DNA of 64,000 nucleotides, taken from Alcanivoracaceae bacterium (GTDB lineage Bacteria; Pseudomonadota; Gammaproteobacteria; Pseudomonadales; Alcanivoracaceae). Under the pieces are notes generated by a model. The model searched no databases. It saw nothing but the letters and a program-made list of their open reading frames with translations, and was not told the DNA's origin. The translations under genes and the position numbers were made by a program. Location of the stretch: the NCBI GenBank assembly GCA_029212745.1, contig JARGOL010000005.1, positions 27,558-91,557 of the forward strand, read 5' to 3'. Positions 1 through 64,000 of the stretch are shown here, piece by piece; within the stretch, counting starts at the first letter, position 1, and every line of letters begins with the position of its first letter.

Positions 1-63
1 CAGCCCGCGGCCGGGCTCCCAGGGCAAGGGAAACAGATTGCTGACGAACAGGAGTCGCTTCAT
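1..63 (-). CDS. glycosyltransferase (GT4-like), N-terminal fragment; gene runs off the left edge
   Basis: ATG at 63..61 forms an ATGA overlap with the stop (62..60) of the upstream GT gene. The reverse complement of 1..63 reads MKRLLFVSNLFPLPWEPGRGL, a typical GT4 N-terminus. It is too short for the ORF track. Confidence 0.45.
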   Translation of the reverse strand, partial: MKRLLFVSNLFPLPWEPGRGL

Positions 64-1163
64 GCGCCGGCTCCTGCCCGTTGATATTCGGCGCGGTAGC
101 GGCGCGCCATGGTGTCCTTGCTGCAGTGGCCCGCCACCCAGTCCCGCAGTTGCTCACCGAGCTGCGCGCGCGTCCCCGGCGCCGACAGCAACCCGGCGAT
201 GGCATCGGCAAGCGCCGGCGCATCCGCCGCCGGTACCAGTACGCCCCGCTCCCCGTCAGCGATAATCTCGCAATTACCGCCAACCGCGGTGGCCACCACG
301 GGCCGTGCCGCAGCGCCCGCTTCCAGTAACGCCACCGAGAAACCCTCCGTCAGCGACGACAGGGCAAACACAGCCATATCCGGCAACAGCGCCTGGACAT
401 CATGGCGGGCGCCAGGGAAATGAATGCGCGCGGCATAACCGCTGTCACTGGCACACTGCTGCAGGCGATCACGCTCGGGGCCATCACCGACAATGACCAG
501 GTGCAGCTTTTCGTCCGTTTTTGCCAGCCGCGCGAACGCCCGGATCAAGGTCACCTGGTCCTTGGCTGCATTCAGGCGGCCCACCGTACCGAGCACCACG
601 GCGTCGTCCGGCAATGCCAGCGCTGAGCGCAGCCCACCCTGCCCCGGCGCCGAAAACCGGTGCACATCGATACCGTTATACACCGTCACGGCGCGAGTCG
701 CTGGCATCAGGCCGGCACCCACAAACTGCTCACGCGCGGCATCACAGACACAACACGGCAGGTGGGTGAAAAGCATCGCTGCCCGGTACAGGAGCCGTTG
801 CCGGGCGGTGCCGAGGAAATCCCCCATGCCATGGCGTGTATTGATACGAATGACCGGCATGGCCAGGCTGGCCATCACCGCATAGTAATGCGGCATGGCA
901 TTGTGGCTGTGCACGACGCAAGGACCGGCATCACGCAGGGCCGCACGCAGGCGTGCCAGGGCTGCCCGGTCGAACCCCGGCTGCTTGCCACAGGCGAGCA
1001 CGCGAATGCCCTGCTGTTCCACCTCCGGTGCAAGGAGGCCCGCGTCAAACAGGCAGACAACCGTGACGCTGTCGCCCATGGCCTGCTGCTGCAGGGCAAG
1101 GTCGATCACCACGCGCTCGGCGCCGCCCATGTTCAGGTTTTCCACCACGTGCACAATATTCAC
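60..1163 (-). CDS. glycosyltransferase family 4 (GT-B), PEP-CTERM/EPS-locus type
   Basis: 367-aa ORF. It has the N-terminal HVVENLNMGGAERVV motif and a C-terminal LTEGFSVALLEAGAAARPVVATAVGG (E-x7-E region). The GTG start overlaps the stop of the upstream gene (GTGA). Confidence 0.85.
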   Translation of the reverse strand: MNIVHVVENLNMGGAERVVIDLALQQQAMGDSVTVVCLFDAGLLAPEVEQQGIRVLACGKQPGFDRAALARLRAALRDAGPCVVHSHNAMPHYYAVMASLAMPVIRINTRHGMGDFLGTARQRLLYRAAMLFTHLPCCVCDAAREQFVGAGLMPATRAVTVYNGIDVHRFSAPGQGGLRSALALPDDAVVLGTVGRLNAAKDQVTLIRAFARLAKTDEKLHLVIVGDGPERDRLQQCASDSGYAARIHFPGARHDVQALLPDMAVFALSSLTEGFSVALLEAGAAARPVVATAVGGNCEIIADGERGVLVPAADAPALADAIAGLLSAPGTRAQLGEQLRDWVAGHCSKDTMARRYRAEYQRAGAGA

Positions 1164-2551
1164 GACCGCTCCCCGGTGTCTGTGTCCAGCATGGACATGG
1201 TGACCCGGCGCTTGCCCGATGCGGTCAACGGAATCTCCGCCACATACTCCAGCAACAGATGCATGGCATTCCCCAGTCTCGCCTGCACGGTGCGCCGCAA
1301 CAGTGTCTCGGCATCTGCATCATAATCCGCGGACACCTGCAGCTTGATTACCAGGCTGTCGAGCCGGTGCTGGATCACCTGGAATGCGGCAACGCCGGGA
1401 ATGTCCTTGAGCAGGTGCGGAAAAAATTCGCCCGGCAGCAGGGCACCATCCGGGGTGCGGATCACATCGAGCTGCCGTCCTTCCACGGCATGCATCAGCG
1501 GCCAGGGATAACCCGCCGCTGACTGGTCCGGCGACGCCAGTGACACCCGGTCACCGTTGCTGTAACGAATGAACGGCATGCCCCTGGCGTGCAGGTCAGT
1601 GATCAGCAGCTCGCCCGGCGCGTCATGCACGGCCACACCCTGATCGTCGAGTGCTTCGAGATAGAACTGGTCACTGTTGATCAGCAGACCGGACACCCCC
1701 GGCGCTTCGCTGGCAAGCAGCATCACCTCGCGACAGCCATAGGTATTGTAGACCGGCGCCTGGAACGCACGGGCGATGACATCACGCTGGAATTCATGCA
1801 GCGGTTCTGCGCCAGTGAGGATACTGCTGACACCGGGTACCCTGAGATTATTGGCCAGCATGTAGCAGGCCAACTGGTACAACGGACTGACATAGGCCAC
1901 CACCACGGCCGGACGGTAGGCCCGCACCTGACGGTAATAATCCGGCAGGTTGGCCTCGGTCAGTGCAAACGAGTTCATCATGCGGCGCTGGAAAAAGCTG
2001 TGGTACAGGTGATTCTTGATGCCCGCCAGGGTACGCGTGGGCAGAATGTCTGCGCCCCAGAGATACAGGGTGCGCCGGCCCATGCGCGCACCGGCACGGG
2101 CGTAACCGCGCCACATCACAGCCATGCGCCGTTCATAGTCTTCACGGGTTATCTCGAAACGGAACGGCACACCGGTTGAGCCACCAGTGACCTTGGCAAA
2201 GGTCCTGCAGCGATAATCCCGCGCGATCAGCTCCTGGTAGTGTTCTTTCACCAGCGCTTTGGTCAGCACCGGCAATGCCGCCACCTGCTCACAGGCGGTC
2301 ATGTCTTCAGGAACAAAGCCGGCCTCATCCATGCGCTCCCGGTACCAGGGCACCTGCTGGTGTGCATGGGACAACAGGCCTTTCATCTGCTCAAGCTGAT
2401 AGCGGGCCAGTTGCTCGCGCGGCCAGCTGTCCCTGGCCATCATGTCCCGCATCCAGCGCAGGGTACGCCGGCCGCGCAGGCGCTCCTCATACAAGGGGTA
2501 CAGCACCCGCCGGAACAGCCACTCATAGGCCCGGCCATATAACGGCTTCAT
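1160..2551 (-). CDS. CapK/PaaK-like adenylate-forming enzyme (phenylacetate-CoA ligase / F390-synthetase family)
   Basis: The ORF track gives 1160..2581. The ATG at 2551 makes an ATGA overlap with the upstream stop. The protein has a TGGSTGVPF adenylation motif and a C-terminal SGKRR; this family is typical of capsule/EPS loci. Confidence 0.8.
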   Translation of the reverse strand: MKPLYGRAYEWLFRRVLYPLYEERLRGRRTLRWMRDMMARDSWPREQLARYQLEQMKGLLSHAHQQVPWYRERMDEAGFVPEDMTACEQVAALPVLTKALVKEHYQELIARDYRCRTFAKVTGGSTGVPFRFEITREDYERRMAVMWRGYARAGARMGRRTLYLWGADILPTRTLAGIKNHLYHSFFQRRMMNSFALTEANLPDYYRQVRAYRPAVVVAYVSPLYQLACYMLANNLRVPGVSSILTGAEPLHEFQRDVIARAFQAPVYNTYGCREVMLLASEAPGVSGLLINSDQFYLEALDDQGVAVHDAPGELLITDLHARGMPFIRYSNGDRVSLASPDQSAAGYPWPLMHAVEGRQLDVIRTPDGALLPGEFFPHLLKDIPGVAAFQVIQHRLDSLVIKLQVSADYDADAETLLRRTVQARLGNAMHLLLEYVAEIPLTASGKRRVTMSMLDTDTGERS

Positions 2552-3702
2552 GACTTGCCCCCAGTCGGTGGCGCGGCCCACAGGCGTTGGCCATCACCGC
2601 GCAGAAAATGAAACAGTGAACGTGCGGCAGCGATATTCAGCAACACAAACACGCTGGCCGTACCTGCCAGTGGCAGGCGGCGCACAGCGGCAACGCGCAA
2701 GCCCAGCAAGGCCACGGCATAACCCAGCAACTGCAAAGCGCCGAAAACCTGCCAGCCAGGACTGTCACTGGCGAGGCTCAGGCACAGGATCGCCAGCAGT
2801 ACCCAGGGCATCAGCAGGCGCAGGAACTTGTGCGCCACAAATCGCAGCCACAGACCCGGGCGCGCGGGCAGAAGACCCAGCGCCGGCACGACGCACTGCC
2901 ACACGCCGGTCAGGGTGCGCACCTTGCGACGCAGCTCCAGCGCATCCGCAGCCGGCGGCTGGTCCCAGGCCACGGCGCGACTATCAAGCGCAACGCGGAA
3001 ACCACGACGCAGGACATACAGGGGCTGCAGCAGGTCGTCCACCAGGGCGGCCGCGGGCAGTGGCGTATAAAGTGACGCCCGCATGGCGTACACCGCACCG
3101 GTGACACCCATGACCGAGCCGCTGTCCGATTGCCATTGGCGCACGCGCTGCTCCAGCGCCCAGTAGGCGCCCATGGGCGCTTCGCCGGTGTCCGCGTCGC
3201 GCGGCCTGAAACACAGGCGCCCACTGACCGCACCGATGGTGTCATCCGCGAAGTTGTCGAGCAGACGCGCCATCACATCAGGCTCGAAGTGCTGGCGCGC
3301 ATCGGCAAAAACAAGGATGTCACCGCTGGCCAGGGCCGCCGCCTGGTTCAGTGCCGCCGGCTTGCCGCAGTTCACTGCCAGCAGTACCGGCCGCAGTCGT
3401 GGCCTGGCCGGATCCGTGCGCCACCGGGCAGCGATCTGCAGCAGCACATTGTCCGTGTCATCACTGGAACCGTCGGAAACCACCACTATCTCGACACGAT
3501 CCATGGGGTAATCCTGGCGGGAAATATTGTCCAGGCGCGCCGGCAGCCGCTCGGCTTCGTTGTATACCGCCAGCAGCACACTGACGGTGGGCGTGTTCGG
3601 CTGGCGATGCACAGGTCGGGCATGCACCCGGCGCCAGAGCCACAACCAGGCCGGATAACCCAGGTAGGTAAAAAACAGCAGGGCAAGCAACAGGGATAGC
3701 AT
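2548..3702 (-). CDS. glycosyltransferase family 2 (GT-A) with N-terminal TM helix
   Basis: The internal ATG at 3702, 6 nt after the upstream stop, gives MLSLLLALLFFTYLGYPAWLWLW. This is followed by VSVLLAVYNE, VVSDGSSDDT and FADAR motifs and C-terminal TM helices. Confidence 0.85.
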   Translation of the reverse strand: MLSLLLALLFFTYLGYPAWLWLWRRVHARPVHRQPNTPTVSVLLAVYNEAERLPARLDNISRQDYPMDRVEIVVVSDGSSDDTDNVLLQIAARWRTDPARPRLRPVLLAVNCGKPAALNQAAALASGDILVFADARQHFEPDVMARLLDNFADDTIGAVSGRLCFRPRDADTGEAPMGAYWALEQRVRQWQSDSGSVMGVTGAVYAMRASLYTPLPAAALVDDLLQPLYVLRRGFRVALDSRAVAWDQPPAADALELRRKVRTLTGVWQCVVPALGLLPARPGLWLRFVAHKFLRLLMPWVLLAILCLSLASDSPGWQVFGALQLLGYAVALLGLRVAAVRRLPLAGTASVFVLLNIAAARSLFHFLRGDGQRLWAAPPTGGKS

Positions 3703-3707
3703 CACGG

Positions 3708-5021
3708 TCACAGCAGCACCCTCACCACCAGGTACAGGAACACCAGGCTCAGCGGCACGAACAGCGCCAGGAAACCGGTCAGGGATTTTCCGGTCACAGC
3801 TGCCAGCGATGCATCTCCGGCACGCACCTTGTGAAAATAGGCCACTGACATGCCGCACACCATGTACAGCACGACGATATAACTGCGACTGAGGAAAAAC
3901 GCCGCCGAAAGATAGGCCAGCATGGTGTAGAGCAGCATTTCCCCTTCCACCACCAGTGGCGACGGCCCGTTACTGGCTGGCTTGCGCCGGCCGAAGGCCC
4001 GGCCTTCTGGACCGGATGCCAAAGCCTCGTCGTCGGCCTGCACAGCAGCCAGGCGTGACTGGCGCGCGCGCCAGACCATCAAGGCACTGGCTGCGATCAG
4101 CAGCGTCCAGAACAGGTACCCGGCCAGGCCCAGCTCGGCCAGTACAAGCACATAGCTGTTGTGGGCAGTAAGGTCATGATACTCGGTAAAATTGTTCATC
4201 CCGACACCCAGGAACGGGTTCTGCTTGAATAACTGGATGCCGGTGTACCAGGCTTCGATACGCCCGGCTGCGGACTCTTCCTCGGCATTGATGCTGCGCA
4301 TGCTGGACAGCACCACGTACATCACCGGCGACGCCACCAGCGCAGCCACGGCTGAACGAGCCATGCCATAACGGCGGTAGCCCGCCACCGCCACCAGCAA
4401 CAGCAACGTCAGGACGGCGCCGCGAGAATGTGTCAGGTATATGCCATAGACATGAAACAGGGCCAGGCCATACCAGCAAAACCGCATGAAGGCACTGGCA
4501 GCCAGACGTGCGCGCATGAGGATCATGGGAATGGCCACCAGGAACATCAGGCCCAGGTCATTGGGGTCATTGAAGATACCCACCCAGGTCACGCGATTGC
4601 CTTCAACCACGCGGGCGCCGGACCAGCCAATGCCGGTCTCCAGCTGCTGCACACTGTGCACCACCATGACTGTCGTGCAGGCCACCACCAGCAGGCACAG
4701 ACGCCCCAGCCGCCCGGGTTCACGCAGCTGGTGGCTGTACACCAGATACGTGGCAACCACCGGACCAAACTCCCGCACGATAGTAACACCGCCCCCCAGC
4801 CAACCATTGGCAGCGGACGACAGCACCATCACCGCCAACAGGAACAGCAGCGCCCATGAGGGCACATCGCGCAGGCCGAAGTCCCGACGCATCAGGGTCA
4901 ACAACATGGCGCCGCCCAGGAAAATGCTCATCAGGGGTGTGCCATGCAGTGGCGCGATAAAATCCTGTGGCCGCAGCAACAGGAACAGCGTGTACAGGCA
5001 CAGCAGCAGGAAACCAATCAT
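3708..5021 (-). CDS. O-antigen ligase/polymerase (Wzy_C) family membrane protein, exosortase-locus type
   Basis: 437-aa multi-pass membrane protein with LTHSRGAVLTLLL and TAHNSYVLVLAELGLAGYLF motifs. ATGA overlap with the upstream stop at 5018..5021. Confidence 0.8.
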   Translation of the reverse strand: MIGFLLLCLYTLFLLLRPQDFIAPLHGTPLMSIFLGGAMLLTLMRRDFGLRDVPSWALLFLLAVMVLSSAANGWLGGGVTIVREFGPVVATYLVYSHQLREPGRLGRLCLLVVACTTVMVVHSVQQLETGIGWSGARVVEGNRVTWVGIFNDPNDLGLMFLVAIPMILMRARLAASAFMRFCWYGLALFHVYGIYLTHSRGAVLTLLLLVAVAGYRRYGMARSAVAALVASPVMYVVLSSMRSINAEEESAAGRIEAWYTGIQLFKQNPFLGVGMNNFTEYHDLTAHNSYVLVLAELGLAGYLFWTLLIAASALMVWRARQSRLAAVQADDEALASGPEGRAFGRRKPASNGPSPLVVEGEMLLYTMLAYLSAAFFLSRSYIVVLYMVCGMSVAYFHKVRAGDASLAAVTGKSLTGFLALFVPLSLVFLYLVVRVLL

Positions 5022-6058
5022 GCACCAGCCTCCAGCGCCTGCCAGCTGCGCGAACGTGACAGCAATGAACGCAGTGTGCGGCCGTACAGATGGGTGGCCG
5101 GTACCAGCAGGTGACTGACCGGCGTCTGGCGACAGCCAAACCGGGCTTTCCAGGAGCCGGGCTCGCCCTTCATGAAATCGTACTCCCTGATTCCAGAGAC
5201 GATGGCATCCTCGATCATGCTCACATGCAGGGCGATGCCGGGTGAGAAACCCGACTGGGCACCATCCATGCCTGACTGGTAGAAAAGCCGGGTACCATTG
5301 AAGTCAAACCCGTACCACGCTGCCACCACCTCATCATCACGATAGAGCAGCGCCAGTCGCGCCGGCACCGACGGATCGGCCAGCACTGACTGGTGAAAGT
5401 CGAGGAAACGCCGGGCGCTGAATACGCCGGCCTCACCGCGCTGGCGCCAGCGCGACTGATGCAGGGACACCAGTGCCGGCAACGCCGCAAGCCGCTCGGC
5501 CGGTGCGCGGGCAATGTGCAGGTGCATCTGCTCACGGGTCATGCGCTGGCGGGTACGCCGGACCTTGCTGCGAAAACTGTCAGAGAGACCCGCCAGCCAG
5601 TCATCCAGTGTCGCCGGCAACGGCAAGCTGTAACGCACCCCGCATGGCTGGCTGAAACCACCCGCATGACGGGCGAGGTTCTCCACTGATGAACCCCGCA
5701 GACAATTATCAAACCGGCACAGGTCCCACGGCAGCCGGCCAAGCGCTGACCAGGTATCAGCCGGCGCTGGTTGCAGGACGCCATCGGACAAGTCACAGAA
5801 TTCCGGGCACAACTCCTCCGGCTCGGCATCGCCGGTGCCCGCAAAACGCAATGTCCGCACCGGCACACCCGGGCGCAGCCACCGGCGACGGATGTACAGC
5901 GGCAACAGGGCATCACTGCGGGCAACGAAACGATCGCCGCGATGCTGGTAGTGCGTACGCCAATGCTGCAGCCAGGCCGGCGTCTGGAAAACGGCCGGCC
6001 CCGAGCCTTCCAGCCATGCCTGCCGGTCACTTGCGCTGACGGAAAGAGACAGGCTCAT
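5018..6058 (-). CDS. FemAB-related / CelD-BcsL type GNAT acyltransferase
   Basis: The ATG at 6058 makes an ATGA overlap with the upstream stop. The C-terminal part reads LLYRDDEVVAAWYGFDFNGTRLFYQSGMD ... IREYDFMKGEPGSWKARFG, typical of Acetyltransf_6/FemAB-like proteins of PEP-CTERM loci. Confidence 0.75.
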   Translation of the reverse strand: MSLSLSVSASDRQAWLEGSGPAVFQTPAWLQHWRTHYQHRGDRFVARSDALLPLYIRRRWLRPGVPVRTLRFAGTGDAEPEELCPEFCDLSDGVLQPAPADTWSALGRLPWDLCRFDNCLRGSSVENLARHAGGFSQPCGVRYSLPLPATLDDWLAGLSDSFRSKVRRTRQRMTREQMHLHIARAPAERLAALPALVSLHQSRWRQRGEAGVFSARRFLDFHQSVLADPSVPARLALLYRDDEVVAAWYGFDFNGTRLFYQSGMDGAQSGFSPGIALHVSMIEDAIVSGIREYDFMKGEPGSWKARFGCRQTPVSHLLVPATHLYGRTLRSLLSRSRSWQALEAGA

Positions 6059-7335
6059 CGCAACTGCACCCGCAATGCCAGCCACACACTGGTATTGGTG
6101 TACTCGGCCTGTTCTTGCGTGCTGCTCCTGCCGAGCCAGCCTGTTCCAGCGGTGAGTTCGGTACGTGTATTGAGCAGCCGCGTGGCCGTCACCGTTGCCT
6201 CGCTGTCCCGGTCCACCCGGCCATCATCAAGGAACTCGCGCCGCGTGCTGCTCAGGGCACAACTGACAAAGCCGGTGTCAGCCTCGTAGAGGCGGGTTAC
6301 CAGGCGCGTACCGCGTTCGTCAGAGTCGCGCCGTGTGACACCGCGATCCAGGTAGCGGCGTTGCTTGCCCCAGACAGACACCAGCGGGTCGAGGACAGCA
6401 CGCGAGCCACTGTAGGTCAGGGCGGCACTGCGCTGGCGGTAGGCACCTGTGCCTTCAATGCCGGCCACCAATGTGCCGTTGGCAAGGCTTTCCAGGTCAC
6501 TCGCCTCGTCGCTGAATTCCTGGTTGGCGGTAACAACCAGCTGGCGGTCGGCGGACACCATCCAGTTGGCCCGAAAGCGGCCGACGTCGCTCTGCTCCGG
6601 GTCAAAGCCCTGCTCCTTGAGCCAGCCTTTGCCGGCCTCCAGTGACAGGCCACTGCGCATACCGCGATAGCTGAAGCCAGCAACAGCCTGACGTGTGCGG
6701 TAATCCGGAAAGTTGCCGCTGTATTCCGTGGCGCTGTAATCGACACGGGCGAACACCTGCAAACGCTGCCGTGGCTGCCGCGTCAGGTTGGCAGAACCGG
6801 TATTACGGAAGTAACGCTCGTCCCCACTGACAATACGCTGGCGCCGCCCGGACAGGACAAGGGCATTCAGGTCACCCAGACGCAGTCGCGCAGTGGGGCC
6901 CGTGCCCAGCAGCCGGACCGTTTCGGAGTTACTGTCGATATTCGGTGCTGCAGGATCAACCACCTGGACGGATTCCACATAGTCCACATTCCAGTCAAGC
7001 ATTTCCGGCTGCAACAACCAGCGGAAATTGCCCACCGCTTCCGCATCGAATTGTCCATCCAGCAACTGGTGCTGGTACTCCTGGTAATTGAACGCACCAT
7101 CAAGGGCCCAGGTATATTGCTCACCCTGCTGCTGCCCGCTGGCCTCCAGCCGGGAGCGGTAAACCATGCCCGAGCGTGGCTCATCATTGCTGGCGGTAAC
7201 ATTGCTCTGGTACTCGGTAAACAGGCTACCCGCAACCCTCAGGGGCACCTGGCTTTCCGATGCGCTGGCTACAGCACAAACCACCAGCAGGCCTGCGGCG
7301 AGTAGTCCCTGCATCCCTGCGAGTTTCCGCTGCAT
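6055..7335 (-). CDS. putative outer-membrane beta-barrel protein of the EPS locus
   Basis: The internal ATG at 7335 gives the signal peptide MQRKLAGMQGLLAAGLLVVCAVASASE. The rest is a long alternating-polarity, Tyr/Arg/Ser-rich sequence. Position between the kinase-like and FemAB-like genes matches PEP-CTERM-associated barrel proteins. Confidence 0.55.
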   Translation of the reverse strand: MQRKLAGMQGLLAAGLLVVCAVASASESQVPLRVAGSLFTEYQSNVTASNDEPRSGMVYRSRLEASGQQQGEQYTWALDGAFNYQEYQHQLLDGQFDAEAVGNFRWLLQPEMLDWNVDYVESVQVVDPAAPNIDSNSETVRLLGTGPTARLRLGDLNALVLSGRRQRIVSGDERYFRNTGSANLTRQPRQRLQVFARVDYSATEYSGNFPDYRTRQAVAGFSYRGMRSGLSLEAGKGWLKEQGFDPEQSDVGRFRANWMVSADRQLVVTANQEFSDEASDLESLANGTLVAGIEGTGAYRQRSAALTYSGSRAVLDPLVSVWGKQRRYLDRGVTRRDSDERGTRLVTRLYEADTGFVSCALSSTRREFLDDGRVDRDSEATVTATRLLNTRTELTAGTGWLGRSSTQEQAEYTNTSVWLALRVQLR

Positions 7336-7345
7336 GACGAACAGA

Positions 7346-8143
7346 TCACTTGCCGGAGAACGGCGGTCGGGGCACACGGTTGAGCACCACACCGGCCAGT
7401 CGTTCCTGGCCTACCGTGTTGGCCACTTCCAGCAACCGGTTCTCGGACACCTCTCCGTAAGGCGCTACCACCAGGGCCTGGTCACACAGGTCAACAAGGA
7501 TGCGGGAATCCGCAGATTCGTCCAGCGGCGGCGCACTGATGATCAGGAAACGGTCCGGGTAGCGCTGCTTGACCGATTGCAGGAAGGCACGCATGCGCAG
7601 GGAGGTAAAGAATTCGGTGCTGCTCTCGAAATGACTGCCTGCCGGGATCAGACGCAACCGGGGAATGCCGGTCTGGTACAGCACGGCGTCCACACCCATG
7701 CTGTCATCGACCAGGTAATCGGTCAGGCCCTTGTCCACATCAATGTCCAGCAACCGGGCCAGGCGCGGGTCCTGCACATGGCAATCAATCAGCAAGGCGG
7801 TCTTGGCGCTGTCCAGTGCATAGGCAATGGACAGGTTCAATGCCACAAGGGTCGAGCCCGCCGTACCACCAACGCCCGCCACCAAGGTAATGGCGTTATC
7901 CCCCTTGCTGTGCTGCAACAGCCGGGTACGCAGGTTACGGAATTCATCCAGCACGGCACGGTCGGTCATGCCGGGATGAATCAGCCGGCGTTCCGCCATG
8001 AATGCCGCATCACGCTGCCAGTCGTCCCGCATGCGTGCGATCTGCCGGGTGCTGTCTGCCAGGCTGGCCAGGTCCCGGGTGGTCTCATCGCCGGCGCTGG
8101 AGGCGTTGCTGTCATGCTCGTCCATCAGATCACCTGTAGCCAT
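7346..8143 (-). CDS. BY-kinase-like (MinD/ParA fold) chain-length regulator ATPase homologue (EpsG-type) with degenerate Walker motifs
   Basis: The sequence ITLVAGVGGTAGSTLVALNLS ... LLIDCH ... RFLIISAPPL ... GVVLNRV aligns to the Wzc-type P-loop domain. An alternative ATG lies at 8125. Confidence 0.7.
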   Translation of the reverse strand: MATGDLMDEHDSNASSAGDETTRDLASLADSTRQIARMRDDWQRDAAFMAERRLIHPGMTDRAVLDEFRNLRTRLLQHSKGDNAITLVAGVGGTAGSTLVALNLSIAYALDSAKTALLIDCHVQDPRLARLLDIDVDKGLTDYLVDDSMGVDAVLYQTGIPRLRLIPAGSHFESSTEFFTSLRMRAFLQSVKQRYPDRFLIISAPPLDESADSRILVDLCDQALVVAPYGEVSENRLLEVANTVGQERLAGVVLNRVPRPPFSGK

Positions 8144-9666
8144 TTCAGTACCGCGGCGAACAGGTAACAACCGACAATCGCGGCGGTCACCATTGCCATC
8201 TTGCGCCACTGTTGCGCCTCATCCTGGCGTTCCCGGGGCGTCTGGATTTCATGAATCTCTCCCGCGACTGGCAGGCCCAGCTGGTCAGCGATCTGCTCAC
8301 TGATGCGCACCCGCGGGTCCACCTGCAGCAGGCCGAGCACGGCCGCCACCGGCAGCAGCAATGCCAGCGGCAGGCCAAGCAGGGCCAGATGCAGGAAACG
8401 CAGGCCATAGGGCTTGAGCGACAGCCGGGCTGGCTCCTGCACCTTCATGGTCAGGCCGCGCTCCTCTATATCCAGATGCATGGACACACGTGCCTTTTCC
8501 CGGCGCCGCAGAAGATCCTGGTACAGATCACGATTCACTTCGTAGTCACGGGTCAACTCTGCCAGGGCCGCTTCTGCATCATGGATGCGTTTGATGCGTT
8601 CGTTTTCTTCGGCAAGCATGCCTTCCGTTTCGGTAATGCGGGCCTCAAGGGTGGCGATCTCGGTACGCGCCTGTGACAGTTCGCTGCGCAGTTGCTGGTA
8701 CAGTGGTGAATTGGCAATGGACTCATCAATGTAGGCCTCACCCCGGGCACGGGCCTCGCGGATGCGCTGTTCACGCTGCACGCGCTCCTGCTCAATGGCA
8801 TGGTTCAGCTCTTCGATCTGGCTTTTCAGCTGAACGATATCGGGGTAGGTGTCATGGAAGCTGAGCCGCAACGTGTCCAGCTCCATTTGCAGCTCCGCGA
8901 TCCGCGAGCGATACGCGCCCTCACGGGCCATACCGCGGGTGACATCCGCCTCTCCTGACAACTGCTGCTCCAGGGAATCAGCACGGATACGGGTTTCACT
9001 CAGCTCAAGCCGACTGCCCTCGAGCCTGCGGCGCAATTCGGAAATGCGTTTGAACGAATCAGTGGCGGTTCCCTCGATATTCTCGGAGCGGTACTCCTTC
9101 AGCCGTGACTCCGCCTCGATCAGCTTCTTGTGGTAATCCCTGACCTGTTTGTCGATGAACGCGTAGGCTTCCTGGCTTTCCTGGCGCTTGGCACTGGCAC
9201 TTTCGGTCACAAACAACTCGGCATACTTCTGCGTTACACGGAATGCCATTTGCGGTGACGGGTCGCGGTACTCAATGCGAATCAGCGACTGGCCGCTGCC
9301 AAGGATACGGGTGCGCTTCTGTACATCATCAATCAGTCGCTCGAGTTTCAGCTCCGACAGGTCATCCACCTGCATGCCAGCCTCACGCAACACCTGGAGC
9401 ATGATGCGCCGGCTGAACAACAGCTCGCGCGCATTCTGGGCCTGGTCCTTGACGCCAGTGGCGACCGCAGTACCTTCCATCAGCGGCCGGATGATATTGC
9501 TCTCATCCGCATGGATGACGGTGTAGGAACGGTACACTTTGGGTAACAGCATGGCGGTCAGCAGTACCGCAACACTGATCACGGCAAACGCCACAAAGAC
9601 AGCGCGACGATAGCGATACAGCTCTCGCCACAAAAGCGTCAGCAACTGGTCAATTGAAAAACCCAT
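8125..9666 (-). CDS. Wzz/polysaccharide co-polymerase (EpsF-type chain length determinant)
   Basis: 513 aa. An N-terminal TM helix is followed by a long coiled-coil-like periplasmic region (many E/R/L heptads) and a C-terminal TM pair, the PCP architecture. Confidence 0.8.
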   Translation of the reverse strand: MGFSIDQLLTLLWRELYRYRRAVFVAFAVISVAVLLTAMLLPKVYRSYTVIHADESNIIRPLMEGTAVATGVKDQAQNARELLFSRRIMLQVLREAGMQVDDLSELKLERLIDDVQKRTRILGSGQSLIRIEYRDPSPQMAFRVTQKYAELFVTESASAKRQESQEAYAFIDKQVRDYHKKLIEAESRLKEYRSENIEGTATDSFKRISELRRRLEGSRLELSETRIRADSLEQQLSGEADVTRGMAREGAYRSRIAELQMELDTLRLSFHDTYPDIVQLKSQIEELNHAIEQERVQREQRIREARARGEAYIDESIANSPLYQQLRSELSQARTEIATLEARITETEGMLAEENERIKRIHDAEAALAELTRDYEVNRDLYQDLLRRREKARVSMHLDIEERGLTMKVQEPARLSLKPYGLRFLHLALLGLPLALLLPVAAVLGLLQVDPRVRISEQIADQLGLPVAGEIHEIQTPRERQDEAQQWRKMAMVTAAIVGCYLFAAVLKWLQVI

Positions 9667-9675
9667 GGCAACAAC

Positions 9676-10359
9676 CTAGAACAAACGCTCAGGCACGGTC
9701 AGGACATCACCGGGGAGCAGGGAGAAATTGGTTTCCAGCTGGCCACTGTTGAGGATGTCGTCGAGCGACACTTCAAGCACCTGCTGGCCAGATCCGGCCG
9801 CACCGGCACGGCGGTAAAGCCGGGCGCGTCCGGGGGATGCAAATTCATTCAGGCCACCCGCCAGCAACACCAGGTCGAGCACCGTCATTCCCTGGCGAAA
9901 CGGCACAGAAATGGGCGAACGGACTGCGCCGGTAACCCGTACGCGGGAAATGAACTCGTGACTGCGCAACTCGATCAGGATGACACTGACTTTCGGATCA
10001 CGCACATAATCGGACAACGCGGCTTCAATACTTCGCGACACTGCCTCTGGCGTTTTTCCACCGGCGTCGATATCACCGACAAGGGGCACACTGATACGGC
10101 CATCCGGACGCACAGGCACCTGAATGGACAGCTTGTCATTACCCCAGACACTGACAAGGACGATGTCATCCAGGCCAATGCGGTAGGTATCGACGAGGTC
10201 GAAAGCGGCAGTGGCCGATGGCGCTTCCTGCGCCGGCACGGGTGCCATGACGGTCACTGCCGTGGTGTCGCGCGGGGAATCTTCAGCAGGGTTCTCAATC
10301 GACCGGTTCTGGCATGCAACCAGCACCATGCAGGTTAGAGCAGCAAACAAGACACGCAC
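9676..10359 (-). CDS. polysaccharide export lipoprotein (Wza/EpsE-type, Poly_export + SLBB)
   Basis: The ORF track start at 10395 is TTG. The GTG at 10359 with an AAGGGA RBS gives the lipoprotein signal MRVLFAALTCMVLVAC. Motifs YRIGLDDIVLVSVWGN and GAVRSPISVPFRQGMTVLDLVLLAGG are present. Confidence 0.8.
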   Translation of the reverse strand: MRVLFAALTCMVLVACQNRSIENPAEDSPRDTTAVTVMAPVPAQEAPSATAAFDLVDTYRIGLDDIVLVSVWGNDKLSIQVPVRPDGRISVPLVGDIDAGGKTPEAVSRSIEAALSDYVRDPKVSVILIELRSHEFISRVRVTGAVRSPISVPFRQGMTVLDLVLLAGGLNEFASPGRARLYRRAGAAGSGQQVLEVSLDDILNSGQLETNFSLLPGDVLTVPERLF

Positions 10360-10493
10360 GGACAGTCCCTTCCCCTGATAAAAAAATCGTAGCAAAAAAG
10401 CACGCTTATTGGCCTACACATCCCGGTCCGGCCTGCGGCTCAAATTTTTCAAGGCTGCATCATACAGGTGCGCCGCCATTGATCTGATAGTAT

Positions 10494-11162
10494 TTGTCGT
10501 ACAATCAACGTTCGGAGCGCCCCTTCTTGGATTATCTGCACTGTTACCGCGTGCTGGAACTGGACGCAGACAGCAACTGGGAGACAGCACGCAGACACTA
10601 TCGCACACTGGCGTCGCGTCATCATCCGGACCGTCCCGGCCACGACACCAGCGGGCCGTCCCAGGCAGAGCTGAACAGGGCCTATGGCCTGTTGCGGGAC
10701 TACTACCAGCAGCACCAGCGATTACCCCTGCAGAAAACCGCGACGCCGAGCACGCCGTTCCGCCCTGGCGCATCTCCGGTGCACCGCACACCAGCCAGGG
10801 CGGCACAGCCACGGAGATGGACACGCAATATCCTGCGCCTTGGCATTGCCGGCGCCGCGGCCGTCGCGATTCTTGTGTTCTGGCCCGATCAACCGGGCAG
10901 GCAACCCGAGCAGGCACGTTCACCTGCGGTATCCCTGACCACCACAGAGGCAGAGGAAACACCGGTGATCCGGTTGGGTGATCGCCTCGGCCATGTGGCC
11001 CAGGTCCTCGGCCCACCAAGGGACACCCGCAATGATCGCTGGTACTATGGCGACTCGTGGATAGAGTTCAGGGACGGACGCGTGGCGAACTGGTATTCCT
11101 CCGTAGACACTCCCCTGCCTGTCGACCTGATCAGCATCAGCGATGGAACACCCAAACAATGA
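10494..11162 (+). CDS. membrane-anchored J-domain (DnaJ-like) protein
   Basis: The J-domain reads YRVLELDADSNWETARRHYRTLASRHHPDR ... AELNRAYGLLRD, including HPD. It is followed by a Pro-rich linker, a TM helix ILRLGIAGAAAVAILVFW, and a short W/Y-rich C-terminal domain. The frame has no in-frame ATG, so the start must be TTG (10494 or 10527). Confidence 0.7.
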   Translation: MSYNQRSERPFLDYLHCYRVLELDADSNWETARRHYRTLASRHHPDRPGHDTSGPSQAELNRAYGLLRDYYQQHQRLPLQKTATPSTPFRPGASPVHRTPARAAQPRRWTRNILRLGIAGAAAVAILVFWPDQPGRQPEQARSPAVSLTTTEAEETPVIRLGDRLGHVAQVLGPPRDTRNDRWYYGDSWIEFRDGRVANWYSSVDTPLPVDLISISDGTPKQ

Positions 11163-12151
11163 CCAAGCAGGCTTTCCTCGCCGGCTGCCTTGCCAGACTG
11201 GGCATTCTTCGCCTGATGATCCGGCGGCAACACAAACGCCTGCCGGTTCTGGCTTACCACCGCATCCTTGACGACGACAGTGATCCGGCAACATTGGCGG
11301 ACCCTGGCCTGTTCAGTGCCACGGCCAGCTCGTTTGATGCGCAGATGGCGCTGGTCTCGCGTCACTTCAATGTCATCACCCTGGCACGGCTGCTTGATCC
11401 GGCACCGCTACCGCCACGCCCACTGGTGATTACCTTTGATGACGGCTACGAGGATAACTACCGTATCGCGTATCCGATCCTGAAAAAGCATGGCCTGCAC
11501 GGTGTCTTTTTTGTTACCACCGGCTTCATCGATGACGGCCAGCCATTGTGGTTCGACCAGGTCGCCATCCTGCTTGACCAGTCCACCCTGCCGCACACCC
11601 TGGACGTGGCAGGTCGCCGCCTGCTGCCCCATGCGTTACCGCGCCAGCAGCTGGTGCAGCAGGTGCTGGCGCACCTGAAGTCGCTCACCGCCGAGGCCCG
11701 CCAGGCCGAAATCAAGCTACTGGAACGGCAGACCGGCAACCCCCGCATTGCCGCGGGCACCCCCATGACCTGGGCCCAGTTGCGGCACATGGCCGACAAC
11801 GGCATGGAGATCGGCTCGCACTCGCGTTCCCACAGTGTTCTTGCCAACGAAACCGCAGGTACCATCACGGCGGAGCTTGCCGAGTCACGCCAGCAGATCT
11901 GTGAGCAACTGCAGCGCGACTGCGTATCCGTGGCCTATCCGGTGGGCGGCACCAGCGCCGTCAATGACCAGGTCCTGCACGCGGCCAGGGAGTGCGGTTA
12001 CGGCATCGGCTGCACCTACCTGTCGGGCATCAACCGGCTGCCATTGCGGGACCCGCTGGCCCTGGTGCGTGTGCATGTGGAACTGGACGTGACGCTGGCA
12101 CAGTTTTATGCCCAGCTGGCGCTGCCTGACCTGTTCGGGTACCGCCACTGA
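11159..12151 (+). CDS. polysaccharide deacetylase (NodB/CE4 family)
   Basis: The ATG at 11159 makes an ATGA overlap with the J-domain gene stop. Motifs LAYHRI, ITFDDGYEDNY and GSHSRSH are present. Confidence 0.85.
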   Translation: MTKQAFLAGCLARLGILRLMIRRQHKRLPVLAYHRILDDDSDPATLADPGLFSATASSFDAQMALVSRHFNVITLARLLDPAPLPPRPLVITFDDGYEDNYRIAYPILKKHGLHGVFFVTTGFIDDGQPLWFDQVAILLDQSTLPHTLDVAGRRLLPHALPRQQLVQQVLAHLKSLTAEARQAEIKLLERQTGNPRIAAGTPMTWAQLRHMADNGMEIGSHSRSHSVLANETAGTITAELAESRQQICEQLQRDCVSVAYPVGGTSAVNDQVLHAARECGYGIGCTYLSGINRLPLRDPLALVRVHVELDVTLAQFYAQLALPDLFGYRH

Positions 12152-13662
12152 TGAAACGGGCAAGCGCGCTACGCAATACGGCCCACGCGACACTGGCCAC
12201 CTGGACCGAATTCTTCCTCGGCATGCTGGTGTCGATCACCATCGCCCGCAGCCTGGCACCGGATACCTATGGCCACTTCAGTTTCATGATGTGGTGCGCC
12301 GCCGTGTTTGTGGTATTCGGTAACGGCGGCCTGACAACAGCGATCATCAAGTTCATGGCAGAGGCCGGCCTTGATGAACGGGGCGCCACCTATCGCTATC
12401 TGGCGCGACTGCAACTCGGCGCCCTGGCTGCTGCCTGTGCCATCGTGCTTGTGGGCGCACAGCTGCAGCCGGCCTTCTTTACCGCCACAGCCGACACCAG
12501 CCTGTGGCTTGCATTGCTGGCCGCCAGTGCGCTGAAAGCCAGTTACATCTTCCGCATGTCGGCGAGCAAGGGACTGGAAGACTTCAATGCCATTTTCAAG
12601 GTGGTACTGGTGGTCGCCCCGGCCAATCTCGCCGCCGCCCTGCTGGTGGCGCTGTGGCAACCCTCGTTGCAGAACTTCGTGCTGGTCTATCTGCTCACCT
12701 GCGCTCTCTACCTGGTGATGATGCAACTGGTGCAACGTCATCAACGCCCCGTCGCACCGCTGTCACCACAATTGCGCCAGCGCATCTGGCGGCACCTGTG
12801 GATCACCAGTGTCAGCATCATTCTTTCCTTCCTGGTGCTGAAACAGTCGGAGGTGTTTTTCCTGCGGTTGTACGCCAGTGCCGAAGATATCGGCTTTTTC
12901 AATATCGCATTTACCCTGGGTTTCGCCCTGTCTGCCTTGTTTCCGGGGGTCTACAGCGCCCTGCTGCTGCCGATGATGTCACGCCAGTCAGCGGGCGCGC
13001 ATGGCCAGCGGGCACAGACACTGCACACCTCGGTGCGTTACCTGCAACTGCTGGCCTGGCCCATGGTGCTGGCAACCCAGGTGCTGGGCGGTGCGCTGGT
13101 GGCGGTGCTCTATGGCAGCGCCTATGAATCGGCCGCGCTGGCGCTGATGTGGGTCATCGCTGGCGTTGGCATTGCCGCTGTGGGTCAGGCCGGTGTCAGC
13201 CAGCTGGTCAGCAGTGACCGGCAAAATGTGGTGCTGCGCATCAACGTGCTGGTGGCGATAGCGGTACTGGCCATGGACTGGTGGGCCATACGTCACTGGC
13301 AGCTCAGCGGCGCAGCCGTGGCATTTGCTGTTGGCAACGCCGTGCATGCAACCCTCATGCTTCGCCTGGCCCTGCTCAGCTGTGCCACGCGCTGGCAGTG
13401 GATGCCCACGTTCAGGACGCTGCTGGCAGCATCCGTCCCGGCGCTTGTTACCTGGCCACTGGTGATTGGGCTGGACAGGGTTGGCGGGCCGTTGTTATCA
13501 CTTCTGCTTGGCGCACTTTGCTACACCCTGCTGTTCATCCCAACGACCCTGCTTTGCGGTTGCTGGACGGCCGGGGAGATTGATCAGCTGCACGCTCTTG
13601 CCGGCCGTCTACCCGCCCCCCTGCGGGCGCCAGTACGCATGTTGCTGGCTGTTCGCAGATAG
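12151..13662 (+). CDS. Wzx-type polysaccharide flippase (MOP superfamily)
   Basis: 503-aa protein with about 12-14 TM helices. TGATG overlap with the deacetylase stop. Confidence 0.8.
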   Translation: MKRASALRNTAHATLATWTEFFLGMLVSITIARSLAPDTYGHFSFMMWCAAVFVVFGNGGLTTAIIKFMAEAGLDERGATYRYLARLQLGALAAACAIVLVGAQLQPAFFTATADTSLWLALLAASALKASYIFRMSASKGLEDFNAIFKVVLVVAPANLAAALLVALWQPSLQNFVLVYLLTCALYLVMMQLVQRHQRPVAPLSPQLRQRIWRHLWITSVSIILSFLVLKQSEVFFLRLYASAEDIGFFNIAFTLGFALSALFPGVYSALLLPMMSRQSAGAHGQRAQTLHTSVRYLQLLAWPMVLATQVLGGALVAVLYGSAYESAALALMWVIAGVGIAAVGQAGVSQLVSSDRQNVVLRINVLVAIAVLAMDWWAIRHWQLSGAAVAFAVGNAVHATLMLRLALLSCATRWQWMPTFRTLLAASVPALVTWPLVIGLDRVGGPLLSLLLGALCYTLLFIPTTLLCGCWTAGEIDQLHALAGRLPAPLRAPVRMLLAVRR

Positions 13663-13763
13663 CCAGCGGCTGGCGCGTGTCCGACAGCAGCACGGTGATT
13701 GCGTCTTAACGCGGCCGTTTTCTGCTACAGTCCGGCAACGGAACAGGGACAACACATACACGG

Positions 13764-15824
13764 ATGTCGACTTCACTGCTGCTGGTTATATCACTCGCCT
13801 GCGCCATCACATGGATTGGCCTGGCCGGTTATGCCCTGTCACTGGGACGCCAGCACAGCGCCACCCGGCCCTTGCTGTGGCTGTCCGTGATCAGCGCCGC
13901 CTGGACCTTCAGCCTGGTAAAACCCGAGACCCTGCCAACCCCCCTCTGGCTGGCCCTTAGCCATGCCGCCGAGGCGGCCCGGCTGCTGGCCTGGTGGGTG
14001 CTGGTCCAGGCCACCGCCGGCTACCGGCTGATACATGGCCAGCAGGGGCTGGTGGGCCTGCGCCGTTTCCAGTGGCTGTTACTGGCCTGCCTGGTCCTGA
14101 TTCTCTACTCCGGTGCCAGCCATCTTGCCGGTCTCCCGGCACTGCGCCTTTCCGTCACCGCCATGGCATTTGTCATTGCCAGCCTGCTCCCGCTGGTGGC
14201 CATGGAGCAGCTGTTCCGCAACATGGATCAGGAGCAGCGCTGGGCAATCAAGTTTTTCGTATTGGCGCTGGTTGCCAGCACGGCCATGGACGTGATCACA
14301 CACCTGCATACCCTGCTTTACGCCCGCGTTGACTTGCAGCTGTGGCTGGCACGGGCACCGGTGGGGCTGGTCACTGCCCTGCTCATGGGCGCCGGCCTGC
14401 GCCGCTTGTTGCGCCTGCCTGCCATGGTTTCCCTGTCACACCAGCTGGTGTTCTACACCGGTACGCTGGTCACCACCTCCCTGGCCCTGTTTTTATTGGC
14501 CGCCGGCGCCTGGTACATCCGCCGCTGGGGTGGCGCCTGGTCCACCGTGTTCCTCGCGCTGTTTATCAGTGCCGGTCTTGCGGTGCTCGCCAGCGCCCTG
14601 CTGTCCGGGCGTTTCCGGGCCTGGCTGCAGGTATTCCTGTCCCGCCATTTCCTGCCCTACCGTTATGACCACCGCATGGAATGGCTGCGACTCAGTGAGA
14701 CGCTGGCGCGCGCGGCCGAGCAGAACAGCCTGCCCATTACCGTGGTCCAGGCGCTGGCCAACATCGTCGACAGTCCCGCCGGATTGCTGTTTCTCGTACG
14801 TGACAAACAGCTCCTGTGCCAGGCCGACTGGAACCTGCCGGCGCCACAGCAGCCCCTGCCACTGGATGACACCACGCGGGCCAGGATGCATGAGCAGCAG
14901 TGGATTCTTGATCGCGACCGGGATGACGCGGCGGACATTCCCGACTGGATGAGCCGCATTGACCGCAGCTGGCTTGCTGTGCCCCTGCTGGACGATCACG
15001 GCCCCGTGGCTGTGGTGGTCCTGGCTCATCCGCGTGCCCGGCGACGGCTGAACTGGGAAGACTATGACCTGCTGCGGGTTGCTGCTCGCCAGGCCGGTGC
15101 CGTGATGGCGCTGCAACTGGCCGGCGACGCACTGGGCCAGGCGCGCCAGTTCGCGGCCCTGCACCAGAGCACCGCTTTCCTGGCCCATGACATCAAGACC
15201 ATGATTGCGCAGCTTTCCCTGCTGGCCCGAAACGCCGAACGCCATCGCGACAACCCGGCTTTTGTCGACGACATGATCGAGACGGTGCAGCACAGCGTGG
15301 AGAAAATGGAGGATATCCTGGCACAACTGCGTCAGCCCTCTGGCGGCGTTTGCGCAACAGAGTGCTCTGCCATTGCCCTGCTGCCGTTGCTGCAGGACAC
15401 CGTGCGCAGACTGTCTCGTTTCCAGCCATCGCCAACCCTGGAAACGGATGACGACCCGGGTTGTGTCCAGGCCCGCCATGAGGACCTGGTTACCGTGCTC
15501 AACCATCTGGTGCGTAACGCCCAGCAGGCTTGTGATGACAGCGGCAGTGTGCACATCCGGGCGTTCAGGGATAACGGTGATATTGTCATTGAAGTGCAGG
15601 ATTCAGGGCGCGGCATGAGTCCGGCATTCATTCGCGACAACCTGTTCACGCCTTTTCACAGCACCCGTGGTGTGTCGGGTATGGGTATTGGCGTTTTCCA
15701 GAGCCGCTCACTGATCGAAGCCATGGGCGGCTCATTGTCAGTGGACAGTCGCGAAGGTGTTGGCTCCTGTTTTACTATTCGCCTGCCGGCAGCCGAACCG
15801 GCCAACAGGGATGAACCGCTATGA
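13764..15824 (+). CDS. prsK: PEP-CTERM system sensor histidine kinase
   Basis: 686 aa. It has a large multi-TM N-terminus, a GAF-like middle region, an H-box FLAHDIKT and an HATPase_c domain (VIEVQDSGRGM ... GMGIGVF). It is genetically coupled to prsR. Confidence 0.85.
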   Translation: MSTSLLLVISLACAITWIGLAGYALSLGRQHSATRPLLWLSVISAAWTFSLVKPETLPTPLWLALSHAAEAARLLAWWVLVQATAGYRLIHGQQGLVGLRRFQWLLLACLVLILYSGASHLAGLPALRLSVTAMAFVIASLLPLVAMEQLFRNMDQEQRWAIKFFVLALVASTAMDVITHLHTLLYARVDLQLWLARAPVGLVTALLMGAGLRRLLRLPAMVSLSHQLVFYTGTLVTTSLALFLLAAGAWYIRRWGGAWSTVFLALFISAGLAVLASALLSGRFRAWLQVFLSRHFLPYRYDHRMEWLRLSETLARAAEQNSLPITVVQALANIVDSPAGLLFLVRDKQLLCQADWNLPAPQQPLPLDDTTRARMHEQQWILDRDRDDAADIPDWMSRIDRSWLAVPLLDDHGPVAVVVLAHPRARRRLNWEDYDLLRVAARQAGAVMALQLAGDALGQARQFAALHQSTAFLAHDIKTMIAQLSLLARNAERHRDNPAFVDDMIETVQHSVEKMEDILAQLRQPSGGVCATECSAIALLPLLQDTVRRLSRFQPSPTLETDDDPGCVQARHEDLVTVLNHLVRNAQQACDDSGSVHIRAFRDNGDIVIEVQDSGRGMSPAFIRDNLFTPFHSTRGVSGMGIGVFQSRSLIEAMGGSLSVDSREGVGSCFTIRLPAAEPANRDEPL

Positions 15825-17176
15825 GCCGACGATTGCTGATCATTGAAGATGATCCCGGCCTGCAGAAACAGATGAAGTGGTGTTTCGATGGTATCGACAT
15901 CAGCCTGGCCGACAAGCGGGATGCTGCCCTGGCCGAGCTGCGACGGCTGGACCCGCAGGTGGTCACACTGGATCTGGGCCTGCCACCGGACCCCGGCGGC
16001 GCCAGTGAAGGCTTCGCACTGCTGAAAACCATTCTCGAACTGCGACCGCGCACCAAGGTGATCGTCATCACGGGCCGCGAAGAACGCGAGCATGCGGCGC
16101 GGGCCATCGGTATGGGGGCGTGCGATTTCTACCAGAAACCCCTGGACGCTGACACCCTGAACTTTGTCGTCAACCGGGCGTTTCGCCTGGATGAGCTGGA
16201 ACAGGAGAACCGGCGCCTGTCCCGCCATGACGCATCGCCCCTGGCAGGCATTATTGCCACCAGCCCGGAAATGCTTGCCACCTGCCAGTACGTGGAAAAG
16301 ATTGCCGGGGCTGACATTACCACCCTGATCCTGGGAGAAACCGGCACTGGCAAGGAAGTCATAGCCCGTGCCATCCATGGGCTGAGCGACCGGGCGCAAG
16401 CACCGTTTGTGGCCATCAACTGTGCTGCCATTCCGGAAAACCTGCTGGAAAGTGAGCTTTTCGGCTATGAAAAAGGGGCCTTTACCGGCGCTAACCGGCA
16501 GAAGCAGGGCAAGGTGGAAGCGGCCACGGGCGGCACACTGTTCCTGGATGAAATTGGTGACATGCCGGTGGCGCTGCAGAGCAAGATGCTGCGCTTCCTG
16601 CAGGAGCGCGTGATCGAACGTGTCGGTGGCCACGACAGCATTCCCGTGGACGTCCGCGTCATATGCGCAACACACCAGGATCTCGGCGACATGATCGGCC
16701 AGGGAAGCTTCCGCGAAGATCTTTACTACCGGATTGCGGAGATGGTCATCGAGCTGCCACCGTTGCGCGACCGGCAGGGTGACGCCGTGGTACTGGCAAA
16801 CGCCTTTGTCGGCCAGTTTTCCGAACAGTTGAAGAAAAACGTCAAGGGACTGGCGGATGACGCCGTCAGCGCCATCAACTGCTACCGATGGCCAGGCAAT
16901 GTCCGGGAAATGGAAAACCGGCTCAAGCGGGCGGTACTGATGGCCGACGGCCCCTACATCACTGCCTCGGACCTGCAGCTGTCGGATGCCCCCGATCAGC
17001 AGGCCAAGCCCGAGGCGTTGAACCTGCGCCAGGTGCGGGAGAAAGCCGAGTCACAGGCCATTCGCCAGGCCCTGTTGCTGAGCGGCAATAACGTTGCTGC
17101 CGCCGCACGGTCGCTGGGTGTTACCCGACCCACGCTGTACAGCATGATGGAAAAGTACGGCCTGAAAGGCCACTGA
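15821..17176 (+). CDS. prsR: sigma54-dependent response regulator (NtrC family), PEP-CTERM system
   Basis: ATGA overlap with prsK. It has a REC domain, an AAA+ domain with GETGTGKE and the GAFTGA loop (EKGAFTGA), and a C-terminal Fis-type HTH. Confidence 0.9.
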   Translation: MSRRLLIIEDDPGLQKQMKWCFDGIDISLADKRDAALAELRRLDPQVVTLDLGLPPDPGGASEGFALLKTILELRPRTKVIVITGREEREHAARAIGMGACDFYQKPLDADTLNFVVNRAFRLDELEQENRRLSRHDASPLAGIIATSPEMLATCQYVEKIAGADITTLILGETGTGKEVIARAIHGLSDRAQAPFVAINCAAIPENLLESELFGYEKGAFTGANRQKQGKVEAATGGTLFLDEIGDMPVALQSKMLRFLQERVIERVGGHDSIPVDVRVICATHQDLGDMIGQGSFREDLYYRIAEMVIELPPLRDRQGDAVVLANAFVGQFSEQLKKNVKGLADDAVSAINCYRWPGNVREMENRLKRAVLMADGPYITASDLQLSDAPDQQAKPEALNLRQVREKAESQAIRQALLLSGNNVAAAARSLGVTRPTLYSMMEKYGLKGH

Positions 17177-17184
17177 CGCAGGCG

Positions 17185-18585
17185 TCAGCGGCCGCGCCCG
17201 AACAGCACTACCTCAACCGTCTGCGCCAGGATCATCAAATCCAGCAACAGGCTCCGGTTCTTGATGTAGTAAAGATCATACTGCAGCTTTTCGACGGCAT
17301 CTTTTTCCGTGGAGCCGTAGGAATAGTTCAGTTGCGCCCAGCCAGTGATGCCCGGTTTGACCAGATGACGTTCGTTGTAGAACGGGATTTTCTCCGCCAG
17401 GTCCGAGACAAACACCGGACGTTCCGGCCGAGGCCCGACAAAACTCATGTCACCGCGCAGCACATTGAATGCCTGCGGCAGTTCATCAATACGGTACTTG
17501 CGAATAAAGGCACCGACGCGGGTGACGCGCATATCATCCTTGCTGGCCCACTGGGCACCACCCGCCTCCGCATTCTCGATCATGCTGCGGAACTTGATCA
17601 CGTTGTAGGGCTCGCCGTTGGCGCCAATCCGCTCCTGCAGGTAAAAAACCGGGGCGCGCAGGCCGTCCTCCAGCTTGATTGCCAGTACCGTGACCAGCAT
17701 CAGCGGCCAGGTCAACAACACCAGCAAAACACTGAAGAACACATCCATGCTGCGACGCAACGTGTCCGTGGCCGGGTTGTGGGAAAAACCGTCGGAGAAA
17801 ATGAAGTAGCTGGGCTTGAGCATGTCCACCAGGATCTTGTAGGACTCCCGCTCAAAAAACGTCTGCACGTCAATGATGCTCAGCCCGCCAAGGCGACAAC
17901 GCAACAGCTCGTCCACCGGCACGCAGCCGCGCCGGTCATCCACGGCAATGACCACCTCATCGATATCCATGGCCTGGATCAGGTCACACAGGGGTTTGCT
18001 CGACTGCACCAGCAGGTTCTCGGGCACCTGCACGGCGTCTTCGTCCACCGGGTAAAAGCCGATCAGGCGGAAATTGCGCTGGTCGTTGCGCCGCCGCATG
18101 CGCTTGAGAATGCTGCCCGCCTCGGCCCCGGCGCCCAGCACCAGTACCCGCGCCTTGAGCCGCTCGATGCCCACAACCCGGTAAAACACCAGACGGCCAA
18201 CAAGCACGCCAATAAACGACGTCAGCGTGGCCAGCGCCATCACGCCCCGGCCAACGAAAGCATTCGGGAACAGGTAGTAGACCACCACCAGCAACACCGT
18301 CCCGATCACCAGGGACAGGGCCAGGCGTACGGTGACACCGTTGATGCCGTCGCGCAGGTTGGGCAGGTACAGCCCCAGTGCCAGGAAACAGAGCCAGTGG
18401 GTAACGGCAAATAGCAGCGCCCGCGCCCAGACATCACCGATGCTGATGTCGATGGCTACCCAGTCGGCCTGGAAACGGAGCATGGCCCCGACGTAAATGG
18501 CCAGGAACAGGATCAGGAACTCAATCAGTGCCAACGCAATGAATGAGGAATCAATATGGTGGCGAAACACTCTTATGGTTGTCAT
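17185..18585 (-). CDS. initiating polyprenyl-phosphate sugar phosphotransferase (EpsB/WbaP-type bacterial sugar transferase)
   Basis: The ATG at 18585 has an AAGGGGAAG RBS (ORF track start 18609). The protein has N-terminal TM helices, a Rossmann-like middle region and a C-terminal catalytic domain (KFRSM ... MSFVGPRPERP ... KPGITGWAQ). Confidence 0.85.
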   Translation of the reverse strand: MTTIRVFRHHIDSSFIALALIEFLILFLAIYVGAMLRFQADWVAIDISIGDVWARALLFAVTHWLCFLALGLYLPNLRDGINGVTVRLALSLVIGTVLLVVVYYLFPNAFVGRGVMALATLTSFIGVLVGRLVFYRVVGIERLKARVLVLGAGAEAGSILKRMRRRNDQRNFRLIGFYPVDEDAVQVPENLLVQSSKPLCDLIQAMDIDEVVIAVDDRRGCVPVDELLRCRLGGLSIIDVQTFFERESYKILVDMLKPSYFIFSDGFSHNPATDTLRRSMDVFFSVLLVLLTWPLMLVTVLAIKLEDGLRAPVFYLQERIGANGEPYNVIKFRSMIENAEAGGAQWASKDDMRVTRVGAFIRKYRIDELPQAFNVLRGDMSFVGPRPERPVFVSDLAEKIPFYNERHLVKPGITGWAQLNYSYGSTEKDAVEKLQYDLYYIKNRSLLLDLMILAQTVEVVLFGRGR

Positions 18586-18951
18586 GCGAATCTTCCCCTT
18601 GCTGTTCATCCCTGAACGATCCGGCCTGCTGACCGGGCGGAGAATTATGCGCCTTTCGTGTTAACTTTTGTGACAGAGTGTCCAACAAAAGTGTGCACCT
18701 GTGCACAGAGAAGAGCCGCCACGTACGAACAAGCTCTGACTGTGTCGGTTTGCTTTACACCGTTTTTCACCCTTTCGGGCGATCATGGCAACGTGATGTT
18801 ACCGTGAATCAATCACTTGCCCAGCGGCCAAAAAAATTGCGGCCATTTGTAAAATTTTTCTGTCAGCTTTTTTGACGGACGCGCGTACTCATTGCCCCGC
18901 TCGGCCAGCCAGAAATCACAAAACCCATTGTTTACAAGCAGTTGCAAAACA

Positions 18952-18966
18952 TGGCACGGCCTTTGC
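18952..18966 (+). promoter_or_regulatory. sigma54 (-24/-12) promoter upstream of the PEP-CTERM gene
   Basis: TGGCAC GGCCT TTGC is an exact match to TGGCAC-N5-TTGC. It lies 60 nt upstream of the ATG at 19026. Confidence 0.7.
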
Positions 18967-19025
18967 CTTTGTCAGGCCAACGACAGGACCGTCGCCCTGT
19001 TCAAGGCTCACCGAAGGAGAAAGAC

Positions 19026-19745
19026 ATGAATTTCAAGCGCTTTGCACTGGCTGTACTTCTGGCCGGCGCCGCCGCCCAGGCACCCGCCGCCATGATTGCC
19101 GGCTCTTCACTGCAGAACGTCCTCAACAACATCACCGTCGGCAGCGATTCCAGTGTGGATGTCCAGACCGACCAGATGGACAACGACGAGATGTGGTCCA
19201 TCACCGGCTCCGGCGGCAGCGTTGCCACCATCGTCATCGAGCTGGCGGGCTACGCCGGCAGCAACTCCTTCGGTATTTATGACGTGTCCAACCCGGCCAA
19301 CTTCGTGGAAATCATGGGTGGCTCTGCCAGCCAGGGTGACCAGGCCTTCGTATCCATCAAGGCAGACGGCAGTGTCTATGTGAACAACGCCGATACCACC
19401 GTGGATTTCGCCGATAACCTGTTCGGCTACTACCTCAACGTGGCCGCCACCGGTAACCGCTTCTACTCCCAGCAGGCGTTGAATGCCGATGGCGTGGATC
19501 ACCTGGCCGCCTTCCAGGGCAACGACAGCGACATTGTGCAGCTGCCCAACCTGGCGCCCGGCGTATGGACCGACAACGAATACGTGCTGGCATTTGAAGA
19601 CCTGTGGGGCGGCGGCGACCGTGACTTCACTGACTTCGTTGCCATGGTCGAGTCTGTTACCCCGGTACCGGCACCGGCCTCACTGGCGCTGCTTGGCCTG
19701 GCGCTTGCCGGCCTGACCATCAGCCGCCGCCGCAAGGCCGCCTGA
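19026..19745 (+). CDS. PEP-CTERM sorting-domain protein (DUF4114-like secreted protein)
   Basis: The ATG at 19026 has a GAAGGAGA RBS. The signal peptide is MNFKRFALAVLLAGAAAQAPA. A GGGDRDFTDFV motif is present. The C-terminus PVPAPASLALLGLALAGLTISRRRKAA is a VPxP motif plus TM helix plus Arg cluster. Confidence 0.85.
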   Translation: MNFKRFALAVLLAGAAAQAPAAMIAGSSLQNVLNNITVGSDSSVDVQTDQMDNDEMWSITGSGGSVATIVIELAGYAGSNSFGIYDVSNPANFVEIMGGSASQGDQAFVSIKADGSVYVNNADTTVDFADNLFGYYLNVAATGNRFYSQQALNADGVDHLAAFQGNDSDIVQLPNLAPGVWTDNEYVLAFEDLWGGGDRDFTDFVAMVESVTPVPAPASLALLGLALAGLTISRRRKAA

Positions 19746-19890
19746 ACACTGTGACTGCCCCGTCGGGGCCCCCACCCTGCCATGCAGGGTGCCCGACACC
19801 TTCCCGGGTCGCTTTTCCGCAAAGGCCCGCTAGAATGTTGTCCGAGCCTGCCTATTGCCTGCTCAAAGGAAACACTGACAAGGAAGGTCT

Positions 19891-22200
19891 ATGCCCACGC
19901 TCCCCGTGCTCCCTGCCATCCGGCTGATACCGTTTATATTGCTCGCTGTCTTTCTGGCAGCACTGTCCGGCTGCGCCGATGATGGCGATGAGCAGGCCCG
20001 CCAGGCCGCCAGCGAATACCGCTTCCGCGCCCAGAGCTATCTCAACCAGGGGCAATTGCGCGCCGCCCTGATCGAAGCACAGAACGCCGACCAGGCACTG
20101 CCCGGCCAGGCCGAAACACTGGCGCTGAGTGCCCGCATCTTCATGGCACTGGGCACGCTGGACAAGGCCCAGCCAGTGCTGGAGAAACTGGCCGCCGCCG
20201 ACAAGCTCGACGCGCAGAGCACCCTGGACTTTGGCCGCGTACTGGTACGCCGAGGCCGCTTCGACCGTGCGCTTATCCTGCTGCAAGACAGCGAGGACCC
20301 GGATGCCATGGGTATCCGGGCCCAGGCCCTGGTGGGTAATGGCCAGCACGGCCAGGCCATTACCCTGGCACAACAGGCGCTGAAAAAAGATGCCGCTGCC
20401 ACGGAAGCCCTGATTGCCCTGGCCAATGCCCAGTTTGTCGCTGGCGAGCGCGACGCGGTACAGGCCACCCTGGAGCAGCTCACCGCCGAGGACAACTGGC
20501 GCACCTGGTTGTGGCGCGCGCGGCTGGAACAGGCCATGGAAAAACACGAAGCCGCCGTGGACTCCCTTGGCAATGCGCTGACTTTCCTCAACCAGCAGGA
20601 CATCATGACCGCCTGGCGCTTCGAAGCCCTGCGCCGAATGATGCAGTCACTGATCACGCTGGGCCGGGCAGATGAAGCACTGACCTATTCCAACGCCCTG
20701 GCCGACAGCAGTGCCGGACAACTGGCCAGCCGCTACGACGCCGCCGTGAGCAAGATCCGTGAGGGCAACCTGGATGAAGCCAGCGCCCTGTTCCGCGATA
20801 TCCTTGCCCAGTCCCCCGGCCACAGCGGCAGCGCCATGGCCCTGGGGCTGATCGCATTCCAGCAGAAGGATTTCCAGGATGCGCGCCAGTACCTGGCCGA
20901 TGCCGTCGAGAGCGGCAATGATTCCGCCACAGCCATCAAGTACCTGGTCACCACCCTGCTGCAGTCTGGCGACAACGCTGAAGCGCTGAGTTATCTGGAC
21001 AAGGCACTGGATGAATACCCGGGCGACCCTGACCTGTTGGCGCTCCAGGGCCTTGCCCTGCAACGCAGCGGTGAGCTGGCGCAGGCGCGCACCATCTTTT
21101 CGGCAACCCTGGAAAAACAGCCCGGTAATGTGGGCGCCCACATCAGCCTCGGCCAGATCGCCCTGGAAGAAGGCAATGCCGAACAGGCTGAACGGTATTT
21201 TCGCCAGGCCCTGGCGATCCAGCCCCAGGCGCCCGCCGCCCTGCGTGGGCTGGTCCAGGTGGCAGACGCCCGCGGCCTGCGCAGCGCCGGCATGGCCGAA
21301 CTGCGCCAGCAGGCGCGCAGCAGCAACAACGCCAGCCTGTGGTTGCTTGCCGCCACCACGGCCCTGCAATTCGAGGACAGCGACGGCGCGCGCAATGATG
21401 CCCGCAAGGCCCTTGATGCAGAACCGGGCAACGCCCGTGCCCGCGCCCTGCTCGGCGCCCTGGACTACCTTGACGCCCGCCGGGCGTTTTCACGCCAGGC
21501 CTTTGCGGATGCCTTCTCACTGGCCAGCCGCGGCCTGGAATTCATGCCCGACAACCTGGGCCTGATGCTGCTCAAGGCCTCGGCGGCCACGGCAGAAGGC
21601 AACGCCAAGGCCGCGTTCGCCGTTGCTGACAGCCTCAAGGCACGCTCCCCGGACAGTCATCACGGCCACGAGCTGGAAGGCGACATCCACACCCAGCTGG
21701 GCAACAGTGCCGAGGCCCGCGACGCCTATGCCCGGGCCTGGCAGCATCAGCGCAACCCGGTGCTGGCCGGCAAGTACGTCAACGCCCTGAACGCCACCGG
21801 CGAAGACGGCCTGTCCGTGCTCACACAATGGACCGAGGCAGAGCCGGACGACCCCCGGGCCTGGCTGACCCTGGCCGGAGCACAGGAGCAGGCCGGCAAC
21901 ACGCCGGCGGCACAGGCCGCCTACGAACAGGTCGCTGCCCTGCTGCCCGACTCTGCCCCGGTGCTCAACAACCTGGCCTGGCTGTATCACCAGGGCGGCG
22001 ATGACCGGGCCGAGGCAACGGCGGCACAGGCCTATGCCCTGGCCCCCGACAATGCCGCCATTGCCGATACCTATGGCTGGATCCTGCTGCAGAACGGTGA
22101 CCGGGAACGGGCACTTAAACTGCTCGAGCAGGCAGCGGCCGGCGCCCCCGAAAACACGGACATCCAGGCCCATCTGGAGGCCGCCCGGGCGGGTGGCTGA
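19891..22200 (+). CDS. prsT: PEP-CTERM system TPR-repeat lipoprotein
   Basis: AAGGAAGG RBS. The lipobox is LAALSGC. The 769-aa protein consists of Ala/Leu-rich TPR repeats. It lies next to prsKR, between the two PEP-CTERM genes. Confidence 0.8.
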   Translation: MPTLPVLPAIRLIPFILLAVFLAALSGCADDGDEQARQAASEYRFRAQSYLNQGQLRAALIEAQNADQALPGQAETLALSARIFMALGTLDKAQPVLEKLAAADKLDAQSTLDFGRVLVRRGRFDRALILLQDSEDPDAMGIRAQALVGNGQHGQAITLAQQALKKDAAATEALIALANAQFVAGERDAVQATLEQLTAEDNWRTWLWRARLEQAMEKHEAAVDSLGNALTFLNQQDIMTAWRFEALRRMMQSLITLGRADEALTYSNALADSSAGQLASRYDAAVSKIREGNLDEASALFRDILAQSPGHSGSAMALGLIAFQQKDFQDARQYLADAVESGNDSATAIKYLVTTLLQSGDNAEALSYLDKALDEYPGDPDLLALQGLALQRSGELAQARTIFSATLEKQPGNVGAHISLGQIALEEGNAEQAERYFRQALAIQPQAPAALRGLVQVADARGLRSAGMAELRQQARSSNNASLWLLAATTALQFEDSDGARNDARKALDAEPGNARARALLGALDYLDARRAFSRQAFADAFSLASRGLEFMPDNLGLMLLKASAATAEGNAKAAFAVADSLKARSPDSHHGHELEGDIHTQLGNSAEARDAYARAWQHQRNPVLAGKYVNALNATGEDGLSVLTQWTEAEPDDPRAWLTLAGAQEQAGNTPAAQAAYEQVAALLPDSAPVLNNLAWLYHQGGDDRAEATAAQAYALAPDNAAIADTYGWILLQNGDRERALKLLEQAAAGAPENTDIQAHLEAARAGG

Positions 22201-22328
22201 GGCGGGGCGTCAGCCTTCTTTACAGCTGCGCCATTGGCACAGCTAAAAGCGTCAGCATTCTTTACACGTCTTTGCTGCGTGATGACCAAAAAGCGCCTAA
22301 CACATTGTTTTCAAAGACCATGTCGGAC

Positions 22329-22343
22329 TGGCACAACCCTTGC
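22329..22343 (+). promoter_or_regulatory. sigma54 (-24/-12) promoter upstream of the second PEP-CTERM gene
   Basis: TGGCAC AACCC TTGC is an exact consensus match. It lies about 55-60 nt upstream of the start codon. Confidence 0.7.
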
Positions 22344-22402
22344 TTTCATAATGACATCGCGCAGCTTTGCTGGTACGAAGCCCTGTCTTCCCGGAGATGA
22401 TC

Positions 22403-22975
22403 ATGAAAACCCTGACCGCTTCCCTGCTTTCACTGCTGCTGCTGGCTGCCGTCACACCGGCCAGCGCTGTAACACTGTCCAACCAGTGCAGCACCGGCGA
22501 TGCCGTGCACGGCATCAGCGTCACCGACGTTGTCGGCTTCAGTGGCGGTGCCAGTGACTGTTTTGGCGCCTTCGAGGGCAATGACCCGGGCCCGGGTGGC
22601 AGTCTGGAATTTGACGGCTCCAGCTGGGATTTCGTCAGCAAGGTGGAAGACGGCGTCACTGAAGGCGACGACATCGGCCTGTATTACTCCTCCGGTGACA
22701 CTTCCGGCCTGTGGGGATACAACCCCAGCGCCGACTTTGAATCCTTCATTCTGGTATTGAAAGCCGGCAACGCCCCCGGCTGGGCGGCCTGGCTGTTCGA
22801 AGGCGACGACGCTCAGTCCAGCTTCGGCACCTGGCAAGTGGCGTGGGACCGTGACCTGTCACACCTGTCCCTGTATGCCATCGCTGGCGAAGTGGACGTG
22901 CCGGAGCCCGGCACCCTGGCACTGCTGGGCCTTGCCCTCGCCGGCCTGGGCCTGGGTGCACGTCGACGCAAGTAA
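22403..22975 (+). CDS. PEP-CTERM sorting-domain protein
   Basis: The signal peptide is MKTLTASLLSLLLLAAVTPASA (an alternative ATG lies at 22397). The canonical C-terminus is VDVPEPGTLALLGLALAGLGLGARRRK. Confidence 0.85.
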   Translation: MKTLTASLLSLLLLAAVTPASAVTLSNQCSTGDAVHGISVTDVVGFSGGASDCFGAFEGNDPGPGGSLEFDGSSWDFVSKVEDGVTEGDDIGLYYSSGDTSGLWGYNPSADFESFILVLKAGNAPGWAAWLFEGDDAQSSFGTWQVAWDRDLSHLSLYAIAGEVDVPEPGTLALLGLALAGLGLGARRRK

Positions 22976-23004
22976 GTCGCCTGCACGACGGACCTTCACA
23001 CCAG

Positions 23005-23033
23005 AAAAGGGGAGCCCGTGCTCCCCTTTTTTG
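23005..23033 (+). terminator. rho-independent terminator
   Basis: The hairpin AAAAGGGGAGC-ccgt-GCTCCCCTTTTTT lies directly after the PEP-CTERM gene. Confidence 0.75.
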
Positions 23034-23158
23034 TGCCTGATCGTTACATCTCGCGCCTTTGTAAAACCCTCCCTGTGGTCATTTGTCTTATTCCGGCAAT
23101 ACAGGCAAACTGAAATCGTTCGCATGACGGACAGTCTTTCCAAGCCGAGGAGCGCATC

Positions 23159-23359
23159 ATGAGCGACCAGTTCGACGAGGAAACCGAAGACCTGCTCACC
23201 ACCATCGAACAGGTTGAAGAGACCCTGACCATCATGACCAGTGTGGTCGGCCACCTCAAAGAGCAGTTGCTGGGCCAGATGGGCCTGGTGGACGCCCGGG
23301 AAATGACCGCCGAGGAATTTCTCGAGTACTGCGAAAACAGCGAAGGCGTACTGCACTAA
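23159..23359 (+). CDS. small acidic hypothetical protein (66 aa)
   Basis: The ORF has a GAGGAG RBS 6 nt upstream. The protein is strongly acidic and predicted helical, with no recognisable family. Confidence 0.4.
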   Translation: MSDQFDEETEDLLTTIEQVEETLTIMTSVVGHLKEQLLGQMGLVDAREMTAEEFLEYCENSEGVLH

Positions 23360-23623
23360 CACGCCTCACCCGCGGCATCGATTGACGCCGGACACAGTGG
23401 CAGCCTGCTGCACACTGCAATAGACGTCTCACCCCTGAAATACCCACTTGCCAGCCCGGCCTGATTGACAAACCTGATACCTCCGATTGCCAGCGACACA
23501 CGCACTGGGCGACGTAAACCGCTATAGTGGCTCTCTGCGGCTACCACCGCGCGGCCCTGGGCCGTTTTCTGGCCACAGCGCCCGATCGGCGCGGCCACCC
23601 TGATCATGCTGTTGGAGATCCCG

Positions 23624-25267
23624 ATGAAAGCATCTGACCTGTTCGTACGTGCCCTGGAAGCAGAGGGCGTCGAACATGTCTTCGCCATTCCCGGCGAGGA
23701 AAACCTTGACCTGCTGGAGTCCCTTCGCGGCTCGCAAAAAATCAAGCTTGTGGTGACACGCCATGAGCAGGCGGCTGGATTCATGGCCGCCACCTATGGG
23801 CGTTTGACCGGCAATTCCGGCGTCTGCCTGTCAACACTGGGCCCCGGCGCCACCAACCTGGTGACGGCCGCCGCCTATGCCCAACTGGGCGCCATGCCCA
23901 TGGTCATGATTACCGGCCAGAAACCGATCAAGAGCTCCAAGCAGGGGCAGTTCCAGATCATTGATGTGGTCGACATGATGCGGCCACTCACCAAGTTCAC
24001 CAAGCAGGTGGTCAGCGGTGAAAATATCCCGGCGCGCATCCGTGAGGCGTTCCGGCTGGCGGAAGAGGAACGGCCCGGTGCCACGCACCTGGAACTGCCG
24101 GAAGACATCGCCCGGGAACATTCCACCATGCCGGTACTGGAGCCCAGCCAGACTCGTCGCCCCATTGCCGAGGAAAAGGCCATCCGCAACGCCGCCGAAG
24201 CAATCACGGCAGCGCGCAAGCCATTACTGCTTATTGGTGCGGCGGCCAACCGCAAGCTGACCTCGAAAATGTTGCGCCAGTTTGTCGAGAAGCTCGGCAT
24301 CCCGGCCGTCACCACGCAGATGGGCAAGGGCGTGATCGACGAGACCGGGCCACACTTTGTCGGCAATACGGCGCTGTCTGATGGCGATTTTGTCCACCGT
24401 GCCATCGACCAGGCCGACCTGATCATCAACGTCGGCCACGACGTGGTGGAGAAACCGCCGTTCTTCATGCGCCCGGGCGGCCCCGAAGTGGTACACATCA
24501 ACTTCAATTCCGCCCAGGTGGACCCGGTGTACTTCCCGCAGATCGAGGTGGTAGGTGATATCGCCAACAGCCTCTGGCAGCTGAAAGAGCGTCTGTCACC
24601 ACAGAAGCACTGGAGCTTTTCCGATTTCCACCGCATCCGCGACGCGCTGGAAAAACACATTGCCGATGGCAAGGAAGACGACCGCTTCCCCACCCTGCCA
24701 CAACGGCTGGTCCATGAGGTGCGCCAGGTGATGCCTGAGGACGGCATCATTGCCCTGGACAATGGCATGTACAAGATCTGGTTCGCGCGCAATTATCCGG
24801 CCTCGTCCCCCAATACCGTGCTGCTGGACAACGCACTGGCAACCATGGGCGCCGGCCTGCCGTCTGCCATGGCGGCGAAACTGGTGCACCCGGAAAAACG
24901 CGTTTTGGCGGTCTGTGGTGACGGCGGCTTCATGATGAATTCCCAGGAGCTGGAAACTGCCGTGCGCCTGAAGCTGGATATCGTCGTGCTGATCCTGCGC
25001 GACGATGCCTACGGCATGATCAAGTGGAAACAGGCACAGATGGATTATCACGACTTCGGTCTTGATTTCGGCAACCCTGACTTCGTTGCCTACGCCAGGG
25101 CCTACGGCGCCAGCGGCCACCTGATCGAGTCCACCGCTGACATTGCACCGACCCTGGAGCGTTGCTTCAATGAGGGCGGCGTGCATGTGGTGGATGCGCC
25201 GGTGGACTACACCGACAACGATCGCATCCTCAATAACGAAATCCGCGAACTCAGCAGCAAGGTTTAA
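23624..25267 (+). CDS. thiamine-diphosphate enzyme, acetolactate-synthase-like (AlsS/IlvB family)
   Basis: The ATG at 23624 has a GGAGA RBS. Motifs include FAIPGEENLDLL, TLGPGATNL and the ThDP motif GDGGFMMNSQELETA. Confidence 0.85.
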   Translation: MKASDLFVRALEAEGVEHVFAIPGEENLDLLESLRGSQKIKLVVTRHEQAAGFMAATYGRLTGNSGVCLSTLGPGATNLVTAAAYAQLGAMPMVMITGQKPIKSSKQGQFQIIDVVDMMRPLTKFTKQVVSGENIPARIREAFRLAEEERPGATHLELPEDIAREHSTMPVLEPSQTRRPIAEEKAIRNAAEAITAARKPLLLIGAAANRKLTSKMLRQFVEKLGIPAVTTQMGKGVIDETGPHFVGNTALSDGDFVHRAIDQADLIINVGHDVVEKPPFFMRPGGPEVVHINFNSAQVDPVYFPQIEVVGDIANSLWQLKERLSPQKHWSFSDFHRIRDALEKHIADGKEDDRFPTLPQRLVHEVRQVMPEDGIIALDNGMYKIWFARNYPASSPNTVLLDNALATMGAGLPSAMAAKLVHPEKRVLAVCGDGGFMMNSQELETAVRLKLDIVVLILRDDAYGMIKWKQAQMDYHDFGLDFGNPDFVAYARAYGASGHLIESTADIAPTLERCFNEGGVHVVDAPVDYTDNDRILNNEIRELSSKV

Positions 25268-25281
25268 AAGGAGCGCACACC

Positions 25282-26712
25282 ATGCTCAAGGAACGTTACC
25301 CGTATTACCTCGCCAACGAGCCGGTCCAGGCCAACGAAGACCTGGAAGTGACCGACAAATATTCCGGTGAAGTGGCCACCCGCGTTGCCATGGCGGATGC
25401 CGCCACCATCGACAAGGCCATTGCCGCCTCCGTGGATGCAGCACCGGCCATGGCGGCCCTGGCTCCCTATGAGAGACAGGACATCCTCAACCATTGTGTG
25501 GAGCGCTTTCGTGAGCGCTTTGACGAGCTGGCCCTGGCCCTGTGTATTGAAGCTGGCAAGCCGATCAAGGATGCCAGGGGTGAGGTGACCCGCCTTATCG
25601 ATACCTTCCGGGTGGCTGCCGAAGAGGCGGTCCGCATCGACGGTGAAATCCCGAACCTGGAAATCAGTGCCCGGGCCAAGGGCTACCGCGGCTTCATCAA
25701 GCGTGTGCCCATTGGCCCCTGCTCCTTCATTTCACCGTTCAACTTCCCGCTCAACCTGGCTGCCCACAAGGTGGCGCCTGCCATTGCCGCGGGCTGCCCG
25801 TTTGTCCTCAAGCCGGCTAGCCGTACCCCCATTGGCGCCATCATCATCGGCGAAGTACTGGCTGAAACCGACCTGCCCAAGGGGGCCTTTTCGGTACTGC
25901 CCTGCCACCGCGATGGTGCCGACCTGTTTACCGAAGATGACCGCCTCAAGCTGCTCAGCTTCACCGGCTCACCGGCCGTGGGCTGGGACCTGAAGGCACG
26001 GGCGGGCAAGAAACCGGTGATTCTGGAGCTGGGTGGCAACGCAGCCTGTGTAGTGGATGAAGACGCCGACCTGGATGACGCCGCGGCGCGCATCATCTTC
26101 GGTGCCTTCTACCAGTCCGGCCAGAGCTGCATCGGTGTCCAACGGATTCTTGGCCACGAAAAAATTTACGACGAACTCAGAGATCGCCTGGTGGAAAAGA
26201 CCCAGCAGCTGAAAATGGGCGACCCGAAAGAGGAGGACACCTTTATCGGCCCCGTGATCTCCGAGGGCGAGGCCAGGCGTCTTGAGGACTGGATCAACGA
26301 AGGCGTGGAAAAGGGCGGCAAGCTGCTGTGTGGCGGCAAGCGTGACGGTGCCATGCTGGCACCGACGTTGCTTGAAAATGTCCCGGCCGGCTGCAGTGTT
26401 GTTGATGACGAGGCCTTCGGCCCGGTAGCCGTGCTGGAGTCGTTCGCCGACTTCGACCAGGCACTGGCTCGGGTCAATGACAGCGTCTTTGGCCTGCAGG
26501 CGGGTATCTTTACCCGCGATATCTACAAGGCCCAGAAAGCGTGGGACACCCTGGACGTGGGCGGCGTCATCATTGGCGACGTCCCGTCCTGGCGGGTGGA
26601 CAACATGCCCTACGGCGGCGTCAAGGACTCCGGCCTCGGCCGTGAAGGCATCCGCTGGGCCATCAACGACATGACCGAAGAGCGGTTGATGGTCATTCGC
26701 ACCCCGCAGTAA
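25282..26712 (+). CDS. NAD(P)-dependent aldehyde dehydrogenase
   Basis: AAAGGAG RBS. Motifs include FTGSPAVG, ELGGNA and the catalytic Cys context YQSGQSCIG. Confidence 0.9.
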   Translation: MLKERYPYYLANEPVQANEDLEVTDKYSGEVATRVAMADAATIDKAIAASVDAAPAMAALAPYERQDILNHCVERFRERFDELALALCIEAGKPIKDARGEVTRLIDTFRVAAEEAVRIDGEIPNLEISARAKGYRGFIKRVPIGPCSFISPFNFPLNLAAHKVAPAIAAGCPFVLKPASRTPIGAIIIGEVLAETDLPKGAFSVLPCHRDGADLFTEDDRLKLLSFTGSPAVGWDLKARAGKKPVILELGGNAACVVDEDADLDDAAARIIFGAFYQSGQSCIGVQRILGHEKIYDELRDRLVEKTQQLKMGDPKEEDTFIGPVISEGEARRLEDWINEGVEKGGKLLCGGKRDGAMLAPTLLENVPAGCSVVDDEAFGPVAVLESFADFDQALARVNDSVFGLQAGIFTRDIYKAQKAWDTLDVGGVIIGDVPSWRVDNMPYGGVKDSGLGREGIRWAINDMTEERLMVIRTPQ

Positions 26713-26721
26713 AGAAACCGG

Positions 26722-26750
26722 TACCGGGCGTGGCCAGTCTGCGCCCGGTA
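26722..26750. terminator. possible stem-loop between convergent genes
   Basis: TACCGGGCG-N11-CGCCCGGTA forms a 9-bp stem with no clear U-tract. Confidence 0.35.
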
Positions 26751-26775
26751 TCTCATCGCCTTTGAGCAATCCCTG

Positions 26776-29487
26776 TCACTGAGGTACCTGTCTCATGCGC
26801 CGGCGGCGCCAGAAAGACAGCCACTGCTTGTCCAGCTCCACCACCAGTACGACGACCAGGGCCGTCGCAGCGCACAGCCCCCACTGCGCCGCTGACAATG
26901 CCACGGTACCGAACAGATGCTGCATGACCGGCAGCACGGTGAAGCAGAACTGCAGCAGCAAGACCAGCACGGTCGCCACTAGCGCCGGCCAGATGCCCTG
27001 CCCCGCTGCGTTGGCCCAGGCAGCCACATAAAGGCGACGACAGCTGAACAAGTAGAAGACCTCGATCAATACCAGCGTGGTGACCGCCAGCGTACGGGCC
27101 CTGTCCACATCCTGCTGGTGCATGACGAACATCCAGAACACCGCGGCTGTACCCACAAGACCAATCAGCAGCAGGCGGCGGAGCAGCAGACCTGTGATAA
27201 GACCACGGCCCGGCCTGCGAGGTTGGCGCTGCATGATATCGGGCTCCCCGGGCTCAAACGCCAGGGCAATGGCGAGTGTGACTGCTGTGATCATGTTGAC
27301 CCAGAGTACCTGCACCGGCGTCACCGGCATGGCCACCGCCAACAGGATGGCCATCAGCAACACGGCGGCTTCCACCAGGCTGGTGGGTAAAACGAAAAGG
27401 ATGGCTTTGACAATATTGTCGTAAACAGTGCGCCCCTCACGCACCGCGTCGGTTATGGTGGCAAAGTTGTCGTCCGTGAGTACCATGGCAGCCGCTTCCC
27501 GGGCCGCATCCGTGCCCTTCATGCCCATGGCCACACCAATGTTTGCACGGCGTAATGCGGGCGCATCATTGACGCCATCACCCGTCATGGCCACCAGCTG
27601 ATCGGCCTGCTGCAACGCAGACACCAACCGCAACTTGTCTGCCGGGCTTGTCCGCGCAAAGATGGCGGTACGCGAAACCACTTCCTGCAGGGCACCGTCA
27701 TCCAGCTGGGCGAGATCATTGCCGGTCATCACAGCGTTGCTGTCGAGACCCAACTGGGCACCAATGGCTGCGGCGGTGCGCGGATTGTCACCGGTAATCA
27801 TTTTTACTGCTATGCCTGCATCCCGGCACTGGCGAATGGCCTCCCGGGCCTCGTGCCGGGGCGGATCGGTAATACCCACCAGGCCGAGGAAGATCATGTC
27901 ACTGTCCAGTTCGTCTTCGCTCAGGGTGGCATCATCAGGATCATGCGCCTTCATCGCCAGCGCCATGACGCGCATCCCGTCATCCGCGAGCTGCGCCAGC
28001 GCGCTGTGCCAGTATTGCGTGTCCAGCGGCTCGGTTTCCGTACCGCGCAGCTGGTGATCACAGAAGGCCAGGATACGCTCGGGTGCGCCTTTGGCATAAA
28101 CCATGGCTTGATGTTCCCGGCCATGGCCAAGCACCGCCATGAATCGTTTCTCCGTGGAGAACGGAATAATATCCAGGCGATGCCAGTCTTCCTCGCCGCG
28201 GCCGGCGTAAACGCCAAGCTTGTGCGCCAGCACGTAGAGGGCGCCTTCTGTGGGGTCGCCATGCAGGACCGATTGCCCGCCCTCCTGCGCCACGGAAGCA
28301 TCGTTACAGAACAATGCAGCACGCCCCAATGCATGCAGATCCTCTGGCACCGTGTCCAGCAAGGCTCCGTTGTGCAGCACATCACCGGCCGGCGAGTAGC
28401 CTTCCCCGCTGCAGGTATATTGGGCATCAGCAAGGACCAGTTCACGCGCCGTCATCTCATTGCGGGTCAGCGTGCCGGTCTTGTCGGAACAGATAACGGT
28501 CACTGACCCGAGCACCTCCACCGCCGGCAACTTGCGCACCAGGGCACGGGTACGCGCCATGCGCTGGACCCCGATGGCCAGGGAAATGGTAACCACCGCA
28601 GGCAGACCCTCGGGGATGGCAGCCACCGCAATGCCCACCGCCGCACGGAACATGTCTGGCCAGGACAGACCGGTAACGTACACACCCCAGAACATGGCCA
28701 GAACAGTGACCATTACGATGGCCAGGGACAGGCCACGGGCAAAGCGCTCAAGCTGGCGGTTCAGGGGCGTCACCGGAACATCCACGCTTTTGACCATTTC
28801 GCCGATGCGGCCGAGTTGCGTGTCCAGCCCCGTTGCAATGACCACACCAAGGCCACCTCCGGCAGTGACCTGGGTGCCCATAAAGGCACAGCCCGTCCGC
28901 TCCGCCAGCGGTGCGTCGATCGGCACCGCCGCAATATGCTTGTCCACCGGCAGCGACTCGCCTGTCAGCGCCGCCTCATCACAACGCAGTTCGCGCGCCT
29001 CCAACAGACGCACATCCGCAGGCAACCGGTCGCCGGCATTGATCAGCACAATATCGCCAGGCACCAGTGCCTCCACCGGCACCTGCCGGGTGTGACCATC
29101 GCGACGCACAAGTACCTGGGACACAACCATGGAGAGGATGGATCGCAACGCCGCCTCGGCACGCCCCTCCTGGATGAAACCCACCAGGGCATTGATCACA
29201 ACCACAGCCACAATCACACCGGCATCGGTGTGGTAGCCAAGGGACAACGTGATCACCGCTGACACCAACAGGACATAAAGCAGTGCGTTATTGAACTGGG
29301 CCAGCAGTCGAAGGTACCAGGCTCGCACCTGTGGTTGCGGCAAGCGGTTCTCGCCAACCATGTTCCGGCGTGCTGTCACCTGCTCTGCTGTCAGGCCAGT
29401 GCGACTGGCAGACAGGGCTGCCAGGCTCTGCTCAGGTGTCTGGGCATGGGCCGCATCAGCGGCTTGCGTCAGCGTCTCTGGTGTCAT
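26776..29487 (-). CDS. cation-transporting P-type ATPase (type II, Ca2+/Mg2+-like)
   Basis: 903 aa with the motifs ICSDKTGTLT, MITGDN and TGDGVNDAPAL, and about 10 TM helices. Confidence 0.9.
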   Translation of the reverse strand: MTPETLTQAADAAHAQTPEQSLAALSASRTGLTAEQVTARRNMVGENRLPQPQVRAWYLRLLAQFNNALLYVLLVSAVITLSLGYHTDAGVIVAVVVINALVGFIQEGRAEAALRSILSMVVSQVLVRRDGHTRQVPVEALVPGDIVLINAGDRLPADVRLLEARELRCDEAALTGESLPVDKHIAAVPIDAPLAERTGCAFMGTQVTAGGGLGVVIATGLDTQLGRIGEMVKSVDVPVTPLNRQLERFARGLSLAIVMVTVLAMFWGVYVTGLSWPDMFRAAVGIAVAAIPEGLPAVVTISLAIGVQRMARTRALVRKLPAVEVLGSVTVICSDKTGTLTRNEMTARELVLADAQYTCSGEGYSPAGDVLHNGALLDTVPEDLHALGRAALFCNDASVAQEGGQSVLHGDPTEGALYVLAHKLGVYAGRGEEDWHRLDIIPFSTEKRFMAVLGHGREHQAMVYAKGAPERILAFCDHQLRGTETEPLDTQYWHSALAQLADDGMRVMALAMKAHDPDDATLSEDELDSDMIFLGLVGITDPPRHEAREAIRQCRDAGIAVKMITGDNPRTAAAIGAQLGLDSNAVMTGNDLAQLDDGALQEVVSRTAIFARTSPADKLRLVSALQQADQLVAMTGDGVNDAPALRRANIGVAMGMKGTDAAREAAAMVLTDDNFATITDAVREGRTVYDNIVKAILFVLPTSLVEAAVLLMAILLAVAMPVTPVQVLWVNMITAVTLAIALAFEPGEPDIMQRQPRRPGRGLITGLLLRRLLLIGLVGTAAVFWMFVMHQQDVDRARTLAVTTLVLIEVFYLFSCRRLYVAAWANAAGQGIWPALVATVLVLLLQFCFTVLPVMQHLFGTVALSAAQWGLCAATALVVVLVVELDKQWLSFWRRRRMRQVPQ

Positions 29488-31135
29488 TTGTTGAATCCTG
29501 ATGCGTGGCCTCTGCCGGGGCTGGCGTGGCCTCTGCCGGGGCTGGCGGGCCCTCTTCCGGCACCTGGGTCATCTGCTTGAGCACGCGCAAGTGCGACAGG
29601 GCGTGATGCCACTGCTCCACCAGCCGGCGTGACAGACTCAGGTCCTGCAACGCCACCTCCAGGCTGTGCCGACCCAGCTTTCCTGACACGCCCGTACGCA
29701 GGATCTCCTGCTTGGCAAGATCGTAGTCCTGGCGATAGGCATCAAACGACTCACTGTTGCCGGCGTCGCTCATGTCATCAGCCATACGATCACGCACGCG
29801 GGCAAACCAGCCCTTCAGCACCGGCGCCACCTGGTCCTGGTCGGGCTGACGCGCCAGTTCAAGACCGTTGCGGTCCAGTGTCTGCAGCGCATCTTCCATG
29901 TTCGACAGGTTGTGCTGGATGCGCCAGCCATGGCTGAACATGTCCGCCTGAACCTCGGTCAGGGAGCTGCGACTGGCATCGGCCAGGTAATCGCCGATAC
30001 CTTCCAGTACCAGGCGCCGTTGCCCGGCGGCCTGCGCATGGGCCTGGCGGTACTCGGGCAGCTCCTGCACAGCCGGCGGATACAGCAGCATCAATCGCTC
30101 CAGCTCCCTGAACAGGGCAACGCTGCCGGCCTCCGGCAGGGACACCACATTGCGGTCCAGGAACTGCAGTGCACCCACCGAGCGCTGGCGCTGCTGGAAA
30201 CGGCGCAGCAGGAAACGGCTCATGGGCGGCTCCAGTGGCCACATCAGCAGGATACCCAGGGCATTGAACGTGGTGTGAAACAGCGCCAACGTTGAGGTCG
30301 GATCGTCTGCCAGGTGCAGGTGCCCGGCCAGCCAGAAAACAAGATGGGTCAGTGGCACCAGCAGCACCAGCGCCACAACACCGGTGAGCAGATTGAACAG
30401 CACATGGGCTGAGGCAAGGCGGCGGGCATTGGCAGTGGCGCCGAGGGTGGCAAGGATGGCGGTGGATGTGGTGCCGATGTTGGCACCGATCACCGCGCCC
30501 GCAGCGCCCTGGAAATCCAGCAGCCCGCCAGCAAGCGCGGTCAGCACGATGGCCATGGACGCGCTGGAGGACTGCATCAGGGTGGTCAGGACGATACCAA
30601 TACCCACCATCAACCAGATCGGCTGCCCGGTCTCCGCCAGCGTCACCTTGCTGCCCAGGGCATCAAAGCCGCCTGCCAGTGTCTCGATGCCGAGGAACAG
30701 GATACCGAAGCCGGCCAGCGCCATGCCCAGGTTGCGGTAGCGGTCCACCGGCGCAAACACCCGCAGGCCGGCGCCGACGCCGATCAGTGGCAGGGCCAGC
30801 ACGTCCACCTGGAACTTGAAGCCCACCAGGGCCACCAGCCAGGCCGTCAGGGTGGTGCCCACGTTGCTGCCGAAGATCACCCAGACCGCACGCTCGAAAC
30901 GCAGCAGGCCGGTGTTGACGAAACCCAGTGCCGCCACGGTGACGGCACTGGAAGACTGCACCAGGGCCGTCAGGAAGGCACCGGCAAACAGGCCGCGCCG
31001 ACGACTGCGCGTCCAGGACGACAGCAGGCGCGACAGGGAAGTGCCCGCCGCCACCCGCAGGCCTTCAGTGATCAGCCACATGCCCAGCAGGAACAGGCCG
31101 AGCCCACCCAGTGCGGTACTGAACAACGCCATCAT
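29456..31135 (-). CDS. Na+/phosphate cotransporter family protein with PhoU-like C-terminal domain
   Basis: 559 aa. It has duplicated Na_Pi_cotrans repeats (QSSSA motifs) followed by a helical PhoU-like region. The 3-prime end overlaps the ATPase start by 32 nt. Confidence 0.85.
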   Translation of the reverse strand: MMALFSTALGGLGLFLLGMWLITEGLRVAAGTSLSRLLSSWTRSRRRGLFAGAFLTALVQSSSAVTVAALGFVNTGLLRFERAVWVIFGSNVGTTLTAWLVALVGFKFQVDVLALPLIGVGAGLRVFAPVDRYRNLGMALAGFGILFLGIETLAGGFDALGSKVTLAETGQPIWLMVGIGIVLTTLMQSSSASMAIVLTALAGGLLDFQGAAGAVIGANIGTTSTAILATLGATANARRLASAHVLFNLLTGVVALVLLVPLTHLVFWLAGHLHLADDPTSTLALFHTTFNALGILLMWPLEPPMSRFLLRRFQQRQRSVGALQFLDRNVVSLPEAGSVALFRELERLMLLYPPAVQELPEYRQAHAQAAGQRRLVLEGIGDYLADASRSSLTEVQADMFSHGWRIQHNLSNMEDALQTLDRNGLELARQPDQDQVAPVLKGWFARVRDRMADDMSDAGNSESFDAYRQDYDLAKQEILRTGVSGKLGRHSLEVALQDLSLSRRLVEQWHHALSHLRVLKQMTQVPEEGPPAPAEATPAPAEATHQDSTNDTRDADASR

Positions 31136-32541
31136 TATTGCCCGTTGATGCCGTAGGGCTCGCCCGGCTCAGCGATGGTGACGTCATGGCCCTGCTCACG
31201 CAGGCCATGGGCCAGCGCTACCAGCGCACTGGTCTCGCCGTGCACCAGCCGGAACCGGGGTTCACCGCCTATCGCCCTGGCCCAGGCCAGCAACTGGCTG
31301 CGCCCGGCATGGGCAGAGAAACCACCGAGGGTGTGCACCTTGGCGTTGACCACGAAACGCTGGCCAAAGAAACGCACATGGGTGTCTCCGTCCACCATCT
31401 TGCGACCCAGGGTGCCACGCGCCTGAAAACCGGCAAACACCACATGGGTACTCTTGTGCCACAGCCGGTGCTTGAGGTGGTGGCGGATACGACCGCCGTT
31501 ACACATGCCGCTGCCGGCAATGATGATGGCGCCGCCATGAAGCCGGTTGAGCTGGATCGACTCTTCCACACTGGGGGTCAACGACAGGGTTGGCAGGAAC
31601 TCTTCCAGCGTGCGCGCACTGTTGTGCCGCATGGCACGCAGGTCTGATGGGTCGAGGGTTTCCAGCCACTGGTCGTAAAGACGTGTCACTTCAATCGCCA
31701 TGGGACTGTCGAGAAAAACCTGCCAGCCGTCCAGCTTGCCCTGGTGATAAAAACACCCCAGGTGGTAGAGCAGCTCCTGGGTCCGGCCCACCGAGAAGGC
31801 CGGCATCAGGATGACACCGTTGTCATCGCGCGCCTCCTCGATGATGGCCTGGAATTCTTCCAGGGTGTGCTCGAACGGGCGGTGATCACGATCGCCATAG
31901 GTGCTTTCCATAAGCACCACATCGGCCCGTTCCGGCACATCCGGGTCCCGCATCAGCACGCCGGTTTCATTGCCAAGGTCACCGGAAAACACCAGTACCC
32001 GTTCTTTGCCCAACGATTGCCACCGCAGTTCCACCACCGCCGAGCCGAGAATATGCCCGGCCTCGAGAAACTTCAGGGTCAGGTCGCCGGCAAGCAACAC
32101 ATCCTGGCGATAATCCACCGGCACACACTGCTGTAATGCATGCAGCACATCGTCTTCGGTATACACCGGCTTCATGGTCTTGCGACCACTGCGCTTGAGG
32201 CGCAGGTTCTGGTGTTCCAGGTCACGCAGGTAAATACCGGCGGAATCGTCCAGCATTACCGCCAGCAGGTTGCGGCTCGGCCCGGTGCAGTAGATCGGGC
32301 CGCTGTAGCCCTTGTGTACCAGCAACGGCAGCAGGCCGGAGTGATCCAGGTGGGCATGGGAAAGGATCACCGCATCAATCTGCTTGGGGTCAAAATCGAA
32401 ATGCTCCTTGCGCATGCGGGTGACCGTATCGCCACCCTGATGCATGCCACAGTCCAGCAACACACGCTGGCCATTCACCTCCAGCAGATGACAGGACCCG
32501 GTGACTTCCTGGGCAGCGCCCAGCGAGGTAATGGTGGCCAT
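31135..32541 (-). CDS. MBL-fold metallo-hydrolase of the beta-CASP (RNA-metabolising) type
   Basis: The ATG at 32541 has an AAGGAG RBS. Motifs include LLDCGMHQG and HAHLDHSG, with C-terminal beta-CASP and RMMBL-like regions. Confidence 0.85.
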   Translation of the reverse strand: MATITSLGAAQEVTGSCHLLEVNGQRVLLDCGMHQGGDTVTRMRKEHFDFDPKQIDAVILSHAHLDHSGLLPLLVHKGYSGPIYCTGPSRNLLAVMLDDSAGIYLRDLEHQNLRLKRSGRKTMKPVYTEDDVLHALQQCVPVDYRQDVLLAGDLTLKFLEAGHILGSAVVELRWQSLGKERVLVFSGDLGNETGVLMRDPDVPERADVVLMESTYGDRDHRPFEHTLEEFQAIIEEARDDNGVILMPAFSVGRTQELLYHLGCFYHQGKLDGWQVFLDSPMAIEVTRLYDQWLETLDPSDLRAMRHNSARTLEEFLPTLSLTPSVEESIQLNRLHGGAIIIAGSGMCNGGRIRHHLKHRLWHKSTHVVFAGFQARGTLGRKMVDGDTHVRFFGQRFVVNAKVHTLGGFSAHAGRSQLLAWARAIGGEPRFRLVHGETSALVALAHGLREQGHDVTIAEPGEPYGINGQ

Positions 32542-32722
32542 GCAGGCTCCTTGCAAATAATCACGGGATTGATGCCACAGCATGGCATACCCGGAGCATC
32601 AGGGCACAGCGAACCGGCCACCATGACCCCGGTCAAGAATGCCGCCACCAGGGCCCACGCCGCCGGCGTTTAATTGCTATGATGAGTGCTTTCGTATCCG
32701 GCAAGGAACTCTCTGGCAGCCT

Positions 32723-34681
32723 ATGGAACCCGGCCTTTCCCTGATCGTTCTCCTGCTCGCCTGCGCGGTGGCCATGGTGACCCTGTTCCGGCGTCTCAAC
32801 CTGCCGGCCATCCTCGCCTACCTGCTGGCCGGCCTCGCCGCCGGCCCGGGCGGCTTCGGCTGGATCGACTACACCAGCACCATCCAGCACCTGGCCGAGT
32901 TTGGCATCGTGTTCCTGCTGTTTTCCCTGGGGCTGGAATTTTCCATCCCCAAACTGCTGTCACTGCGCCGTATCGTGTTTGGCGCGGGACCAGTGCAGGT
33001 GCTGGCCACCGGCGGCGTGGTCGGCCTGGGCATGCACCTGGCCGGGTTCAGCATGACCACATCGGTGGTCACCGCCTGCGCGCTGTCCCTGTCGTCCACG
33101 GCCATTGTCGTGCGCGAGCTGATCACCCGCGGCGAGACCAACACCACCTTCGGCCGCTCGGCCACCGGCATCCTGCTGTTCCAGGACTTGGCCGCCGTCA
33201 TCATGCTGGTACTGCTGCCGTCGTTTGGCGGCAATGACTCCGGTGCCGCCTGGACCATGGCCGGGGAAACCCTGCTGCAGGCCGCGCTGCTGTTCGTCGG
33301 TATCTTTGTGGTGGGCAAGTGGATCCTGCCGCGCCTGTTGGAAGAAACCAACCGGGCGCGCTCGGACGAAGTGTTCGTGATGTCGGCACTGCTGCTTGCC
33401 CTGGTGGCCGCCTGGGTAACCCATGCCCTGGGGCTGTCCATGGCACTGGGGGCCTTCCTGGCCGGCATGATGCTGGGGGAATCCCATTTCCGGCACCAGA
33501 TCGAATCCGACATCCGGCCATTCCGGGATCTGCTGCTGGGGCTGTTCTTCATGACCGTGGGCATGCTCATCGACCCTGCCCTGTTCATCAGCCACTGGCA
33601 CATCATCATTCTTGCGGCCACCGTGCTGGTGCTGTTCAAGAGCATTCTCATTGCCACCCTGCTGCGTCTGCAGGGCGAACATATCCACACCGCCCTGCGC
33701 ACCGGCATGGGTCTGTCGCAGGCGGGGGAATTCGGCTTTGTGCTGGTCACCCTGGCGGTGAGCCATGACATGATGGGCGCGGACCGGGCCGGCATTGTGG
33801 TGGCCATTACTGTACTGACCATGGCGGTGACCCCGGCACTGATCAACAACAGCGCGCGGCTGGCACGACGGATCCACGACCGGCTGGCCGATCCGGTGGA
33901 AGACCCGGTGATCGACGAGAACACACGCGGCCATGTCATCCTCTGTGGCTACGGCCGTGTGGGCCAGAACCTGGCCCGCTACCTGAGCAAGTTCCACCTG
34001 CAATCGGTGGCTATCGACTCCGACCTGATTCGCATCCAGGAGGCCAGCGAAGCGGGCGAGAAGTTGCTGTTCGGCGATGCCGCGCGCAAGGAAATCCTGG
34101 TCAAGGCCGGCATCAATCGCGCCAGCCTGCTGGTCATCACCTTCGATGACGCCCGCCATGCCGAGAAGATCATGCACACCGTGCGGGCCATCAGCCCGGA
34201 CCTGCGCATCCTGGTACGCACCCGCGATGACACCTACCTCGACCAGCTGCAGGATGCCGGCGCCACCGAAGTGGTGCCGGAGACACTGGAAGCCTCGCTG
34301 ATGCTGATTGCCCATGCCCTGCTGCTGCTCGACGTGCCGTTCGGCAAGGTGCTGGCCATGCTGCGATCATCGCGCCGCGACCGCTACAAGCTGCTGCAGG
34401 GGTATTACCACGGCGACTCCTTCCCCACCATGGACAGCTCGGGCAATCCCTACCGGCTGCTGCACGCCGTGACCCTGGCGGGCTCACCCCGCTGCGCTGG
34501 CAAGACCATTGCCGATACCGGCCTTGAGAAGCTCAACGTGGAAGTGCGCGCCGTACGGCGCGAAGGTCGCAACCTGCAGGACCCGGAGCGGGATTTCCAG
34601 CTCGCCACCGGTGATGTGGTCATCCTTTACGGCGCCCTGGATGCAGTGGAAGCCGGCGAGGAACTGCTACTGGGCGGCTGA
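32723..34681 (+). CDS. monovalent cation:proton antiporter-2 (CPA2; KefB/YbaL-like) with TrkA-N and TrkA-C domains
   Basis: The internal ATG at 32723 starts the TM domain. The Rossmann motif is ILCGYGRVGQ and a C-terminal RCK_C domain is present. Confidence 0.9.
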   Translation: MEPGLSLIVLLLACAVAMVTLFRRLNLPAILAYLLAGLAAGPGGFGWIDYTSTIQHLAEFGIVFLLFSLGLEFSIPKLLSLRRIVFGAGPVQVLATGGVVGLGMHLAGFSMTTSVVTACALSLSSTAIVVRELITRGETNTTFGRSATGILLFQDLAAVIMLVLLPSFGGNDSGAAWTMAGETLLQAALLFVGIFVVGKWILPRLLEETNRARSDEVFVMSALLLALVAAWVTHALGLSMALGAFLAGMMLGESHFRHQIESDIRPFRDLLLGLFFMTVGMLIDPALFISHWHIIILAATVLVLFKSILIATLLRLQGEHIHTALRTGMGLSQAGEFGFVLVTLAVSHDMMGADRAGIVVAITVLTMAVTPALINNSARLARRIHDRLADPVEDPVIDENTRGHVILCGYGRVGQNLARYLSKFHLQSVAIDSDLIRIQEASEAGEKLLFGDAARKEILVKAGINRASLLVITFDDARHAEKIMHTVRAISPDLRILVRTRDDTYLDQLQDAGATEVVPETLEASLMLIAHALLLLDVPFGKVLAMLRSSRRDRYKLLQGYYHGDSFPTMDSSGNPYRLLHAVTLAGSPRCAGKTIADTGLEKLNVEVRAVRREGRNLQDPERDFQLATGDVVILYGALDAVEAGEELLLGG

Positions 34682-36025
34682 CCGGCGCGGCGCGGCATCA
34701 AGGCGCACCAGCGCCCGCCGGCTGACCACCAGGCCGGCCAGTACATTGGCCAGCGCCAGTGCGGCAAACACCCCCACCGGCGGCAGGAAGAACGACGCCA
34801 GCACCCCCAGCGGCACGTAGAAAATACCGGTGCGCAACAGATAGAAGCCCATGCCCACCAGTGCCTTGCCCAGGCCGTTGAAGGCGGCACTGGCGCAGAT
34901 GATGACGCCGTAGCCGGCCAGCGACAGCGGCACCACCTGCAGGTAGGTGATCATCACGGACTGCACCGCTGCCTCATCGGTGAACCAGGTCACCACCAGG
35001 CCGGCAAACAGCCAGAAGAAAACGGCCATGACCAGCGCCCACACCAGGCAAAAGCGGAAGCAATCCAGCAACGCCTCGCGCACCCGGCCCTTCTCACCCT
35101 TGCCCCAGTTCTGCCCCACCACCGGGCCGATGGCGCCCGACAGGGCCAGCATGGGAATGGCGGCCAAGGTCTCCACCCGTGTCGCCACCCCGAATGCGGC
35201 CACGGTCTCCGGCCCCAGCCGCGCCATGGCCGCCGTCAGCACGCCGACACCGAACGGCGTAATCACATTGGCCGCACCCGCCGGGAGGCCCACCTGGGCA
35301 ATATGCCGCCATGAATCCGACAGCTCCGCCCAGCCGGGCCAGCCGGTGACCACCAGGCGATGACGGAAGACCAGGAACAGGGCCAGCATCATCGACAGGG
35401 CCCGGGCGATGACCGTGGCCACCGCTGCCCCCTGGATACCCATGGCCGGGATTGGGCCGAGGCCGAAAATGAACACCGGGTTGAGACCGATATTGGCGAT
35501 GGCAGCAAATACCATCATCAGGCTGGGAATGCGGGAATCACCGTCGGCGCGGATCAGGCTGTTGGCCACCATCGGCACCACCAGGAACGGCATGCCCAGA
35601 TACCAGATCTGCATGTAGTCGACGATGTAGCCCAGCACCTGGTCGCGGGCGCCCATGGCGCGGAACAGGGGCTCGATAGTGAACCAGCCCAGCGTCGACA
35701 GGGCGGCCACCACCAGCACCGACAACAGCAGGGAATCGGTGGCCAGACGCTGCACCCGGTGACGATCACCGGTACCGATGGCGCGGGAGACCACCGACGC
35801 GGCCCCGGCACCCAGGCCGATGGCCACAGAAGCAATGGAAAACACCACCGGAAAAGTAAACGACAGCGCCGCCAGCGGCTCCAGCCCCAGCTTGCCGACG
35901 AACCAGGCGTCCACGAGGCTGATCGACAGCACCGCCACGATACCCACCACCATGGGGGCACCCAGGTGGACAAGATGGCCCCGTACCGGGCCACGGGTCA
36001 GGTCGCGGCTACCCGCCATGTGCAC
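34667..36025 (-). CDS. MATE family efflux transporter
   Basis: 452 aa with 12 TM helices and a typical MatE duplicated architecture. Confidence 0.85.
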   Translation of the reverse strand: MHMAGSRDLTRGPVRGHLVHLGAPMVVGIVAVLSISLVDAWFVGKLGLEPLAALSFTFPVVFSIASVAIGLGAGAASVVSRAIGTGDRHRVQRLATDSLLLSVLVVAALSTLGWFTIEPLFRAMGARDQVLGYIVDYMQIWYLGMPFLVVPMVANSLIRADGDSRIPSLMMVFAAIANIGLNPVFIFGLGPIPAMGIQGAAVATVIARALSMMLALFLVFRHRLVVTGWPGWAELSDSWRHIAQVGLPAGAANVITPFGVGVLTAAMARLGPETVAAFGVATRVETLAAIPMLALSGAIGPVVGQNWGKGEKGRVREALLDCFRFCLVWALVMAVFFWLFAGLVVTWFTDEAAVQSVMITYLQVVPLSLAGYGVIICASAAFNGLGKALVGMGFYLLRTGIFYVPLGVLASFFLPPVGVFAALALANVLAGLVVSRRALVRLDAAPRRSAAQ

Positions 36026-36176
36026 TCCTCGAAGCTGGAACCGCCATCAGGGCGTTACCGCCCATCGGCGCGGATCGCCCATTGGGCCAGAGACGCCCTC
36101 AGGCTGGCGTGATTTGCCAAGTCTCTCACGTTCACCGGGGTGATACTGGAAAGACATTCTCACGGGAGAACAATCC

Positions 36177-36836
36177 ATGCTCGGCATTCCCCTGGGCCTG
36201 CTCACCGTCAACGGCATTGAATGGTACGCCCACAAGCACCTGCTCCACGGCAAGGGCCGTGACCGCAACAGCCGCTGGGCCAGCCACTGGGTGCACCACA
36301 AGGAAGTGCGCCGCAACGGCTTTGCTGATGCCATGTACGACCCGTCCCTTCTGCACACCTTCGACCACGAGCGGGCACGCATGGAAGGCGCCAGCCTGGT
36401 CAAGGCGGCCATCGTGGTGACCCCGCTGGTGTTCGTGGCGCCATTGTACACGGCCACCCTGTATTACGGTGCCATCAACTACTGGTATACCCACCGGCGC
36501 GCCCACCTGGACCCGGACTGGGGCCGGCGCAAGGTGCCGTGGCACTTTGATCACCACATGAACAGCAACCAGAACGCCAACTGGTGCGTCACCAAGCCCT
36601 GGTTCGACTACATCATGGGCACCCGAATCATTTCCTCGCCGGACCTGCAGGAAAGCAACCCACTGGGGGTACGCCTGCCGGGCTGGATGGAGAAACCACT
36701 CAACCGGCTGGCCCGCCGGCTCGCCCCGGGGGCGTTTGAAAAACTGGACGCGCTGGCGGCGCAGGAGAAGGCCGACCGCGACGCCGGCCGCCAGGGCTAT
36801 GTGCCCGAGTTCGCGCGCGACGACGTCCCTGGTTGA
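36177..36836 (+). CDS. fatty acid hydroxylase / sterol desaturase superfamily protein
   Basis: GGGAGAA RBS. It has the histidine boxes HKHLLH, HWVHHKE, HRRAH and HFDHH. Confidence 0.7.
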   Translation: MLGIPLGLLTVNGIEWYAHKHLLHGKGRDRNSRWASHWVHHKEVRRNGFADAMYDPSLLHTFDHERARMEGASLVKAAIVVTPLVFVAPLYTATLYYGAINYWYTHRRAHLDPDWGRRKVPWHFDHHMNSNQNANWCVTKPWFDYIMGTRIISSPDLQESNPLGVRLPGWMEKPLNRLARRLAPGAFEKLDALAAQEKADRDAGRQGYVPEFARDDVPG

Positions 36837-36896
36837 AGGTAAACGCAATGCCGGATCCACGCGGCGCTGCAGGCGCGCTGGTGGATAACGGCTGAT

Positions 36897-36926
36897 AAAA
36901 AAAGGGCGCCCGAAGGCGCCCTTTTT
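36897..36926. terminator. bidirectional rho-independent terminator
   Basis: AAAAAAAGGGCGCC-cgaa-GGCGCCCTTTTT lies between the convergent hydroxylase and isocitrate lyase genes. Confidence 0.8.
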
Positions 36927-36951
36927 CGCAACACGTCTGTGTCAGTCGAAC

Positions 36952-38550
36952 TTATACGTTCTCGAACTGACCCATGGTGTTGTGTGCACCGCCCGCTTTC
37001 AGGGCCGCTTCACCGGAGAAGTACTCCTTGTGGTCATCACCGATGTTGGAACCGGCCATGTCCTGGTGCTTCACGGTGGCGATACCGCGACGGATTTCCT
37101 GACGCTGTACACCGGCGGCGTAGGCAAGCATGCCTTCCTCGCCGAAGTAACCTTCCACCAGCGTGTCGGTAGACAGCGCCGCAGTGTGGTAGGTCGGCAG
37201 CGTGATCAGGTGGTGGAACACACCGGCTTCGCGAGCCGCGTCGCGCTGGAAGTTCTGGCACCACTTGTCCGCCTCGGCGGCCAGCTCGGAGTCGTCGTAG
37301 TCGGCGCTCATGAGCTTGCTGCGATCGTACTTGGACACGTCCTTGCCTTCCTTCTCCCAGGCATCGAATACCTGCTGGCGGAAGTTCAGGGTCCAGTTGA
37401 ACGACGGGCTGTTGTTGTACACCAGCTTGGCGCTCGGCTCCTGCTCGCGGATACGGTCAACCATGGCCTTGATGTGGCCGATGTTCGGGGTCGGGGTCTC
37501 GATCCACAGCAGGTCTGCACCGTTGCGCAGGCTGGTGACACAGTCCAGTACAACACGGTCGATGTTGGTGTCGCGACGGAACTGGAACAGGCCAGACGCC
37601 AGCTTGGTGGGCTTGATCAGCTTGCCAGCGGTCTTGACCAGCACGTCGCCGTTCTTGACGGTGGACGGATCGGTCACTTCCTCGCCTTCCAGGAAAGAGT
37701 TGTACTGGTCAGCCAGGTCACCCTCTTCCTGCGATACAGCGATCTGCTTGGTCAGGCCAGCACCTTCAGAGTCGGTACGGGCAACGATAACGCCGTCGTC
37801 CACACCCAGCTCCAGGAACGCGTAGCGAACGGCGTTCAGCTTGGCGATGAAGTCAGCGTGCGGAACGGTAACCTTGCCGTCCTGGTGACCACACTGCTTC
37901 TCGTCAGATACCTGGTTCTCGATCTGGATGCAGCAGGCACCCGCCTCGATCATCTGCTTGGCCATCAGGTAGGTGGCTTCCGGGTTACCGAAGCCAGCGT
38001 CGATGTCAGCAATGATCGGCACCACGTGGGTTTCGAAGTTGTCGATCTGGTCGATGATCTTGGCTTCTTCAGCAGCGTCGCCCTTGGCACGTGCGTCGTC
38101 CAGGTTGCGGAACAGGTGGTTCAGCTCCCAGGCATCCGCCTGCTTGAGGAAGGTGTACAGCTCACGGATCAGGTCAGCAACGGAGGTCTTCTCGTGCATG
38201 GACTGGTCCGGCAGCGGACCGAACTCGGAACGCAGGGCAGCGACCATCCAGCCAGAGAGGTACAGGTAGCGCTGCTTGGTGCCACCGAAGTGCTTCTTGA
38301 TGGAGATCATCTTCTGCTGACCGATGAAACCGTGCCAGCAACCCAGGGACTGGGTGTACTTGCTGTTATCGGCATCGTAGGCCGCCATGTCTTCGCGCAT
38401 GATCTTGGCGTTGTACTTGGCGATGTCCAGGTGCGTGTTGAAACGGTTCTGGAGACGCATACGTACGGCGGATTCAGGGTTGATTGACTGCCAGGTGCTG
38501 TGGGCACCGATAACAGACTTCAGCTGCTCGACGTCTTGCTTGTATGACAT
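36952..38550 (-). CDS. aceA: isocitrate lyase (long, about 530-aa form)
   Basis: The internal ATG at 38550 gives MSYKQDVEQLK. The catalytic loop is SDEKQCGHQDGK, and similarity to ICL runs along the whole length. Confidence 0.92.
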   Translation of the reverse strand: MSYKQDVEQLKSVIGAHSTWQSINPESAVRMRLQNRFNTHLDIAKYNAKIMREDMAAYDADNSKYTQSLGCWHGFIGQQKMISIKKHFGGTKQRYLYLSGWMVAALRSEFGPLPDQSMHEKTSVADLIRELYTFLKQADAWELNHLFRNLDDARAKGDAAEEAKIIDQIDNFETHVVPIIADIDAGFGNPEATYLMAKQMIEAGACCIQIENQVSDEKQCGHQDGKVTVPHADFIAKLNAVRYAFLELGVDDGVIVARTDSEGAGLTKQIAVSQEEGDLADQYNSFLEGEEVTDPSTVKNGDVLVKTAGKLIKPTKLASGLFQFRRDTNIDRVVLDCVTSLRNGADLLWIETPTPNIGHIKAMVDRIREQEPSAKLVYNNSPSFNWTLNFRQQVFDAWEKEGKDVSKYDRSKLMSADYDDSELAAEADKWCQNFQRDAAREAGVFHHLITLPTYHTAALSTDTLVEGYFGEEGMLAYAAGVQRQEIRRGIATVKHQDMAGSNIGDDHKEYFSGEAALKAGGAHNTMGQFENV

Positions 38551-38828
38551 GGTCCGGTCCTTTCGAATTGAGAGGGTTGAAATACCGCAGGAAGCCGCGG
38601 TAACCCAGGGCTCCGGCCCACCCAGCAAGCAGGCCTTTCTACGGAGTGCGCGCATTCTAGGGCCCACCCTCCCATAAATAAAATCAATATTTTATATACC
38701 CGGTATTTTCTGTATGAATACAGGAAAAAGCGCAGTCAATTCAGGCAGATAACGAGAAATACCGGTTGTCGGATGGTGCCGGGGAGCGCACTGGCGGGGT
38801 GTTTACGGGGTTTTTGCTGCCTTCCTGT

Positions 38829-38930
38829 GGGGGCCCTCACCCCAACCCCTCTCCCCGAGGGAGAGGGGCTTTCTGGGCGGTGCGCTGGCAGCGTCCCCTC
38901 TCCCCCGGGGAGAGGGACAGGGTGAGGGCC
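38829..38930. repeat. composite palindromic intergenic repeat, copy 1
   Basis: The outer arms GGCCCTCACCCC ... GGGTGAGGGCC enclose two hairpins, CCCCTCTCCCC-ga-GGGAGAGGGG and CCCCTCTCCCCC-GGGGAGAGGG. The same element occurs inverted at 53950..54048. Confidence 0.75.
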
Positions 38931-38941
38931 ACCCCACAGCC

Positions 38942-39580
38942 CTACGCCTGCGCCTCCACATCCAGGGTGTCAAAGAAATCCACCGCGCCAGTGGCCAGCG
39001 AATACTCGGCACCCACTACCCGCAGTCCGCTGTTGGCGATCAGTCCCTCAAGGATCAACGACCCCTGGCGCAGGTGCTGTACGGACGAGCGGATATTGGC
39101 ACGGATGGCAGTATCCAGCAGCTTGTCACGGTCAGTGAAGGCGCCGCTTTCCAGCAGGGTTTCCACGGACGGGCGGATACGATTGACGATCGAGCTGAGG
39201 CTGTGGGAGCGGCGCTCCGAGGGCCGCTCGAGTTCGTCCAGCGTGGCGCTCACCGCGCCGCAACAGGAATGCCCCAGCACCACCACCAAGCGTGTGCCGA
39301 ATTTCTCGGCGGCAAACTCGACGCTGCCAATCTGCGACGGTGCCACCACATTGCCCGCCACCCGGATCACGAACAGGTCACCCAGGCCCTGGTCAAAGAT
39401 GATCTCCGCCGGCACCCGTGAATCGGAACAGCCAAGGATGATGGCGGACGGCGCCTGGTCCTTGCCCACCTGCTCCCAGGCCTTGAGCGCCTCGAAACTG
39501 ATGCCGTCGGTACCGTGCTCCACGAACCGGCGATTACCTTCCCGCAACCGTTGCAGTGCCTGCTGTGCCGTACGAATCAT
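38942..39580 (-). CDS. beta-class carbonic anhydrase
   Basis: Motifs include LGCSDSRVPAE, the Zn ligand context VLGHSCCGA and FVIRVAGN. Confidence 0.9.
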   Translation of the reverse strand: MIRTAQQALQRLREGNRRFVEHGTDGISFEALKAWEQVGKDQAPSAIILGCSDSRVPAEIIFDQGLGDLFVIRVAGNVVAPSQIGSVEFAAEKFGTRLVVVLGHSCCGAVSATLDELERPSERRSHSLSSIVNRIRPSVETLLESGAFTDRDKLLDTAIRANIRSSVQHLRQGSLILEGLIANSGLRVVGAEYSLATGAVDFFDTLDVEAQA

Positions 39581-39667
39581 GCGCCTTTCCTTAATGCCAG
39601 GCGGGCATGGTAGCCGCCCTGCCCGTCAGGCAACAGCCCGGCGGCGGCCAGGGGCCCGACGCAATGG

Positions 39668-40252
39668 TTAGCAAATGTGGCGAACCGCATCGGTCTGCGG
39701 ACAGGGCGCGTCCGGCGTGTGCACCACGCGCACCAGGCCCGACAGGTCAAAGCCACGCGCCAGCGCCTGTTCACGAAAGCGCTGGAACACGGCGTCCGGC
39801 ACCGTCGGCGTGCGTGCCAGCAGCCACAGGTAGTCATGGCTGTTGCCGGACACAAAGGCATACTGGTAGTCCTCGTCCAGCTCGAACACCACGTAGCTGC
39901 CGTAGAAAGGCCCGAAGAACGACACCTTCAGGTGCGCCGTATCGGCATCGCCAACGAAGTACGCCTTGCCCTCGGCCTGTGACCACTCGCCGTCTTCGTT
40001 GTCGAAGCCGGTATTGCGCACCGACAGGCCACCGTCATCACGCAGGCCATACTCGGCACGCACATGGCTCAGGCCCCGCTCAAAGGAATGATCCAGCCGG
40101 GCGATCTCGTACCAGGTGCCCAGGTAGCGCTCCTTGTCGAAGCCGGTCACCGGCGTCACCTGGTCCGGCATGCCCAGGCACCCCGCCAGGGACAGGCACA
40201 GCAGGGCCGTCACCAGCATACGCACGGCATGCATCCCGCTTTTCTCAGTCAT
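39668..40252 (-). CDS. blc: outer-membrane lipocalin Blc
   Basis: The lipobox is LSLAGC and the lipocalin signature is FDKERYLGTWYEIARLDHSFERG. Start at 40252 or 40234. Confidence 0.85.
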   Translation of the reverse strand: MTEKSGMHAVRMLVTALLCLSLAGCLGMPDQVTPVTGFDKERYLGTWYEIARLDHSFERGLSHVRAEYGLRDDGGLSVRNTGFDNEDGEWSQAEGKAYFVGDADTAHLKVSFFGPFYGSYVVFELDEDYQYAFVSGNSHDYLWLLARTPTVPDAVFQRFREQALARGFDLSGLVRVVHTPDAPCPQTDAVRHIC

Positions 40253-40592
40253 GAACCCACTCCCCTTTCGATGATTGGTAAAAGGATACGCCGAAGCCAT
40301 GCACCACGACCATTTCATAGCCGTCCTCCACGCGCTGGTAGCGGCAGTCCGCCGGCTGGTAGCGCGGCCGGTAAGACGCTGTATCCAGCACCGACAGGTC
40401 GTCCGGGTAGTGCCCATGCTGTTTCGCCCAGGCGGCCAGTGGCCCATGGAAGCGATCACACCAGGCGACATAATCGCGAAAGCCGTCCGTGACCCAGTAG
40501 CCCAGCAACGCAGCAGACAGCACCACCACCACGGCGGCGGCAGTGACCGTCGCCGCGATAACCTGCCGTGCCAGCCGGCGCCGCATCCTCAT
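40245..40592 (-). CDS. hypothetical membrane-anchored protein
   Basis: The ATG at 40592 makes an ATGA overlap with the upstream symporter stop. An N-terminal Arg-rich segment is followed by the TM helix VIAATVTAAAVVVVLSAALLGYWV. Confidence 0.5.
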   Translation of the reverse strand: MRMRRRLARQVIAATVTAAAVVVVLSAALLGYWVTDGFRDYVAWCDRFHGPLAAWAKQHGHYPDDLSVLDTASYRPRYQPADCRYQRVEDGYEMVVVHGFGVSFYQSSKGEWVHD

Positions 40593-41980
40593 TGTGCGGC
40601 GTCCCTTTCCTGCTGCCGGGCGAAATACTCGCGCGTCAGCGTCACCACCACCGGCGACAACAGCAACAGGGCAATCAGGTTGGGAATGGCCATCAGCCCG
40701 TTGGCGATGTCGCATAGCGCCCAGATCAGCTCCAGCTCCATCACCGCCCCCAGCGGCAGCAGCAGGCAGAAGAGTCGCTTATACAGGCCCACGGCGCGCT
40801 CGCCGAACAGGTAATGGGTGCCGCGATCACCGTAGTAGCTCCAGCCCACCACGCTGGAAAACGAGAAGAACAGGAGTGACAGCGTCACCGCCACCTTGCC
40901 GAGATCCGGCACCGCTGCGTTGAACGCCATGGTGGTCAGCTCAGAACCGCTGACCCCGGTCTGCCACACGCCGGTGACCAGGATCACCAGGGCGGTGATG
41001 GTGCAGACAATCAGGGTATCGAACAGGGGCCCGTTCATGGCCACCAGGCCGGCGCGCACCGGTTCACTGGTGCGTGCCGAGGCCATCGCGATGGGTGTGG
41101 TACCCAGGCCCGCCTCGTTGCTGAACACGCCGCGCGCAACACCGAACTGGATGGTGGCCATGACCCCGGCGCCGGCAAAGCCACCGGTGGCAGCCGTGCC
41201 GGTGAACGCATCATTGACGATCTGTGCCAGCGCCGCCGGAATGGCATCGGCATACAGCCCCAGCACCACCAGCGCGCTGCCCACATAAAGTACGAACATC
41301 AGCGGCACCAGCGTCGATACCACCTGGCCAATACGGCGAATGCCACCGACGATCACCAGCCAGATCAGTGCCGCGTAGACAATACCAATCAACAGCTTCA
41401 CCCCGGCAACCAGGGCCGTGGTGTCGGCGTACCCAATCACGTCACGCAGGGAAAACTCCAGCGTGTCGGCCACCGAGTTGGCCTCCACCATGTTGCCGGT
41501 GCCAAAGGCCGCAAGGATGGCGCAGAAGGCAAAGAACTGCGCCAGCGGTTTCCAGCGCGGCCCCAGACCGCGCTCGATGTAATACATGGGCCCACCGGAA
41601 TAGCCGGTGGCGGCATCGTGGCTGCGATAGGCCACTGACAGCGTGGTTGAGGCATACACCGTGGCCATACCCACCAGCGCCGTCACCCACATCCACAGGA
41701 TCGCACCCGGCCCGCCCAGGGCGATGGCGGTGGCGACACCGGCGATGTTGCCATTACCGATGGCCGCTGACAGCGCCAGGGTCAGGGCGCTGAACTGACT
41801 CAGGTCGCCGGCATCACCGCCCTCACGGTCACGCCCGGAGACAATCTTCAAAGACAGCCACAGGTGAACCACCTGGATCAGCCGCAGGCGGAACGACAGG
41901 TAAAGGCCAGTGCCTACCAGCAGCACGATGGTGAGCGGCCCCCAGACCAGGGCACCGATGTCGTTGACCAACGTTTGCAT
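40589..41980 (-). CDS. alanine/glycine:cation symporter (AGCS family)
   Basis: 463-aa polytopic protein with similarity to sodium:alanine symporters along its whole length (FSNEAGLGTTPIAMA motif). Confidence 0.9.
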   Translation of the reverse strand: MQTLVNDIGALVWGPLTIVLLVGTGLYLSFRLRLIQVVHLWLSLKIVSGRDREGGDAGDLSQFSALTLALSAAIGNGNIAGVATAIALGGPGAILWMWVTALVGMATVYASTTLSVAYRSHDAATGYSGGPMYYIERGLGPRWKPLAQFFAFCAILAAFGTGNMVEANSVADTLEFSLRDVIGYADTTALVAGVKLLIGIVYAALIWLVIVGGIRRIGQVVSTLVPLMFVLYVGSALVVLGLYADAIPAALAQIVNDAFTGTAATGGFAGAGVMATIQFGVARGVFSNEAGLGTTPIAMASARTSEPVRAGLVAMNGPLFDTLIVCTITALVILVTGVWQTGVSGSELTTMAFNAAVPDLGKVAVTLSLLFFSFSSVVGWSYYGDRGTHYLFGERAVGLYKRLFCLLLPLGAVMELELIWALCDIANGLMAIPNLIALLLLSPVVVTLTREYFARQQERDAAQ

Positions 41981-41998
41981 GTCAGTTCCCGGCCCGGA

Positions 41999-42418
41999 TC
42001 ATGGCAACAGCGCCACGCCCGACAGCGTGACCTCTCCCGGCGTCAGCAACTCCACCTCAAGGAAAAGATCGCTCACCGTGTGCGTATCGGCATTGAACGG
42101 AATCACGAACGGCTCGGCCGACACATCCGTGAGCCCTTGCAGTGCTGGCAACCGGGAGAAGTAATCAGCACCCTCCACGCGCGCCCAGAGCACCAGGTTG
42201 GCCTGCCCGGATACGCTGATATGGCCACTCACCTTGAGCAAACCACCGCGATTGGCGGGCAGGCCTATCAGGCTGAGCCGCGCCGGCCGTTGTGATGACA
42301 GGCGCGCACCGTCTTCCGCCATGACCACCGTGCTGGCCGGCGCCACGACACCGCCATCCGCGTTAGCGCACACAGGTAGACAGCACAGTGCCGCCAGGGC
42401 GAGGCTGGAAATACGCAT
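41999..42418 (-). CDS. hypothetical secreted protein
   Basis: The signal peptide is MRISSLALAALCCLPVCANA. No family was recognised. Confidence 0.5.
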   Translation of the reverse strand: MRISSLALAALCCLPVCANADGGVVAPASTVVMAEDGARLSSQRPARLSLIGLPANRGGLLKVSGHISVSGQANLVLWARVEGADYFSRLPALQGLTDVSAEPFVIPFNADTHTVSDLFLEVELLTPGEVTLSGVALLP

Positions 42419-42513
42419 GGATTGTCCTCCGCGTTTTTAACCCGAGCATGCAGCGGCATCAGTGGCGACGCAAATGGACGTAACACCGCACCCGCAAAAA
42501 GGGCACGCCAACG

Positions 42514-43770
42514 TCAGGAACAGATGCGCAGCAGGTGGGTGATCAGGTCCACCTGGCGATTGAAATTGTTTTTCTGCAGCAATGACTTGATGTTGGTGCG
42601 CACCGTACTGACGGCGAGATCCAGCTCCCTGGCTGCCTGGGCGGCATCTGCGCCCTTGACCAGCGCCAGGCACACCCGTGCCTCGGCTTCGGTGGCAGTG
42701 ATGACCTTGCGGATCTCCGTAGTGGTGGGCGTGCGCACATCGTTGGGGTCAAAGATTTCCACCAGCGTGGTGTTGTTGTCGTTTTCCCGGCTGTGTACAG
42801 GCGTGATGGAGAAACGCAGGGGCAAAGCATTGGTGTGCAGGTACAGCGTGTCGGTCTCATCCAGGGCCGATGTCTTGCCGGTAATGAACAGCATCAGCTG
42901 GGTATAGAATTCCTGCGCAAAGGCCGGGTCCTGGAACTCGATCTGCCGGGTATCGTGATTGACCCGAAACACCTCATAACGCTGGCCGATCTGCTCGAAC
43001 GCCGGGCTCGCGCTGATCAGCAACGACACCGGCGAGAACACCGCCACCGGCTGCTTCAGCACGGCAATGCTGCTTTTCAGGTCACGGAACACCTGCTCGG
43101 AGCGATGCAGGCGCTCATACAGGTCCAGCGCAATCTCGGTGTGCTTCTTCAGCCGCGCCAACAACGCCATCTCGTCGCGGCTGAACACGGCATGGGACTT
43201 GTGTCGGTTCAGCACCAGCACGATCTGGTGCTGGAACTTGTTGGTGAAGGCAATGGTGGCACTGTCGACGATGCCGGCGGCGCGCAACCAGGTACGGGAA
43301 AACGCCGACATGTCAGCCAGCACATCATGCTCGGGGTCACCATCGGCATAACTGAAAACGGCGTTGGGCCCCAGCGCCAGGGCCCGGGCAATGGCCTCAT
43401 CCTTGAACACCAGCCCGGTCTTGAGCATCAGGGGCACGACGCCAGGCGGATACCCGAGCGCCCAGCCGTACAGGCCCTTGAGCTCAGGCTCCTTCTGGAT
43501 CACTGCCAGTGAGCAGCTGGCCAGAGTCAGCTCCTCGCGCAGGCAGCGCAGGAAGGGATCGAACCCCTGGTTGTTCTCGACACAGCCATACAGGCTCGTT
43601 ACCAGACGATCAAAAGTATCGGTCTGAGTATACACAGCATCGAGCAGCTCAGGCTCAGCTGGCTGGTCGTCGGCGGAAACAACGGGAGCGGGTTGTGGGC
43701 GATTATCCGGTGGCATTCTACTTCTCGTTGGATCTGATAAAACGCCGAGGCCGCTGGGCGGCACAGGCAT
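42514..43770 (-). CDS. LuxR-family transcriptional regulator with uncharacterised N-terminal domain
   Basis: The C-terminal HTH is TEAEARVCLALVKGADAAQAARELDLAVSTVRTNIKSLLQK. An alternative ATG lies at 43716. Confidence 0.75.
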   Translation of the reverse strand: MPVPPSGLGVLSDPTRSRMPPDNRPQPAPVVSADDQPAEPELLDAVYTQTDTFDRLVTSLYGCVENNQGFDPFLRCLREELTLASCSLAVIQKEPELKGLYGWALGYPPGVVPLMLKTGLVFKDEAIARALALGPNAVFSYADGDPEHDVLADMSAFSRTWLRAAGIVDSATIAFTNKFQHQIVLVLNRHKSHAVFSRDEMALLARLKKHTEIALDLYERLHRSEQVFRDLKSSIAVLKQPVAVFSPVSLLISASPAFEQIGQRYEVFRVNHDTRQIEFQDPAFAQEFYTQLMLFITGKTSALDETDTLYLHTNALPLRFSITPVHSRENDNNTTLVEIFDPNDVRTPTTTEIRKVITATEAEARVCLALVKGADAAQAARELDLAVSTVRTNIKSLLQKNNFNRQVDLITHLLRICS

Positions 43771-43856
43771 CAGACTTTTTTATTAGCTGAAAGAGTAGCC
43801 AATGCCGGGGCGGGTATCCAGTAACCGTGCCAAAACTGCGTCTCGCTTCAGCTGTA

Positions 43857-43880
43857 CAAAAACGGGCAAGCCCGGTTTTC
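43857..43880 (-). terminator. possible intrinsic terminator after the last cassette
   Basis: On the minus strand the sequence reads AAAACCGGG-cttg-CCCGTTTTTG, immediately after the stop at 43881. Confidence 0.45.
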
Positions 43881-44255
43881 CTATTCCAATCGGCCTATCT
43901 CTGTACGGAGTACATCGTCGATTAACTGCCTCAATGAGGCTGGAAGGTGGCCTGACTGATCTTCAAAGACACCATGAAGCGGCGTCAACTGACACGGCAC
44001 TTGCTGCCGTAAAACCGGAGAGCGTGAATAACCGCCGGGGTTATCACCGGGCTCAACCTCATAACACGCCAGGCGGCCTCCGCTTTTCCACAGGCACAGC
44101 TTCTCTGTGCGTTGCTTGTCGTACGACAGCTGGAAAGAAATGATGCGACCGCTTGCGTCATACCAGACGAACAGATCCAGCATAGGAGACTGGTACCATT
44201 CTCTTTTTGAAGGGCCGTCTTCGGCGGGGCTCTGATGTATTCTTCTGAGCATCAT
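43881..44255 (-). CDS. cassette ORF, hypothetical protein (124 aa)
   Basis: ORF in cassette position directly 3-prime of the attC at 44261..44321. No family was recognised. Confidence 0.55.
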   Translation of the reverse strand: MMLRRIHQSPAEDGPSKREWYQSPMLDLFVWYDASGRIISFQLSYDKQRTEKLCLWKSGGRLACYEVEPGDNPGGYSRSPVLRQQVPCQLTPLHGVFEDQSGHLPASLRQLIDDVLRTEIGRLE

Positions 44256-44260
44256 TCGGA

Positions 44261-44321
44261 AGATAACGTCGCAAACAGGGGCGCCGGTTACGGCGTCCCC
44301 TCTTGCTCTGCCTTGTTATGA
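44261..44321 (-). repeat. attC-like recombination site
   Basis: aGATAACGTCGCAAACAGGGGCGCC-ggtta-CGGCGTCCCCTCTTGCTCTGCCTTGTTATGa. The upstream ORF reads into it. Confidence 0.75.
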
Positions 44322-44737
44322 CAGGGGCGCGCCGGGACTGGCTTGCGGTAATAGTGCCCATTGATTTCGCCATCAAGCGAAGTTGTTGAGAGCGAGCAGT
44401 CAGTGATTTCAGATACTTTGTCTTTCCGCACGGTCCCATCACGCCACTTCAAGATGAGGATTTCATCCTTCAGGGACCACTCACCACCCGTTGATTCGCT
44501 CTCGACATGTCTCCCTTCGCTGAACACTGCGATGCTGAAATTCCCGTCGGCCTTGAGTTCCATTTTCCAAATACTTTCACTTCCCATTGAAAAATACCAT
44601 GCCCCGAGGATCTCATGTGTATTAATCGCCTTCTCAGCACTGCAATCCATGAAACTGCCATGATTAACCGTGGCATCAGATGCATAGCCAAAGCAAGGAA
44701 ATAGCACAGCCAAGATTAGGATAAGGAGTCTTTTCAT
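44288..44737 (-). CDS. cassette ORF, small exported protein (149 aa)
   Basis: The internal ATG at 44737 gives the signal peptide MKRLLILILAVLFPCFGYA. The long ORF-track version would overlap the neighbouring cassette and its attC. Confidence 0.6.
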   Translation of the reverse strand: MKRLLILILAVLFPCFGYASDATVNHGSFMDCSAEKAINTHEILGAWYFSMGSESIWKMELKADGNFSIAVFSEGRHVESESTGGEWSLKDEILILKWRDGTVRKDKVSEITDCSLSTTSLDGEINGHYYRKPVPARPCHNKAEQEGTP

Positions 44738-44744
44738 ATTCTCA

Positions 44745-44796
44745 TCACGTCGCGAGCAGGGGCGCCAAAGGCGTCCTCTGTAGCGCCTTGCTAGGT
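44745..44796 (-). repeat. attC-like site with degenerate cores
   Basis: TCACGTCGCGAGCAGGGGCGCC-aaa-GGCGTCCTCTGTAGCGCCTTGCTAGG. The cores are TCAC/GCTA instead of TAAC/GTTA. The stop of the upstream ORF lies in the outer core. Confidence 0.6.
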
Positions 44797-45264
44797 GACG
44801 CTTATCAGGCCTAGGCCATCCAATCCCAGAGCTATTGCAGTCACTACGATAACAAAAAGCACCATCCCCAGAATACTTATCCCGAATACCTTCCAGCCCG
44901 ACTGAAAATCCAAATTTTCGGACTCCAAAACGTCCTGCTTGGATGGCTGCGTTTTGTTGGCAAGCCATACTGTAGGCACCAAGTAGAGAACCGGAATTAC
45001 ATTATTCGGAAAGTCTTCTGGTAGATAGACCACCAAAAACGAAAAACACAGAATGAATAGCCCGCCTACAGTCAACGCCATCCTCGATAATCTATACATT
45101 TGGAGGGCGTCAAAGTTGGCCTTCAAGAAATATACTGCGGCGAAAGGTCCGCCGATAAATGTGCCCAATCCAATCTGCATCGGTGAATAGACTGAGGCTG
45201 TAACTTCTGCGTTAGGACTAGAATCAATCTCTGCCTGTGGGGCGTCATATGCATTTCTATTCAT
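44791..45264 (-). CDS. cassette ORF, small integral membrane protein (157 aa)
   Basis: The protein has about 4 predicted TM helices and an ATG start. Confidence 0.6.
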   Translation of the reverse strand: MNRNAYDAPQAEIDSSPNAEVTASVYSPMQIGLGTFIGGPFAAVYFLKANFDALQMYRLSRMALTVGGLFILCFSFLVVYLPEDFPNNVIPVLYLVPTVWLANKTQPSKQDVLESENLDFQSGWKVFGISILGMVLFVIVVTAIALGLDGLGLISVT

Positions 45265-45287
45265 TTTTTCTCTTCGCTCTTTTGTCC

Positions 45288-45368
45288 TAACGCTCGCACC
45301 AAGGGCGCCCGCAGCAACGCGGATGGCGTCACGCCGCGCTTTTCGCGGCGTAATTCCTGCGCGTGTTA
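45288..45368 (-). repeat. attC-like site (long variant, about 81 bp)
   Basis: TAACGCTCGCACCAAGGGCGCC ... GGCGTCACGCCGCGC-ttttc-GCGGCGT ... GCGCGTGTTA. Confidence 0.6.
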
Positions 45369-45372
45369 TGAA

Positions 45373-45831
45373 TTACCTGCACCTAACGAAATACTCTCTA
45401 ATATTTAAATTTGAAAACATGGAGCTGTGCCCCGCAACGTACACCCACATAATATCTTGGCCCTCGAAGTGATAGGTAACTATTAGGTCAGACCCATCTA
45501 GATCCTGGGTTTTTACCACGACTGTGTCCTTGTCCTGGCCGAGAATCGTATAGGTTGATTCCTCTGTAAATCCTTCGAAGGTTGATTTTTCACCATCTGA
45601 ATGTACTTCAATAGAGGGCATGTTGAGCTTCGATACTCCGTCCAAAAATTCGATCGTCATATGCCCCATAAGTTGATCGAAAAATATTCTCTGGCGCTCT
45701 TCGAGAATCGCATTACGGTTATTGAACCCGGAGGTCAATTCTTTATTGGACCTCCACTTCCCTTCAATTGATGCCGCATGGGCGTCGCTAGCAACTAAAA
45801 AAAACAATAGTGCAAAGAAGATAGGCCTCAC
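45373..45831 (-). CDS. cassette ORF, small exported protein (152 aa)
   Basis: GTG start with a GAGGGG RBS. The signal peptide is MRPIFFALLFFLVASDAHA. Confidence 0.6.
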   Translation of the reverse strand: MRPIFFALLFFLVASDAHAASIEGKWRSNKELTSGFNNRNAILEERQRIFFDQLMGHMTIEFLDGVSKLNMPSIEVHSDGEKSTFEGFTEESTYTILGQDKDTVVVKTQDLDGSDLIVTYHFEGQDIMWVYVAGHSSMFSNLNIREYFVRCR

Positions 45832-45850
45832 TGGAACCCCTCAGTACTAA

Positions 45851-45905
45851 TAACGTCGCAAACAGGGGCGCGCTTGAGCGTGCCCCCGCTTGCTTTGCCT
45901 TGTTA
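45851..45905 (-). repeat. attC-like recombination site
   Basis: TAACGTCGCAAACAGGGGCGCGC-ttga-GCGTGCCCCCGCTTGCTTTGCCTTGTTA. The TAA stop of the upstream ORF is the TTA of the GTTA core. Confidence 0.8.
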
Positions 45906-46301
45906 ATTCTCATCGCCCATTATGTTCGCTCTGACGGTTTCCATGAAAACTCCCCGCATCATCGTTCGATTAGTCGGGTTTCTCATGAAACCCTGCATCC
46001 TCAAAAGTAGACCTGGACGCAACCTGGGCTTCTCATTCTCAATGTACATTCCGAGCTTGGATAGCATGGCCATATTATCAGGGGACCCGTCCATCTTTGC
46101 TGCCCCAGTAAAGGCAACAAGTATGAATGTTTCGAAGTCCATATCGCCTTCTTCAAAGACATTCTTCGTCTGCTCAAGGACTTTCGGGCTTTCTATCTGC
46201 TTATCAAGAAAATCTTCAAGTCGCACGTCTAAATCAGCTGCTAATACTGAATCAGCTGAGCCAATCCATAACACTAATAATACAAAAATCGGCCGGATCA
46301 T
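45903..46301 (-). CDS. cassette ORF, small exported protein (132 aa)
   Basis: The signal peptide is MIRPIFVLLVLWIGSADSVLA. Confidence 0.6.
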   Translation of the reverse strand: MIRPIFVLLVLWIGSADSVLAADLDVRLEDFLDKQIESPKVLEQTKNVFEEGDMDFETFILVAFTGAAKMDGSPDNMAMLSKLGMYIENEKPRLRPGLLLRMQGFMRNPTNRTMMRGVFMETVRANIMGDEN

Positions 46302-46313
46302 TATCGCCCCAAA

Positions 46314-46372
46314 TCAACGCCAAGCTAAGCGGCTGCCTGGAAGGCAGTCCGCGCATTTCAGCGACTTGTTAT
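46314..46372 (-). repeat. attC-like site (divergent sequence family)
   Basis: TCAACGCCAAGCTAAGCGGCTGCC-tggaa-GGCAGTCCGCGCATTTCAGCGACTTGTTAT. The stop of the upstream ORF lies in the GTTA core. Confidence 0.6.
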
Positions 46373-46743
46373 GCGTGAATCTCAAACTGAACCTCTCCGC
46401 CAACTATTTTTACTTGCCCAAAGTCACCAGATATTATGAAGCCGTCGGCAGTTTTTTCTAACTGGTCAATATTGCCATAATCTATGGAGCCATCCGGGTC
46501 CCTCGTGAATGGACTCTGTTCCTGGGCGCGCAAACCAGTAACTGACTCAAAGCCAAAAAACCTTAGGCTGGCTCGTCGGTAACACGTGTATTCATTATTC
46601 TTTGGTTCATAGTAGTAGCGAGAGGCTGGCCAAACGCTGGCCTCCAAGTCAAACAGGAGGCTTCCACTCTCCTGGATCCAACCAAAAACAAAAGAGTCAT
46701 TTAGGTCGATGCCTTCGAAAGTGGGCATTTCCGTCCAGTTCAT
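46369..46743 (-). CDS. cassette ORF, cytoplasmic hypothetical protein (124 aa)
   Basis: The protein has no signal peptide and is acidic and aromatic-rich. Confidence 0.55.
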   Translation of the reverse strand: MNWTEMPTFEGIDLNDSFVFGWIQESGSLLFDLEASVWPASRYYYEPKNNEYTCYRRASLRFFGFESVTGLRAQEQSPFTRDPDGSIDYGNIDQLEKTADGFIISGDFGQVKIVGGEVQFEIHA

Positions 46744-46756
46744 CGCAATTCACACA

Positions 46757-46810
46757 TAACGCCGCCAACAGGGGCGCCTGTAAGGCGTCCCCGCTTGCTT
46801 GGCCTTGTTA
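46757..46810 (-). repeat. attC-like recombination site
   Basis: TAACGCCGCCAACAGGGGCGCC-tgtaa-GGCGTCCCCGCTTGCTTGGCCTTGTTA. The stop of the upstream ORF lies in the core. Confidence 0.8.
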
Positions 46811-47125
46811 ACCAACCTGAATCTCCTCGAGCTCAGTTGGCGGCACGGTAGTCATGGAAACCATGGCCTGGCCGTTGGTCAATGGGACTCCGATGGCATA
46901 CAAGCCCTGCTTAGTGCCTGCCGTGAAGTACATCTGCTGCTGGCCATCCTTGCTCAAGTAAAAGCCGATCAATTTAAAATCGTGTTCATAGAACGGCTCT
47001 TCGTCTGTTCCCTCGAAATCCTCGGGCGGGTAGGTGCCGTATTCCAGATTGAAGTAGTCAACGAAGTCCTTCCCCTCGAGAGACGGTCTTCCTTGAAACT
47101 CATTGCACTCTATAAGTTCGTCCAT
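46808..47125 (-). CDS. cassette ORF, acidic hypothetical protein (105 aa)
   Basis: ATG start with an AGGGGT RBS. No signal peptide. Confidence 0.55.
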   Translation of the reverse strand: MDELIECNEFQGRPSLEGKDFVDYFNLEYGTYPPEDFEGTDEEPFYEHDFKLIGFYLSKDGQQQMYFTAGTKQGLYAIGVPLTNGQAMVSMTTVPPTELEEIQVG

Positions 47126-47138
47126 CGATACCCCTGGT

Positions 47139-47193
47139 TAACGTCGCAAACAGGGGCGCGCCTTGGCGCGTCCGCGCTTGCTTTGCCTTGTTA
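47139..47193 (-). repeat. attC-like recombination site
   Basis: TAACGTCGCAAACAGGGGCGCGCC-ttg-GCGCGTCCGCGCTTGCTTTGCCTTGTTA. Confidence 0.8.
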
Positions 47194-47196
47194 TGG

Positions 47197-47547
47197 TTAC
47201 TCGCACGGCTTTGACTCTGCGAGAAATTCGCAAAACGCCAGCCGGCGATGCCTCACTATCACATCTGGCACTTCCTCGCTCATAATAGCGCGCCGTGCCT
47301 GATCCTTAAGCAAAGCACCCTCAATCATGGCTAGTGCGTTATGAAGCTCACAAACGCCCAAGTCGGCTCCGTCCGAGAGAGATTGCTGCAATGTGTCGAA
47401 ACTCTCTCTCGCAGAGGCTTTGGAGAAATCACTCTCGCCCCAAGCGAAAGCGTTTCCCTTGCCTTCATTTGCACCCTCGCAGATTGGCCCCGCAATTCCC
47501 GCAAGCGGAATAAAAATAATGCAAAGAACGACGCATCTATATTTCAT
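47197..47547 (-). CDS. cassette ORF, small exported protein (116 aa)
   Basis: The internal ATG at 47547 gives the signal peptide MKYRCVVLCIIFIPLAGIAG. Confidence 0.55.
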   Translation of the reverse strand: MKYRCVVLCIIFIPLAGIAGPICEGANEGKGNAFAWGESDFSKASARESFDTLQQSLSDGADLGVCELHNALAMIEGALLKDQARRAIMSEEVPDVIVRHRRLAFCEFLAESKPCE

Positions 47548-47617
47548 CCGAACAATCCATAACAGTGTATTAGGCCGAACGGTTCGGCCTATCCAAAGTT
47601 CCGCTATTTCCCTGCAG

Positions 47618-47650
47618 TAACATAGCGTCGCCAACAAAAGGGGCGGTATT
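47618..47650 (-). repeat. half attC (inner L-prime/R-prime-like arm only)
   Basis: GTAACATAGCGTCGCCAACAAAAGGGGCGG matches the TAACGTCGCAAACAGGGGCGC arm. The partner arm (CGCTTGCTTTGCCTTGTTA type) is absent. Confidence 0.55.
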
Positions 47651-47852
47651 ACAGTGAGTTAGCTTCCTCTGGGCAATATCCTACACCAGTGAATCCGGCC
47701 ATGTCGTGATTGGCGGTGTCCGGCGAGAATGACGGCAAACTGATATCAGCTTAAGCAGGCCAACGGTAAATCAATGCGTTAACGGCTCTCCGGCCAGATG
47801 ATAGCGCAATAACCGGCCTTTTCCTGTGAGCACGCAGATAACGGTGTCGCCC

Positions 47853-48644
47853 TCAATCCTGCGAGACGGTCCTGGGCCAACCCATATAGATTGACACTGT
47901 GCTGTCCAGCCCACTGGTGACCTGGCGGAATTCCCAATGGAAATCAGTATCAATGCCCTCCACCAGCGCCTCGAAATCCTCTCGTGTGTACATGCGCACG
48001 ATGCTGACCAGGCCGTCCCAGGTGGCCATCAGGGGAATGAGTGGAATTAAATAGGTGAACAACGCCTTGAGCAGGCGATCCTGTTTGCTGAGAAAAGGAT
48101 TGAGGAAGTTGGCAGCCACGAAGTACACACCCATATGCAGGGCACCGCGCCCTTTGCGGGTCATGGGCTCCATAATGAAGATGGGTTTTCCCTTTTTCGC
48201 ACTGTCTTCAAGAATGCGCCGCGCCAGCGCCGGCGGAAAGTGATGGAAAGCACTGACCACCATCCGGCCGCCATGTGCATACACCGCCGGCACATCGGTA
48301 GCATCCAGCGGGCTGCTGATCACCTCGATATGGTCAGGGTGTTTGGAAGCGGCTTGTGCCATGTGATGCACAACAGGGAACAGGTCAGAGACCATAAAGC
48401 GTGGCAACTTGCCGCCACTGTCTTTCAGGGCTTCCAGCATTGCGGCGGCTGGCTCACCAGAGCCGCTGCACAGGTCCAGCACGGTATCGTTTTCCAGGCG
48501 GTTGAAGAATTCGCCGAACACCGGCGCTGCCGTCTTGCACACACCGCTCCAGCGCATGGCATTGCCCAGGCTCTCCACCACGGAATCACGCAGTACTCGC
48601 GGTGTCTGCGGCAGGTCCATAAATTCGAATGCCTGAATCCTCAT
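47853..48644 (-). CDS. class I SAM-dependent methyltransferase (small-molecule type)
   Basis: AAGGAG RBS. Motif I is VLDLCSGSGEPAAAMLEAL. No DNA-methyltransferase DPPY/NPPY or PC motifs are present. Confidence 0.8.
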   Translation of the reverse strand: MRIQAFEFMDLPQTPRVLRDSVVESLGNAMRWSGVCKTAAPVFGEFFNRLENDTVLDLCSGSGEPAAAMLEALKDSGGKLPRFMVSDLFPVVHHMAQAASKHPDHIEVISSPLDATDVPAVYAHGGRMVVSAFHHFPPALARRILEDSAKKGKPIFIMEPMTRKGRGALHMGVYFVAANFLNPFLSKQDRLLKALFTYLIPLIPLMATWDGLVSIVRMYTREDFEALVEGIDTDFHWEFRQVTSGLDSTVSIYMGWPRTVSQD

Positions 48645-48797
48645 GACTTTCTCCTTGGCTGATCAACAGGGAGAGTGTCGCCGCTCTGGCATACGTAGCG
48701 GTAGGCATATCGTGACAGCACACGGCCCTTGGCCAGAATTGCGCCGGGATTGGCGTTAACAGTGTGGGCGACAGCCACTTGCGCGGCTGCCTCGTGC

Positions 48798-48872
48798 TCA
48801 GATCTCGCGGGTTTCACGGAAACGGATCTCCGGGTGGCGCTCTTTCGCCAGCCCGAGGCGGACCCGCGCAGT
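48798..48872 (-). pseudogene. orphan duplicate of the last 24 codons of prfC
   Basis: The coding strand reads [23 protein letters not shown]-stop. The live prfC ends [23 protein letters not shown]-stop at 50725. There is no upstream reading frame or start. Confidence 0.85.
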
Positions 48873-48881
48873 GCTTACCGG

Positions 48882-49412
48882 TCACTGACTGCCTGCATCG
48901 ATTCCGCTGTCGCCCGCATCGCTGAGACGCGCCTGCGCTTGCCGGCGCAGGAAGTACAGGGCACAGCGGGAAATAACGACGCCATACACACCCATCACAG
49001 CACCGTACAAGTAGGTAGAAGGGGACGGCGAGTCGTCGAACAGCGACAGTCCAAGCACCAGCACGCCGGGCAGCCCACCTGCCACGAGAAAACGCCAGGC
49101 AGTCTGTGGCATGCGCCGCAACCAGCTCACATAGGCAAGGGCGCCGTATGTAAGTGTCACCAGGCTGGCAACAAGCATCACTGGCAGCCAGGCCACAATC
49201 AGAAGGGCCAGGTCCTGCAGCCCTTGCAAGTCGCCGAAGGCCAGCAGCAACACACCGACAACCCCTTGCAAGCCAACAGTCCCCGTGAACGCACCAAGGA
49301 AGCCCGCATAGACCCAATGCCTGCCGGGTGGCGCGGACGGAGTTGCCAGTGACGCCCGGGGTGCGCGGTAGGCTGTGTCAATGCCAGGGGGCCAACGGCG
49401 AGAATCTGCCAT
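48882..49412 (-). CDS. hypothetical integral membrane protein
   Basis: The ATG at 49412 has an AAGGAAA RBS. The protein has about 4 TM helices. The gene ends 9 nt before the prfC remnant. Confidence 0.5.
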   Translation of the reverse strand: MADSRRWPPGIDTAYRAPRASLATPSAPPGRHWVYAGFLGAFTGTVGLQGVVGVLLLAFGDLQGLQDLALLIVAWLPVMLVASLVTLTYGALAYVSWLRRMPQTAWRFLVAGGLPGVLVLGLSLFDDSPSPSTYLYGAVMGVYGVVISRCALYFLRRQAQARLSDAGDSGIDAGSQ

Positions 49413-49544
49413 GCTGTTTTCCTTGCCGCCTTTCAAACGAGATACGTCGCTAACGAGGGTGTGAAAAATAATACCGTCAGCCAGACGTTTCAGGTCATGC
49501 TATATCAGCTTTTTGTCCAAGCATTTCCCGCCTTGGCAGATGGT

Positions 49545-50045
49545 TCAAACAGGTCTGATTGAGGCATTCATATCGCTGACCTCTGTTCTGTAAATCAGCC
49601 AGACGTCGTCTTCCTTGCGCAAGTATGATTCTTGCCTGAATTCCTGCTTCTGTATTGCCTTCTTTCCATTCACCTCAAGAAGGAACAAACCTTTTGACAG
49701 AAAGACGGCTTTGGCGGTGCCTTCTTCCGGATTGCAGCTCCAGGAAACCATGTTCATGCTCAACTGCATTTGTTCCGCCTGCATCATGATCGACTTCGCG
49801 CTACGAACAAATTCCTTGTAACTTTTTATCTTTCCGTCTGGAAGGACTTGCACATGATCATCGGTGTAAGCCTCTATCCAGCTATCAAAATCTTTTGCCT
49901 CAAAGTCACGCATGGACTTTTCACTGAGTGCCTTGACGTCATCCGCTATCAAGCAGCCCCAAGAGACTCCATATACGGTCATAGACAAAAGAAAGACAAC
50001 GGCCCTTATGCCCAGAACAATGCGAGTTCCCATGGGTTCTTTCAT
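49545..50045 (-). CDS. NTF2-like (SnoaL/DUF4440-type) protein with N-terminal signal/anchor
   Basis: AT-rich ORF. A hydrophobic N-terminus is followed by the pattern DFEAKDFDSWIEAYTDDHVQVLPDG ... WLIYRTEV. Confidence 0.55.
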   Translation of the reverse strand: MKEPMGTRIVLGIRAVVFLLSMTVYGVSWGCLIADDVKALSEKSMRDFEAKDFDSWIEAYTDDHVQVLPDGKIKSYKEFVRSAKSIMMQAEQMQLSMNMVSWSCNPEEGTAKAVFLSKGLFLLEVNGKKAIQKQEFRQESYLRKEDDVWLIYRTEVSDMNASIRPV

Positions 50046-50051
50046 GCGGCT

Positions 50052-50723
50052 CTACTCTTGCGAATCTTCGTCTGGCACATACTCTTCAGACGGGAGGAAT
50101 ACCAGCGGGGCCTCGATTCGCTCTTCGTCCGGAATCCGTTTCACGAATGCCCCGGCATCCAGCTCCGGGAATTTTTCCAGCAGAAGCTGCATATCCCGCT
50201 CCTGCTTGTCGGAGAGGACCCAGATGCCCCCCCAGGGGATGAAAATGCCGAAGGTATTCCGGGCCCGCTGGGGCACCAACTTCACCTCACCCAGGTAGGT
50301 AATAGCATTAGGCAGAACCTCGAAAGGGATGGAGTAATCTTCGCGGGCGCTGAAATGGTTGGCGCCACCATTGAGGAAGAAATTGTAGAACTCGTATTCG
50401 CCCACCGGCAAAGGAATCAGAAAGGCCGCTCCCTTGTAGTCATAGGAGCTGAAATCATCCCGATAACCGCTGAACAGATCACCACCCGCAGGCGGATTAC
50501 TCTCCAGCCGATAGGTCTCCTCTGACGCTATGTTCCGGAAGAGGAAGTTGTTCGAGTAGTAGTGCACGGCATTGTATTCCCGCGAGAAACTTCCTGCGAT
50601 ATAGCCGGTTTCTGCGTTGGGCACGTCTTCCGGCAGGACATCTGGCACCAGCGGCGCCGACGCACACCCGGCCAATTGCAGGCTAAGCACAGAGAATGCC
50701 AGGATCGCAATGAATCGGGTCAT
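50052..50723 (-). CDS. hypothetical lipoprotein
   Basis: The internal ATG at 50723 gives MTRFIAILAFSVLSLQLAGC (lipobox). The start lies 1 nt after the prfC stop (TGAcATG). Confidence 0.65.
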   Translation of the reverse strand: MTRFIAILAFSVLSLQLAGCASAPLVPDVLPEDVPNAETGYIAGSFSREYNAVHYYSNNFLFRNIASEETYRLESNPPAGGDLFSGYRDDFSSYDYKGAAFLIPLPVGEYEFYNFFLNGGANHFSAREDYSIPFEVLPNAITYLGEVKLVPQRARNTFGIFIPWGGIWVLSDKQERDMQLLLEKFPELDAGAFVKRIPDEERIEAPLVFLPSEEYVPDEDSQE

Positions 50724-50724
50724 G

Positions 50725-52302
50725 TCAGATCTCCCTTGTCTCTCGGAAACGGATCTCCGGATGACGCTCTTCCGCCAGCCCGAGGTTGACGCGGGTGGGC
50801 GCCAGGTAGGTGAGGTTGCCGGCGCCGTCTTCGGCCAGGTTTTCATAGGCCTTGTCGCGCAGCTTGTCGATATCGCGCTCGTTGTCGGCCTCTACCCAGC
50901 GCGCGGTGTAGACGCTGATGGGCTCGTAGTTGCACTCCACGCCGTATTCCGCCTTCAGGCGGTGGGCCACCACATCGAACTGCAGCATGCCCACGGCACC
51001 GAGAATCAGGTCATTGTTCTTCAGCGGCATGAACACCTGGGTGGCGCCCTCTTCCGCCAGCTGGGTCAGGCCCTTGTGCAGCTGTTTGCTCTTCAGGGGG
51101 TCTTTCAGCACCACACGGCGGAACAGTTCCGGGGCAAAGAACGGGATGCCGGTGTAGCGCAGCATTTCGCCCTCGGTGAAGGTATCGCCCACCTGGATGG
51201 TGCCGTGGTTGTGCAACCCGATGATGTCACCGGCAAAGGCCTGCTCCACGTTCTCGCGCTCGCCGGCGAGGAAGGTGAGCGCGTCCGAGATGCGCACGTC
51301 CTTGCCGGTGCGGCACTGGTGCATTTTCATGCCCTTGCGGTATTCCCCCGAGCAGATACGCAGGAACGCCACGCGGTCGCGGTGCTTGGGGTCCATGTTG
51401 GCCTGGATCTTGAAGACGAAGCCGGTGAATTTGTCTTCGTCCGCATCCACATGGCGCTCTTCGGAATCGCGGCCAGTGGGGCACGGCGCCCACTCCACCA
51501 GGCCATTGAGCATATGGTCGACGCCGAAGTTGCCGAGCGCAGTGCCGAAAAAGCACGGGGTCAGCTTGCCGGCCAGGAACTCGTCCTTGTCGAACTCGTG
51601 GCTGGCACCCTGCACCAGCTCCAGGGTCTCGCGCAGCTCGTCGGCATAGGCGCCCACGGCGGCATCCAGGTCCGGGTTGTCCAGGCCCTTGATCTCGCGA
51701 ACGTCCTGGATGGTGTGGCCCTGGCCGCTCTTGTACAGCACCGTGGTGTCGGTGAGCAGGTTGTACACGCCCTTGAATTCCTTGCCCATGCCGATGGGCC
51801 AGGTGATGGGCGAGCACTTGATCTTCAGCACCTCTTCCACCTCATCCAGCACTTCGATGGGGTCGCGCACGTCGCGGTCGAGCTTGTTGATAAAGGTTAG
51901 GATGGGCGTATCACGCAGGCGGCACACCTCCATCAGCTTGATAGTGCGCTCTTCCACACCCTTGGCGCAGTCGATCACCATCAGGGCCGTGTCCACTGCC
52001 GTCAGGGTGCGGTAGGTGTCTTCCGAAAAGTCGGCGTGGCCCGGAGTGTCCAGCAGGTTCACGGTGGCGTCGCGATACGGGAACTGCATCACCGAGGTGG
52101 TCACCGAGATACCCCGCTGCTTCTCCATCTCCATCCAGTCGGAGGTGGCATGGCGGCCCGACTTCTTGCCCTTCACCGTGCCCGCCATCTGGATGGCATT
52201 GCCATACAGCAGCATCTTCTCGGTGATGGTGGTTTTACCGGCATCCGGGTGCGAGATGATCGCGAAGGTGCGCCGTTTCCTGATTTCGTCGAGCAGGGCC
52301 AT
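50725..52302 (-). CDS. prfC: peptide chain release factor 3
   Basis: The ATG at 52302 gives [25 protein letters not shown]. GTPase G1-G4 motifs are present and similarity to RF3 runs the full length. Confidence 0.93.
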
Positions 52303-52496
52303 GAACAATCCGCGTGGTCGGTGCGTTCCCTGCCGGCACCGCCGGCAGCAAAGGCGCGCATTATAGTCGCCACAACGGCCGGCTGCGAGGGGCGCATTCC
52401 GGGCCAATCCGTCCCTGATTCACCGTGCTGCCTTGCCTGTGCGCTGGCCCGCCTGTGTAATCAGGTATCCAACAACAAGAACACACGGGCCCAGCC

Positions 52497-53267
52497 ATGC
52501 GCGACTACCACCACATCCTCGTCACCGGCGCCGCCGGCGCCATTGGTGGCGCCCTCACTGAGCGCCTGGCCGGGCATTACCCGGATGCCTGTTTCACCCT
52601 GGTGGACGTCAACGAGGCAGCGCTGAAGGCCCGTTGTGCCGCCCTCGGCCAGCGTGCCCGCCACGCCTGCTGGGACCTGTTCCAGCCCGATGCCCTGGGC
52701 GCGCGCTGGCAGGAACTGGACCCGGAGCACGGGCCGGTGGACCTGCTGGTGAACTGTGCCGGCATCATGGACATCATCAGCTTTGCCAGCACCGGCTGGG
52801 ACCAGGGCTGGAAACTGCTGGCGGTAAACATGGTCAGCCCCCTGCGCCTGGCGGACCTGGCACTGAAAGACATGCCGGACGGCGGCACCATCATCAATGT
52901 CGCCAGCATGGCTGGCCGGGTCCCCATCGCCGGCTGCAGCTACTACGGCGGCGCCAAGGCCGGCATGGCCCACGCCTCGGAAATCATGCACAACGAGCTG
53001 GCCAGCCGGGACATCAATGTCATTACGGTCTACCCCGGCCCGATCTACTCCGGCCTGGAAAGCCATGCCCGCGACCAGGTCAAGGCCGGGCCGGTGTCGA
53101 AGCTGATCCCCACCGGCCAGCCGGACGCCATCGCCACCCGCATTGCCGAGGCCGTGACCGAGCGCGCGCCACGGGTGATCTACCCGCCGGTGTACAACGT
53201 GGCGCACTACTTCAACGGCGTGGCCCGCTGGGTGACTGCCAAAGCCAGCCCACAGCCCCTCACCTGA
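52497..53267 (+). CDS. short-chain dehydrogenase/reductase (SDR)
   Basis: The cofactor motif is VTGAAGAIGG and the catalytic motif is YYGGAKAG (YxxxK). Confidence 0.85.
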   Translation: MRDYHHILVTGAAGAIGGALTERLAGHYPDACFTLVDVNEAALKARCAALGQRARHACWDLFQPDALGARWQELDPEHGPVDLLVNCAGIMDIISFASTGWDQGWKLLAVNMVSPLRLADLALKDMPDGGTIINVASMAGRVPIAGCSYYGGAKAGMAHASEIMHNELASRDINVITVYPGPIYSGLESHARDQVKAGPVSKLIPTGQPDAIATRIAEAVTERAPRVIYPPVYNVAHYFNGVARWVTAKASPQPLT

Positions 53268-53386
53268 GCCTCCCGGCGGACATGAATTTTTACCTTTGAG
53301 CGCCAGCGCTTGCTGGTATCAGCGTGCCAACATGGTATTAATGGGGTATCACTTCGCCCCTTCCGGGGGCGCCACGCGAGGTTGTC

Positions 53387-53932
53387 ATGGCCATTGCAGT
53401 CCGCCATCAGCACATTATCCCGGTGGCCATGGACCAGGCCTGGCAGGTCTTCAACACACAACTGGTGGATCTGTCCCCGTGGCTGCCCCACGTGGCGCGC
53501 ATTTCCCTGCTCAAGGAGCAGCCCCTGAGCGAGCGGCGCATGGCGCTGGATTACGCCTGGCACGTGGAGGAGCAGGTGATTCCCGGTGTCGCCAAGCCGT
53601 TCCTGCGCGATCACCTGGACCAGCTGCACTCGGCCACGCTCTGGCACCACGACCAGCACCTGGTGGAGTTCCGTTTCTACCTGGATTCCGTCACCGGCCT
53701 GCTCGACTGCGAAGGCTGTTTCCGTATGACCGAGCACAGTGATGGCACCTGCATGGACGTGCAGGGCGACATCCAGATTCATCCGCACAAGCTGCCCGGC
53801 GTGCCGGCCCTGGTGGGCCGCACCATCCGCCCCACCGTGGAGCGCGTGGTGGACGACGCCCTGCGCCCGGCACTGTCTGCCCTGCCCGGGGCCTTGCACC
53901 AGTTGATCGAGCGCCAGCGGGCGGCGTCCTGA
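53387..53932 (+). CDS. hypothetical protein (possibly SRPBCC/START-like)
   Basis: 181-aa ORF whose codon usage looks like its neighbours. The fold assignment is a guess from length and sequence pattern. Confidence 0.45.
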   Translation: MAIAVRHQHIIPVAMDQAWQVFNTQLVDLSPWLPHVARISLLKEQPLSERRMALDYAWHVEEQVIPGVAKPFLRDHLDQLHSATLWHHDQHLVEFRFYLDSVTGLLDCEGCFRMTEHSDGTCMDVQGDIQIHPHKLPGVPALVGRTIRPTVERVVDDALRPALSALPGALHQLIERQRAAS

Positions 53933-53949
53933 GGTTGCCTGTTTGTCAC

Positions 53950-54048
53950 GGGCCCTCACCCTGTCCCTCTCCCGGAGGGAGAGGGGACGCTCCAGACGAG
54001 CGCGGTAAAAGCCCCTCTCCCTCCGGGAGAGGGGTTGGGGTGAGGGCC
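53950..54048. repeat. composite palindromic intergenic repeat, copy 2 (inverted relative to copy 1)
   Basis: GGCCCTCACCCTGTCCCTCTCCC-gga-GGGAGAGGGGAC ... GCCCCTCTCCC-tcc-GGGAGAGGGGTTGGGGTGAGGGCC closely matches the reverse complement of 38829..38930. Confidence 0.75.
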
Positions 54049-54172
54049 ACCCTCCCCAGAAGGCACCCCATAACCCCACGATTCCCAAGGAAAAACCGTC
54101 CATCGGCCACCCTACGAACCACGCGCCAACACGGGTAGAATGGCCGCCCGTTTGCACTGACCGGACTGTTGC

Positions 54173-55588
54173 ATGGCCGCTGACACCTTCACCCCCGAGC
54201 TGCTCTCCCCCGCCGGGACGATGACGCACCTCAAGTATGCGTTCGCCTATGGCGCCGACGCCGTGTATGCCGGCCAGCCACGTTATTCCCTGCGCGTGCG
54301 CAACAACAGCTTCAAGAATGCCGAAGCGCTGGCCGAGGGCATCGACTATGCCCATGCCCGTGGCAAGCAGTTCTACCTGGCCTCCAACATTTCCCCGCAC
54401 AACGACAAGGTGCGCTCCTACCTGCGTGACCTGGCGCCCATCATTGAGCTGGGGCCGGATGCACTGATCATGTCCGACCCGGGCCTGATCATGCTGGTGA
54501 AGGAACAATGGCCGGACCAGGAAATCCACCTCTCGGTGCAGGCCAATGCGGTGAACTGGGCGACGGTGAAGTTCTGGCACCAGCAGGGCATCTCCCGGGT
54601 GATCCTGTCTCGCGAGCTGGCGCTGGAAGAAGTGGCCGAAATTCGTGAGCGGGTGCCAGACATGGAGCTGGAAGTGTTCGTGCACGGCGCCCTGTGCATG
54701 GCCTACTCCGGGCGCTGCCTGCTGTCCGGCTACATGAACCACCGCGATGCCAACCAGGGAGCGTGTACCAATGCCTGCCGCTGGGATTACAAGACCGTCG
54801 AGCACAACACCGACAGCAGTGGCGACATGGTGCCCAGGCGCGCCCCCATCCCGGTGAAAAACGAAGGCGCCCGCCCGCAGACCTGGCAGCCCGGCGAGCA
54901 CGATGAGGGAGGCGCTGACAGCCTTGATGGCCTGGTCAAGGCGGCACAGAGTTACGATCCGTTCGAGGTCAAGGAGCTGCTGCTGGAAGACCCCAAGCAG
55001 CCGGGCGAATTTGTGCCGGTGTACGAAGACGAGCACGGCACCTACATCATGAACTCGCGCGACCTGCGCGCGGTGCAGCATGTCAAAGACCTGCTCGACA
55101 TCGGCGTGCATTCCCTGAAGATCGAGGGCCGCACCAAGAGCCCCTACTACGTGGCCCGTACCGCACAGATCTACCGGCGCGCCATTGATGACGCCGTGGC
55201 CGGCAAGGATTTCGACATGGGCCTGATGGACCAGCTCGAGGCACTGTCCAGCCGCGGTTACACCGAAGGCTTCTTCCGTCGCCACCCGCCCCAGGAATTC
55301 CAGACCTACGAACAGGGCACCTCCACGCTGGGCACCGAACAGCTGGTGGGCGAAGTGATCGACGCCGATGACCAGTGGCTCACCGTGGATGTGAAGAACC
55401 GCTTCAAGGTGGGCGACCACATCACGTTGATGAGCCCGGCCGGTAACCAGGACGTGACACTTGAGACGCTGGAGAACCGCAAGGGCGAAGCCATCGAGGT
55501 GGCACCCGGCAATGGCCACATCGTGCGCATCCCGCGCGGCAGCGAACTGGCCAGCACGGAATACTGCCTGTTAACGCGACACCTCTGA
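54173..55588 (+). CDS. yegQ: U32 family peptidase (YegQ/TrhP-like)
   Basis: The N-terminus is ELLSPAGTMTHLKYAFAYGADAVYAGQPRYSLR. Cys-rich motifs CMAYSGRCLLS and CTNACRW are present. Confidence 0.88.
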   Translation: MAADTFTPELLSPAGTMTHLKYAFAYGADAVYAGQPRYSLRVRNNSFKNAEALAEGIDYAHARGKQFYLASNISPHNDKVRSYLRDLAPIIELGPDALIMSDPGLIMLVKEQWPDQEIHLSVQANAVNWATVKFWHQQGISRVILSRELALEEVAEIRERVPDMELEVFVHGALCMAYSGRCLLSGYMNHRDANQGACTNACRWDYKTVEHNTDSSGDMVPRRAPIPVKNEGARPQTWQPGEHDEGGADSLDGLVKAAQSYDPFEVKELLLEDPKQPGEFVPVYEDEHGTYIMNSRDLRAVQHVKDLLDIGVHSLKIEGRTKSPYYVARTAQIYRRAIDDAVAGKDFDMGLMDQLEALSSRGYTEGFFRRHPPQEFQTYEQGTSTLGTEQLVGEVIDADDQWLTVDVKNRFKVGDHITLMSPAGNQDVTLETLENRKGEAIEVAPGNGHIVRIPRGSELASTEYCLLTRHL

Positions 55589-55620
55589 CGCTTCCAACTG
55601 CCGGCACCTGCCCGAGACCG

Positions 55621-56106
55621 CTACTTGTGATCCCCGCGCAGCGGCAACGTCATCAGGATGGCGTTTTCTCGCCCGCCCTGGGTGCGGTAGTAATGCTTGC
55701 GCTCGCCGGTGATGGCAAAGCCCATTTTCTGGTACAGCATGCGCGCCCCGGCATTGCTCTCGCGCACTTCCAGGTAAACGATACCGGTATCCAGCCGCTT
55801 GAGACGCTCGAACGCCTGGCGCAGTGACGCCCACGCCAGACCATGACGCTGGTACGCCGGGGCGATGGCCACATTGAGCAGGTGCGCCTCATCCAGCACG
55901 CGCGAAAAGATCTGGAACCCGGCCACCCGGGCATCACGCTCGATGACGTGACAGTCGTAGCCGGCCTTGAGGCAATCGGCGAACACACCGCGGCTCCAGG
56001 GGGTCACCTGGCAGGCTTCCTCGATACGGGTGACGGCGGCAAGATCGTCCTCGCCCATGTCGCGCAGCACAAACCCGGCATGCAGGTCGACGTGGTAATG
56101 GGTCAT
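55621..56106 (-). CDS. rimI: ribosomal-protein-alanine N-acetyltransferase
   Basis: GNAT fold (YQRHGLAWASL ... LEVRESNAGARMLYQKMGF) in the conserved position after a holD-like gene. Confidence 0.85.
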   Translation of the reverse strand: MTHYHVDLHAGFVLRDMGEDDLAAVTRIEEACQVTPWSRGVFADCLKAGYDCHVIERDARVAGFQIFSRVLDEAHLLNVAIAPAYQRHGLAWASLRQAFERLKRLDTGIVYLEVRESNAGARMLYQKMGFAITGERKHYYRTQGGRENAILMTLPLRGDHK

Positions 56107-56109
56107 GGA

Positions 56110-56829
56110 TCAGGCCCTGGCGGCCTGCTCCGGCGTGTGCAAGCCGGCCTGCTTGATGGCCTCCCAGCTGCGCCGCTTGTGCGCCACCGGCTCGGCAAGC
56201 ATTTCCTGCAGGCTGCTGATGGCCAGCCAGCGCAGGCCGTGGTGCTCGTGCACCCGGTAACGCTCACCCTGCATCAGCCGCTGGCAGCTTTCCTCACTGG
56301 CACACAACACCACCTGCTGTGGCGCCAGGGACTGGCAGAACTGCACCAGGAAATCTTCCAGGGTGCCTTCCATGACGTGAGCCATGGGCCAGTCAAAACG
56401 GCGGCGGCGCTGTTCGCCTCGACCAAAGGCGCGCAGCAGGTTGGCCAGCAGGTCGCGCGCATCACGCCCCAGGTCCGGGGCATCCGCTGGCTGCTGTTCC
56501 ACCAGCACCAGCACATCCCCGAGCGGACAGGCGTGCATGCACAGCGGGGCCTCTGCCGGCGACACATCCGCCGCTGGTTGCGGCTGTGACTCAACAGATG
56601 GCCTCGGTGGCGCACTCGCCGGGGGTGTTTCAGCCAGCCGCTCCGCCAGCGGCAGGGCGGTAGCGGGGGCCTCAGGCGTCGGCGCAGGGGCCGACACATC
56701 CGGCGTGGCCACTGGCATCTCCTCCGGCGCCAGCACCGGCGTGCTGGCCGCGCCCGGCAACGGCTGCCGCGCCACCCACGGGGTAAACCCGAGGGACTGC
56801 AGATAGGCTTGCCGTTGCAGTTCGTTCAT
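56110..56829 (-). CDS. holD: DNA polymerase III psi subunit-like protein with long Pro/Ala-rich insert
   Basis: The N-terminal QAYLQSLGFTPWV resembles E. coli HolD QLQQLGITQW. The gene lies immediately upstream of rimI, as in the enterobacterial holD-rimI pair. Confidence 0.5.
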   Translation of the reverse strand: MNELQRQAYLQSLGFTPWVARQPLPGAASTPVLAPEEMPVATPDVSAPAPTPEAPATALPLAERLAETPPASAPPRPSVESQPQPAADVSPAEAPLCMHACPLGDVLVLVEQQPADAPDLGRDARDLLANLLRAFGRGEQRRRRFDWPMAHVMEGTLEDFLVQFCQSLAPQQVVLCASEESCQRLMQGERYRVHEHHGLRWLAISSLQEMLAEPVAHKRRSWEAIKQAGLHTPEQAARA

Positions 56830-56838
56830 GTGCGCTCC

Positions 56839-58386
56839 TTACACGTCCGCCGCTTGCGGATGGGCCCGCTCGAGGCCGGCAGCAAAATGGTTCAGCGCAT
56901 TCAGGTACGCCTTTGCCGAGGCGGTAATGATGTCGATATCGGCGCCATGGCCGTTGACGATCCGCCCGCCCTTTTCCAGTCGCACAGTGACTTCGCCCTG
57001 GCTGTCGGTGCCGGCGGTGATGGCGTTTACCGAATACAGCTGCAGGGTAGCGCCGCTGTGGGCAATCTGTTCAATGGCCTTGAAGGTGGCATCCACCGGT
57101 CCGGCACCGCCGGCCACGGTCTCCTGCTCGTCGCCGTCGACGCTGACAATCAGCCGTGCCTCGGGTGTCTCACCGGTCTTCGACGCAGCCTCCAGCAATA
57201 CCAGTTTGAAGCGCTCCTGCTCGGCCGCCTGCTTGGTGTCGCTGACCAGCGCGTGCAGGTCCTCGTCAAACACCTCGTGCTTCTTGTCCGCCAGGTCCTT
57301 GAATCGCTGGAAGGCTTCGTTCAGTTCCGCATCCGAGGCAAAGCTGATGCCCAGCTCGTCCAGGCGGGCACGGAACGCGGCACGGCCGGAGTGCTTGCCC
57401 AGCACCATGCGGTTGGTGTTCCAGCCCACGTCCTCGGCACGCATGATCTCGTAGGTCTCGCGGTGCTTGAGCACGCCGTCCTGGTGGATGCCGGACTCAT
57501 GGGCAAAGGCGTTGGCACCGACAATGGCCTTGTTCGGCTGCACCGGGAAACCGGTAATGGACGACACCAGGCGCGAGGCCGGCACGATCTCGGTGGCATT
57601 GATGCGCGTCTCCACCGGGAACAGGTCGGCCCGGGTGCGCACCGACATGACAATCTCTTCCAGCGAGGCGTTACCGGCGCGCTCGCCAAGGCCGTTGATG
57701 GTGCACTCCACCTGGCGCGCGCCGTTGAGCACAGCCTCCAGGGAATTGGCCACGGCCAGGCCCAGGTCGTTGTGGCAATGCACGGAGAAAACCGCCTTGT
57801 CACTGTTGGGAATGCGCGCCAGCAGCTGGCGAATGGTGTCGCCGAACTGGCCGGGAATGGCATAGCCCACCGTGTCAGGAATATTGATGGTGCGCGCACC
57901 GGCGTCGATCACCTGTTCGATGATGCGGCAGAGGAAATCCAGCTCGGAACGGCCGGCATCCTCACAGGAAAACTCCACGTCATCAATGAGCCCACGGGCG
58001 TGCTTCACCGCCGCCACGGCATGCTCGATCACCTGGTCGGGCTCAAGACGCAACTTGTGCTGCATGTGGATCGGGCTGGTGGCGATGAAGGTATGGATAC
58101 GGCCGCTGTTGGCGTTCTGCAGCGCCTCACCGGCGCGGTCGATATCACCTGCCTTGGCCCGGGCCAGGGAGCAGATGGTGGAGTCTCTGACGGTGTCGGC
58201 AATGGCCTTCACCGATTCGAAATCGCCCTGGCTGGCGATGGCAAAGCCGGCTTCGATGACGTCCACCTTCATGCGTTCCAGGGCCCGGGCAATACGCAGC
58301 TTCTCGTCCTGGTCCATGGTGGCCCCGGGGCTCTGCTCCCCGTCACGCAAGGTGGTATCAAAAATGATCAGGCGGTCTTTGCTCAT
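56839..58386 (-). CDS. leuA: 2-isopropylmalate synthase
   Basis: The ATG at 58386 gives [24 protein letters not shown]. The HxH motif is [10 protein letters not shown] and a C-terminal LeuA dimerisation domain is present. Confidence 0.93.
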
Positions 58387-58463
58387 GGTTGTTCGTTCTC
58401 CAGACTGGCTCAGGCAGCCGTCACGCCCGCAGGCCCTTGCGGCTGTGGGCAAAGTCTAGCAGA

Positions 58464-60158
58464 TCACTCAAGGCGCAGCAGGGAAACCAGCTGCTCGCGC
58501 AGGGCTTCAGCGGTGTCGCGCCCGGCGATGGATTCCGCCACCCGCACACCGCGTCCCCGGTGCATCACCCGCAGGTGAAAGAACTCGGTCTTCTGCGTGC
58601 CCTGGCTCATGCTGCCCGCACTCTTGAGCTGCAGCTGGCCGGCGCTGTCCAGCGGCACCTGCCGGGTCCACAGGTTGATGCCGCACCAGCTGCGCCGGGT
58701 GTACACCTGCCCGGCGCTGATGCGCGCCTCCAGGGACCGGCCCACCGCAAACAGGCCCCCCACCAGCATGGGCACGCCGAACAGGGCAAAGAAGAACGCC
58801 ATCACGAACAGCATGAAGCCCTCTTCCAGCCCGGCCCAGGCCAGGAAGCCGGCGGCGCCGGTGAACACCAGGCCCATCACCAGCAGCATCACCGTGAACC
58901 CCCGGTGCCGGCCCACGCGACTGATGATCTGGTAGCCGTCCTGCCAGGGTTCCACATCAATCTGCTCCACCACTGCGGCGAGCGCCTCGCTTTTCTCACG
59001 CCGCGCCATGCGCGCCACATGGGTCTGCGGCAGCGGTTCGGCCGTGGCACTGCCGGCCACCACCGGCAGTGTCCAGGTCCGCGACAACGGCACCGGCGTC
59101 TCCGGGCCATCCAGCACCAGCCGCCAGTACCAGGACGTATTTCCCTGCTCGGCCGTCACCGGCTGGTCCGTGGGTGGGGTGAAGTGGAAGCGCAACTGTG
59201 GTGGTAAAGCGCTGCCATCAATAAACGGGTACTGGCGATCCTGCCAGACGATGCTCTCGCGCCGGCTGCGGTTCTTGCCGGAACCGGTGACCACGCTTTT
59301 CACACATTGCAGGGTAACGCTGTAAGTGGCGCCGGGATCGTAATGGGCCAGCGGCAGACTGCCTGCCACATCGCCGCCAATCTGGCCCGGGTACGGCGCC
59401 AGCGTCACCGGCATGGGGCCGTAATACTGCCAGCGCCGGTAACTGCGCCATGCCGCCCAGGCCATGCCCAGACCGGCGAGCGGGAACACCAGCACCAGCA
59501 GGATGGCCCAGTTGCCCTTGCCGATTTCATCGGGAATGGCAAGGGTGGGCGGTGCACTGATGCCAATGAAGACCACCGCCATGATGACCAGCACCCAGTG
59601 GCCGTGCTTTTCACTGGAGTGAATGGGGGCCGCCTGGGCCTCCGAGAGCGACGGCTTCCTGAACCGGCTGGCCAGCATGATGCCCAGGCCCACCACCGCA
59701 AACACCCCGCCGAAGGCCAGCGAGAAAACCAGTTTCAGCGGACGCAGTTCGCGCACCAGGTAACTGGCCTGCGGGTCATCCGGGTTGACCCAGACAGTGA
59801 CGGCACCGGGGCGCCCCACGGCGTTGGAAAAGCGCGACGCCACGCGCTGATGGAAGTCGTCGATGTTGTCACTGCCCCAGTCATAGGACACGCGGGTGGA
59901 ATGCCAGCTGCGCCCGGCGAAACGGTAGCTGTAACTGCCCACCAGGGACCAGGTGGTGGAATCATCACCCTGATGGCGTTTGACCTGCAGACTGTTGAGG
60001 GTAGCGGGCACCCGGGCCCAGTCACTGCTGGCCCAGTGCCGGTACAGCGTATCCATGGGCCCGGCCACCAGCAGGCCGGCGCCAACGACAAAAAAGACCA
60101 GCCCGAACAGGATCAGGCCGATGGACTGTTTTTTTCCTCTCGGTGCTCCCGCCACCAT
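58464..60158 (-). CDS. large multi-pass membrane protein with DUF3592-like modules
   Basis: The first plausible ATG is at 60158 (MVAGAPRGKKQSIGLILFGLVFFVVG). TM hairpins are repeated, flanking soluble beta-rich modules. Confidence 0.6.
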   Translation of the reverse strand: MVAGAPRGKKQSIGLILFGLVFFVVGAGLLVAGPMDTLYRHWASSDWARVPATLNSLQVKRHQGDDSTTWSLVGSYSYRFAGRSWHSTRVSYDWGSDNIDDFHQRVASRFSNAVGRPGAVTVWVNPDDPQASYLVRELRPLKLVFSLAFGGVFAVVGLGIMLASRFRKPSLSEAQAAPIHSSEKHGHWVLVIMAVVFIGISAPPTLAIPDEIGKGNWAILLVLVFPLAGLGMAWAAWRSYRRWQYYGPMPVTLAPYPGQIGGDVAGSLPLAHYDPGATYSVTLQCVKSVVTGSGKNRSRRESIVWQDRQYPFIDGSALPPQLRFHFTPPTDQPVTAEQGNTSWYWRLVLDGPETPVPLSRTWTLPVVAGSATAEPLPQTHVARMARREKSEALAAVVEQIDVEPWQDGYQIISRVGRHRGFTVMLLVMGLVFTGAAGFLAWAGLEEGFMLFVMAFFFALFGVPMLVGGLFAVGRSLEARISAGQVYTRRSWCGINLWTRQVPLDSAGQLQLKSAGSMSQGTQKTEFFHLRVMHRGRGVRVAESIAGRDTAEALREQLVSLLRLE

Positions 60159-60736
60159 AAAACGCCCCCCAGTACCGCCCCGACCATGGCGCCGTAAAGA
60201 TGTGCATTCACATGCACGCGACCACCAATCCACTCTTTTGCATAGTTGACGTCATAGCCTGGTGTCTGCTCATACACCAGCCGACCCACCACCAGCGCCA
60301 GCACCACCAGGTGCAACGCCGGCTGGCCGCGAATGCCAAGCAGCAGGCACATGACAAACAGCCCGTGCAGTAACCCGGACAGCCCCACGTAGCCGGCCAG
60401 GCTGGTATCGCGCAGGTAGAAGGCAATGCCCACCAGCGGCGCACTGACAAGAAACCACAGCGCCAGGCGTCGCAGGGAGAGGAGATCATCGAAGAACAGG
60501 CAGACCAGCGTGAACCCGGTGAGATTCATCAGCGCATGCCAGCCGTTCAGGTGCACCAGGTGACAGCTCACCAGTCGCCACCACTGACCGTCGGCCACGG
60601 CATCGCGTCGGTAGCGCAGGGCCTCGCCAGCACTGTCACCGAACAGCGCCAATACCGCCATGCCAACCACAGCGGCCAGGACCACCAGGTAGTACCCGCG
60701 GTTGGCGTGCCACCGCTGGATCACGTCATCAATCAT
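60113..60736 (-). CDS. rrtA: rhombosortase (rhomboid-family intramembrane serine protease)
   Basis: Motifs include GQWWRLVSCHLVHLNGWHALMNL and GYVGLSGLLHG (the GxSG active-site context), with a downstream His in HLYGAMVG. Its length of about 200 aa fits rhombosortases. Confidence 0.7.
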   Translation of the reverse strand: MIDDVIQRWHANRGYYLVVLAAVVGMAVLALFGDSAGEALRYRRDAVADGQWWRLVSCHLVHLNGWHALMNLTGFTLVCLFFDDLLSLRRLALWFLVSAPLVGIAFYLRDTSLAGYVGLSGLLHGLFVMCLLLGIRGQPALHLVVLALVVGRLVYEQTPGYDVNYAKEWIGGRVHVNAHLYGAMVGAVLGGVLWWREHREEKNSPSA

Positions 60737-60825
60737 GCATCCCCCTGCCAGGCGTCCATGATAACGGGTTTGCCGACTGTCTGCCGGTGCATCCGCACAA
60801 CATCGCGCAGCAGAAAAAGTTGCCC

Positions 60826-60855
60826 ACAAAAAAGCCCCGCCGGAGCGGGGCTTTT
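60826..60855 (-). terminator. rho-independent terminator after groEL
   Basis: AAAAAAGCCCCGC-cgga-GCGGGGCTTTTT. Confidence 0.8.
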
Positions 60856-60895
60856 TCAGGGGCCCGGCGAACCGGGCGATGACGCAGACGGATGA

Positions 60896-62575
<1,680 letters not shown>

Positions 62576-62596
62576 TCAGGTTGACGGACGGCTCGA

Positions 62597-62887
62597 TCAG
62601 CCTTCGATGACGGCGAGAATTTCGCCTTCGGACATGATCAGCAAATCTTCGCCATCGACTTTCACGGTGTTGCCCGCGTACTGACCAAAGATGACCTTGT
62701 CACCCACCTTCACATCCAGGGGGCGCACGTCACCGTTTTCCTGGATCTTGCCGTTACCGGCTGCGATGACCTCGCCGCGGGACGGCTTCTCGGCCGCGGA
62801 ACCGGGCAGCACGATGCCACCGGCAGTCTTGGTCTCTTCCTCTTCGCGACGCACCAGCACGCGATCATGCAAAGGACGGATGCTCAT
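62597..62887 (-). CDS. groS: co-chaperonin GroES
   Basis: The ATG at 62887 has an AAGGAA RBS and gives [14 protein letters not shown]. Confidence 0.95.
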
Positions 62888-62970
62888 TTCCTTCAATCTC
62901 CTTGCGGTTTAGCAAAGCAAAATCAGGGAGTTAGCCGCGCCCGGGCGTTATCAGACGGCGCCCGGGAGTG

Positions 62971-62997
62971 CTAGCACTCTCCCCACTAGAGTGCCAA
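62971..62997 (-). promoter_or_regulatory. CIRCE-like inverted repeat (putative HrcA operator)
   Basis: The minus strand reads TTGGCACTC-N9-GAGTGCTAG, matching consensus TTAGCACTC-N9-GAGTGCTAA at 16 of 18 positions. It lies between the putative promoter and the groES ATG. Confidence 0.65.
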
Positions 62998-63048
62998 TCA
63001 TAGGCCGCAAACCACCGGAGTCAACACCGGTGCGGTCTGCGCACAGAT

Positions 63049-63076
63049 CAGTGGGGACAGGCCCGGGCTTTTCAAG
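63049..63076 (-). promoter_or_regulatory. sigma32-type heat-shock promoter
   Basis: The minus strand reads CTTGAAA-N13-CCCCACTG, against consensus CTTGAAA-N13/14-CCCCATNT. Confidence 0.6.
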
Positions 63077-63092
63077 CCCGGCAGGGAGGAAA

Positions 63093-63773
63093 TCAGGGCA
63101 GGGGCTGGCGCGCCATGGCCACGAGGGTGTCACGGATGGCGTCTGCCTCGAACGCCGGTTCGGCAAACGCCAGGCGCCGCGGGGTGCCGTCCACCCGCAG
63201 CCACATGCCCCAGGAATCCAGCGCCGCCAGGCTCACCTCATCACCCTGCCAGCCGGCCAGCGCCATGTAATGACGCAGGGCGTCGGCATGGTCATCATTC
63301 ATGTGACGGACCATGGCCATCTCGCGCCCATGATCAAAGGTCAGGGGAAAGCCGACGTCAGCGCCGTCCAGCCAGCAGGCTTTGGCAAAGCCGGGGATCC
63401 AGCGCACCTTGCTGATCCGGAAGGCCAGGAAATGGAAGTCCAGCGCCAGGTATTCACGGGTGTGGGGGAACAGGGACAGATAGCGCTCGCCCTCGGCATT
63501 GTCGACCACATCGACACCGCCCACCAGGGACATGCGCGGCGCCGCCTGCCAGTCCGCCTCGTCCCGGTTGATCAGCAGCAGGGAACATTCCGGCGCATGG
63601 TCGAGGTTGACGGCGTGCTCCGCCAGGCGGCTCACCAGCAGCAGTACGCGGCCGTTGTTGTCGGCCACCAGGTTGGTGGCAGAGGCGAACGGCTCCCCGT
63701 CGGGCTGGCGCGTGGCCAGCGCACCGTGGCAGGCGCCAAACAGGAAGGCCCGGGCCTCCTCGATGGTTGTCAT
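63093..63773 (-). CDS. pyridoxamine-5-phosphate-oxidase-fold protein with DUF2470-like C-terminus (HugZ-like)
   Basis: The ATG at 63773 has an AAGGAG RBS. The N-terminus ARAFLFGACHGALATRQPDGEPFASATNLV is typical of the split-barrel FMN-binding fold. Confidence 0.65.
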   Translation of the reverse strand: MTTIEEARAFLFGACHGALATRQPDGEPFASATNLVADNNGRVLLLVSRLAEHAVNLDHAPECSLLLINRDEADWQAAPRMSLVGGVDVVDNAEGERYLSLFPHTREYLALDFHFLAFRISKVRWIPGFAKACWLDGADVGFPLTFDHGREMAMVRHMNDDHADALRHYMALAGWQGDEVSLAALDSWGMWLRVDGTPRRLAFAEPAFEADAIRDTLVAMARQPLP

Positions 63774-63954
63774 GGCAGTCTCCTTACCCTCTGGCCCCAT
63801 CATGCGCCTGGGCAGGATTATTGCAATTGCGATCCGCCAGTGAGCACCTGTGATACAGGGTCAGCCGCGGCTGAGCGAATCGGTCATTGGCGCACGCGGC
63901 CGCGACTCCCATAATCCGGGGCGTTTCCACACACAGCAGACAACGGGGTTTTCC

Positions 63955-64000
63955 ATGGATGTCAAAGACAAGGTAATTGTGGTCACCGGCGCCGGCCGGG
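63955..64000 (+). CDS. SDR family oxidoreductase, N-terminal fragment (runs off the right edge)
   Basis: MDVKDKVIVVTGAGR is the start of a Rossmann TGxxxG motif. Confidence 0.45.
   Translation, partial: MDVKDKVIVVTGAGR

Follow-up and report, generated by a model that had tools for sequence, protein, structure and literature searches.

A membrane-anchored J-domain protein family encoded beside the export module of proteobacterial exopolysaccharide loci

Membrane-tethered J proteins are a means by which cells aim Hsp70 at particular machines. To our knowledge, few bacterial members of this group have a known target. The stretch of DNA analyzed here (64,000 nucleotides from an Alcanivoracaceae bacterium, hereafter the window) carries an XrtA/PEP-CTERM exopolysaccharide (EPS) locus at positions 60..22200, and one gene of this locus had been predicted, from the letters of the sequence, to encode a membrane-anchored J-domain protein coupled to a polysaccharide deacetylase. 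What does a J protein do in a polysaccharide locus, and with which part of the locus does it belong?

The locus is divided between the two strands. On the minus strand, it encodes an stp2-like GT4, a PaaK-like ligase, a GT2, an O-antigen-ligase-like protein, a 355-aa protein and a 445-aa outer-membrane protein and, further along, a BY-kinase homologue, a chain-length determinant and an export protein. The J gene runs in the opposite direction, on the plus strand, together with the genes for the deacetylase, a flippase, PrsK and PrsR. Beyond PrsR lie EpsB_2 (minus strand), a PEP-CTERM protein and PrsT, and XrtA is encoded on the same contig, outside the window and ~6 kb upstream of it. The genes that matter for the argument are as follows.

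7346..8209, minus strand: BY-kinase homologue (TIGR03018, 180 bits, below the cut-off of 230.65), with GVGGTAGST, no Walker-A lysine and no C-terminal Tyr cluster
8125..9666, minus strand: chain-length determinant (TIGR03007)
9676..10395, minus strand: XrtA/PEP-CTERM-type polysaccharide export protein (TIGR03027, 185.8 bits), divergent neighbor of the J gene
10527..11162, plus strand: gene of the J-domain, transmembrane (TM) and BamE-like protein, 211 aa from the likely TTG start at 10527; the longest ORF, from TTG 10494, gives 222 aa
11159..12151, plus strand: polysaccharide deacetylase (PF01522), downstream partner of the J gene only in the lineage of the window and not at that position in most loci
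12151..13662, plus strand: Wzx-like flippase (Polysacc_synt_3, profile match)
17185..18609, minus strand: priming glycosyltransferase EpsB_2 (TIGR03013), here separated from the J gene by deacetylase, flippase, prsK and prsR

Within the J gene and at its borders, the following elements were assigned, all on the plus strand (residue numbers are those of the 211-aa form).

10514..10517, plus strand: GGAG Shine-Dalgarno-like element, 9 nt 5' of TTG 10527, read from the sequence
10527..10736, plus strand: J-domain, residues 1-70, with HPD encoded at 10623-10631
10737..10820, plus strand: Pro-rich, predicted cytoplasmic linker with an Arg-rich end (positive-inside signal), AF2 pLDDT <65
10821..10880, plus strand: single transmembrane helix, residues 99-118 (AF2 helix), hydropathy 1.96
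10962..11132, plus strand: predicted periplasmic BamE/SmpA_OmlA-like domain, residues 146-202 (AF2, Foldseek)
11159..11162, plus strand: ATGA overlap of the J-gene stop (TGA 11160-11162) and the deacetylase start (ATG 11159-11161)

The open reading frame at 10494..11162 (plus strand, 222 aa) contains no internal ATG, and our reading of the sequence agrees with the original prediction that a TTG start is needed. The position of the start had been placed at 10494 and should probably be moved: the second in-frame TTG, at 10527, is likely the better start, because GGAG lies 9 nt upstream of it, in homologues from two other genomes (G019 and G012) the corresponding MD[FY]L position carries an ATG start, and the database gene call for this protein is the 211-aa form (P0001). 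The overlap between the J gene and the deacetylase gene is seen in the sequence as had been described, and so is the following one, in which the deacetylase stop shares one base with the flippase ATG at 12151. G019 and G012 also have the J gene followed by deacetylase and flippase, with a 6-nt gap in place of the overlap of the window. Although the deacetylase coupling exists, it is not a general feature of the family, as it was found only in the genus of the window and in one further genus (g5). A scan of the 131-bp J/export intergenic region found no sigma-70-like promoter and no sigma-54 promoter. The motif TGGCAC-N5-TTGC has three exact matches in the window (18952-18966, 22329-22343 and 26357-26371), two upstream of PEP-CTERM protein genes and one inside an aldehyde dehydrogenase gene; none falls in the J/export intergenic region. 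With at most one mismatch, 7 matches were found against 10.4 expected, which is not above chance.

The J-domain is supported by both profile and fold. Pfam DnaJ (PF00226) matches residues 17-70 of the 222-aa ORF with 30.9 bits (gathering cut-off 27.8), and relatives of the protein score 37-62 bits. The HPD motif (H33-P34-D35), placed between helices II and III, is invariant in 35 aligned family members, which argues for a working DnaK partner. In the AF2 model, computed from an 18-sequence alignment, J-domain residues 1-70 have pLDDT >90, and a Foldseek search with the whole model returned J-domains alone (i.e., those of Sis1, Tid1, CbpA and Tim14, with prob up to 1.0). NCBIfam models gave generic J-region matches only (DnaJ, TopJ and DjlA). 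Identity with class A DnaJ, the class defined by G/F region, zinc-finger and C-terminal substrate-binding domains, was rejected (TIGR02349, 24 bits vs 377, with the match confined to the J region). The view that the ORF is spurious, or its J-domain a degenerate relic, could draw on the required TTG start and on a Pfam score just 3 bits over the cut-off. Conservation excludes it, leaving a negligible probability: homologues are 44-57% identical and keep their synteny, HPD does not vary, both domains are modeled confidently by AF2, and the relatives lie well within the Pfam DnaJ range given above. As to the partner, a scan of the genome of the window (G000) with PF00012 found one full-length Hsp70, DnaK (C11:16864-18666), and a partial match of 51 bits (C20:200906-201217); no second Hsp70 of the HscA or HscC type was detected in this whole-genome scan. 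The genome encodes four J proteins.

The Pro-rich linker, the single TM helix (RRWTRNILRLGIAGAAAVAILVFWP) and the W/Y-rich C-terminal domain that had been read from the sequence are all present, and the AF2 model shows a second linker between helix and C-terminal domain. The helix of the window protein is flanked by 5 K+R on its N-side and 2 on its C-side. Over 122 family members, the means are 3.8 and 1.2, respectively, and 105 of the 122 have the N-in orientation by the positive-inside rule. This bias predicts a cytoplasmic J-domain and a periplasmic C-terminal domain.

The C-terminal domain has the motif G..L..V....G.P......W.YG.S.I.F..G.V..W.....PL and is compact in the full AF2 model (residues 148-200, pLDDT about 95); modeled alone, it reaches pLDDT 96.9. 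A resemblance to small BamE/SmpA-like folds had been suggested, and structural comparison bears it out. The top PDB matches in Foldseek are BamE chains from Neisseria and E. coli (5wam_B, 7tt0_E, 5d0o_E), OsmE (4dm5) and BLIP-like proteins; the BamE matches have prob 0.84-0.99 and TMq 0.58-0.63, with E only ~0.1 for this 57-residue query. The domain thus has in common with BamE/SmpA_OmlA (PF04355), OsmE and BLIP-like repeats a small helix-plus-sheet fold (Foldseek prob 0.99, TMq 0.61), and with BamE the motif G..(S/T)..(E/Q)V...(L/Q)G.P...W.Y. The copy in the window is too divergent for the Pfam BamE model and gave no match, but the model recognizes relatives above its cut-off of 23.2 (P0018, 28.9; P0150, 26.2; P0028, 24.7; P0033, 23.5). 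A sequence-profile search of the domain against PDB gave sub-threshold hits only (OmlA 2pxg, E 0.63; BLIP-like 3d4e). The proteins also differ. BamE is lipid-anchored, whereas the J protein has neither an N-terminal signal peptide nor a lipobox, and its domain follows an internal TM helix that serves as the tether. In addition, the repeat of the J family usually occurs in at least two tandem copies, fused to a J-domain.

How large is this family? A word-index search had given 3 clusters, and a profile 18. A family this small was rejected as a sensitivity artifact, since an exhaustive HMMER search over 1.84 billion representatives yielded 750 at E<=1e-30. Most of the best 150 of these 750 are proteins of 280-320 aa that match the whole profile and consist of J-domain, TM helix and two BamE-like repeats. 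Among 122 full-length members, 86 have two repeats, 18 have three and 14 have one, so the single-repeat form of the window is in the minority. No NCBIfam/TIGRFAM model covers the J-TM-BamE-like architecture, for which generic J-domain matches alone were obtained; full-text literature searches turned up no paper on J-domain or DnaJ together with exosortase or PEP-CTERM, and a broader search of the eps literature returned unrelated Gram-positive papers only. The family is large and unnamed, and no curated model or paper was found for it.

Several relatives depart from the common form. The BamE-like repeat is also present in proteins lacking a J-domain (P0023 and P0028), in tandem arrays of 3-5 copies, and P0023 has in addition an extra N-terminal hydrophobic segment and YxRxDGTYVxPHxRTAPD repeats. 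In one genus (g138; L139 5239-5988 in G151, and G331:C9:39971-40468), the gene that takes the place of J, between export and EpsB_2, aligns with only the J and TM part of the profile (positions 1-146/164); the WxYGxS repeat was not detected in it, and its periplasmic domain may be divergent or missing. A match in G025 was set aside as a different J protein (a PF12339-type N-terminal region, encoded beside dxs/ispA) and not a homologue.

We then turned to the genes with which the J family is found. In Alcanivoracaceae, 6 of 25 genomes have the TIGR03027 export gene, and exactly those 6 carry a full-length J gene, always divergently adjacent to it. A scan of named genomes gave 42 loci from Acidiferrobacteraceae, Sulfurifustaceae, Sulfuricaulis, Nitrosomonadales, Burkholderiales, Lysobacterales (including Mizugakiibacter sediminis skMP5, L064), Chromatiales and others. 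EPS genes are present in 38 of the 42; the J gene is divergently adjacent to the export gene in 36, has EpsB_2 as a convergent neighbor in 32, and has both neighbors in 31. The same pair of genes flanks J in orders of both the Gamma- and the Betaproteobacteria. In a class sample of 400 evenly drawn genomes, 106 had an export gene above the cut-off, and these included all 13 carriers of a full-length J gene (Fisher p=1.8e-8); none of the 294 export-less genomes had one. The J gene lies in the EPS locus in 11 of the 13. The reverse dependence is weak, as only ~12% of genomes with a PEP-CTERM-type export gene carry J. Linkage to EPS loci, on which the original prediction had been staked, is strongly conserved.

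The linkage is, however, to one part of the locus. Three genomes of another genus (g2; G001, G009 and G016) keep J adjoining the export gene, with a convergent EpsB_2 downstream of J, and neither XrtA nor PrsK was detected in them. Their loci (L016, L017 and L015, respectively) combine a module of export, chain-length, kinase-like, outer-membrane (OMP) and asparagine-synthase genes with EpsB_2 and J, i.e., they look like PEP-CTERM-type polysaccharide loci without the exosortase system. The linkage therefore follows the export module and not XrtA/PrsK, and the proposed association with PEP-CTERM loci holds for the PEP-CTERM-type export module but fails for XrtA and PrsK themselves. The conserved partner of J is the export/chain-length/kinase-like module together with EpsB_2, not the exosortase system. 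From the conserved neighbors across loci, the ancestral frame is kinase-like, chain-length and export genes in one direction, J divergent from them, and EpsB_2 convergent with J; in the lineage of the window, deacetylase, flippase, prsK and prsR were inserted between J and EpsB_2. Curated XrtA/PEP-CTERM components (TIGR03007, 03013, 03018, 03027, 02915-02917 etc.) have J encoded in the core of their locus, between the TIGR03027 and TIGR03013 genes; unlike them, J has no model of its own and stays with the export module where XrtA and PrsK are absent.

Other arrangements exist. In P0017 and G166, J comes last in a co-directional series, after the export, chain-length, kinase-like and OMP genes; in the P0017 arrangement, a 37-aa ORF is called just after J (L020 10922-11035), before a methyltransferase and a GT4. 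In genus g99 (G112 and G309), the J/EpsB_2 pair is together and the export gene is elsewhere. In G032, a genome of another taxonomic family, a homologue lies beside ligase-like and PaaK-like EPS genes. Finally, some members have no EPS genes nearby: those in G259 and G411 (one genus), in L057, L060 and L022, and the three-repeat protein P0018.

The kinase homologue narrows the type of locus further. In every J-positive locus examined, it lacks the Walker-A lysine (e.g., GGGSSF, GDGASF, and GVGGTAGST in the window) and the terminal tyrosine cluster, whereas all 30 of 30 J-negative PEP-CTERM loci have a kinase with (G/S/A)EGK(S/T) and a YYGYYG-type tail. In a tree of 97 homologues, with the Walker-A state checked by eye from the strings, two clades separate (SH-aLRT 99). 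The clade with an intact kinase keeps the Walker-A lysine and Tyr tail in 46/46 cases, all J-negative; the other, the pseudo-kinase clade, lacks both in 51/51, of which 43 come from J-positive and 8 from J-negative loci. The EPS-locus subtype that carries J is the one in which these two features, Walker-A lysine and Tyr tail, are gone from the BY-kinase homologue. An equivalence between J presence and the pseudo-kinase state was rejected on account of the at least 8 pseudo-kinase loci without J: J implies the pseudo-kinase clade, but the reverse fails, and J is dispensable for that locus type. The J state requires at least 5 changes on the kinase tree. Since the pseudo-kinase clade arose once, the association of J with it is largely one evolutionary event rather than many independent ones. 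In the J-negative loci of the pseudo-kinase clade (among them L132, L133, L135 and L136, from G340, G253, G323 and G137), EpsB_2 shares the strand of the export gene and immediately precedes it, so that absence or loss of J goes with an inverted EpsB_2.

Three kinds of known membrane J proteins offer a comparison. DjlB/DjlC (YbeS/YbeV) have an N-terminal J-domain and a C-terminal membrane anchor; they differ from the protein studied here in their length (~470 aa), in the large cytoplasmic region that fills their middle, in having no domain in the periplasm and in their pairing with an Hsp70 of their own, HscC, where the genome of the window has one full Hsp70. Pam18/Tim14 of the mitochondrial import motor is, like our protein, a small bitopic membrane J protein with a short domain across the membrane, and its task is to keep the activation of Hsp70 at a membrane transport machine, on the inner side; Tim14 is also among the Foldseek J-domain matches (2guz_B, TMt 0.79). 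It is eukaryotic, serves a protein translocase, has its J-domain at the C-terminus and lacks a BamE-like domain, and the resemblance is an analogy in mechanism logic only. DjlA, a J protein of the inner membrane, likewise has a single TM helix and works with DnaK. In E. coli, DjlA and DnaK control the colanic acid capsule through Rcs (PMC11709261), and in Caulobacter DjlA controls an envelope pump post-translationally (PMC10754441). Its domain order is the opposite (N-terminal TM helix, TerB-like middle domain and C-terminal J-domain), and it lacks a periplasmic domain and is encoded outside polysaccharide loci. Identity with DjlA was rejected (NF006948, 20.6 bits vs a cut-off of 162, J region only, reversed order). 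The DjlA-Rcs system, which had been cited as a precedent, stands as a functional one and falls as a homologous one.

What, then, does the protein do? Since members of the family neighbor the export and priming genes in one EPS-locus subtype, the protein is probably an unrecognized, chaperone-linked part of the EPS export machinery. On balance, we favor a bitopic inner-membrane class-C J protein that is a recurrent accessory of one EpsB_2/E/F/G EPS subtype and would tether DnaK to the export complex. A cytoplasmic J-domain, flexible linkers, periplasmic BamE-like modules and a place between exporter and priming enzyme best fit a DnaK tether at an inner-membrane complex. The BamE-like domain would dock the protein on the export apparatus, i.e., on the chain-length determinant, the Wza-like exporter or the outer-membrane protein of the locus. 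The J-domain would recruit the single DnaK of the cell to the cytoplasmic face of the complex and trigger its ATPase, and DnaK could then assemble, remodel or gate a cytoplasmic component. DnaK recruitment is what we infer from the architecture and gene context; docking partner and client are guesses, with the kinase-dead EpsG-like protein or its partner chain-length determinant as the favored client and the priming transferase as the second candidate. A bolder version, in which an Hsp70 ATPase cycle replaces tyrosine phosphorylation/dephosphorylation as the assembly switch of the co-polymerase ring, the kinase being a dead scaffold and the BamE-like repeats reporting the state of the export channel, strikes us as improbable.

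Other roles must be weighed against a DnaK tether. The protein could act in signaling in the manner of DjlA and Rcs, with J and DnaK controlling EPS gene transcription through their effect on a sensor or regulator, be it PrsK/PrsR or another kinase. A periplasmic sensing domain joined to a cytoplasmic effector domain is a typical signaling layout, the J gene of the window heads an operon that ends in prsK and prsR, and the activation of Rcs and capsule synthesis by E. coli DjlA and DnaK (PMC11709261) supplies a model. A signaling role is nevertheless unlikely, because J persists beside the export gene without PrsK and XrtA in G001, G009 and G016, and because no regulator is a conserved neighbor: most loci offer export and priming genes, and the J/export intergenic region gave no sigma-54 promoter. 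A dedicated co-chaperone for the folding, insertion or quality control of one membrane enzyme, mainly the polytopic EpsB_2, else Wzx or Wzy, would account for EpsB_2 as the convergent neighbor in 32/42 loci and for the J/EpsB_2 pair that genus g99 retains apart from the export gene, and a membrane J protein, DjlA, does control an envelope pump post-translationally in Caulobacter (PMC10754441). It leaves the periplasmic BamE-like repeats unexplained, however; J has no EpsB_2 beside it in the P0017/G166 arrangement, nor in five further loci; and loci of the same clade that lack J still have EpsB_2, evidently without needing J. We give this role, too, a low probability.

A general J protein of envelope stress or membrane quality control that merely resides in EPS loci would be in keeping with the members found outside such loci (L022, L057, L060 and G259) and with the BamE-like repeats of the J-less P0023 and P0028. 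A protein of that kind would hardly be confined as this one is, with 0/294 export-less genomes of the class sample carrying it and the same two genes flanking it across gamma- and betaproteobacterial orders, and we consider this reading quite doubtful. The tether of DnaK to the export complex remains our preferred explanation.

Overall, the J family comprises hundreds of 50%-identity clusters and, in sulfur-oxidizing, nitrifying, hydrocarbon-degrading and other environmental proteobacteria, has a fixed place between exporter and priming enzyme in one type of EPS locus. Such EPS loci underlie flocculation and biofilm matrix formation. If DnaK is indeed brought to the export complex, a chaperone-driven step would be added to Wzx/Wzy-type polysaccharide assembly, and there would be a handle on the regulation of loci with a kinase-dead BY-kinase.

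Follow-up and report, generated by a model that had tools for sequence, protein, structure and literature searches.

Seven attC-bounded cassettes form an array at positions 44264 to 47563 of the 64-kb window (the whole stretch of DNA that was analyzed) on an Alcanivoracaceae chromosome. The region is very probably an array of integron gene cassettes without an integrase gene in cis, i.e., a CALIN. Its sites belong to the attC class, and its cassettes are discrete units bounded at the crossover between AA and C. Between two strains with 96 to 99% identical flanks, the content of the array was wholly different. The array is a genuine but ordinary example of a kind that is already known, and it leaves the current understanding of integrons unchanged. 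It adds a well-documented integrase-less cassette array from the Alcanivoracaceae, which include marine hydrocarbon degraders.

The array has a GC content of 49%, compared with 61.7% for the window, in line with the impression gained from the sequence alone that the block is AT-richer than its flanks. The arms of the sites recur in the array. The 5' arm AACGTCGCAAACAGGGGCGC was present in five copies at three or fewer mismatches, with a chance expectation of 0.00 in the 64-kb window, and the 3' arm GCTTGCTTTGCCTTGTTA in four copies, with a chance expectation of 0.06 in the same window. All copies of both arms lay on the + strand, inside 44.2 to 47.2 kb of the 64-kb window.

Seven attC sites in one orientation

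The whole 64-kb window was searched on both strands, with filters off, using the covariance model R2, which was built from 69 sites in the arrays of other genomes and served as a surrogate for IntegronFinder's attC model. Rfam holds no attC family. The following sites were obtained.

44264..44318, + strand: attC A, of cassette c2 (R2 match 44261-44321, 64.9 bits, E 3e-14)
44745..44798, + strand: attC B, of cassette c3 (R2 match 44742-44801, 24.4 bits, E 8e-4; R1 31 bits)
45288..45368, + strand: attC C, of cassette c4 (R2 match 45285-45371, 21.8 bits, E 4e-3; TAAC...GTTA termini)
45851..45905, + strand: attC D, of cassette c5 (R2 match 45848-45908, 58.9 bits, E 1e-12)
46315..46371, + strand: attC E, of cassette c6 (R2 match 46312-46374, 36.5 bits, E 6e-7)
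46757..46810, + strand: attC F, of cassette c7 (R2 match 46754-46813, 67.8 bits, E 5e-15)
47139..47193, + strand: attC G, of cassette c8 (R2 match 47136-47196, 64.7 bits, E 3e-14)

Exactly seven matches were found, all on the + strand, with E values from 5e-15 to 4e-3 (next best, 0.61); the four strong matches are partly circular because the R1 and R2 models stem from a pattern in the window's own repeats, for the two weakest sites, whose E values of 8e-4 and 4e-3 are roughly calibrated, position and termini carry most of the weight. Thus, the model gave significant matches at all seven palindromes of the sequence-only reading and none elsewhere in the window, and the palindromes were located within a few bases of where they had been placed. 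CALIN clustering calls for at least two attC sites less than 4 kb apart on one strand. Here, seven + strand sites were clustered with a start-to-start spacing of 382 to 563 bp (R2 matches).

At all seven sites, the + strand is the attC bottom (recombinogenic) strand, in the same orientation. Termini of the form (T/C)AAC...GTTA were found at six of the seven sites. The divergent attC E has CAAC...GTTA and scored only 14.7 bits with the narrow family model R1, and attC B departs from the cores ascribed earlier to every palindrome, its R box being mutated to TCAC/GTGA in place of TAAC/GTTA (CAC/GTG, with CAC for the conserved AAC). attC B is probably a poor recombination substrate or none. The weakest of the seven, attC C, is 81 nt long, carries an extra internal hairpin, and lies between ORFs. 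The TAAC of attC A (44264-44267) is the distal limit of the strain-variable region. attC D folds with an energy of -14.5 kcal/mol (z = -2.9), attC F has a compensatory stem variant (GCCAAC/TTGGC), and attC G combines TAAC...GTTA termini with bulges that all lie on the 3' arm. Four to five of the seven attCs form one homogeneous family.

The extended consensus of attC bottom strands is RYYYAAC/GTTRRRY, with an R box formed by AAC (R') and GTT (R'') (PMC5027507); beyond TAAC/GTTA, this 7-mer consensus was matched only loosely or in part. In the consensus structure of the sites, the R box is flanked by 2-nt spacers, the terminal loop is variable, and the + strand is bulged at three places, each on its 3' arm: at a T and a C that are both conserved and at a variable segment of 3 to >20 nt. 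This agrees with the attC hairpin, whose extrahelical bases are confined to the L'' side of the bottom strand. Bulged bases on one arm are the asymmetry that would let IntI choose the bottom strand.

The stem was further analyzed in the 69 sites from other genomes, in which 14 of the 21 stem pairs showed compensatory changes. In the 69-site alignment, paired cells reached 93.5%, compared with 36 to 53% in slid controls. The covariation score was 0.44, compared with 0.04 to 0.07 in slid controls, in an alignment that was itself fitted to the model; an independent MAFFT alignment (A1) gave 3 covarying pairs. The R box was without covariation across the 69 sites, with a single pair type and few unpaired exceptions.

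Cassette ORFs

As the sequence alone had indicated, each palindrome lies just 3' of a small minus-strand ORF, and this is true of all seven.

47197..47547, - strand: cassette c8 ORF, 116 aa, signal-like N-terminal segment; gene also called on L001
46808..47125, - strand: cassette c7 ORF, 105 aa, 90% protein identity to L004:2627-2944
46369..46743, - strand: cassette c6 ORF, 124 aa, no family match
45903..46301, - strand: cassette c5 ORF, 132 aa, signal-like N-terminus; no family match
45373..45831, - strand: cassette c4 ORF, 152 aa, GTG start, signal-like N-terminus; no family match
44791..45264, - strand: cassette c3 ORF, 157 aa, hydrophobic; no family match
44288..44737, - strand: cassette c2 ORF, 149 aa, signal-like N-terminus; ends within the attC A loop

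The product of the c3 ORF is probably a membrane protein. None of the eight small ORFs (the seven cassette ORFs and ORF1, at the distal end of the array) matched any Pfam family. NCBIfam likewise gave no above-threshold match for the eight, the single sub-threshold match being that of the c2 ORF to TIGR03066 (18 bits versus a cut-off of 93). Family-less ORFs are usual in chromosomal cassettes.

Stop codons had been assigned to the core in five of seven cases, and this count was too high: only three ORFs (45903, 46369, and 46808) stop at the TTA of a GTTA core. Of the others, one has a TAG (44791) next to a degenerate core, one stops within the attC loop (44288), and two stop 3 to 4 nt outside the core (45373 and 47197). 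The start codon was 7 to 23 nt from the upstream core in seven of the ORFs, which preserves the close spacing described earlier and replaces its range of about 8 to 50 nt.

Integrase, attI, and promoter

No similarity to IntI was detected in the whole 64-kb window by tblastn with the TIGR02249-verified IntI of locus L005 (best E = 4), and no integrase was found there by a box II motif scan. For integron integrases, this agrees with the remark that no tyrosine recombinase is visible. Neither an intI gene nor a relic of one was present in the 43 kb on one side of the array or in the 16 kb on the other, and 12.8 kb of the sister strain L036 likewise had no intI. In addition, upstream of the array, the minus strand had no predicted sigma-70-like promoter. 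attI sequences are class-specific, without a generic search pattern. A complete integron has a divergent adjacent intI, an attI, and a Pc; here, the position that intI has in L005 is occupied by the methyltransferase and prfC genes. The definition of a CALIN excludes an intI gene inside 4 kb and an intI pseudogene inside 10 kb (Cury et al. 2016, NAR 44:4539, PMC4889954). As no integrase gene or relic lies in the window, the array falls under this definition.

Array ends and comparison with sister strains

The features at the two ends of the array were as follows.

47853..48644, - strand: methyltransferase, 263 aa, upstream flank, co-directional with the array and conserved in the sister strain
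47618..47650, + strand: half attC, consisting of an R'-L' arm that has small insertions and lacks its partner
47560..47606, + strand: proximal junction (TAAC 47560-47563, 7-nt spacer, 9-bp hairpin 47571-47591, GTTC)
43881..44255, - strand: ORF1, 124 aa, beside the LuxR-type gene, without its own attC
42514..43770, - strand: LuxR-type HTH regulator, downstream flank (GerE 19.6 bits, below the 23.5 cut-off)

The sister strain L036, with flanks 98.7% and 95.6% identical to the window, has eight cassettes with eight attC matches between the same two TAAC junctions. No variable cassette was common to the window and L036. The breakpoints of L036 were the TAACs at 47560 and 44264, and strain L033 had the same distal breakpoint; homology to L033 and L036 was about 96% up to the TAAC of 44264 and degraded beyond it. 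The comparison of related genomes, which had been proposed as a check, revealed the presence, absence, and replacement of cassettes exactly at the attC crossover points.

At the proximal end, the window and the sister strain part exactly at the TAAC of 47560-47563 (alignment A4, blast). The junction folds with -9.2 kcal/mol (z = -2.7), and its hairpin is retained in L036. The segment 47560-47606 would be a putative attI-like or mini-attC-like docking site. The half attC is 73% identical to the 5' arm, forms no hairpin, and is kept in L036.

The array does lie wedged between a LuxR-type regulator and a methyltransferase. The names of its distant homologues place the methyltransferase in the class I SAM-methyltransferase family (PF13649 on some), and a 73% homologue lies inside a cassette-like array with attC matches in L023-L026. 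The orthologues of the LuxR-type regulator are 400 aa long and have names that indicate an HTH luxR-type domain; the true start of the regulator is probably 43716, giving 400 aa. A 69-bp duplication of the prfC 3' end represents another insertion downstream of prfC.

At the distal end, the R2 search found no attC site 3' of ORF1. A terminator-like hairpin with a T-run lies 3' of ORF1 on the minus strand (about 43853-43879). The only homologue of ORF1 was P0134 (94% identical), and its position next to the LuxR-type gene is syntenic in L033, L034, L035, and L036 (95 to 96%). ORF1 is either a distal flank or a fixed former cassette. Since it is without an attC, has the terminator-like hairpin, and is conserved in relatives, the locus comprises seven cassettes and one flank or fixed ORF. 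Thus, seven of the eight cassettes proposed earlier stand as attC-bounded units, and the eighth ORF does not.

The attC family and its cassettes in other genomes

When 185,579 species genomes were scanned for TAACGYCGCNAACAGGGGCGC, 21 loci emerged, almost all of them in marine Gammaproteobacteria of diverse kinds. The full hairpin was present at 18 of the 21 loci, and most of the loci were in same-strand multi-site arrays. That the TAACGYCGCNAACAGGGGCGC attC family is common to many marine genera of this class is consistent with a shared cassette pool. One locus, L005, on a Halomonadaceae chromosome, encodes an integron integrase (TIGR02249, 405 bits versus a cut-off of 265) and has seven attC matches on the expected strand and side, one of them 93% identical to attC G.

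The DNA of cassette c7 has a homologue in L004, also from the Alcanivoracaceae. Window positions 46757-47143 correspond to L004 positions 2575-2963, which is exactly one cassette; the homology stops at both TAAC crossover points, and L004 has another type of attC upstream. Because c7 occurs in a different array context in L004, single cassettes move in this clade. With c7 in L004 and other cassettes departing from the same junctions in L033 and L036, the cassettes behave as discrete mobile units. No match to the array was found among 72,556 plasmid records.

Origin of the array

Each cassette consists of a minus-strand ORF that lacks a promoter and, on its 3' side, an attC of its own, with the + strand bottom strands folding into hairpins. 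An IntI tyrosine recombinase may have built the array, either one that is encoded elsewhere in the genome and acts in trans or one that was lost recently; remodelling by IntI is probably still ongoing, by exchange that would involve the attCs and the GTTA junction (47560-47563) conserved at the proximal end. The cassettes could be transcribed by read-through from the co-directional upstream prfC-methyltransferase genes, and transcription would end at the terminator after ORF1. A working secondary platform of this kind, in which 47560-47606 docks cassettes for an IntI encoded elsewhere and expression comes by read-through from prfC, is a tentative and rather unlikely explanation. If true, it would explain the full replacement of the array between strains with 96 to 99% identical flanks. 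Alternatively, whole arrays could have been exchanged by homologous recombination through the conserved flanks, with no local IntI activity behind the strain difference.

Such recombination is part of another explanation, possible if somewhat doubtful, in which the array is an inert remnant of a sedentary chromosomal integron with intI and attI deleted, and whole arrays are swapped through their flanks after DNA uptake. The lack of intI in the 64-kb window and in the 12.8 kb of L036 fits this explanation, as does the half attC, which occurs in both strains and points to an old breakpoint inside an attC. One attC (B) has a mutated AAC core, the two strains share zero variable cassettes, as a block swap predicts, and most CALINs are without nearby intI pseudogenes (PMC4889954). 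However, the breakpoint at either end coincides exactly with a TAAC core, and a block swap would need donor arrays built at the same site. In addition, intact AAC/GTT cores and good hairpins at six of the seven attCs, together with the occurrence of c7 in a different array context, argue against an inert array.

Growth of the array at a secondary attG-type site downstream of prfC, with cassettes supplied by an integron elsewhere and a locus that never had intI, is an unlikely origin. Around the proximal junction, the conserved DNA is not of integron type apart from a bare GTTA, and the duplicated prfC 3' end (69 bp) attests a further insertion downstream of this gene. Insertion outside att sites has been shown experimentally (bioRxiv 10.1101/2022.09.11.507474) and is among the origins that Cury et al. 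give for CALINs (PMC4889954). Nevertheless, the conserved half attC, 58 nt upstream of the junction, suggests an older, longer array that has since been truncated, and the upstream methyltransferase has a homologue among attC sites in other genomes.

Finally, that the palindromes are ordinary REP/BIME elements or intergenic terminator hairpins unrelated to integrons is highly improbable: they are GC-rich and imperfect, lie between convergently packed small genes, and include one caught by a simple terminator scan on the non-coding strand, but all seven share one orientation, their TAAC/GTTA termini are constant while the stem covaries, the hairpins have no T-run behind them on the coding strand, the same family occurs in arrays beside a verified IntI, and homology breaks at the cores. 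Copies were confined to 44.2-47.7 kb of the 64-kb window, on one strand only, without the scatter expected of REP/BIME elements, and such an identity is effectively refuted. The refuting tests named with the CALIN-like reading were all carried out in one form or another, and none overturned the interpretation.

Relation to known integrons

The array shows no essential difference from published CALINs, with its sites called here by a surrogate model. In both, no intI lies within 4 kb and no pseudogene within 10 kb, and the cassettes are mostly of unknown function; no resistance gene is present here. Published CALINs have a mean of 5 sites, and 83% have fewer than 6 (PMC4889954); with 7 sites, the array is near this mean. 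The half attC and the conserved hairpin-plus-GTTA junction lie outside the CALIN definition. CALINs outnumber complete integrons in genomes (279 versus 164; PMC4889954). With both boundaries mapped to the base and a strain pair with total cassette turnover, the locus is a convenient CALIN test case, and it bears on two questions, servicing in trans and the nature of the insertion site.

Mobile class 1-5 integrons have the ORF-attC unit and the R-box crossover logic in common with the array. Unlike them, the array has no resistance genes, intI, transposon context, or plasmid match, and whereas mobile integrons reside on plasmids and transposons, it is chromosomal, between prfC/methyltransferase and the LuxR-type regulator.

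The sedentary chromosomal integron of Halomonadaceae bacterium KBTZ08 (CP182108, L005) has the same attC family, up to 93% identical. In sedentary chromosomal integrons (L005, Vibrio superintegron type), as here, the bottom strands and the ORFs are on opposite strands, and cassettes of 380-560 bp, mostly ORFans, occupy a fixed chromosomal site with strain-variable content. In contrast, the array is short (7 sites), is without a recognizable attI or Pc, and has neither the adjacent intI nor the LexA-box-like palindrome that L005 carries in the intI promoter region. GC skew suggests that the attC bottom strands here lie on the leading-strand template, as they do in 25 of 30 sedentary chromosomal integrons (PMC5371416).

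Organization of the cassette array

Between 43.8 and 47.65 kb of the window, eight small minus-strand ORFs of 105 to 157 aa each were separated by imperfect palindromes on the + strand. The GC content of this block was 49% versus 61.7% for the window, which agreed with the AT-richer composition noted in the sequence-only reading.

Features of the array (window coordinates)
43881-44255, minus strand, ORF1, without an attC of its own
44264-44318, plus strand, attC A
44288-44737, minus strand, c2 ORF
44745-44798, plus strand, attC B
44791-45264, minus strand, c3 ORF
45288-45368, plus strand, attC C
45373-45831, minus strand, c4 ORF
45851-45905, plus strand, attC D
45903-46301, minus strand, c5 ORF
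46315-46371, plus strand, attC E
46369-46743, minus strand, c6 ORF
46757-46810, plus strand, attC F
46808-47125, minus strand, c7 ORF
47139-47193, plus strand, attC G
47197-47547, minus strand, c8 ORF

The upstream core and the cassette start codon were separated by 7 to 23 nt. ORF1, which starts 8 nt from attC A, is followed on the coding strand by a hairpin and then a T-run. Four related contigs retain ORF1 beside the LuxR-type gene, and it represents either the distal flank or a cassette that became fixed long ago. A relic attC was sought 3' of ORF1 (43815-43880), where neither a fold nor a match to R2, the broader of our two attC covariance models, was obtained. Because ORF1 has no attC of its own, the array consists of seven attC-bounded cassettes plus ORF1 rather than the eight cassettes first counted. 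Likewise, only three ORFs, and not five, use the TTA of a GTTA core as the stop codon (45903, 46369, and 46808).

None of the eight proteins was matched in Pfam (0/8), and the NCBIfam search gave a single match, far under its cut-off. Exact-protein look-ups for c7 and the LuxR-type ORF returned no match. No tRNA gene marking an island was found in the whole window.

Identification of the palindromes as attC sites

The 5' arm AACGTCGCAAACAGGGGCGC occurred in five copies with ≤3 mismatches and the 3' arm GCTTGCTTTGCCTTGTTA in four copies, with chance expectations of 0.00 and 0.06, respectively, for the 64-kb window. All arm copies were on the + strand and confined to 44.2-47.2 kb. A search of the whole window with Rfam at gathering thresholds returned nothing, as Rfam is without an attC family. 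When xAAC...GTTx hairpins were ranked by folding energy, 21 and 27 candidates were obtained on the two strands, mostly intragenic; this approach was useless in this GC-rich DNA and was dropped in favor of covariance models.

The seed pattern TAACGYCGCNAACAGGGGCGC, taken from the window repeats, was scanned against 185,579 species (one genome each). It was found at 21 loci, of which 18 had the complete hairpin. Almost all of these loci belong to marine Gammaproteobacteria, among them Dasania, Thalassolituus, Alcanivorax, Alloalcanivorax, Marinobacterium, Simiduia, Arenicella, Bermanella, and a Halomonadaceae chromosome. A narrow family model, R1, was built from 19 full copies at these loci, the window being left out of the training of both models. 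At the same loci, R1 detected 69 sites at an E of <1e-3, typically in same-strand arrays with a spacing of 300 to 1100 bp (10, 8, and 7 sites at loci L019, L018, and L022, respectively). However, R1 was too narrow, since two divergent window sites scored 14.7 and 11.3 bits and were inseparable from noise. Thus, the model was broadened by iteration on other genomes alone, with the 69 sites as the training set of R2.

With R2 as a surrogate for an attC covariance model, run on both strands of the whole window with filters off, exactly seven matches were obtained, all on the + strand, with E values from 5e-15 to 4e-3; the next best had an E of 0.61. These matches coincided with the seven palindromes previously proposed as attC sites, and no other match in the window was significant. 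Across the 69 sites, compensatory changes were present in 14 of 21 stem pairs, and 93.5% of the cells were paired versus 36 to 53% when the partner was slid by 1 to 3 columns, in an alignment that was itself fitted to the model. An unfitted MAFFT alignment showed the same trend, with three covarying pairs. The R box (TAAC/GTTA) showed no covariation across the 69 sites.

The consensus structure comprised an R box of 4 to 5 bp, unpaired 2-nt spacers, and a stem with three bulges, namely one conserved T, one conserved C, and a segment of variable length (3 to >20 nt). On the + strand, all three bulges were in the 3' arm. In published attC sites, the bottom strand carries RYYYAAC in R', GTTRRRY in R'', and extrahelical bases on the L'' arm, together with an unpaired central spacer and a variable terminal structure (PMC5027507). 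The structure fits this anatomy, and thus the + strand is the attC bottom strand; as expected from this orientation, the cassette ORFs were on the minus strand. The sites are of the attC class. Site B (44745-44798) reads TCAC...GTGA, with the conserved AAC and GTT absent, and is probably inactive; if so, c3 and c2 would form a single fused unit.

At window 44288-44318 and at positions 1296-1326 of a complete Halomonadaceae integron (L005), unrelated cassette ORFs both run into the same attC family and end in near-identical peptides (...NKAEQEGTP* and ...NKAKQEGTR*, respectively). Thus, read in that frame, this attC supplies cassette proteins with a conserved C-terminal tail.

Absence of an integrase from the window

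L005, from Halomonadaceae bacterium KBTZ08 (CP182108), encodes a 322-aa protein that scored 405 bits on TIGR02249 "integron integrase" (cut-off, 265). Seven R2 matches lie to the left of intI on the + strand, with the ORFs on the minus strand. This geometry, the same as that of the window array, supports the comparison, and one of the L005 attC sites was 93% identical to window site G. When the L005 IntI was used as a tblastn query against the 64-kb window, the best E was 4, and a box II motif scan of the window found nothing. Thus, no integrase gene or recognizable relic lies within 43 kb on one side and 16 kb on the other. The locus is a CALIN-type cassette array (a cluster of attC sites lacking an integron-integrase), and the earlier description of an integrase-less, CALIN-like array was correct in substance. 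A distant-mode search of a plasmid collection gave no match, and no plasmid or known mobile-integron relationship was found. In a 2016 survey, CALINs numbered 279 versus 164 complete integrons.

Just upstream of the L005 intI start codon, the palindrome TACTGTATATAAATACAGT (3841-3859) looks like a LexA (SOS) box. Such boxes have been described for many integron integrase promoters.

Cassette turnover between strains

Cassette c7 had a homologue in another Alcanivoracaceae MAG (L004:2627-2944), with 90% protein identity and 85% DNA identity. The DNA homology spanned window 46757-47143; its two ends were the TAAC of the c7 attC and the TAACG of the attC next upstream, and the L004 attC upstream of the homologue was of an unrelated sequence type. 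A 1.2-kb related contig (L033) matched the window at ~96% identity over the LuxR-type gene and ORF1, as far as the TAAC of attC A, after which it carried a different attC family member and then an unrelated cassette.

A 234-kb sister-strain contig spanning the whole locus (L036, MRWG01000141.1) was obtained from a metagenome scan with a 37-mer of ORF1. Its positions 1-6327 corresponded to window 53886-47560 (98.7% identity) and 10627-12811 to window 44318-42131 (95.6%). The 4.3-kb interval between these flanks contained eight small ORFs different from those of the window, all in one direction, together with eight R2 attC matches. None of c2 to c8 was found in L036 (0/7), and no IntI similarity was found in the 12.8 kb of this contig that were searched. 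The proximal breakpoint directly followed top-strand ...CCTAATACACTGTTA, corresponding to the TAAC on the + strand at 47560-47563. Both breakpoints are on TAAC cores, and thus the variable region is 44264-47563. It holds seven cassettes in the strain of the window; the sister strain has eight, all of them different. These three comparisons show the cassettes to be discrete, exchangeable units that end at the crossover points, in an array whose content changes from strain to strain between conserved flanks. Two points go slightly beyond the routine: the mapping of both array boundaries to the base, and the replacement of every cassette between two strains at a locus without its own integrase.

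This turnover is probably due to an IntI whose gene is at another place in the genome, or was lost only recently, and which would excise and insert cassettes via the folded + strand attC sites. Alternatively, homologous recombination in the conserved flanks could swap whole arrays. GC skew was negative in each 8-kb bin of window 1-64000 (-0.04 to -0.075) regardless of gene strand, which suggests that the whole window is on one replichore, with lagging-strand composition on the + strand, and that the + strand is the leading-strand template. The attC bottom strands would then have the placement seen in 25 of 30 sedentary chromosomal integrons, which reportedly limits excision (PMC5371416).

Upstream of the array, no sigma-70-like promoter was predicted for the coding strand, and the cassettes are co-directional with prfC and the methyltransferase gene. 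Given also the short gaps between cores and start codons, the simplest model would be read-through transcription from these two genes, ending at the hairpin after ORF1.

Array flanks

The downstream flank gene encodes a LuxR-type HTH regulator, as first assigned. Its orthologues in Alcanivorax sediminis, Alcanivorax sp. S6407, and a metagenome scaffold were not syntenic and thus allowed no presence/absence comparison.

Upstream of c8, a half attC (47618-47650) consists of the 5' arm only, with no hairpin. At 58 nt from it, the array junction reads TAAC, a 7-nt spacer, a 9-bp hairpin (47571-47591), a 6-nt spacer, and GTTC. Both elements were kept in L036. The half attC suggests an older array truncated here, and the junction, undetected by R2, looks like a putative minimal attC or attI-like site. 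Pairing of the half attC with 47811-47836 as a ~220-nt methyltransferase attC was rejected as unproven, with a fold z of +0.54 versus shuffled sequences and a would-be R'' reading TAAC, not GTTA.

The upstream 263-aa protein was identical to an already named protein, and its more distant relatives carry the name class I SAM-dependent methyltransferase, making the original annotation reasonable. A 73% homologue was present in four Logan contigs (L023-L026), in a row of small genes that share its direction, with attC matches (e.g., 1669-1725 and 459-557 in L023 1-5800), attC 3' halves visible upstream of the methyltransferase gene, and one gene position differing between contigs (349, 285, or 171 aa). 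From this setting, the methyltransferase gene may itself be a former or circulating cassette.

The 64 kb contain exactly two copies of the motif TAACAGTGT, both on the + strand (chance expectation, 0.11; two matches reached in 2/100 shuffles). The copy at 47560-47568 is the proximal array junction and that at 48757-48765 lies 33 nt downstream of the relic prfC stop, so that the pair brackets the methyltransferase gene and the half attC. It could mark an old insertion site or be a coincidence.

A 69-bp direct repeat (84% identical) was located at 48798-48866 and 50725-50793. On the right, the repeat forms the 3' end of prfC (RF3), with its final 22 codons and the stop; on the left, it encodes the same C terminus but is isolated, with a 176-aa gene on one side and the methyltransferase gene on the other. 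Three genes (223-aa lipoprotein-like, 166-aa SnoaL-like, and 176-aa membrane protein) and no integrase are present in the intervening 1.93 kb, which looks like an integrase-less islet inserted into the prfC 3' end. This islet was also present in the sister strain.

Follow-up and report, generated by a model that had tools for sequence, protein, structure and literature searches.

RESULTS

The 3′ end of prfC occurs twice and brackets a three-gene block

The window (the whole stretch of 64 kb that was analyzed) contains an intact prfC gene whose 3′ end is repeated in front of a methyltransferase-like gene, with three further genes between the two copies. We refer to the copy that ends prfC as the live tail and to the other copy as the orphan.

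50725..52302, minus strand: prfC (peptide chain release factor 3), 525 aa, intact; GTP_EFTU, EF-G_D2 and RF3_C (Pfam)
50744..50785, minus strand: live tail, left block (CCTCGGGCTGGCGGAAGAGCGTCATCCGGAGATCCGTTTCCG); 50744-50760 match the orphan exactly (17 nt)
50725..50743, minus strand: live tail, right part; last base of Arg CGA (its CG belongs to the left block), followed by five recoded codons and the stop codon
50052..50723, minus strand: lipoprotein gene, 223 aa, lipobox LAGC
49545..50045, minus strand: SnoaL/NTF2-like protein gene, 166 aa; narrowly above the cut-off in Pfam (SnoaL_3, E 1.3e-4)
48882..49412, minus strand: membrane protein gene, 176 aa from an ATG or 184 aa from an upstream TTG
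48798..48857, minus strand: orphan prfC tail; left block 48817-48858, native-type last codons and stop 48798-48816

Direct repeats of the 3′ end of prfC bracket the insert, and prfC stays full length; the protein is found with identical sequence on 11 public contigs named Alcanivoracaceae bacterium. A repeat search retrieved 69 nt at 84% identity in direct orientation with a spacing of 1,927 nt, and a 41-nt degenerate pattern of the prfC tail matched exactly twice in the 64 kb (0.00 matches expected from 100 shuffles). Both approaches confirmed the duplication that had been described in an earlier note on this DNA. That note had put the length of the repeat at 24 codons; because the likeness upstream of CCTCGGG (codons -69 to -58) is weak, with about 7 of 12 to 15 positions, this figure has to be taken as an upper bound, and a length of ~60 nt is well supported. 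Over the clear repeat of ~60 nt, live tail and orphan are both in the prfC reading frame. Weak similarity of the orphan may reach ~48866-48872, and the in-frame stop ahead of it is the stop codon of the membrane-protein ORF, located ~25 nt ahead of the orphan repeat. No prfC homology was found around the orphan beyond ~60-70 nt. An origin of the orphan from a longer prfC paralogue or pseudogene, which the earlier note had raised as an alternative, was rejected since the homology ends there.

The repeat is composed of a left block of 42 nt, which is identical at 39/42 positions in the window and at 41/42 positions in the sister strain L001, and a right part of 19 nt with 6 differences, all of them synonymous. 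Alignment of the two copies for a crossover core, as had been suggested, gave an exact core of 17 nt in the window and 28 nt in L001. The synonymous differences had been listed correctly: the last codons are CGT GAA ACC CGC GAG ATC in the orphan and CGA GAG ACA AGG GAG ATC in the live tail, the right part of which reads ..A GAG ACA AGG GAG ATC TGA. The contrast between AT-rich foreign and GC-rich host codons that had been offered for them did not hold as the sole account, since the recoding also builds the Shine-Dalgarno sequence of the lipoprotein gene (AAGGGAG, 50731-50737), which is located inside the live tail. Codons -69 to -58 of the orphan encode ARVR, whereas every real prfC allele encodes TRVN.

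The block comprises 1.9 kb, and none of its three genes encodes a recombinase. Its gene content was as previously noted, and so was the ATG of the lipoprotein gene 1 nt past the prfC stop. Since the ribosome-binding site of this gene also lies within the end of prfC, the block is probably read through from prfC. The lipoprotein had no family match in Pfam, NCBIfam or PADLOC and fell into only two 90%-identity clusters among 5.8 billion proteins searched. A search for homologues of the membrane protein outside the host species returned none. The SnoaL/NTF2-like gene has the lowest G+C content in the block (46-50%), and the low G+C content of part of the block was counted for a horizontal origin. 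The block was found in none of 185,579 species genomes and at one metagenome locus; the searches retrieved it from the species cluster of the host only. All six contigs of the window-type haplotype carry it with the same orphan. Judged from sequence and distribution, the block appears to be best explained as an accessory, horizontally exchanged gene set.

Empty sites in relatives identify the inserted part

Two features on the far side of the orphan could be compared with related genomes.

48645..48797, minus strand: native prfC-methyltransferase intergenic region; homologous to the prfC-methyltransferase spacer of L004, its methyltransferase-proximal part also to L101 and L097
47853..48644, minus strand: class I SAM-methyltransferase-like gene, 263 aa; native prfC neighbor, directly after prfC in L004, L097 and L101

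The methyltransferase-like gene had 527 homologues, and some sources name the product class I SAM-dependent methyltransferase. In L004, which belongs to the same species, and in L097 and L101 from other Alcanivoracaceae, prfC is followed directly by this gene. The comparison with related strains that had been proposed thus yielded the empty site and bore out an insertion between prfC and its native neighbor; the opposing possibility, that all relatives share the arrangement, does not apply to these three. The prfC gene of L004 is 97-99% identical to the window prfC upstream, and positions 48857-48695 of the window matched positions 3216-3379 of L004, located after the true prfC stop, at 82% identity. 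The post-prfC sequence of the relatives matches the DNA after the orphan, and therefore the lipoprotein, SnoaL-like and membrane protein genes are the inserted part. The prfC tails of L004, L097 and L007 (a second species) are 89% identical to each other, and the right part of the live tail is the outlier. The alignments support a native type for the last codons of the orphan and the DNA that follows. This agrees with the earlier view of the orphan as the native end left at the far junction, as its right part and downstream DNA match native prfC ends.

The identity between the window and L004 falls in steps, with 97.6% upstream, 92% from -350 to -58 and a divergence of 14-21% past the stop. 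The step within prfC, ~350 nt ahead of its stop, was read as a homologous-recombination breakpoint, and from there on L004 and the window represent different haplotypes.

A decayed integron lies beside prfC

Beyond the methyltransferase-like gene, the following features were annotated.

47563..47852, minus strand: remnant integron platform, intI lost; hairpin 47572-47590; attI-like crossover ...CTAATACACTG/TTA (the slash marks the cut), cut between 47563 and 47562
44264..47562, minus strand: cassette array without integrase (CALIN), strain-variable; seven attC sites, each after a small minus-strand ORF
47139-47193, 46756-46811, 46310-46368, 45851-45905, 45290-45372, 44744-44798 and 44264-44320: attC sites, approximate positions

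With prfC, the methyltransferase gene, a lost intI, an attI-like site and strain-variable cassettes, the locus is a decayed chromosomal integron. The 98.8% identity of the sister strains L001 to L003 to the window ends exactly at the attI-like crossover (to 47560). The ..CTAAT.ACTG/TTA junction also ends the attI region beside intI in L101 and both platform copies in L007. The array content is wholly different in L001 to L003, although its flanks are 96-99% identical: the strains are 94-96% identical to the window from 44318 on, and between 47560 and 44318 only attC sites matched. The attC sites were found as three repeat families (D1, D2 and D4). They fold as attC-type hairpins with AAC paired with GTT and bulged stems (z-scores down to -3.9) and align with attC sites of L004 and L007, with compensatory changes in the central stem; these calls are based on repeats, DNA folds and alignment.

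The platform of L101 is complete and consists of the methyltransferase gene, intI, the attI region and a cassette. Its IntI is 43% identical to IntI1 and contains Phage_int_SAM_4 and Phage_integrase (Pfam). No intI or intI remnant was detected when the whole window was searched by tblastn with IntI1 and the L101 IntI. With clustered attC sites, no intI nearby and variable content between conserved flanks, the array is classed as a CALIN (cluster of attC sites lacking an integron-integrase), a category of IntegronFinder (PMC4889954). The integron setting was absent from the earlier account of this DNA.

The block has a second location inside a cassette array

In L004, the same block lies inside the cassette array, 3.5 kb from prfC, and the prfC site is empty. 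There and in L087, 17 nt separate the start of the block from the R′ site GCG/TTACAG of the preceding attC; both contigs end at about the stop of the membrane protein gene, with the 3′ junction of the block beyond them. The recoded end ACAAGGGA.A.CTGAC-ATG is common to the live prfC tail and the block leader in the arrays of L004 and L087. In these arrays, the leader still reads ..EICFRETRET* in frame; it is therefore derived from a prfC tail and moves together with the block. The alignment identifies the prfC-tail leader in the L004 array as a probable decayed copy of the same leader. Moreover, the last six codons of the live copy belong to the block, because the same codons precede it in L004, which sustains the earlier proposal that the incoming element supplied a replacement prfC end. 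Only 3/17 positions between the attC site and the leader in L004 match prfC, which, read by eye, is no homology.

The block proteins of the window and L004 are 87%, 67% and 69% identical (68-70% for the membrane protein), compared with ~98% identity of the hosts. The block copies are thus old and, together with haplotypes that differ from position -350 of prfC on, they do not represent a simple recent insertion/excision pair.

Searches for a recombinase and for users of the site

No recombinase was detected in the block, as the earlier note had stated for the intervening DNA, or elsewhere in the window (tblastn with IntI over the whole window, Pfam on most large ORFs). The note had further proposed site-specific integration and a database search for a mimic of the prfC 3′ end next to an integrase. 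Site specificity was not supported: an integrase-bearing element at the prfC tail was detected neither in the 80 prfC loci nor in the viral contigs that were searched, and the repeat boundaries differ between two species. Only one other orphan tail was present in the 80 prfC loci. This orphan belongs to L007, which has its own prfC-tail duplication with a repeat from -81 and a different identity pattern, and the insert is without integrase there as well. Taken at the level of their repeats, the window and L007 do not appear to share a single, fixed position of the crossover. A search for attC-like sequences or folds after the membrane protein gene and inside the block of the window found none, and the prfC-tail copies fold unlike attC, with z-scores of -1.0 and +0.2. 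Neither a circular form nor a precise excision was seen, and the six window-type contigs all carry the block.

DISCUSSION

Possible routes of entry

We favor, at about even chances, an entry of the block via recombination through a prfC-tail copy that the block itself carried. The block would carry this copy of the prfC end as its own 5′ leader. A reciprocal, Campbell-type recombination of the chromosomal prfC tail with the tail copy on the block would place it between prfC and the methyltransferase gene, the crossover falling within the 28-42 nt still common to both tail copies. prfC would be left with block-derived codons, the amino acids RETREI* being kept and AAGGGAG serving as the ribosome-binding site of the lipoprotein gene. 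The native tail would be pushed to the far junction and form the ~60-nt orphan in front of the methyltransferase gene, possibly kept because it carries upstream signals of that gene. In such a scheme, the block would need no recombinase of its own and would form part of the flexible gene pool of the adjacent decayed integron. The near-identical left block (41/42 in L001) with the abrupt switch to two right arms is the kind of trace that a crossover between tail copies leaves. In the orphan, ARVR at codons -69 to -58 is easier to reconcile with a copy carried by the block than with the mere stub of a functional gene. We infer both the circular or otherwise reciprocal intermediate and the enzyme; RecA-type recombination on short identity and a recombinase acting in trans each account for roughly half of this explanation. 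Several observations weigh against it. An identity of 28-42 nt is short for RecA, the block copies are old and divergent, and an integrase-bearing user of the site was not found in 80 prfC loci or in viral contigs; furthermore, a mismatch of 1/42 is not significantly different from the 2-3/42 between ordinary alleles, and the orphan could be a plain allele stub.

A serious rival, possible though doubtful in our view, is one-ended homologous recombination with an illegitimate join after DNA uptake (homology-facilitated illegitimate recombination). This mechanism is reported to be established in naturally transformable bacteria (de Vries and Wackernagel, 2002), and its name is current in the literature. 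Two lineages would have existed, with either the block or the methyltransferase gene and integron right after prfC. An incoming fragment would have been anchored by homology on one side, and its other end would have been joined illegitimately ~60 nt inside prfC by accident; the orphan would be a truncated allele and not block-borne. Stubs would persist only if short, given that the insert is deleted between long direct repeats. The mirror orders of the window (prfC, block, stub, methyltransferase) and L004 (prfC, methyltransferase and cassettes, stub, block) are in line with such events, as are the variable starts of the stubs (~-57 in the window, ~-47 in L004, -81 in L007), the divergence step in prfC ~350 nt before the stop and the lack of a recombinase in either instance. 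In addition, the left block of the orphan differs from the live copy, within error, as much as ordinary alleles differ from each other. However, a lineage with the block as long-term native neighbor of prfC is required, and the block was found only in the species cluster of the host. Three independent joints would all have to fall in the last 47-81 nt of a 1.6-kb gene, which survivorship bias may or may not explain, and codons -69 to -58 of the orphan look unlike a functional allele. The position of the L004 stub, 17 nt after the attC crossover point, suggests more than a random joint, and natural competence has to be presupposed, an assumption for the host organism.

A transfer of the block between the array and the prfC tail by the IntI of the clade is quite improbable. 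This IntI would be encoded at another position of the genome or would have disappeared since, and its non-canonical target in the prfC tail would be an attG or secondary site, e.g., G/TT in GATCCG/TTTCCG; through imprecise excision, DNA of the prfC tail would have entered the array. In favor of this scheme, the locus is what remains of an integron, with L101 keeping intI beside the same methyltransferase gene; at its other location, the block is 17 nt away from the R′ site of the attC ahead of it, and a GTT lies inside the shared repeat core. IntI can insert cassettes at genomic GWT sites and excise them with neighboring DNA (bioRxiv 10.1101/2022.09.11.507474). Yet a cassette inserted by IntI creates no duplication of 42-60 nt and retains a 3′-terminal attC, which is missing here. 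Neither tail copy folds like attC (z-scores of -1.0 and +0.2), and to the right of the GTT the sequence departs from the CRGM motif described for attG sites. In L004, leader and attC are separated by 17 nt without prfC homology (3/17), and no intI or remnant was detected in the window. An origin in place without insertion, through an ancient local duplication, a prfC paralogue remnant or chance similarity, is extremely improbable. The same arrangement with the same orphan in six of six window-type contigs would agree with it, but a conspecific strain and two related species have empty sites, which contradict it. Homology to prfC extends over no more than ~60-70 nt, the tail pattern occurs twice in the window versus zero times expected, and the intervening genes are also present in the L004 array.

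Implications of the two locations

Taken alone, the insertion is a small, probably old rearrangement with a cargo without assigned function. The prfC 3′ end is nevertheless a recurrent junction for accessory DNA in two species, and SXT/R391 elements use the other end of the gene. In the window, the block forms an in-frame fusion with prfC; a sister strain has the same block in an array beside an attC, together with a decayed piece of prfC. These two locations provide a concrete, testable link between array content and neighboring chromosomal DNA, and the block is relevant to the questions of how cassettes are born and how they exit from arrays. It also illustrates coding economy, as synonymous recoding of the last prfC codons creates the ribosome-binding site of the incoming gene, and constitutes a small but instructive case of gene-block movement.

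As a further, unlikely extension, the prfC end could be a secondary docking site of the integron of the clade, with multi-gene blocks shuttling between the array and the in-frame prfC end via the recoded tail copy. If so, the tail copy would be both a recombination handle and the ribosome-binding site of the block. Read in reverse, the copy in the L004 array would be a chromosomal block caught with a piece of its upstream gene while being recruited into the array, which bears on the origin of cassettes.

Comparison with known systems

The block shares its target gene, prfC, with the SXT/R391 integrative conjugative elements. Those elements occupy the 5′ end, encode Int_SXT and conjugation machinery and measure ~100 kb; the 3′-end position, the length of 1.9 kb and the lack of an integrase ruled out the block as such an element.

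The classic CIMEs are relatives of ICESt1/ICESt3 at the 3′ end of fda in Streptococcus thermophilus. Like a CIME, the block is a small recombinase-free insert between direct repeats of the 3′ end of a protein-coding gene that is kept intact by an element-supplied end; relatives have empty sites, and the tandem, order-variable arrangements resemble accretion at the live end. Unlike a CIME (defined in PMC5704250), the block comprises only 1.9 kb and shows no trace of integrase or transfer genes in decay, and a search for a cognate element with an integrase at the prfC-tail site found none. Its repeat arms have diverged and do not form a clean, identical att core, and its partner is an integron array instead of an ICE or IME.

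IntI-mediated insertion of cassettes at genomic attG sites has been described by Loot et al. (bioRxiv 10.1101/2022.09.11.507474). This route would allow cassettes to exit from the array, to insert into chromosomal genes with expression from promoters of the host and to be excised with flanking DNA; however, they keep their attC and do not duplicate tens of target bases, neither of which fits the block. The block in the window also differs from integron cassettes in that it lies outside the array, beyond the methyltransferase gene and the former intI position, lacks an attC and forms an in-frame fusion with prfC.

The neighboring array, on the other hand, resembles sedentary chromosomal integrons and CALINs in its homogeneous attC sites, its small same-strand promoterless ORFs and its strain-specific content between conserved flanks. 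It is fixed beside housekeeping genes, with an abrupt identity shift at the boundary and with intI and an attI region in L101. A comparable sedentary example is the Xanthomonas integron that is fixed downstream of ilvD (bioRxiv 10.1101/2025.06.18.660453). The chromosomal integron locus, with the order prfC, methyltransferase, intI, attI, is new for the Alcanivoracaceae, and its stage of decay differs by lineage.

Duplication of the prfC tail around a three-gene insertion

The prfC gene lies on the minus strand of the window, and its last codons reappear at 48798-48857, 1,927 nt downstream.

50725-52302, minus strand, prfC (Pfam GTP_EFTU, EF-G_D2 and RF3_C)

A duplicate of the prfC tail in direct orientation had been proposed in the earlier note and was confirmed both by a repeat search (69 nt at 84% identity; family D5) and by a degenerate 41-nt pattern of the tail, which gave two matches in the window compared to 0.00 expected. 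The live copy, i.e., the end of prfC itself, and the downstream orphan both translate to ...LGLA(E/K)[14 protein letters not shown]; their final six codons show synonymous differences only, exactly as first listed, and the ATG of the lipoprotein gene indeed begins 1 nt past the prfC stop. Three zones could be distinguished in the repeat. The 42-nt left block, CCTCGGGCTGGCG[G/A]AAGAGCGCCACCCGGAGATCCGTTTCCG, is identical between live copy and orphan at 39 of 42 positions in the window and at 41 of 42 in the sister strain L001. The 19-nt right part (AGAGACAAGGGAGATCTGA in the live copy, TGAAACCCGCGAGATCTGA in the orphan) contains six differences, all synonymous. Upstream of CCTCGGG there is weak resemblance only, and the orphan encodes ARVR (codons -69 to -58, in nucleotides before the prfC stop) where all real alleles encode TRVN. 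Judged from this zone structure, about 60 nt of the repeat are solid, and the 72 nt claimed originally therefore constitute an upper bound.

An identical PrfC protein is encoded on 11 public contigs, which bear the name Alcanivoracaceae bacterium, and the PrfC cluster had a single member. The arrangement of the window was also present in five contigs (L001, L002, L003, L005, and L006) and one metagenome locus (L088), with L005 showing 100% identity across all of its 6.2 kb. One exception was the sister strain L004, in which the prfC stop is followed by the sequence that lies past the orphan in the window and then by the methyltransferase gene. The L004 and window prfC genes are 97.6% identical from -690 to -351, and still closer to the 5′ end they differ at 1-2 positions per 100 nt; in this upstream part, L004 is the same species as the window. 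prfC adjoins the methyltransferase gene in two further Alcanivoracaceae, L097 (PrfC 91% identical) and L101 (88% identical). Since this adjacency is found in L004, L097, and L101, it is ancestral and the three genes between the tail copies are the insert. These empty sites, for which a search had been suggested, show that the arrangement is not shared by all relatives and exclude the orphan being part of a prfC paralogue pseudogene. They support the proposal that the insert entered prfC at its 3′ end and supplied a replacement end, with the native end persisting as a remnant.

Over its final 18 nt, prfC is mutually 89% identical in L004, L097, and L007 (a further Alcanivoracaceae genome), compared with 67-78% between the window type and these three; the live copy is the outlier here. 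The orphan ends in codons of the common type. The final ~350 nt of prfC (window 50785-51075 versus L004) are 8-10% diverged, while the strains are 98-99% identical upstream. This step in divergence marks the point within prfC at which a homologous-recombination tract ends. The L004 version of the prfC end is slightly more distant from the outgroups than the window version.

The inserted block and its recoded leader

The three genes of the block (lipoprotein, SnoaL/NTF2-like protein, and membrane protein) were also found in L004 and, identically, in the contig L087, 3.5 kb downstream of prfC. The sequence 5′ of the block reads ...GCG|TTACAG TTACCTACTAT GAAGATGCTTTCGGAAATCTGCTTCCGTGAAACAAGGGAAACCTGAC-ATG there, and homology between the window and L004 blocks begins at window position 50759, within prfC. 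The L004 leader reads ..EICFRETRET* in the PrfC frame and retains ACAAGGGA; it is therefore a decayed prfC tail travelling with the block. The orphan had first been noted for its GC-rich, host-typical codons. Recoding of ACC CGC GAG to ACA AGG GAG yields AAGGGAG ~8 nt before the lipoprotein ATG, and a putative ribosome-binding site built into the last prfC codons explains the recoding better than foreign codon bias would.

The block proteins of the window and L004 are 87%, 67%, and 69% identical, and beginning ~350 nt ahead of the prfC stop the two strains represent different haplotypes. L004-type strains are represented by the samples ERZ23487583 and ERZ27294977. Both the L004 and L087 contigs end at the membrane gene stop, probably due to strain divergence within the sample. 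Protein look-ups of the distal flank toward an L004-type 3′ junction returned no matches, and searches for cargo function (Pfam, NCBIfam, and PADLOC) returned nothing except a weak SnoaL_3 match. The 17-nt spacer between attC and leader in L004 was rejected as a prfC-tail homologue (3/17 positions match in our reading of the alignment), and the spacer between the NTF2 and membrane genes was not attC-like.

A decayed integron downstream of the insertion

Downstream of the orphan lies the methyltransferase gene, followed by a cassette array.

44264-47562, minus strand, cassette array without integrase (seven attC sites, eight small ORFs of unknown function)

Seven imperfect palindromes of 55-85 nt, TAACAAGGCAAAGCAAGCG...GCGCCCCTGTTTGCGACG|TTA, each follow a small minus-strand ORF. 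They fold as attC-type hairpins (AAC/GTT ends, bulged stems, z-scores down to -3.9) and align with their L004 and L007 counterparts, with compensatory changes in the central stem. The sister strains L001-L003 are 98.8% identical to the window down to 47560, at ...CTAATACACTG|TTA (flanks overall 96-99%); beyond this point their cassettes are entirely different, and identity returns at the last attC, 44318. An Imm35 immunity-protein cassette is included in the L001 array.

The gene order in L101 is prfC, methyltransferase, a convergent intI of 338 aa, an attI region ending CTGTCTAATTACTG|TTA, and a cassette. The L101 intI contains Pfam Phage_int_SAM_4 and Phage_integrase and is 43% identical to IntI1, a match that in itself validates the IntI1 sequence compared. 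This appears to be a chromosomal integron locus of Alcanivoracaceae that has so far gone undescribed. L101:1-2981 (Logan SRR24525804_230232) spans the complete platform, from the prfC tail through intI and the attI region to the first cassette. Neither intI nor an intI remnant was found in the window, and no other recombinase was detected among 38 large ORFs checked with Pfam, which bears out the reported absence of a recombinase in the insert. Based on the attC folds, the variable cassettes, the intact L101 form, and the lack of intI, the window carries a decayed sedentary chromosomal integron (CALIN), comparable to the integron located next to ilvD in Xanthomonas (bioRxiv 10.1101/2025.06.18.660453). 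This context was absent from the first reading and changes what the insertion is.

Directly before the attI-like crossover, a near-perfect 9-bp palindrome, AGGCCGAAC-C-GTTCGGCCT (47572-47590), is kept in L004, and a degenerate attC-like half-site (47615-47670) lies ~60 nt upstream of the crossover. A GTTAAC 50 nt past the orphan was considered as a second attI, with the methyltransferase gene as first cassette, and was dropped because L101 has AATTCC there. A methyltransferase homologue (73% identical, same 5′ untranslated region) is located at L089:3800-4836, and also in L090-L096, among small same-strand ORFs directly after an attC-like end, CGCCGCTGCGCAAGTCG|TTA (again at 1703); the gene adjoining intI in one lineage thus appears as a cassette in another. 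Alignment gave no support for a prfC stub before this homologue.

Among 80 prfC loci (species genomes, 10-kb flanks each), an orphan prfC tail was found only in L007, an Alcanivoracaceae MAG with a PrfC 89% identical to that of the window. L007 has lost the methyltransferase gene and intI and retains the attI region directly 3′ of prfC (74% identity to L101 over 180 nt, E 1e-29). This second species has an independent duplication, which takes in the last ~81 nt of its prfC and a 310-nt platform reaching as far as the attI crossover; the two copies lie 4.3 kb apart.

L007 11495-11885 and 15798-16186, duplication copies

Cassettes and an LtrA gene, and no recombinase, lie between the copies, which match each other at 85% over their left 66 nt and at 97-100% over the remainder. 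The window and L007 arrays have a common attC type and one cassette protein family, a membrane protein (window 44791-45264 and L007:17284-17745; 47% identity over 150 aa, E 6e-52). Homology of the window platform to the L007 platform or the L101 attI region was limited to a short CTAAT.ACTG|TTA junction.

Models for the insertion

Any model must explain a near-identical shared block of 28-42 nt followed by different right arms (block type versus native type); the missing attC, usual-size target duplication, and recombinase; the presence of the block at a second site, inside the array, behind a decayed tail leader; the mirror order of block-stub-methyltransferase in the window versus methyltransferase-cassettes-stub-block in L004; and the age of the block copies, given their protein identities and differing haplotypes. 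The simplest fit to the sequences is reciprocal Campbell-type recombination between the chromosomal prfC tail and a tail copy borne by the block. Each newcomer would insert at the live tail and displace the earlier unit and its stub downstream, the same logic as the tandem accretion known for CIMEs (PMC5704250). The circle junction would consist of the membrane-gene 3′ end, CCTCGGG...TTTCCG, and AGAGACAAGGGAGATCTGAC-ATG, and the restored empty site of the live left block plus TGAAACCCGCGAGATCTGAGCAC. The enzyme could be RecA, working on a short stretch of identity, or else a recombinase supplied in trans. Of the site-specific integration proposed earlier, insertion at the prfC 3′ end stands; the label "site-specific" is putative at most. 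No integrase-bearing element using this site was found in 80 prfC loci or in viral contigs. Literature on prfC as an integration target described 5′-end (SXT) use only, and the tail pattern did not occur in viral contigs. If the whole array were the element, a third copy of the tail would be expected where the array ends; short-word blastn found none in the window, L001-L003, or L088.

The leading alternative combines one-ended homologous recombination with an illegitimate join, and would make the orphan a plain stub of another allele. The varying stub starts (-47, -57, and -81), the recombination breakpoint inside prfC, and the failure to find an integrase agree with such a join; however, orphan codons -69 to -58 are not allele-like, the block is rare, and the L004 block is placed beside attC. 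A purely IntI-mediated route through attG sites (bioRxiv 10.1101/2022.09.11.507474) fits poorly, since under such a route an attC would be retained and no long duplication would arise, and the folds of both tail copies are unlike attC. The orphan region was also considered as a portion of a long attC, but its folds did not reach significance (z -1.2 to -1.8). The empty sites rule out both a duplication in place and a leftover paralogue. The insert is CIME-like, flanked by repeats of the gene's tail, and the neighboring array is a CALIN. A minority reading would see the prfC tail as a docking or exit point linking the cassette array to chromosomal genes.

Surrounding features

Two pairs of ~42-nt palindromic GGGAGAGGGG/CCCCTCTCCC elements (38829-38930 and 53951-54051; 95% complementary, inverted), probably REP-like repeats, are separated by 15 kb and enclose prfC, the block, and the array; one of them coincides with a break of the L004 contig. 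Window positions 60-23000 carry a PEP-CTERM-type exopolysaccharide locus, with genes for glycosyltransferases, a Wzy-like ligase, a polysaccharide export protein, a deacetylase, a flippase, a sigma-54 activator, a sugar transferase, and a PEP-CTERM protein.
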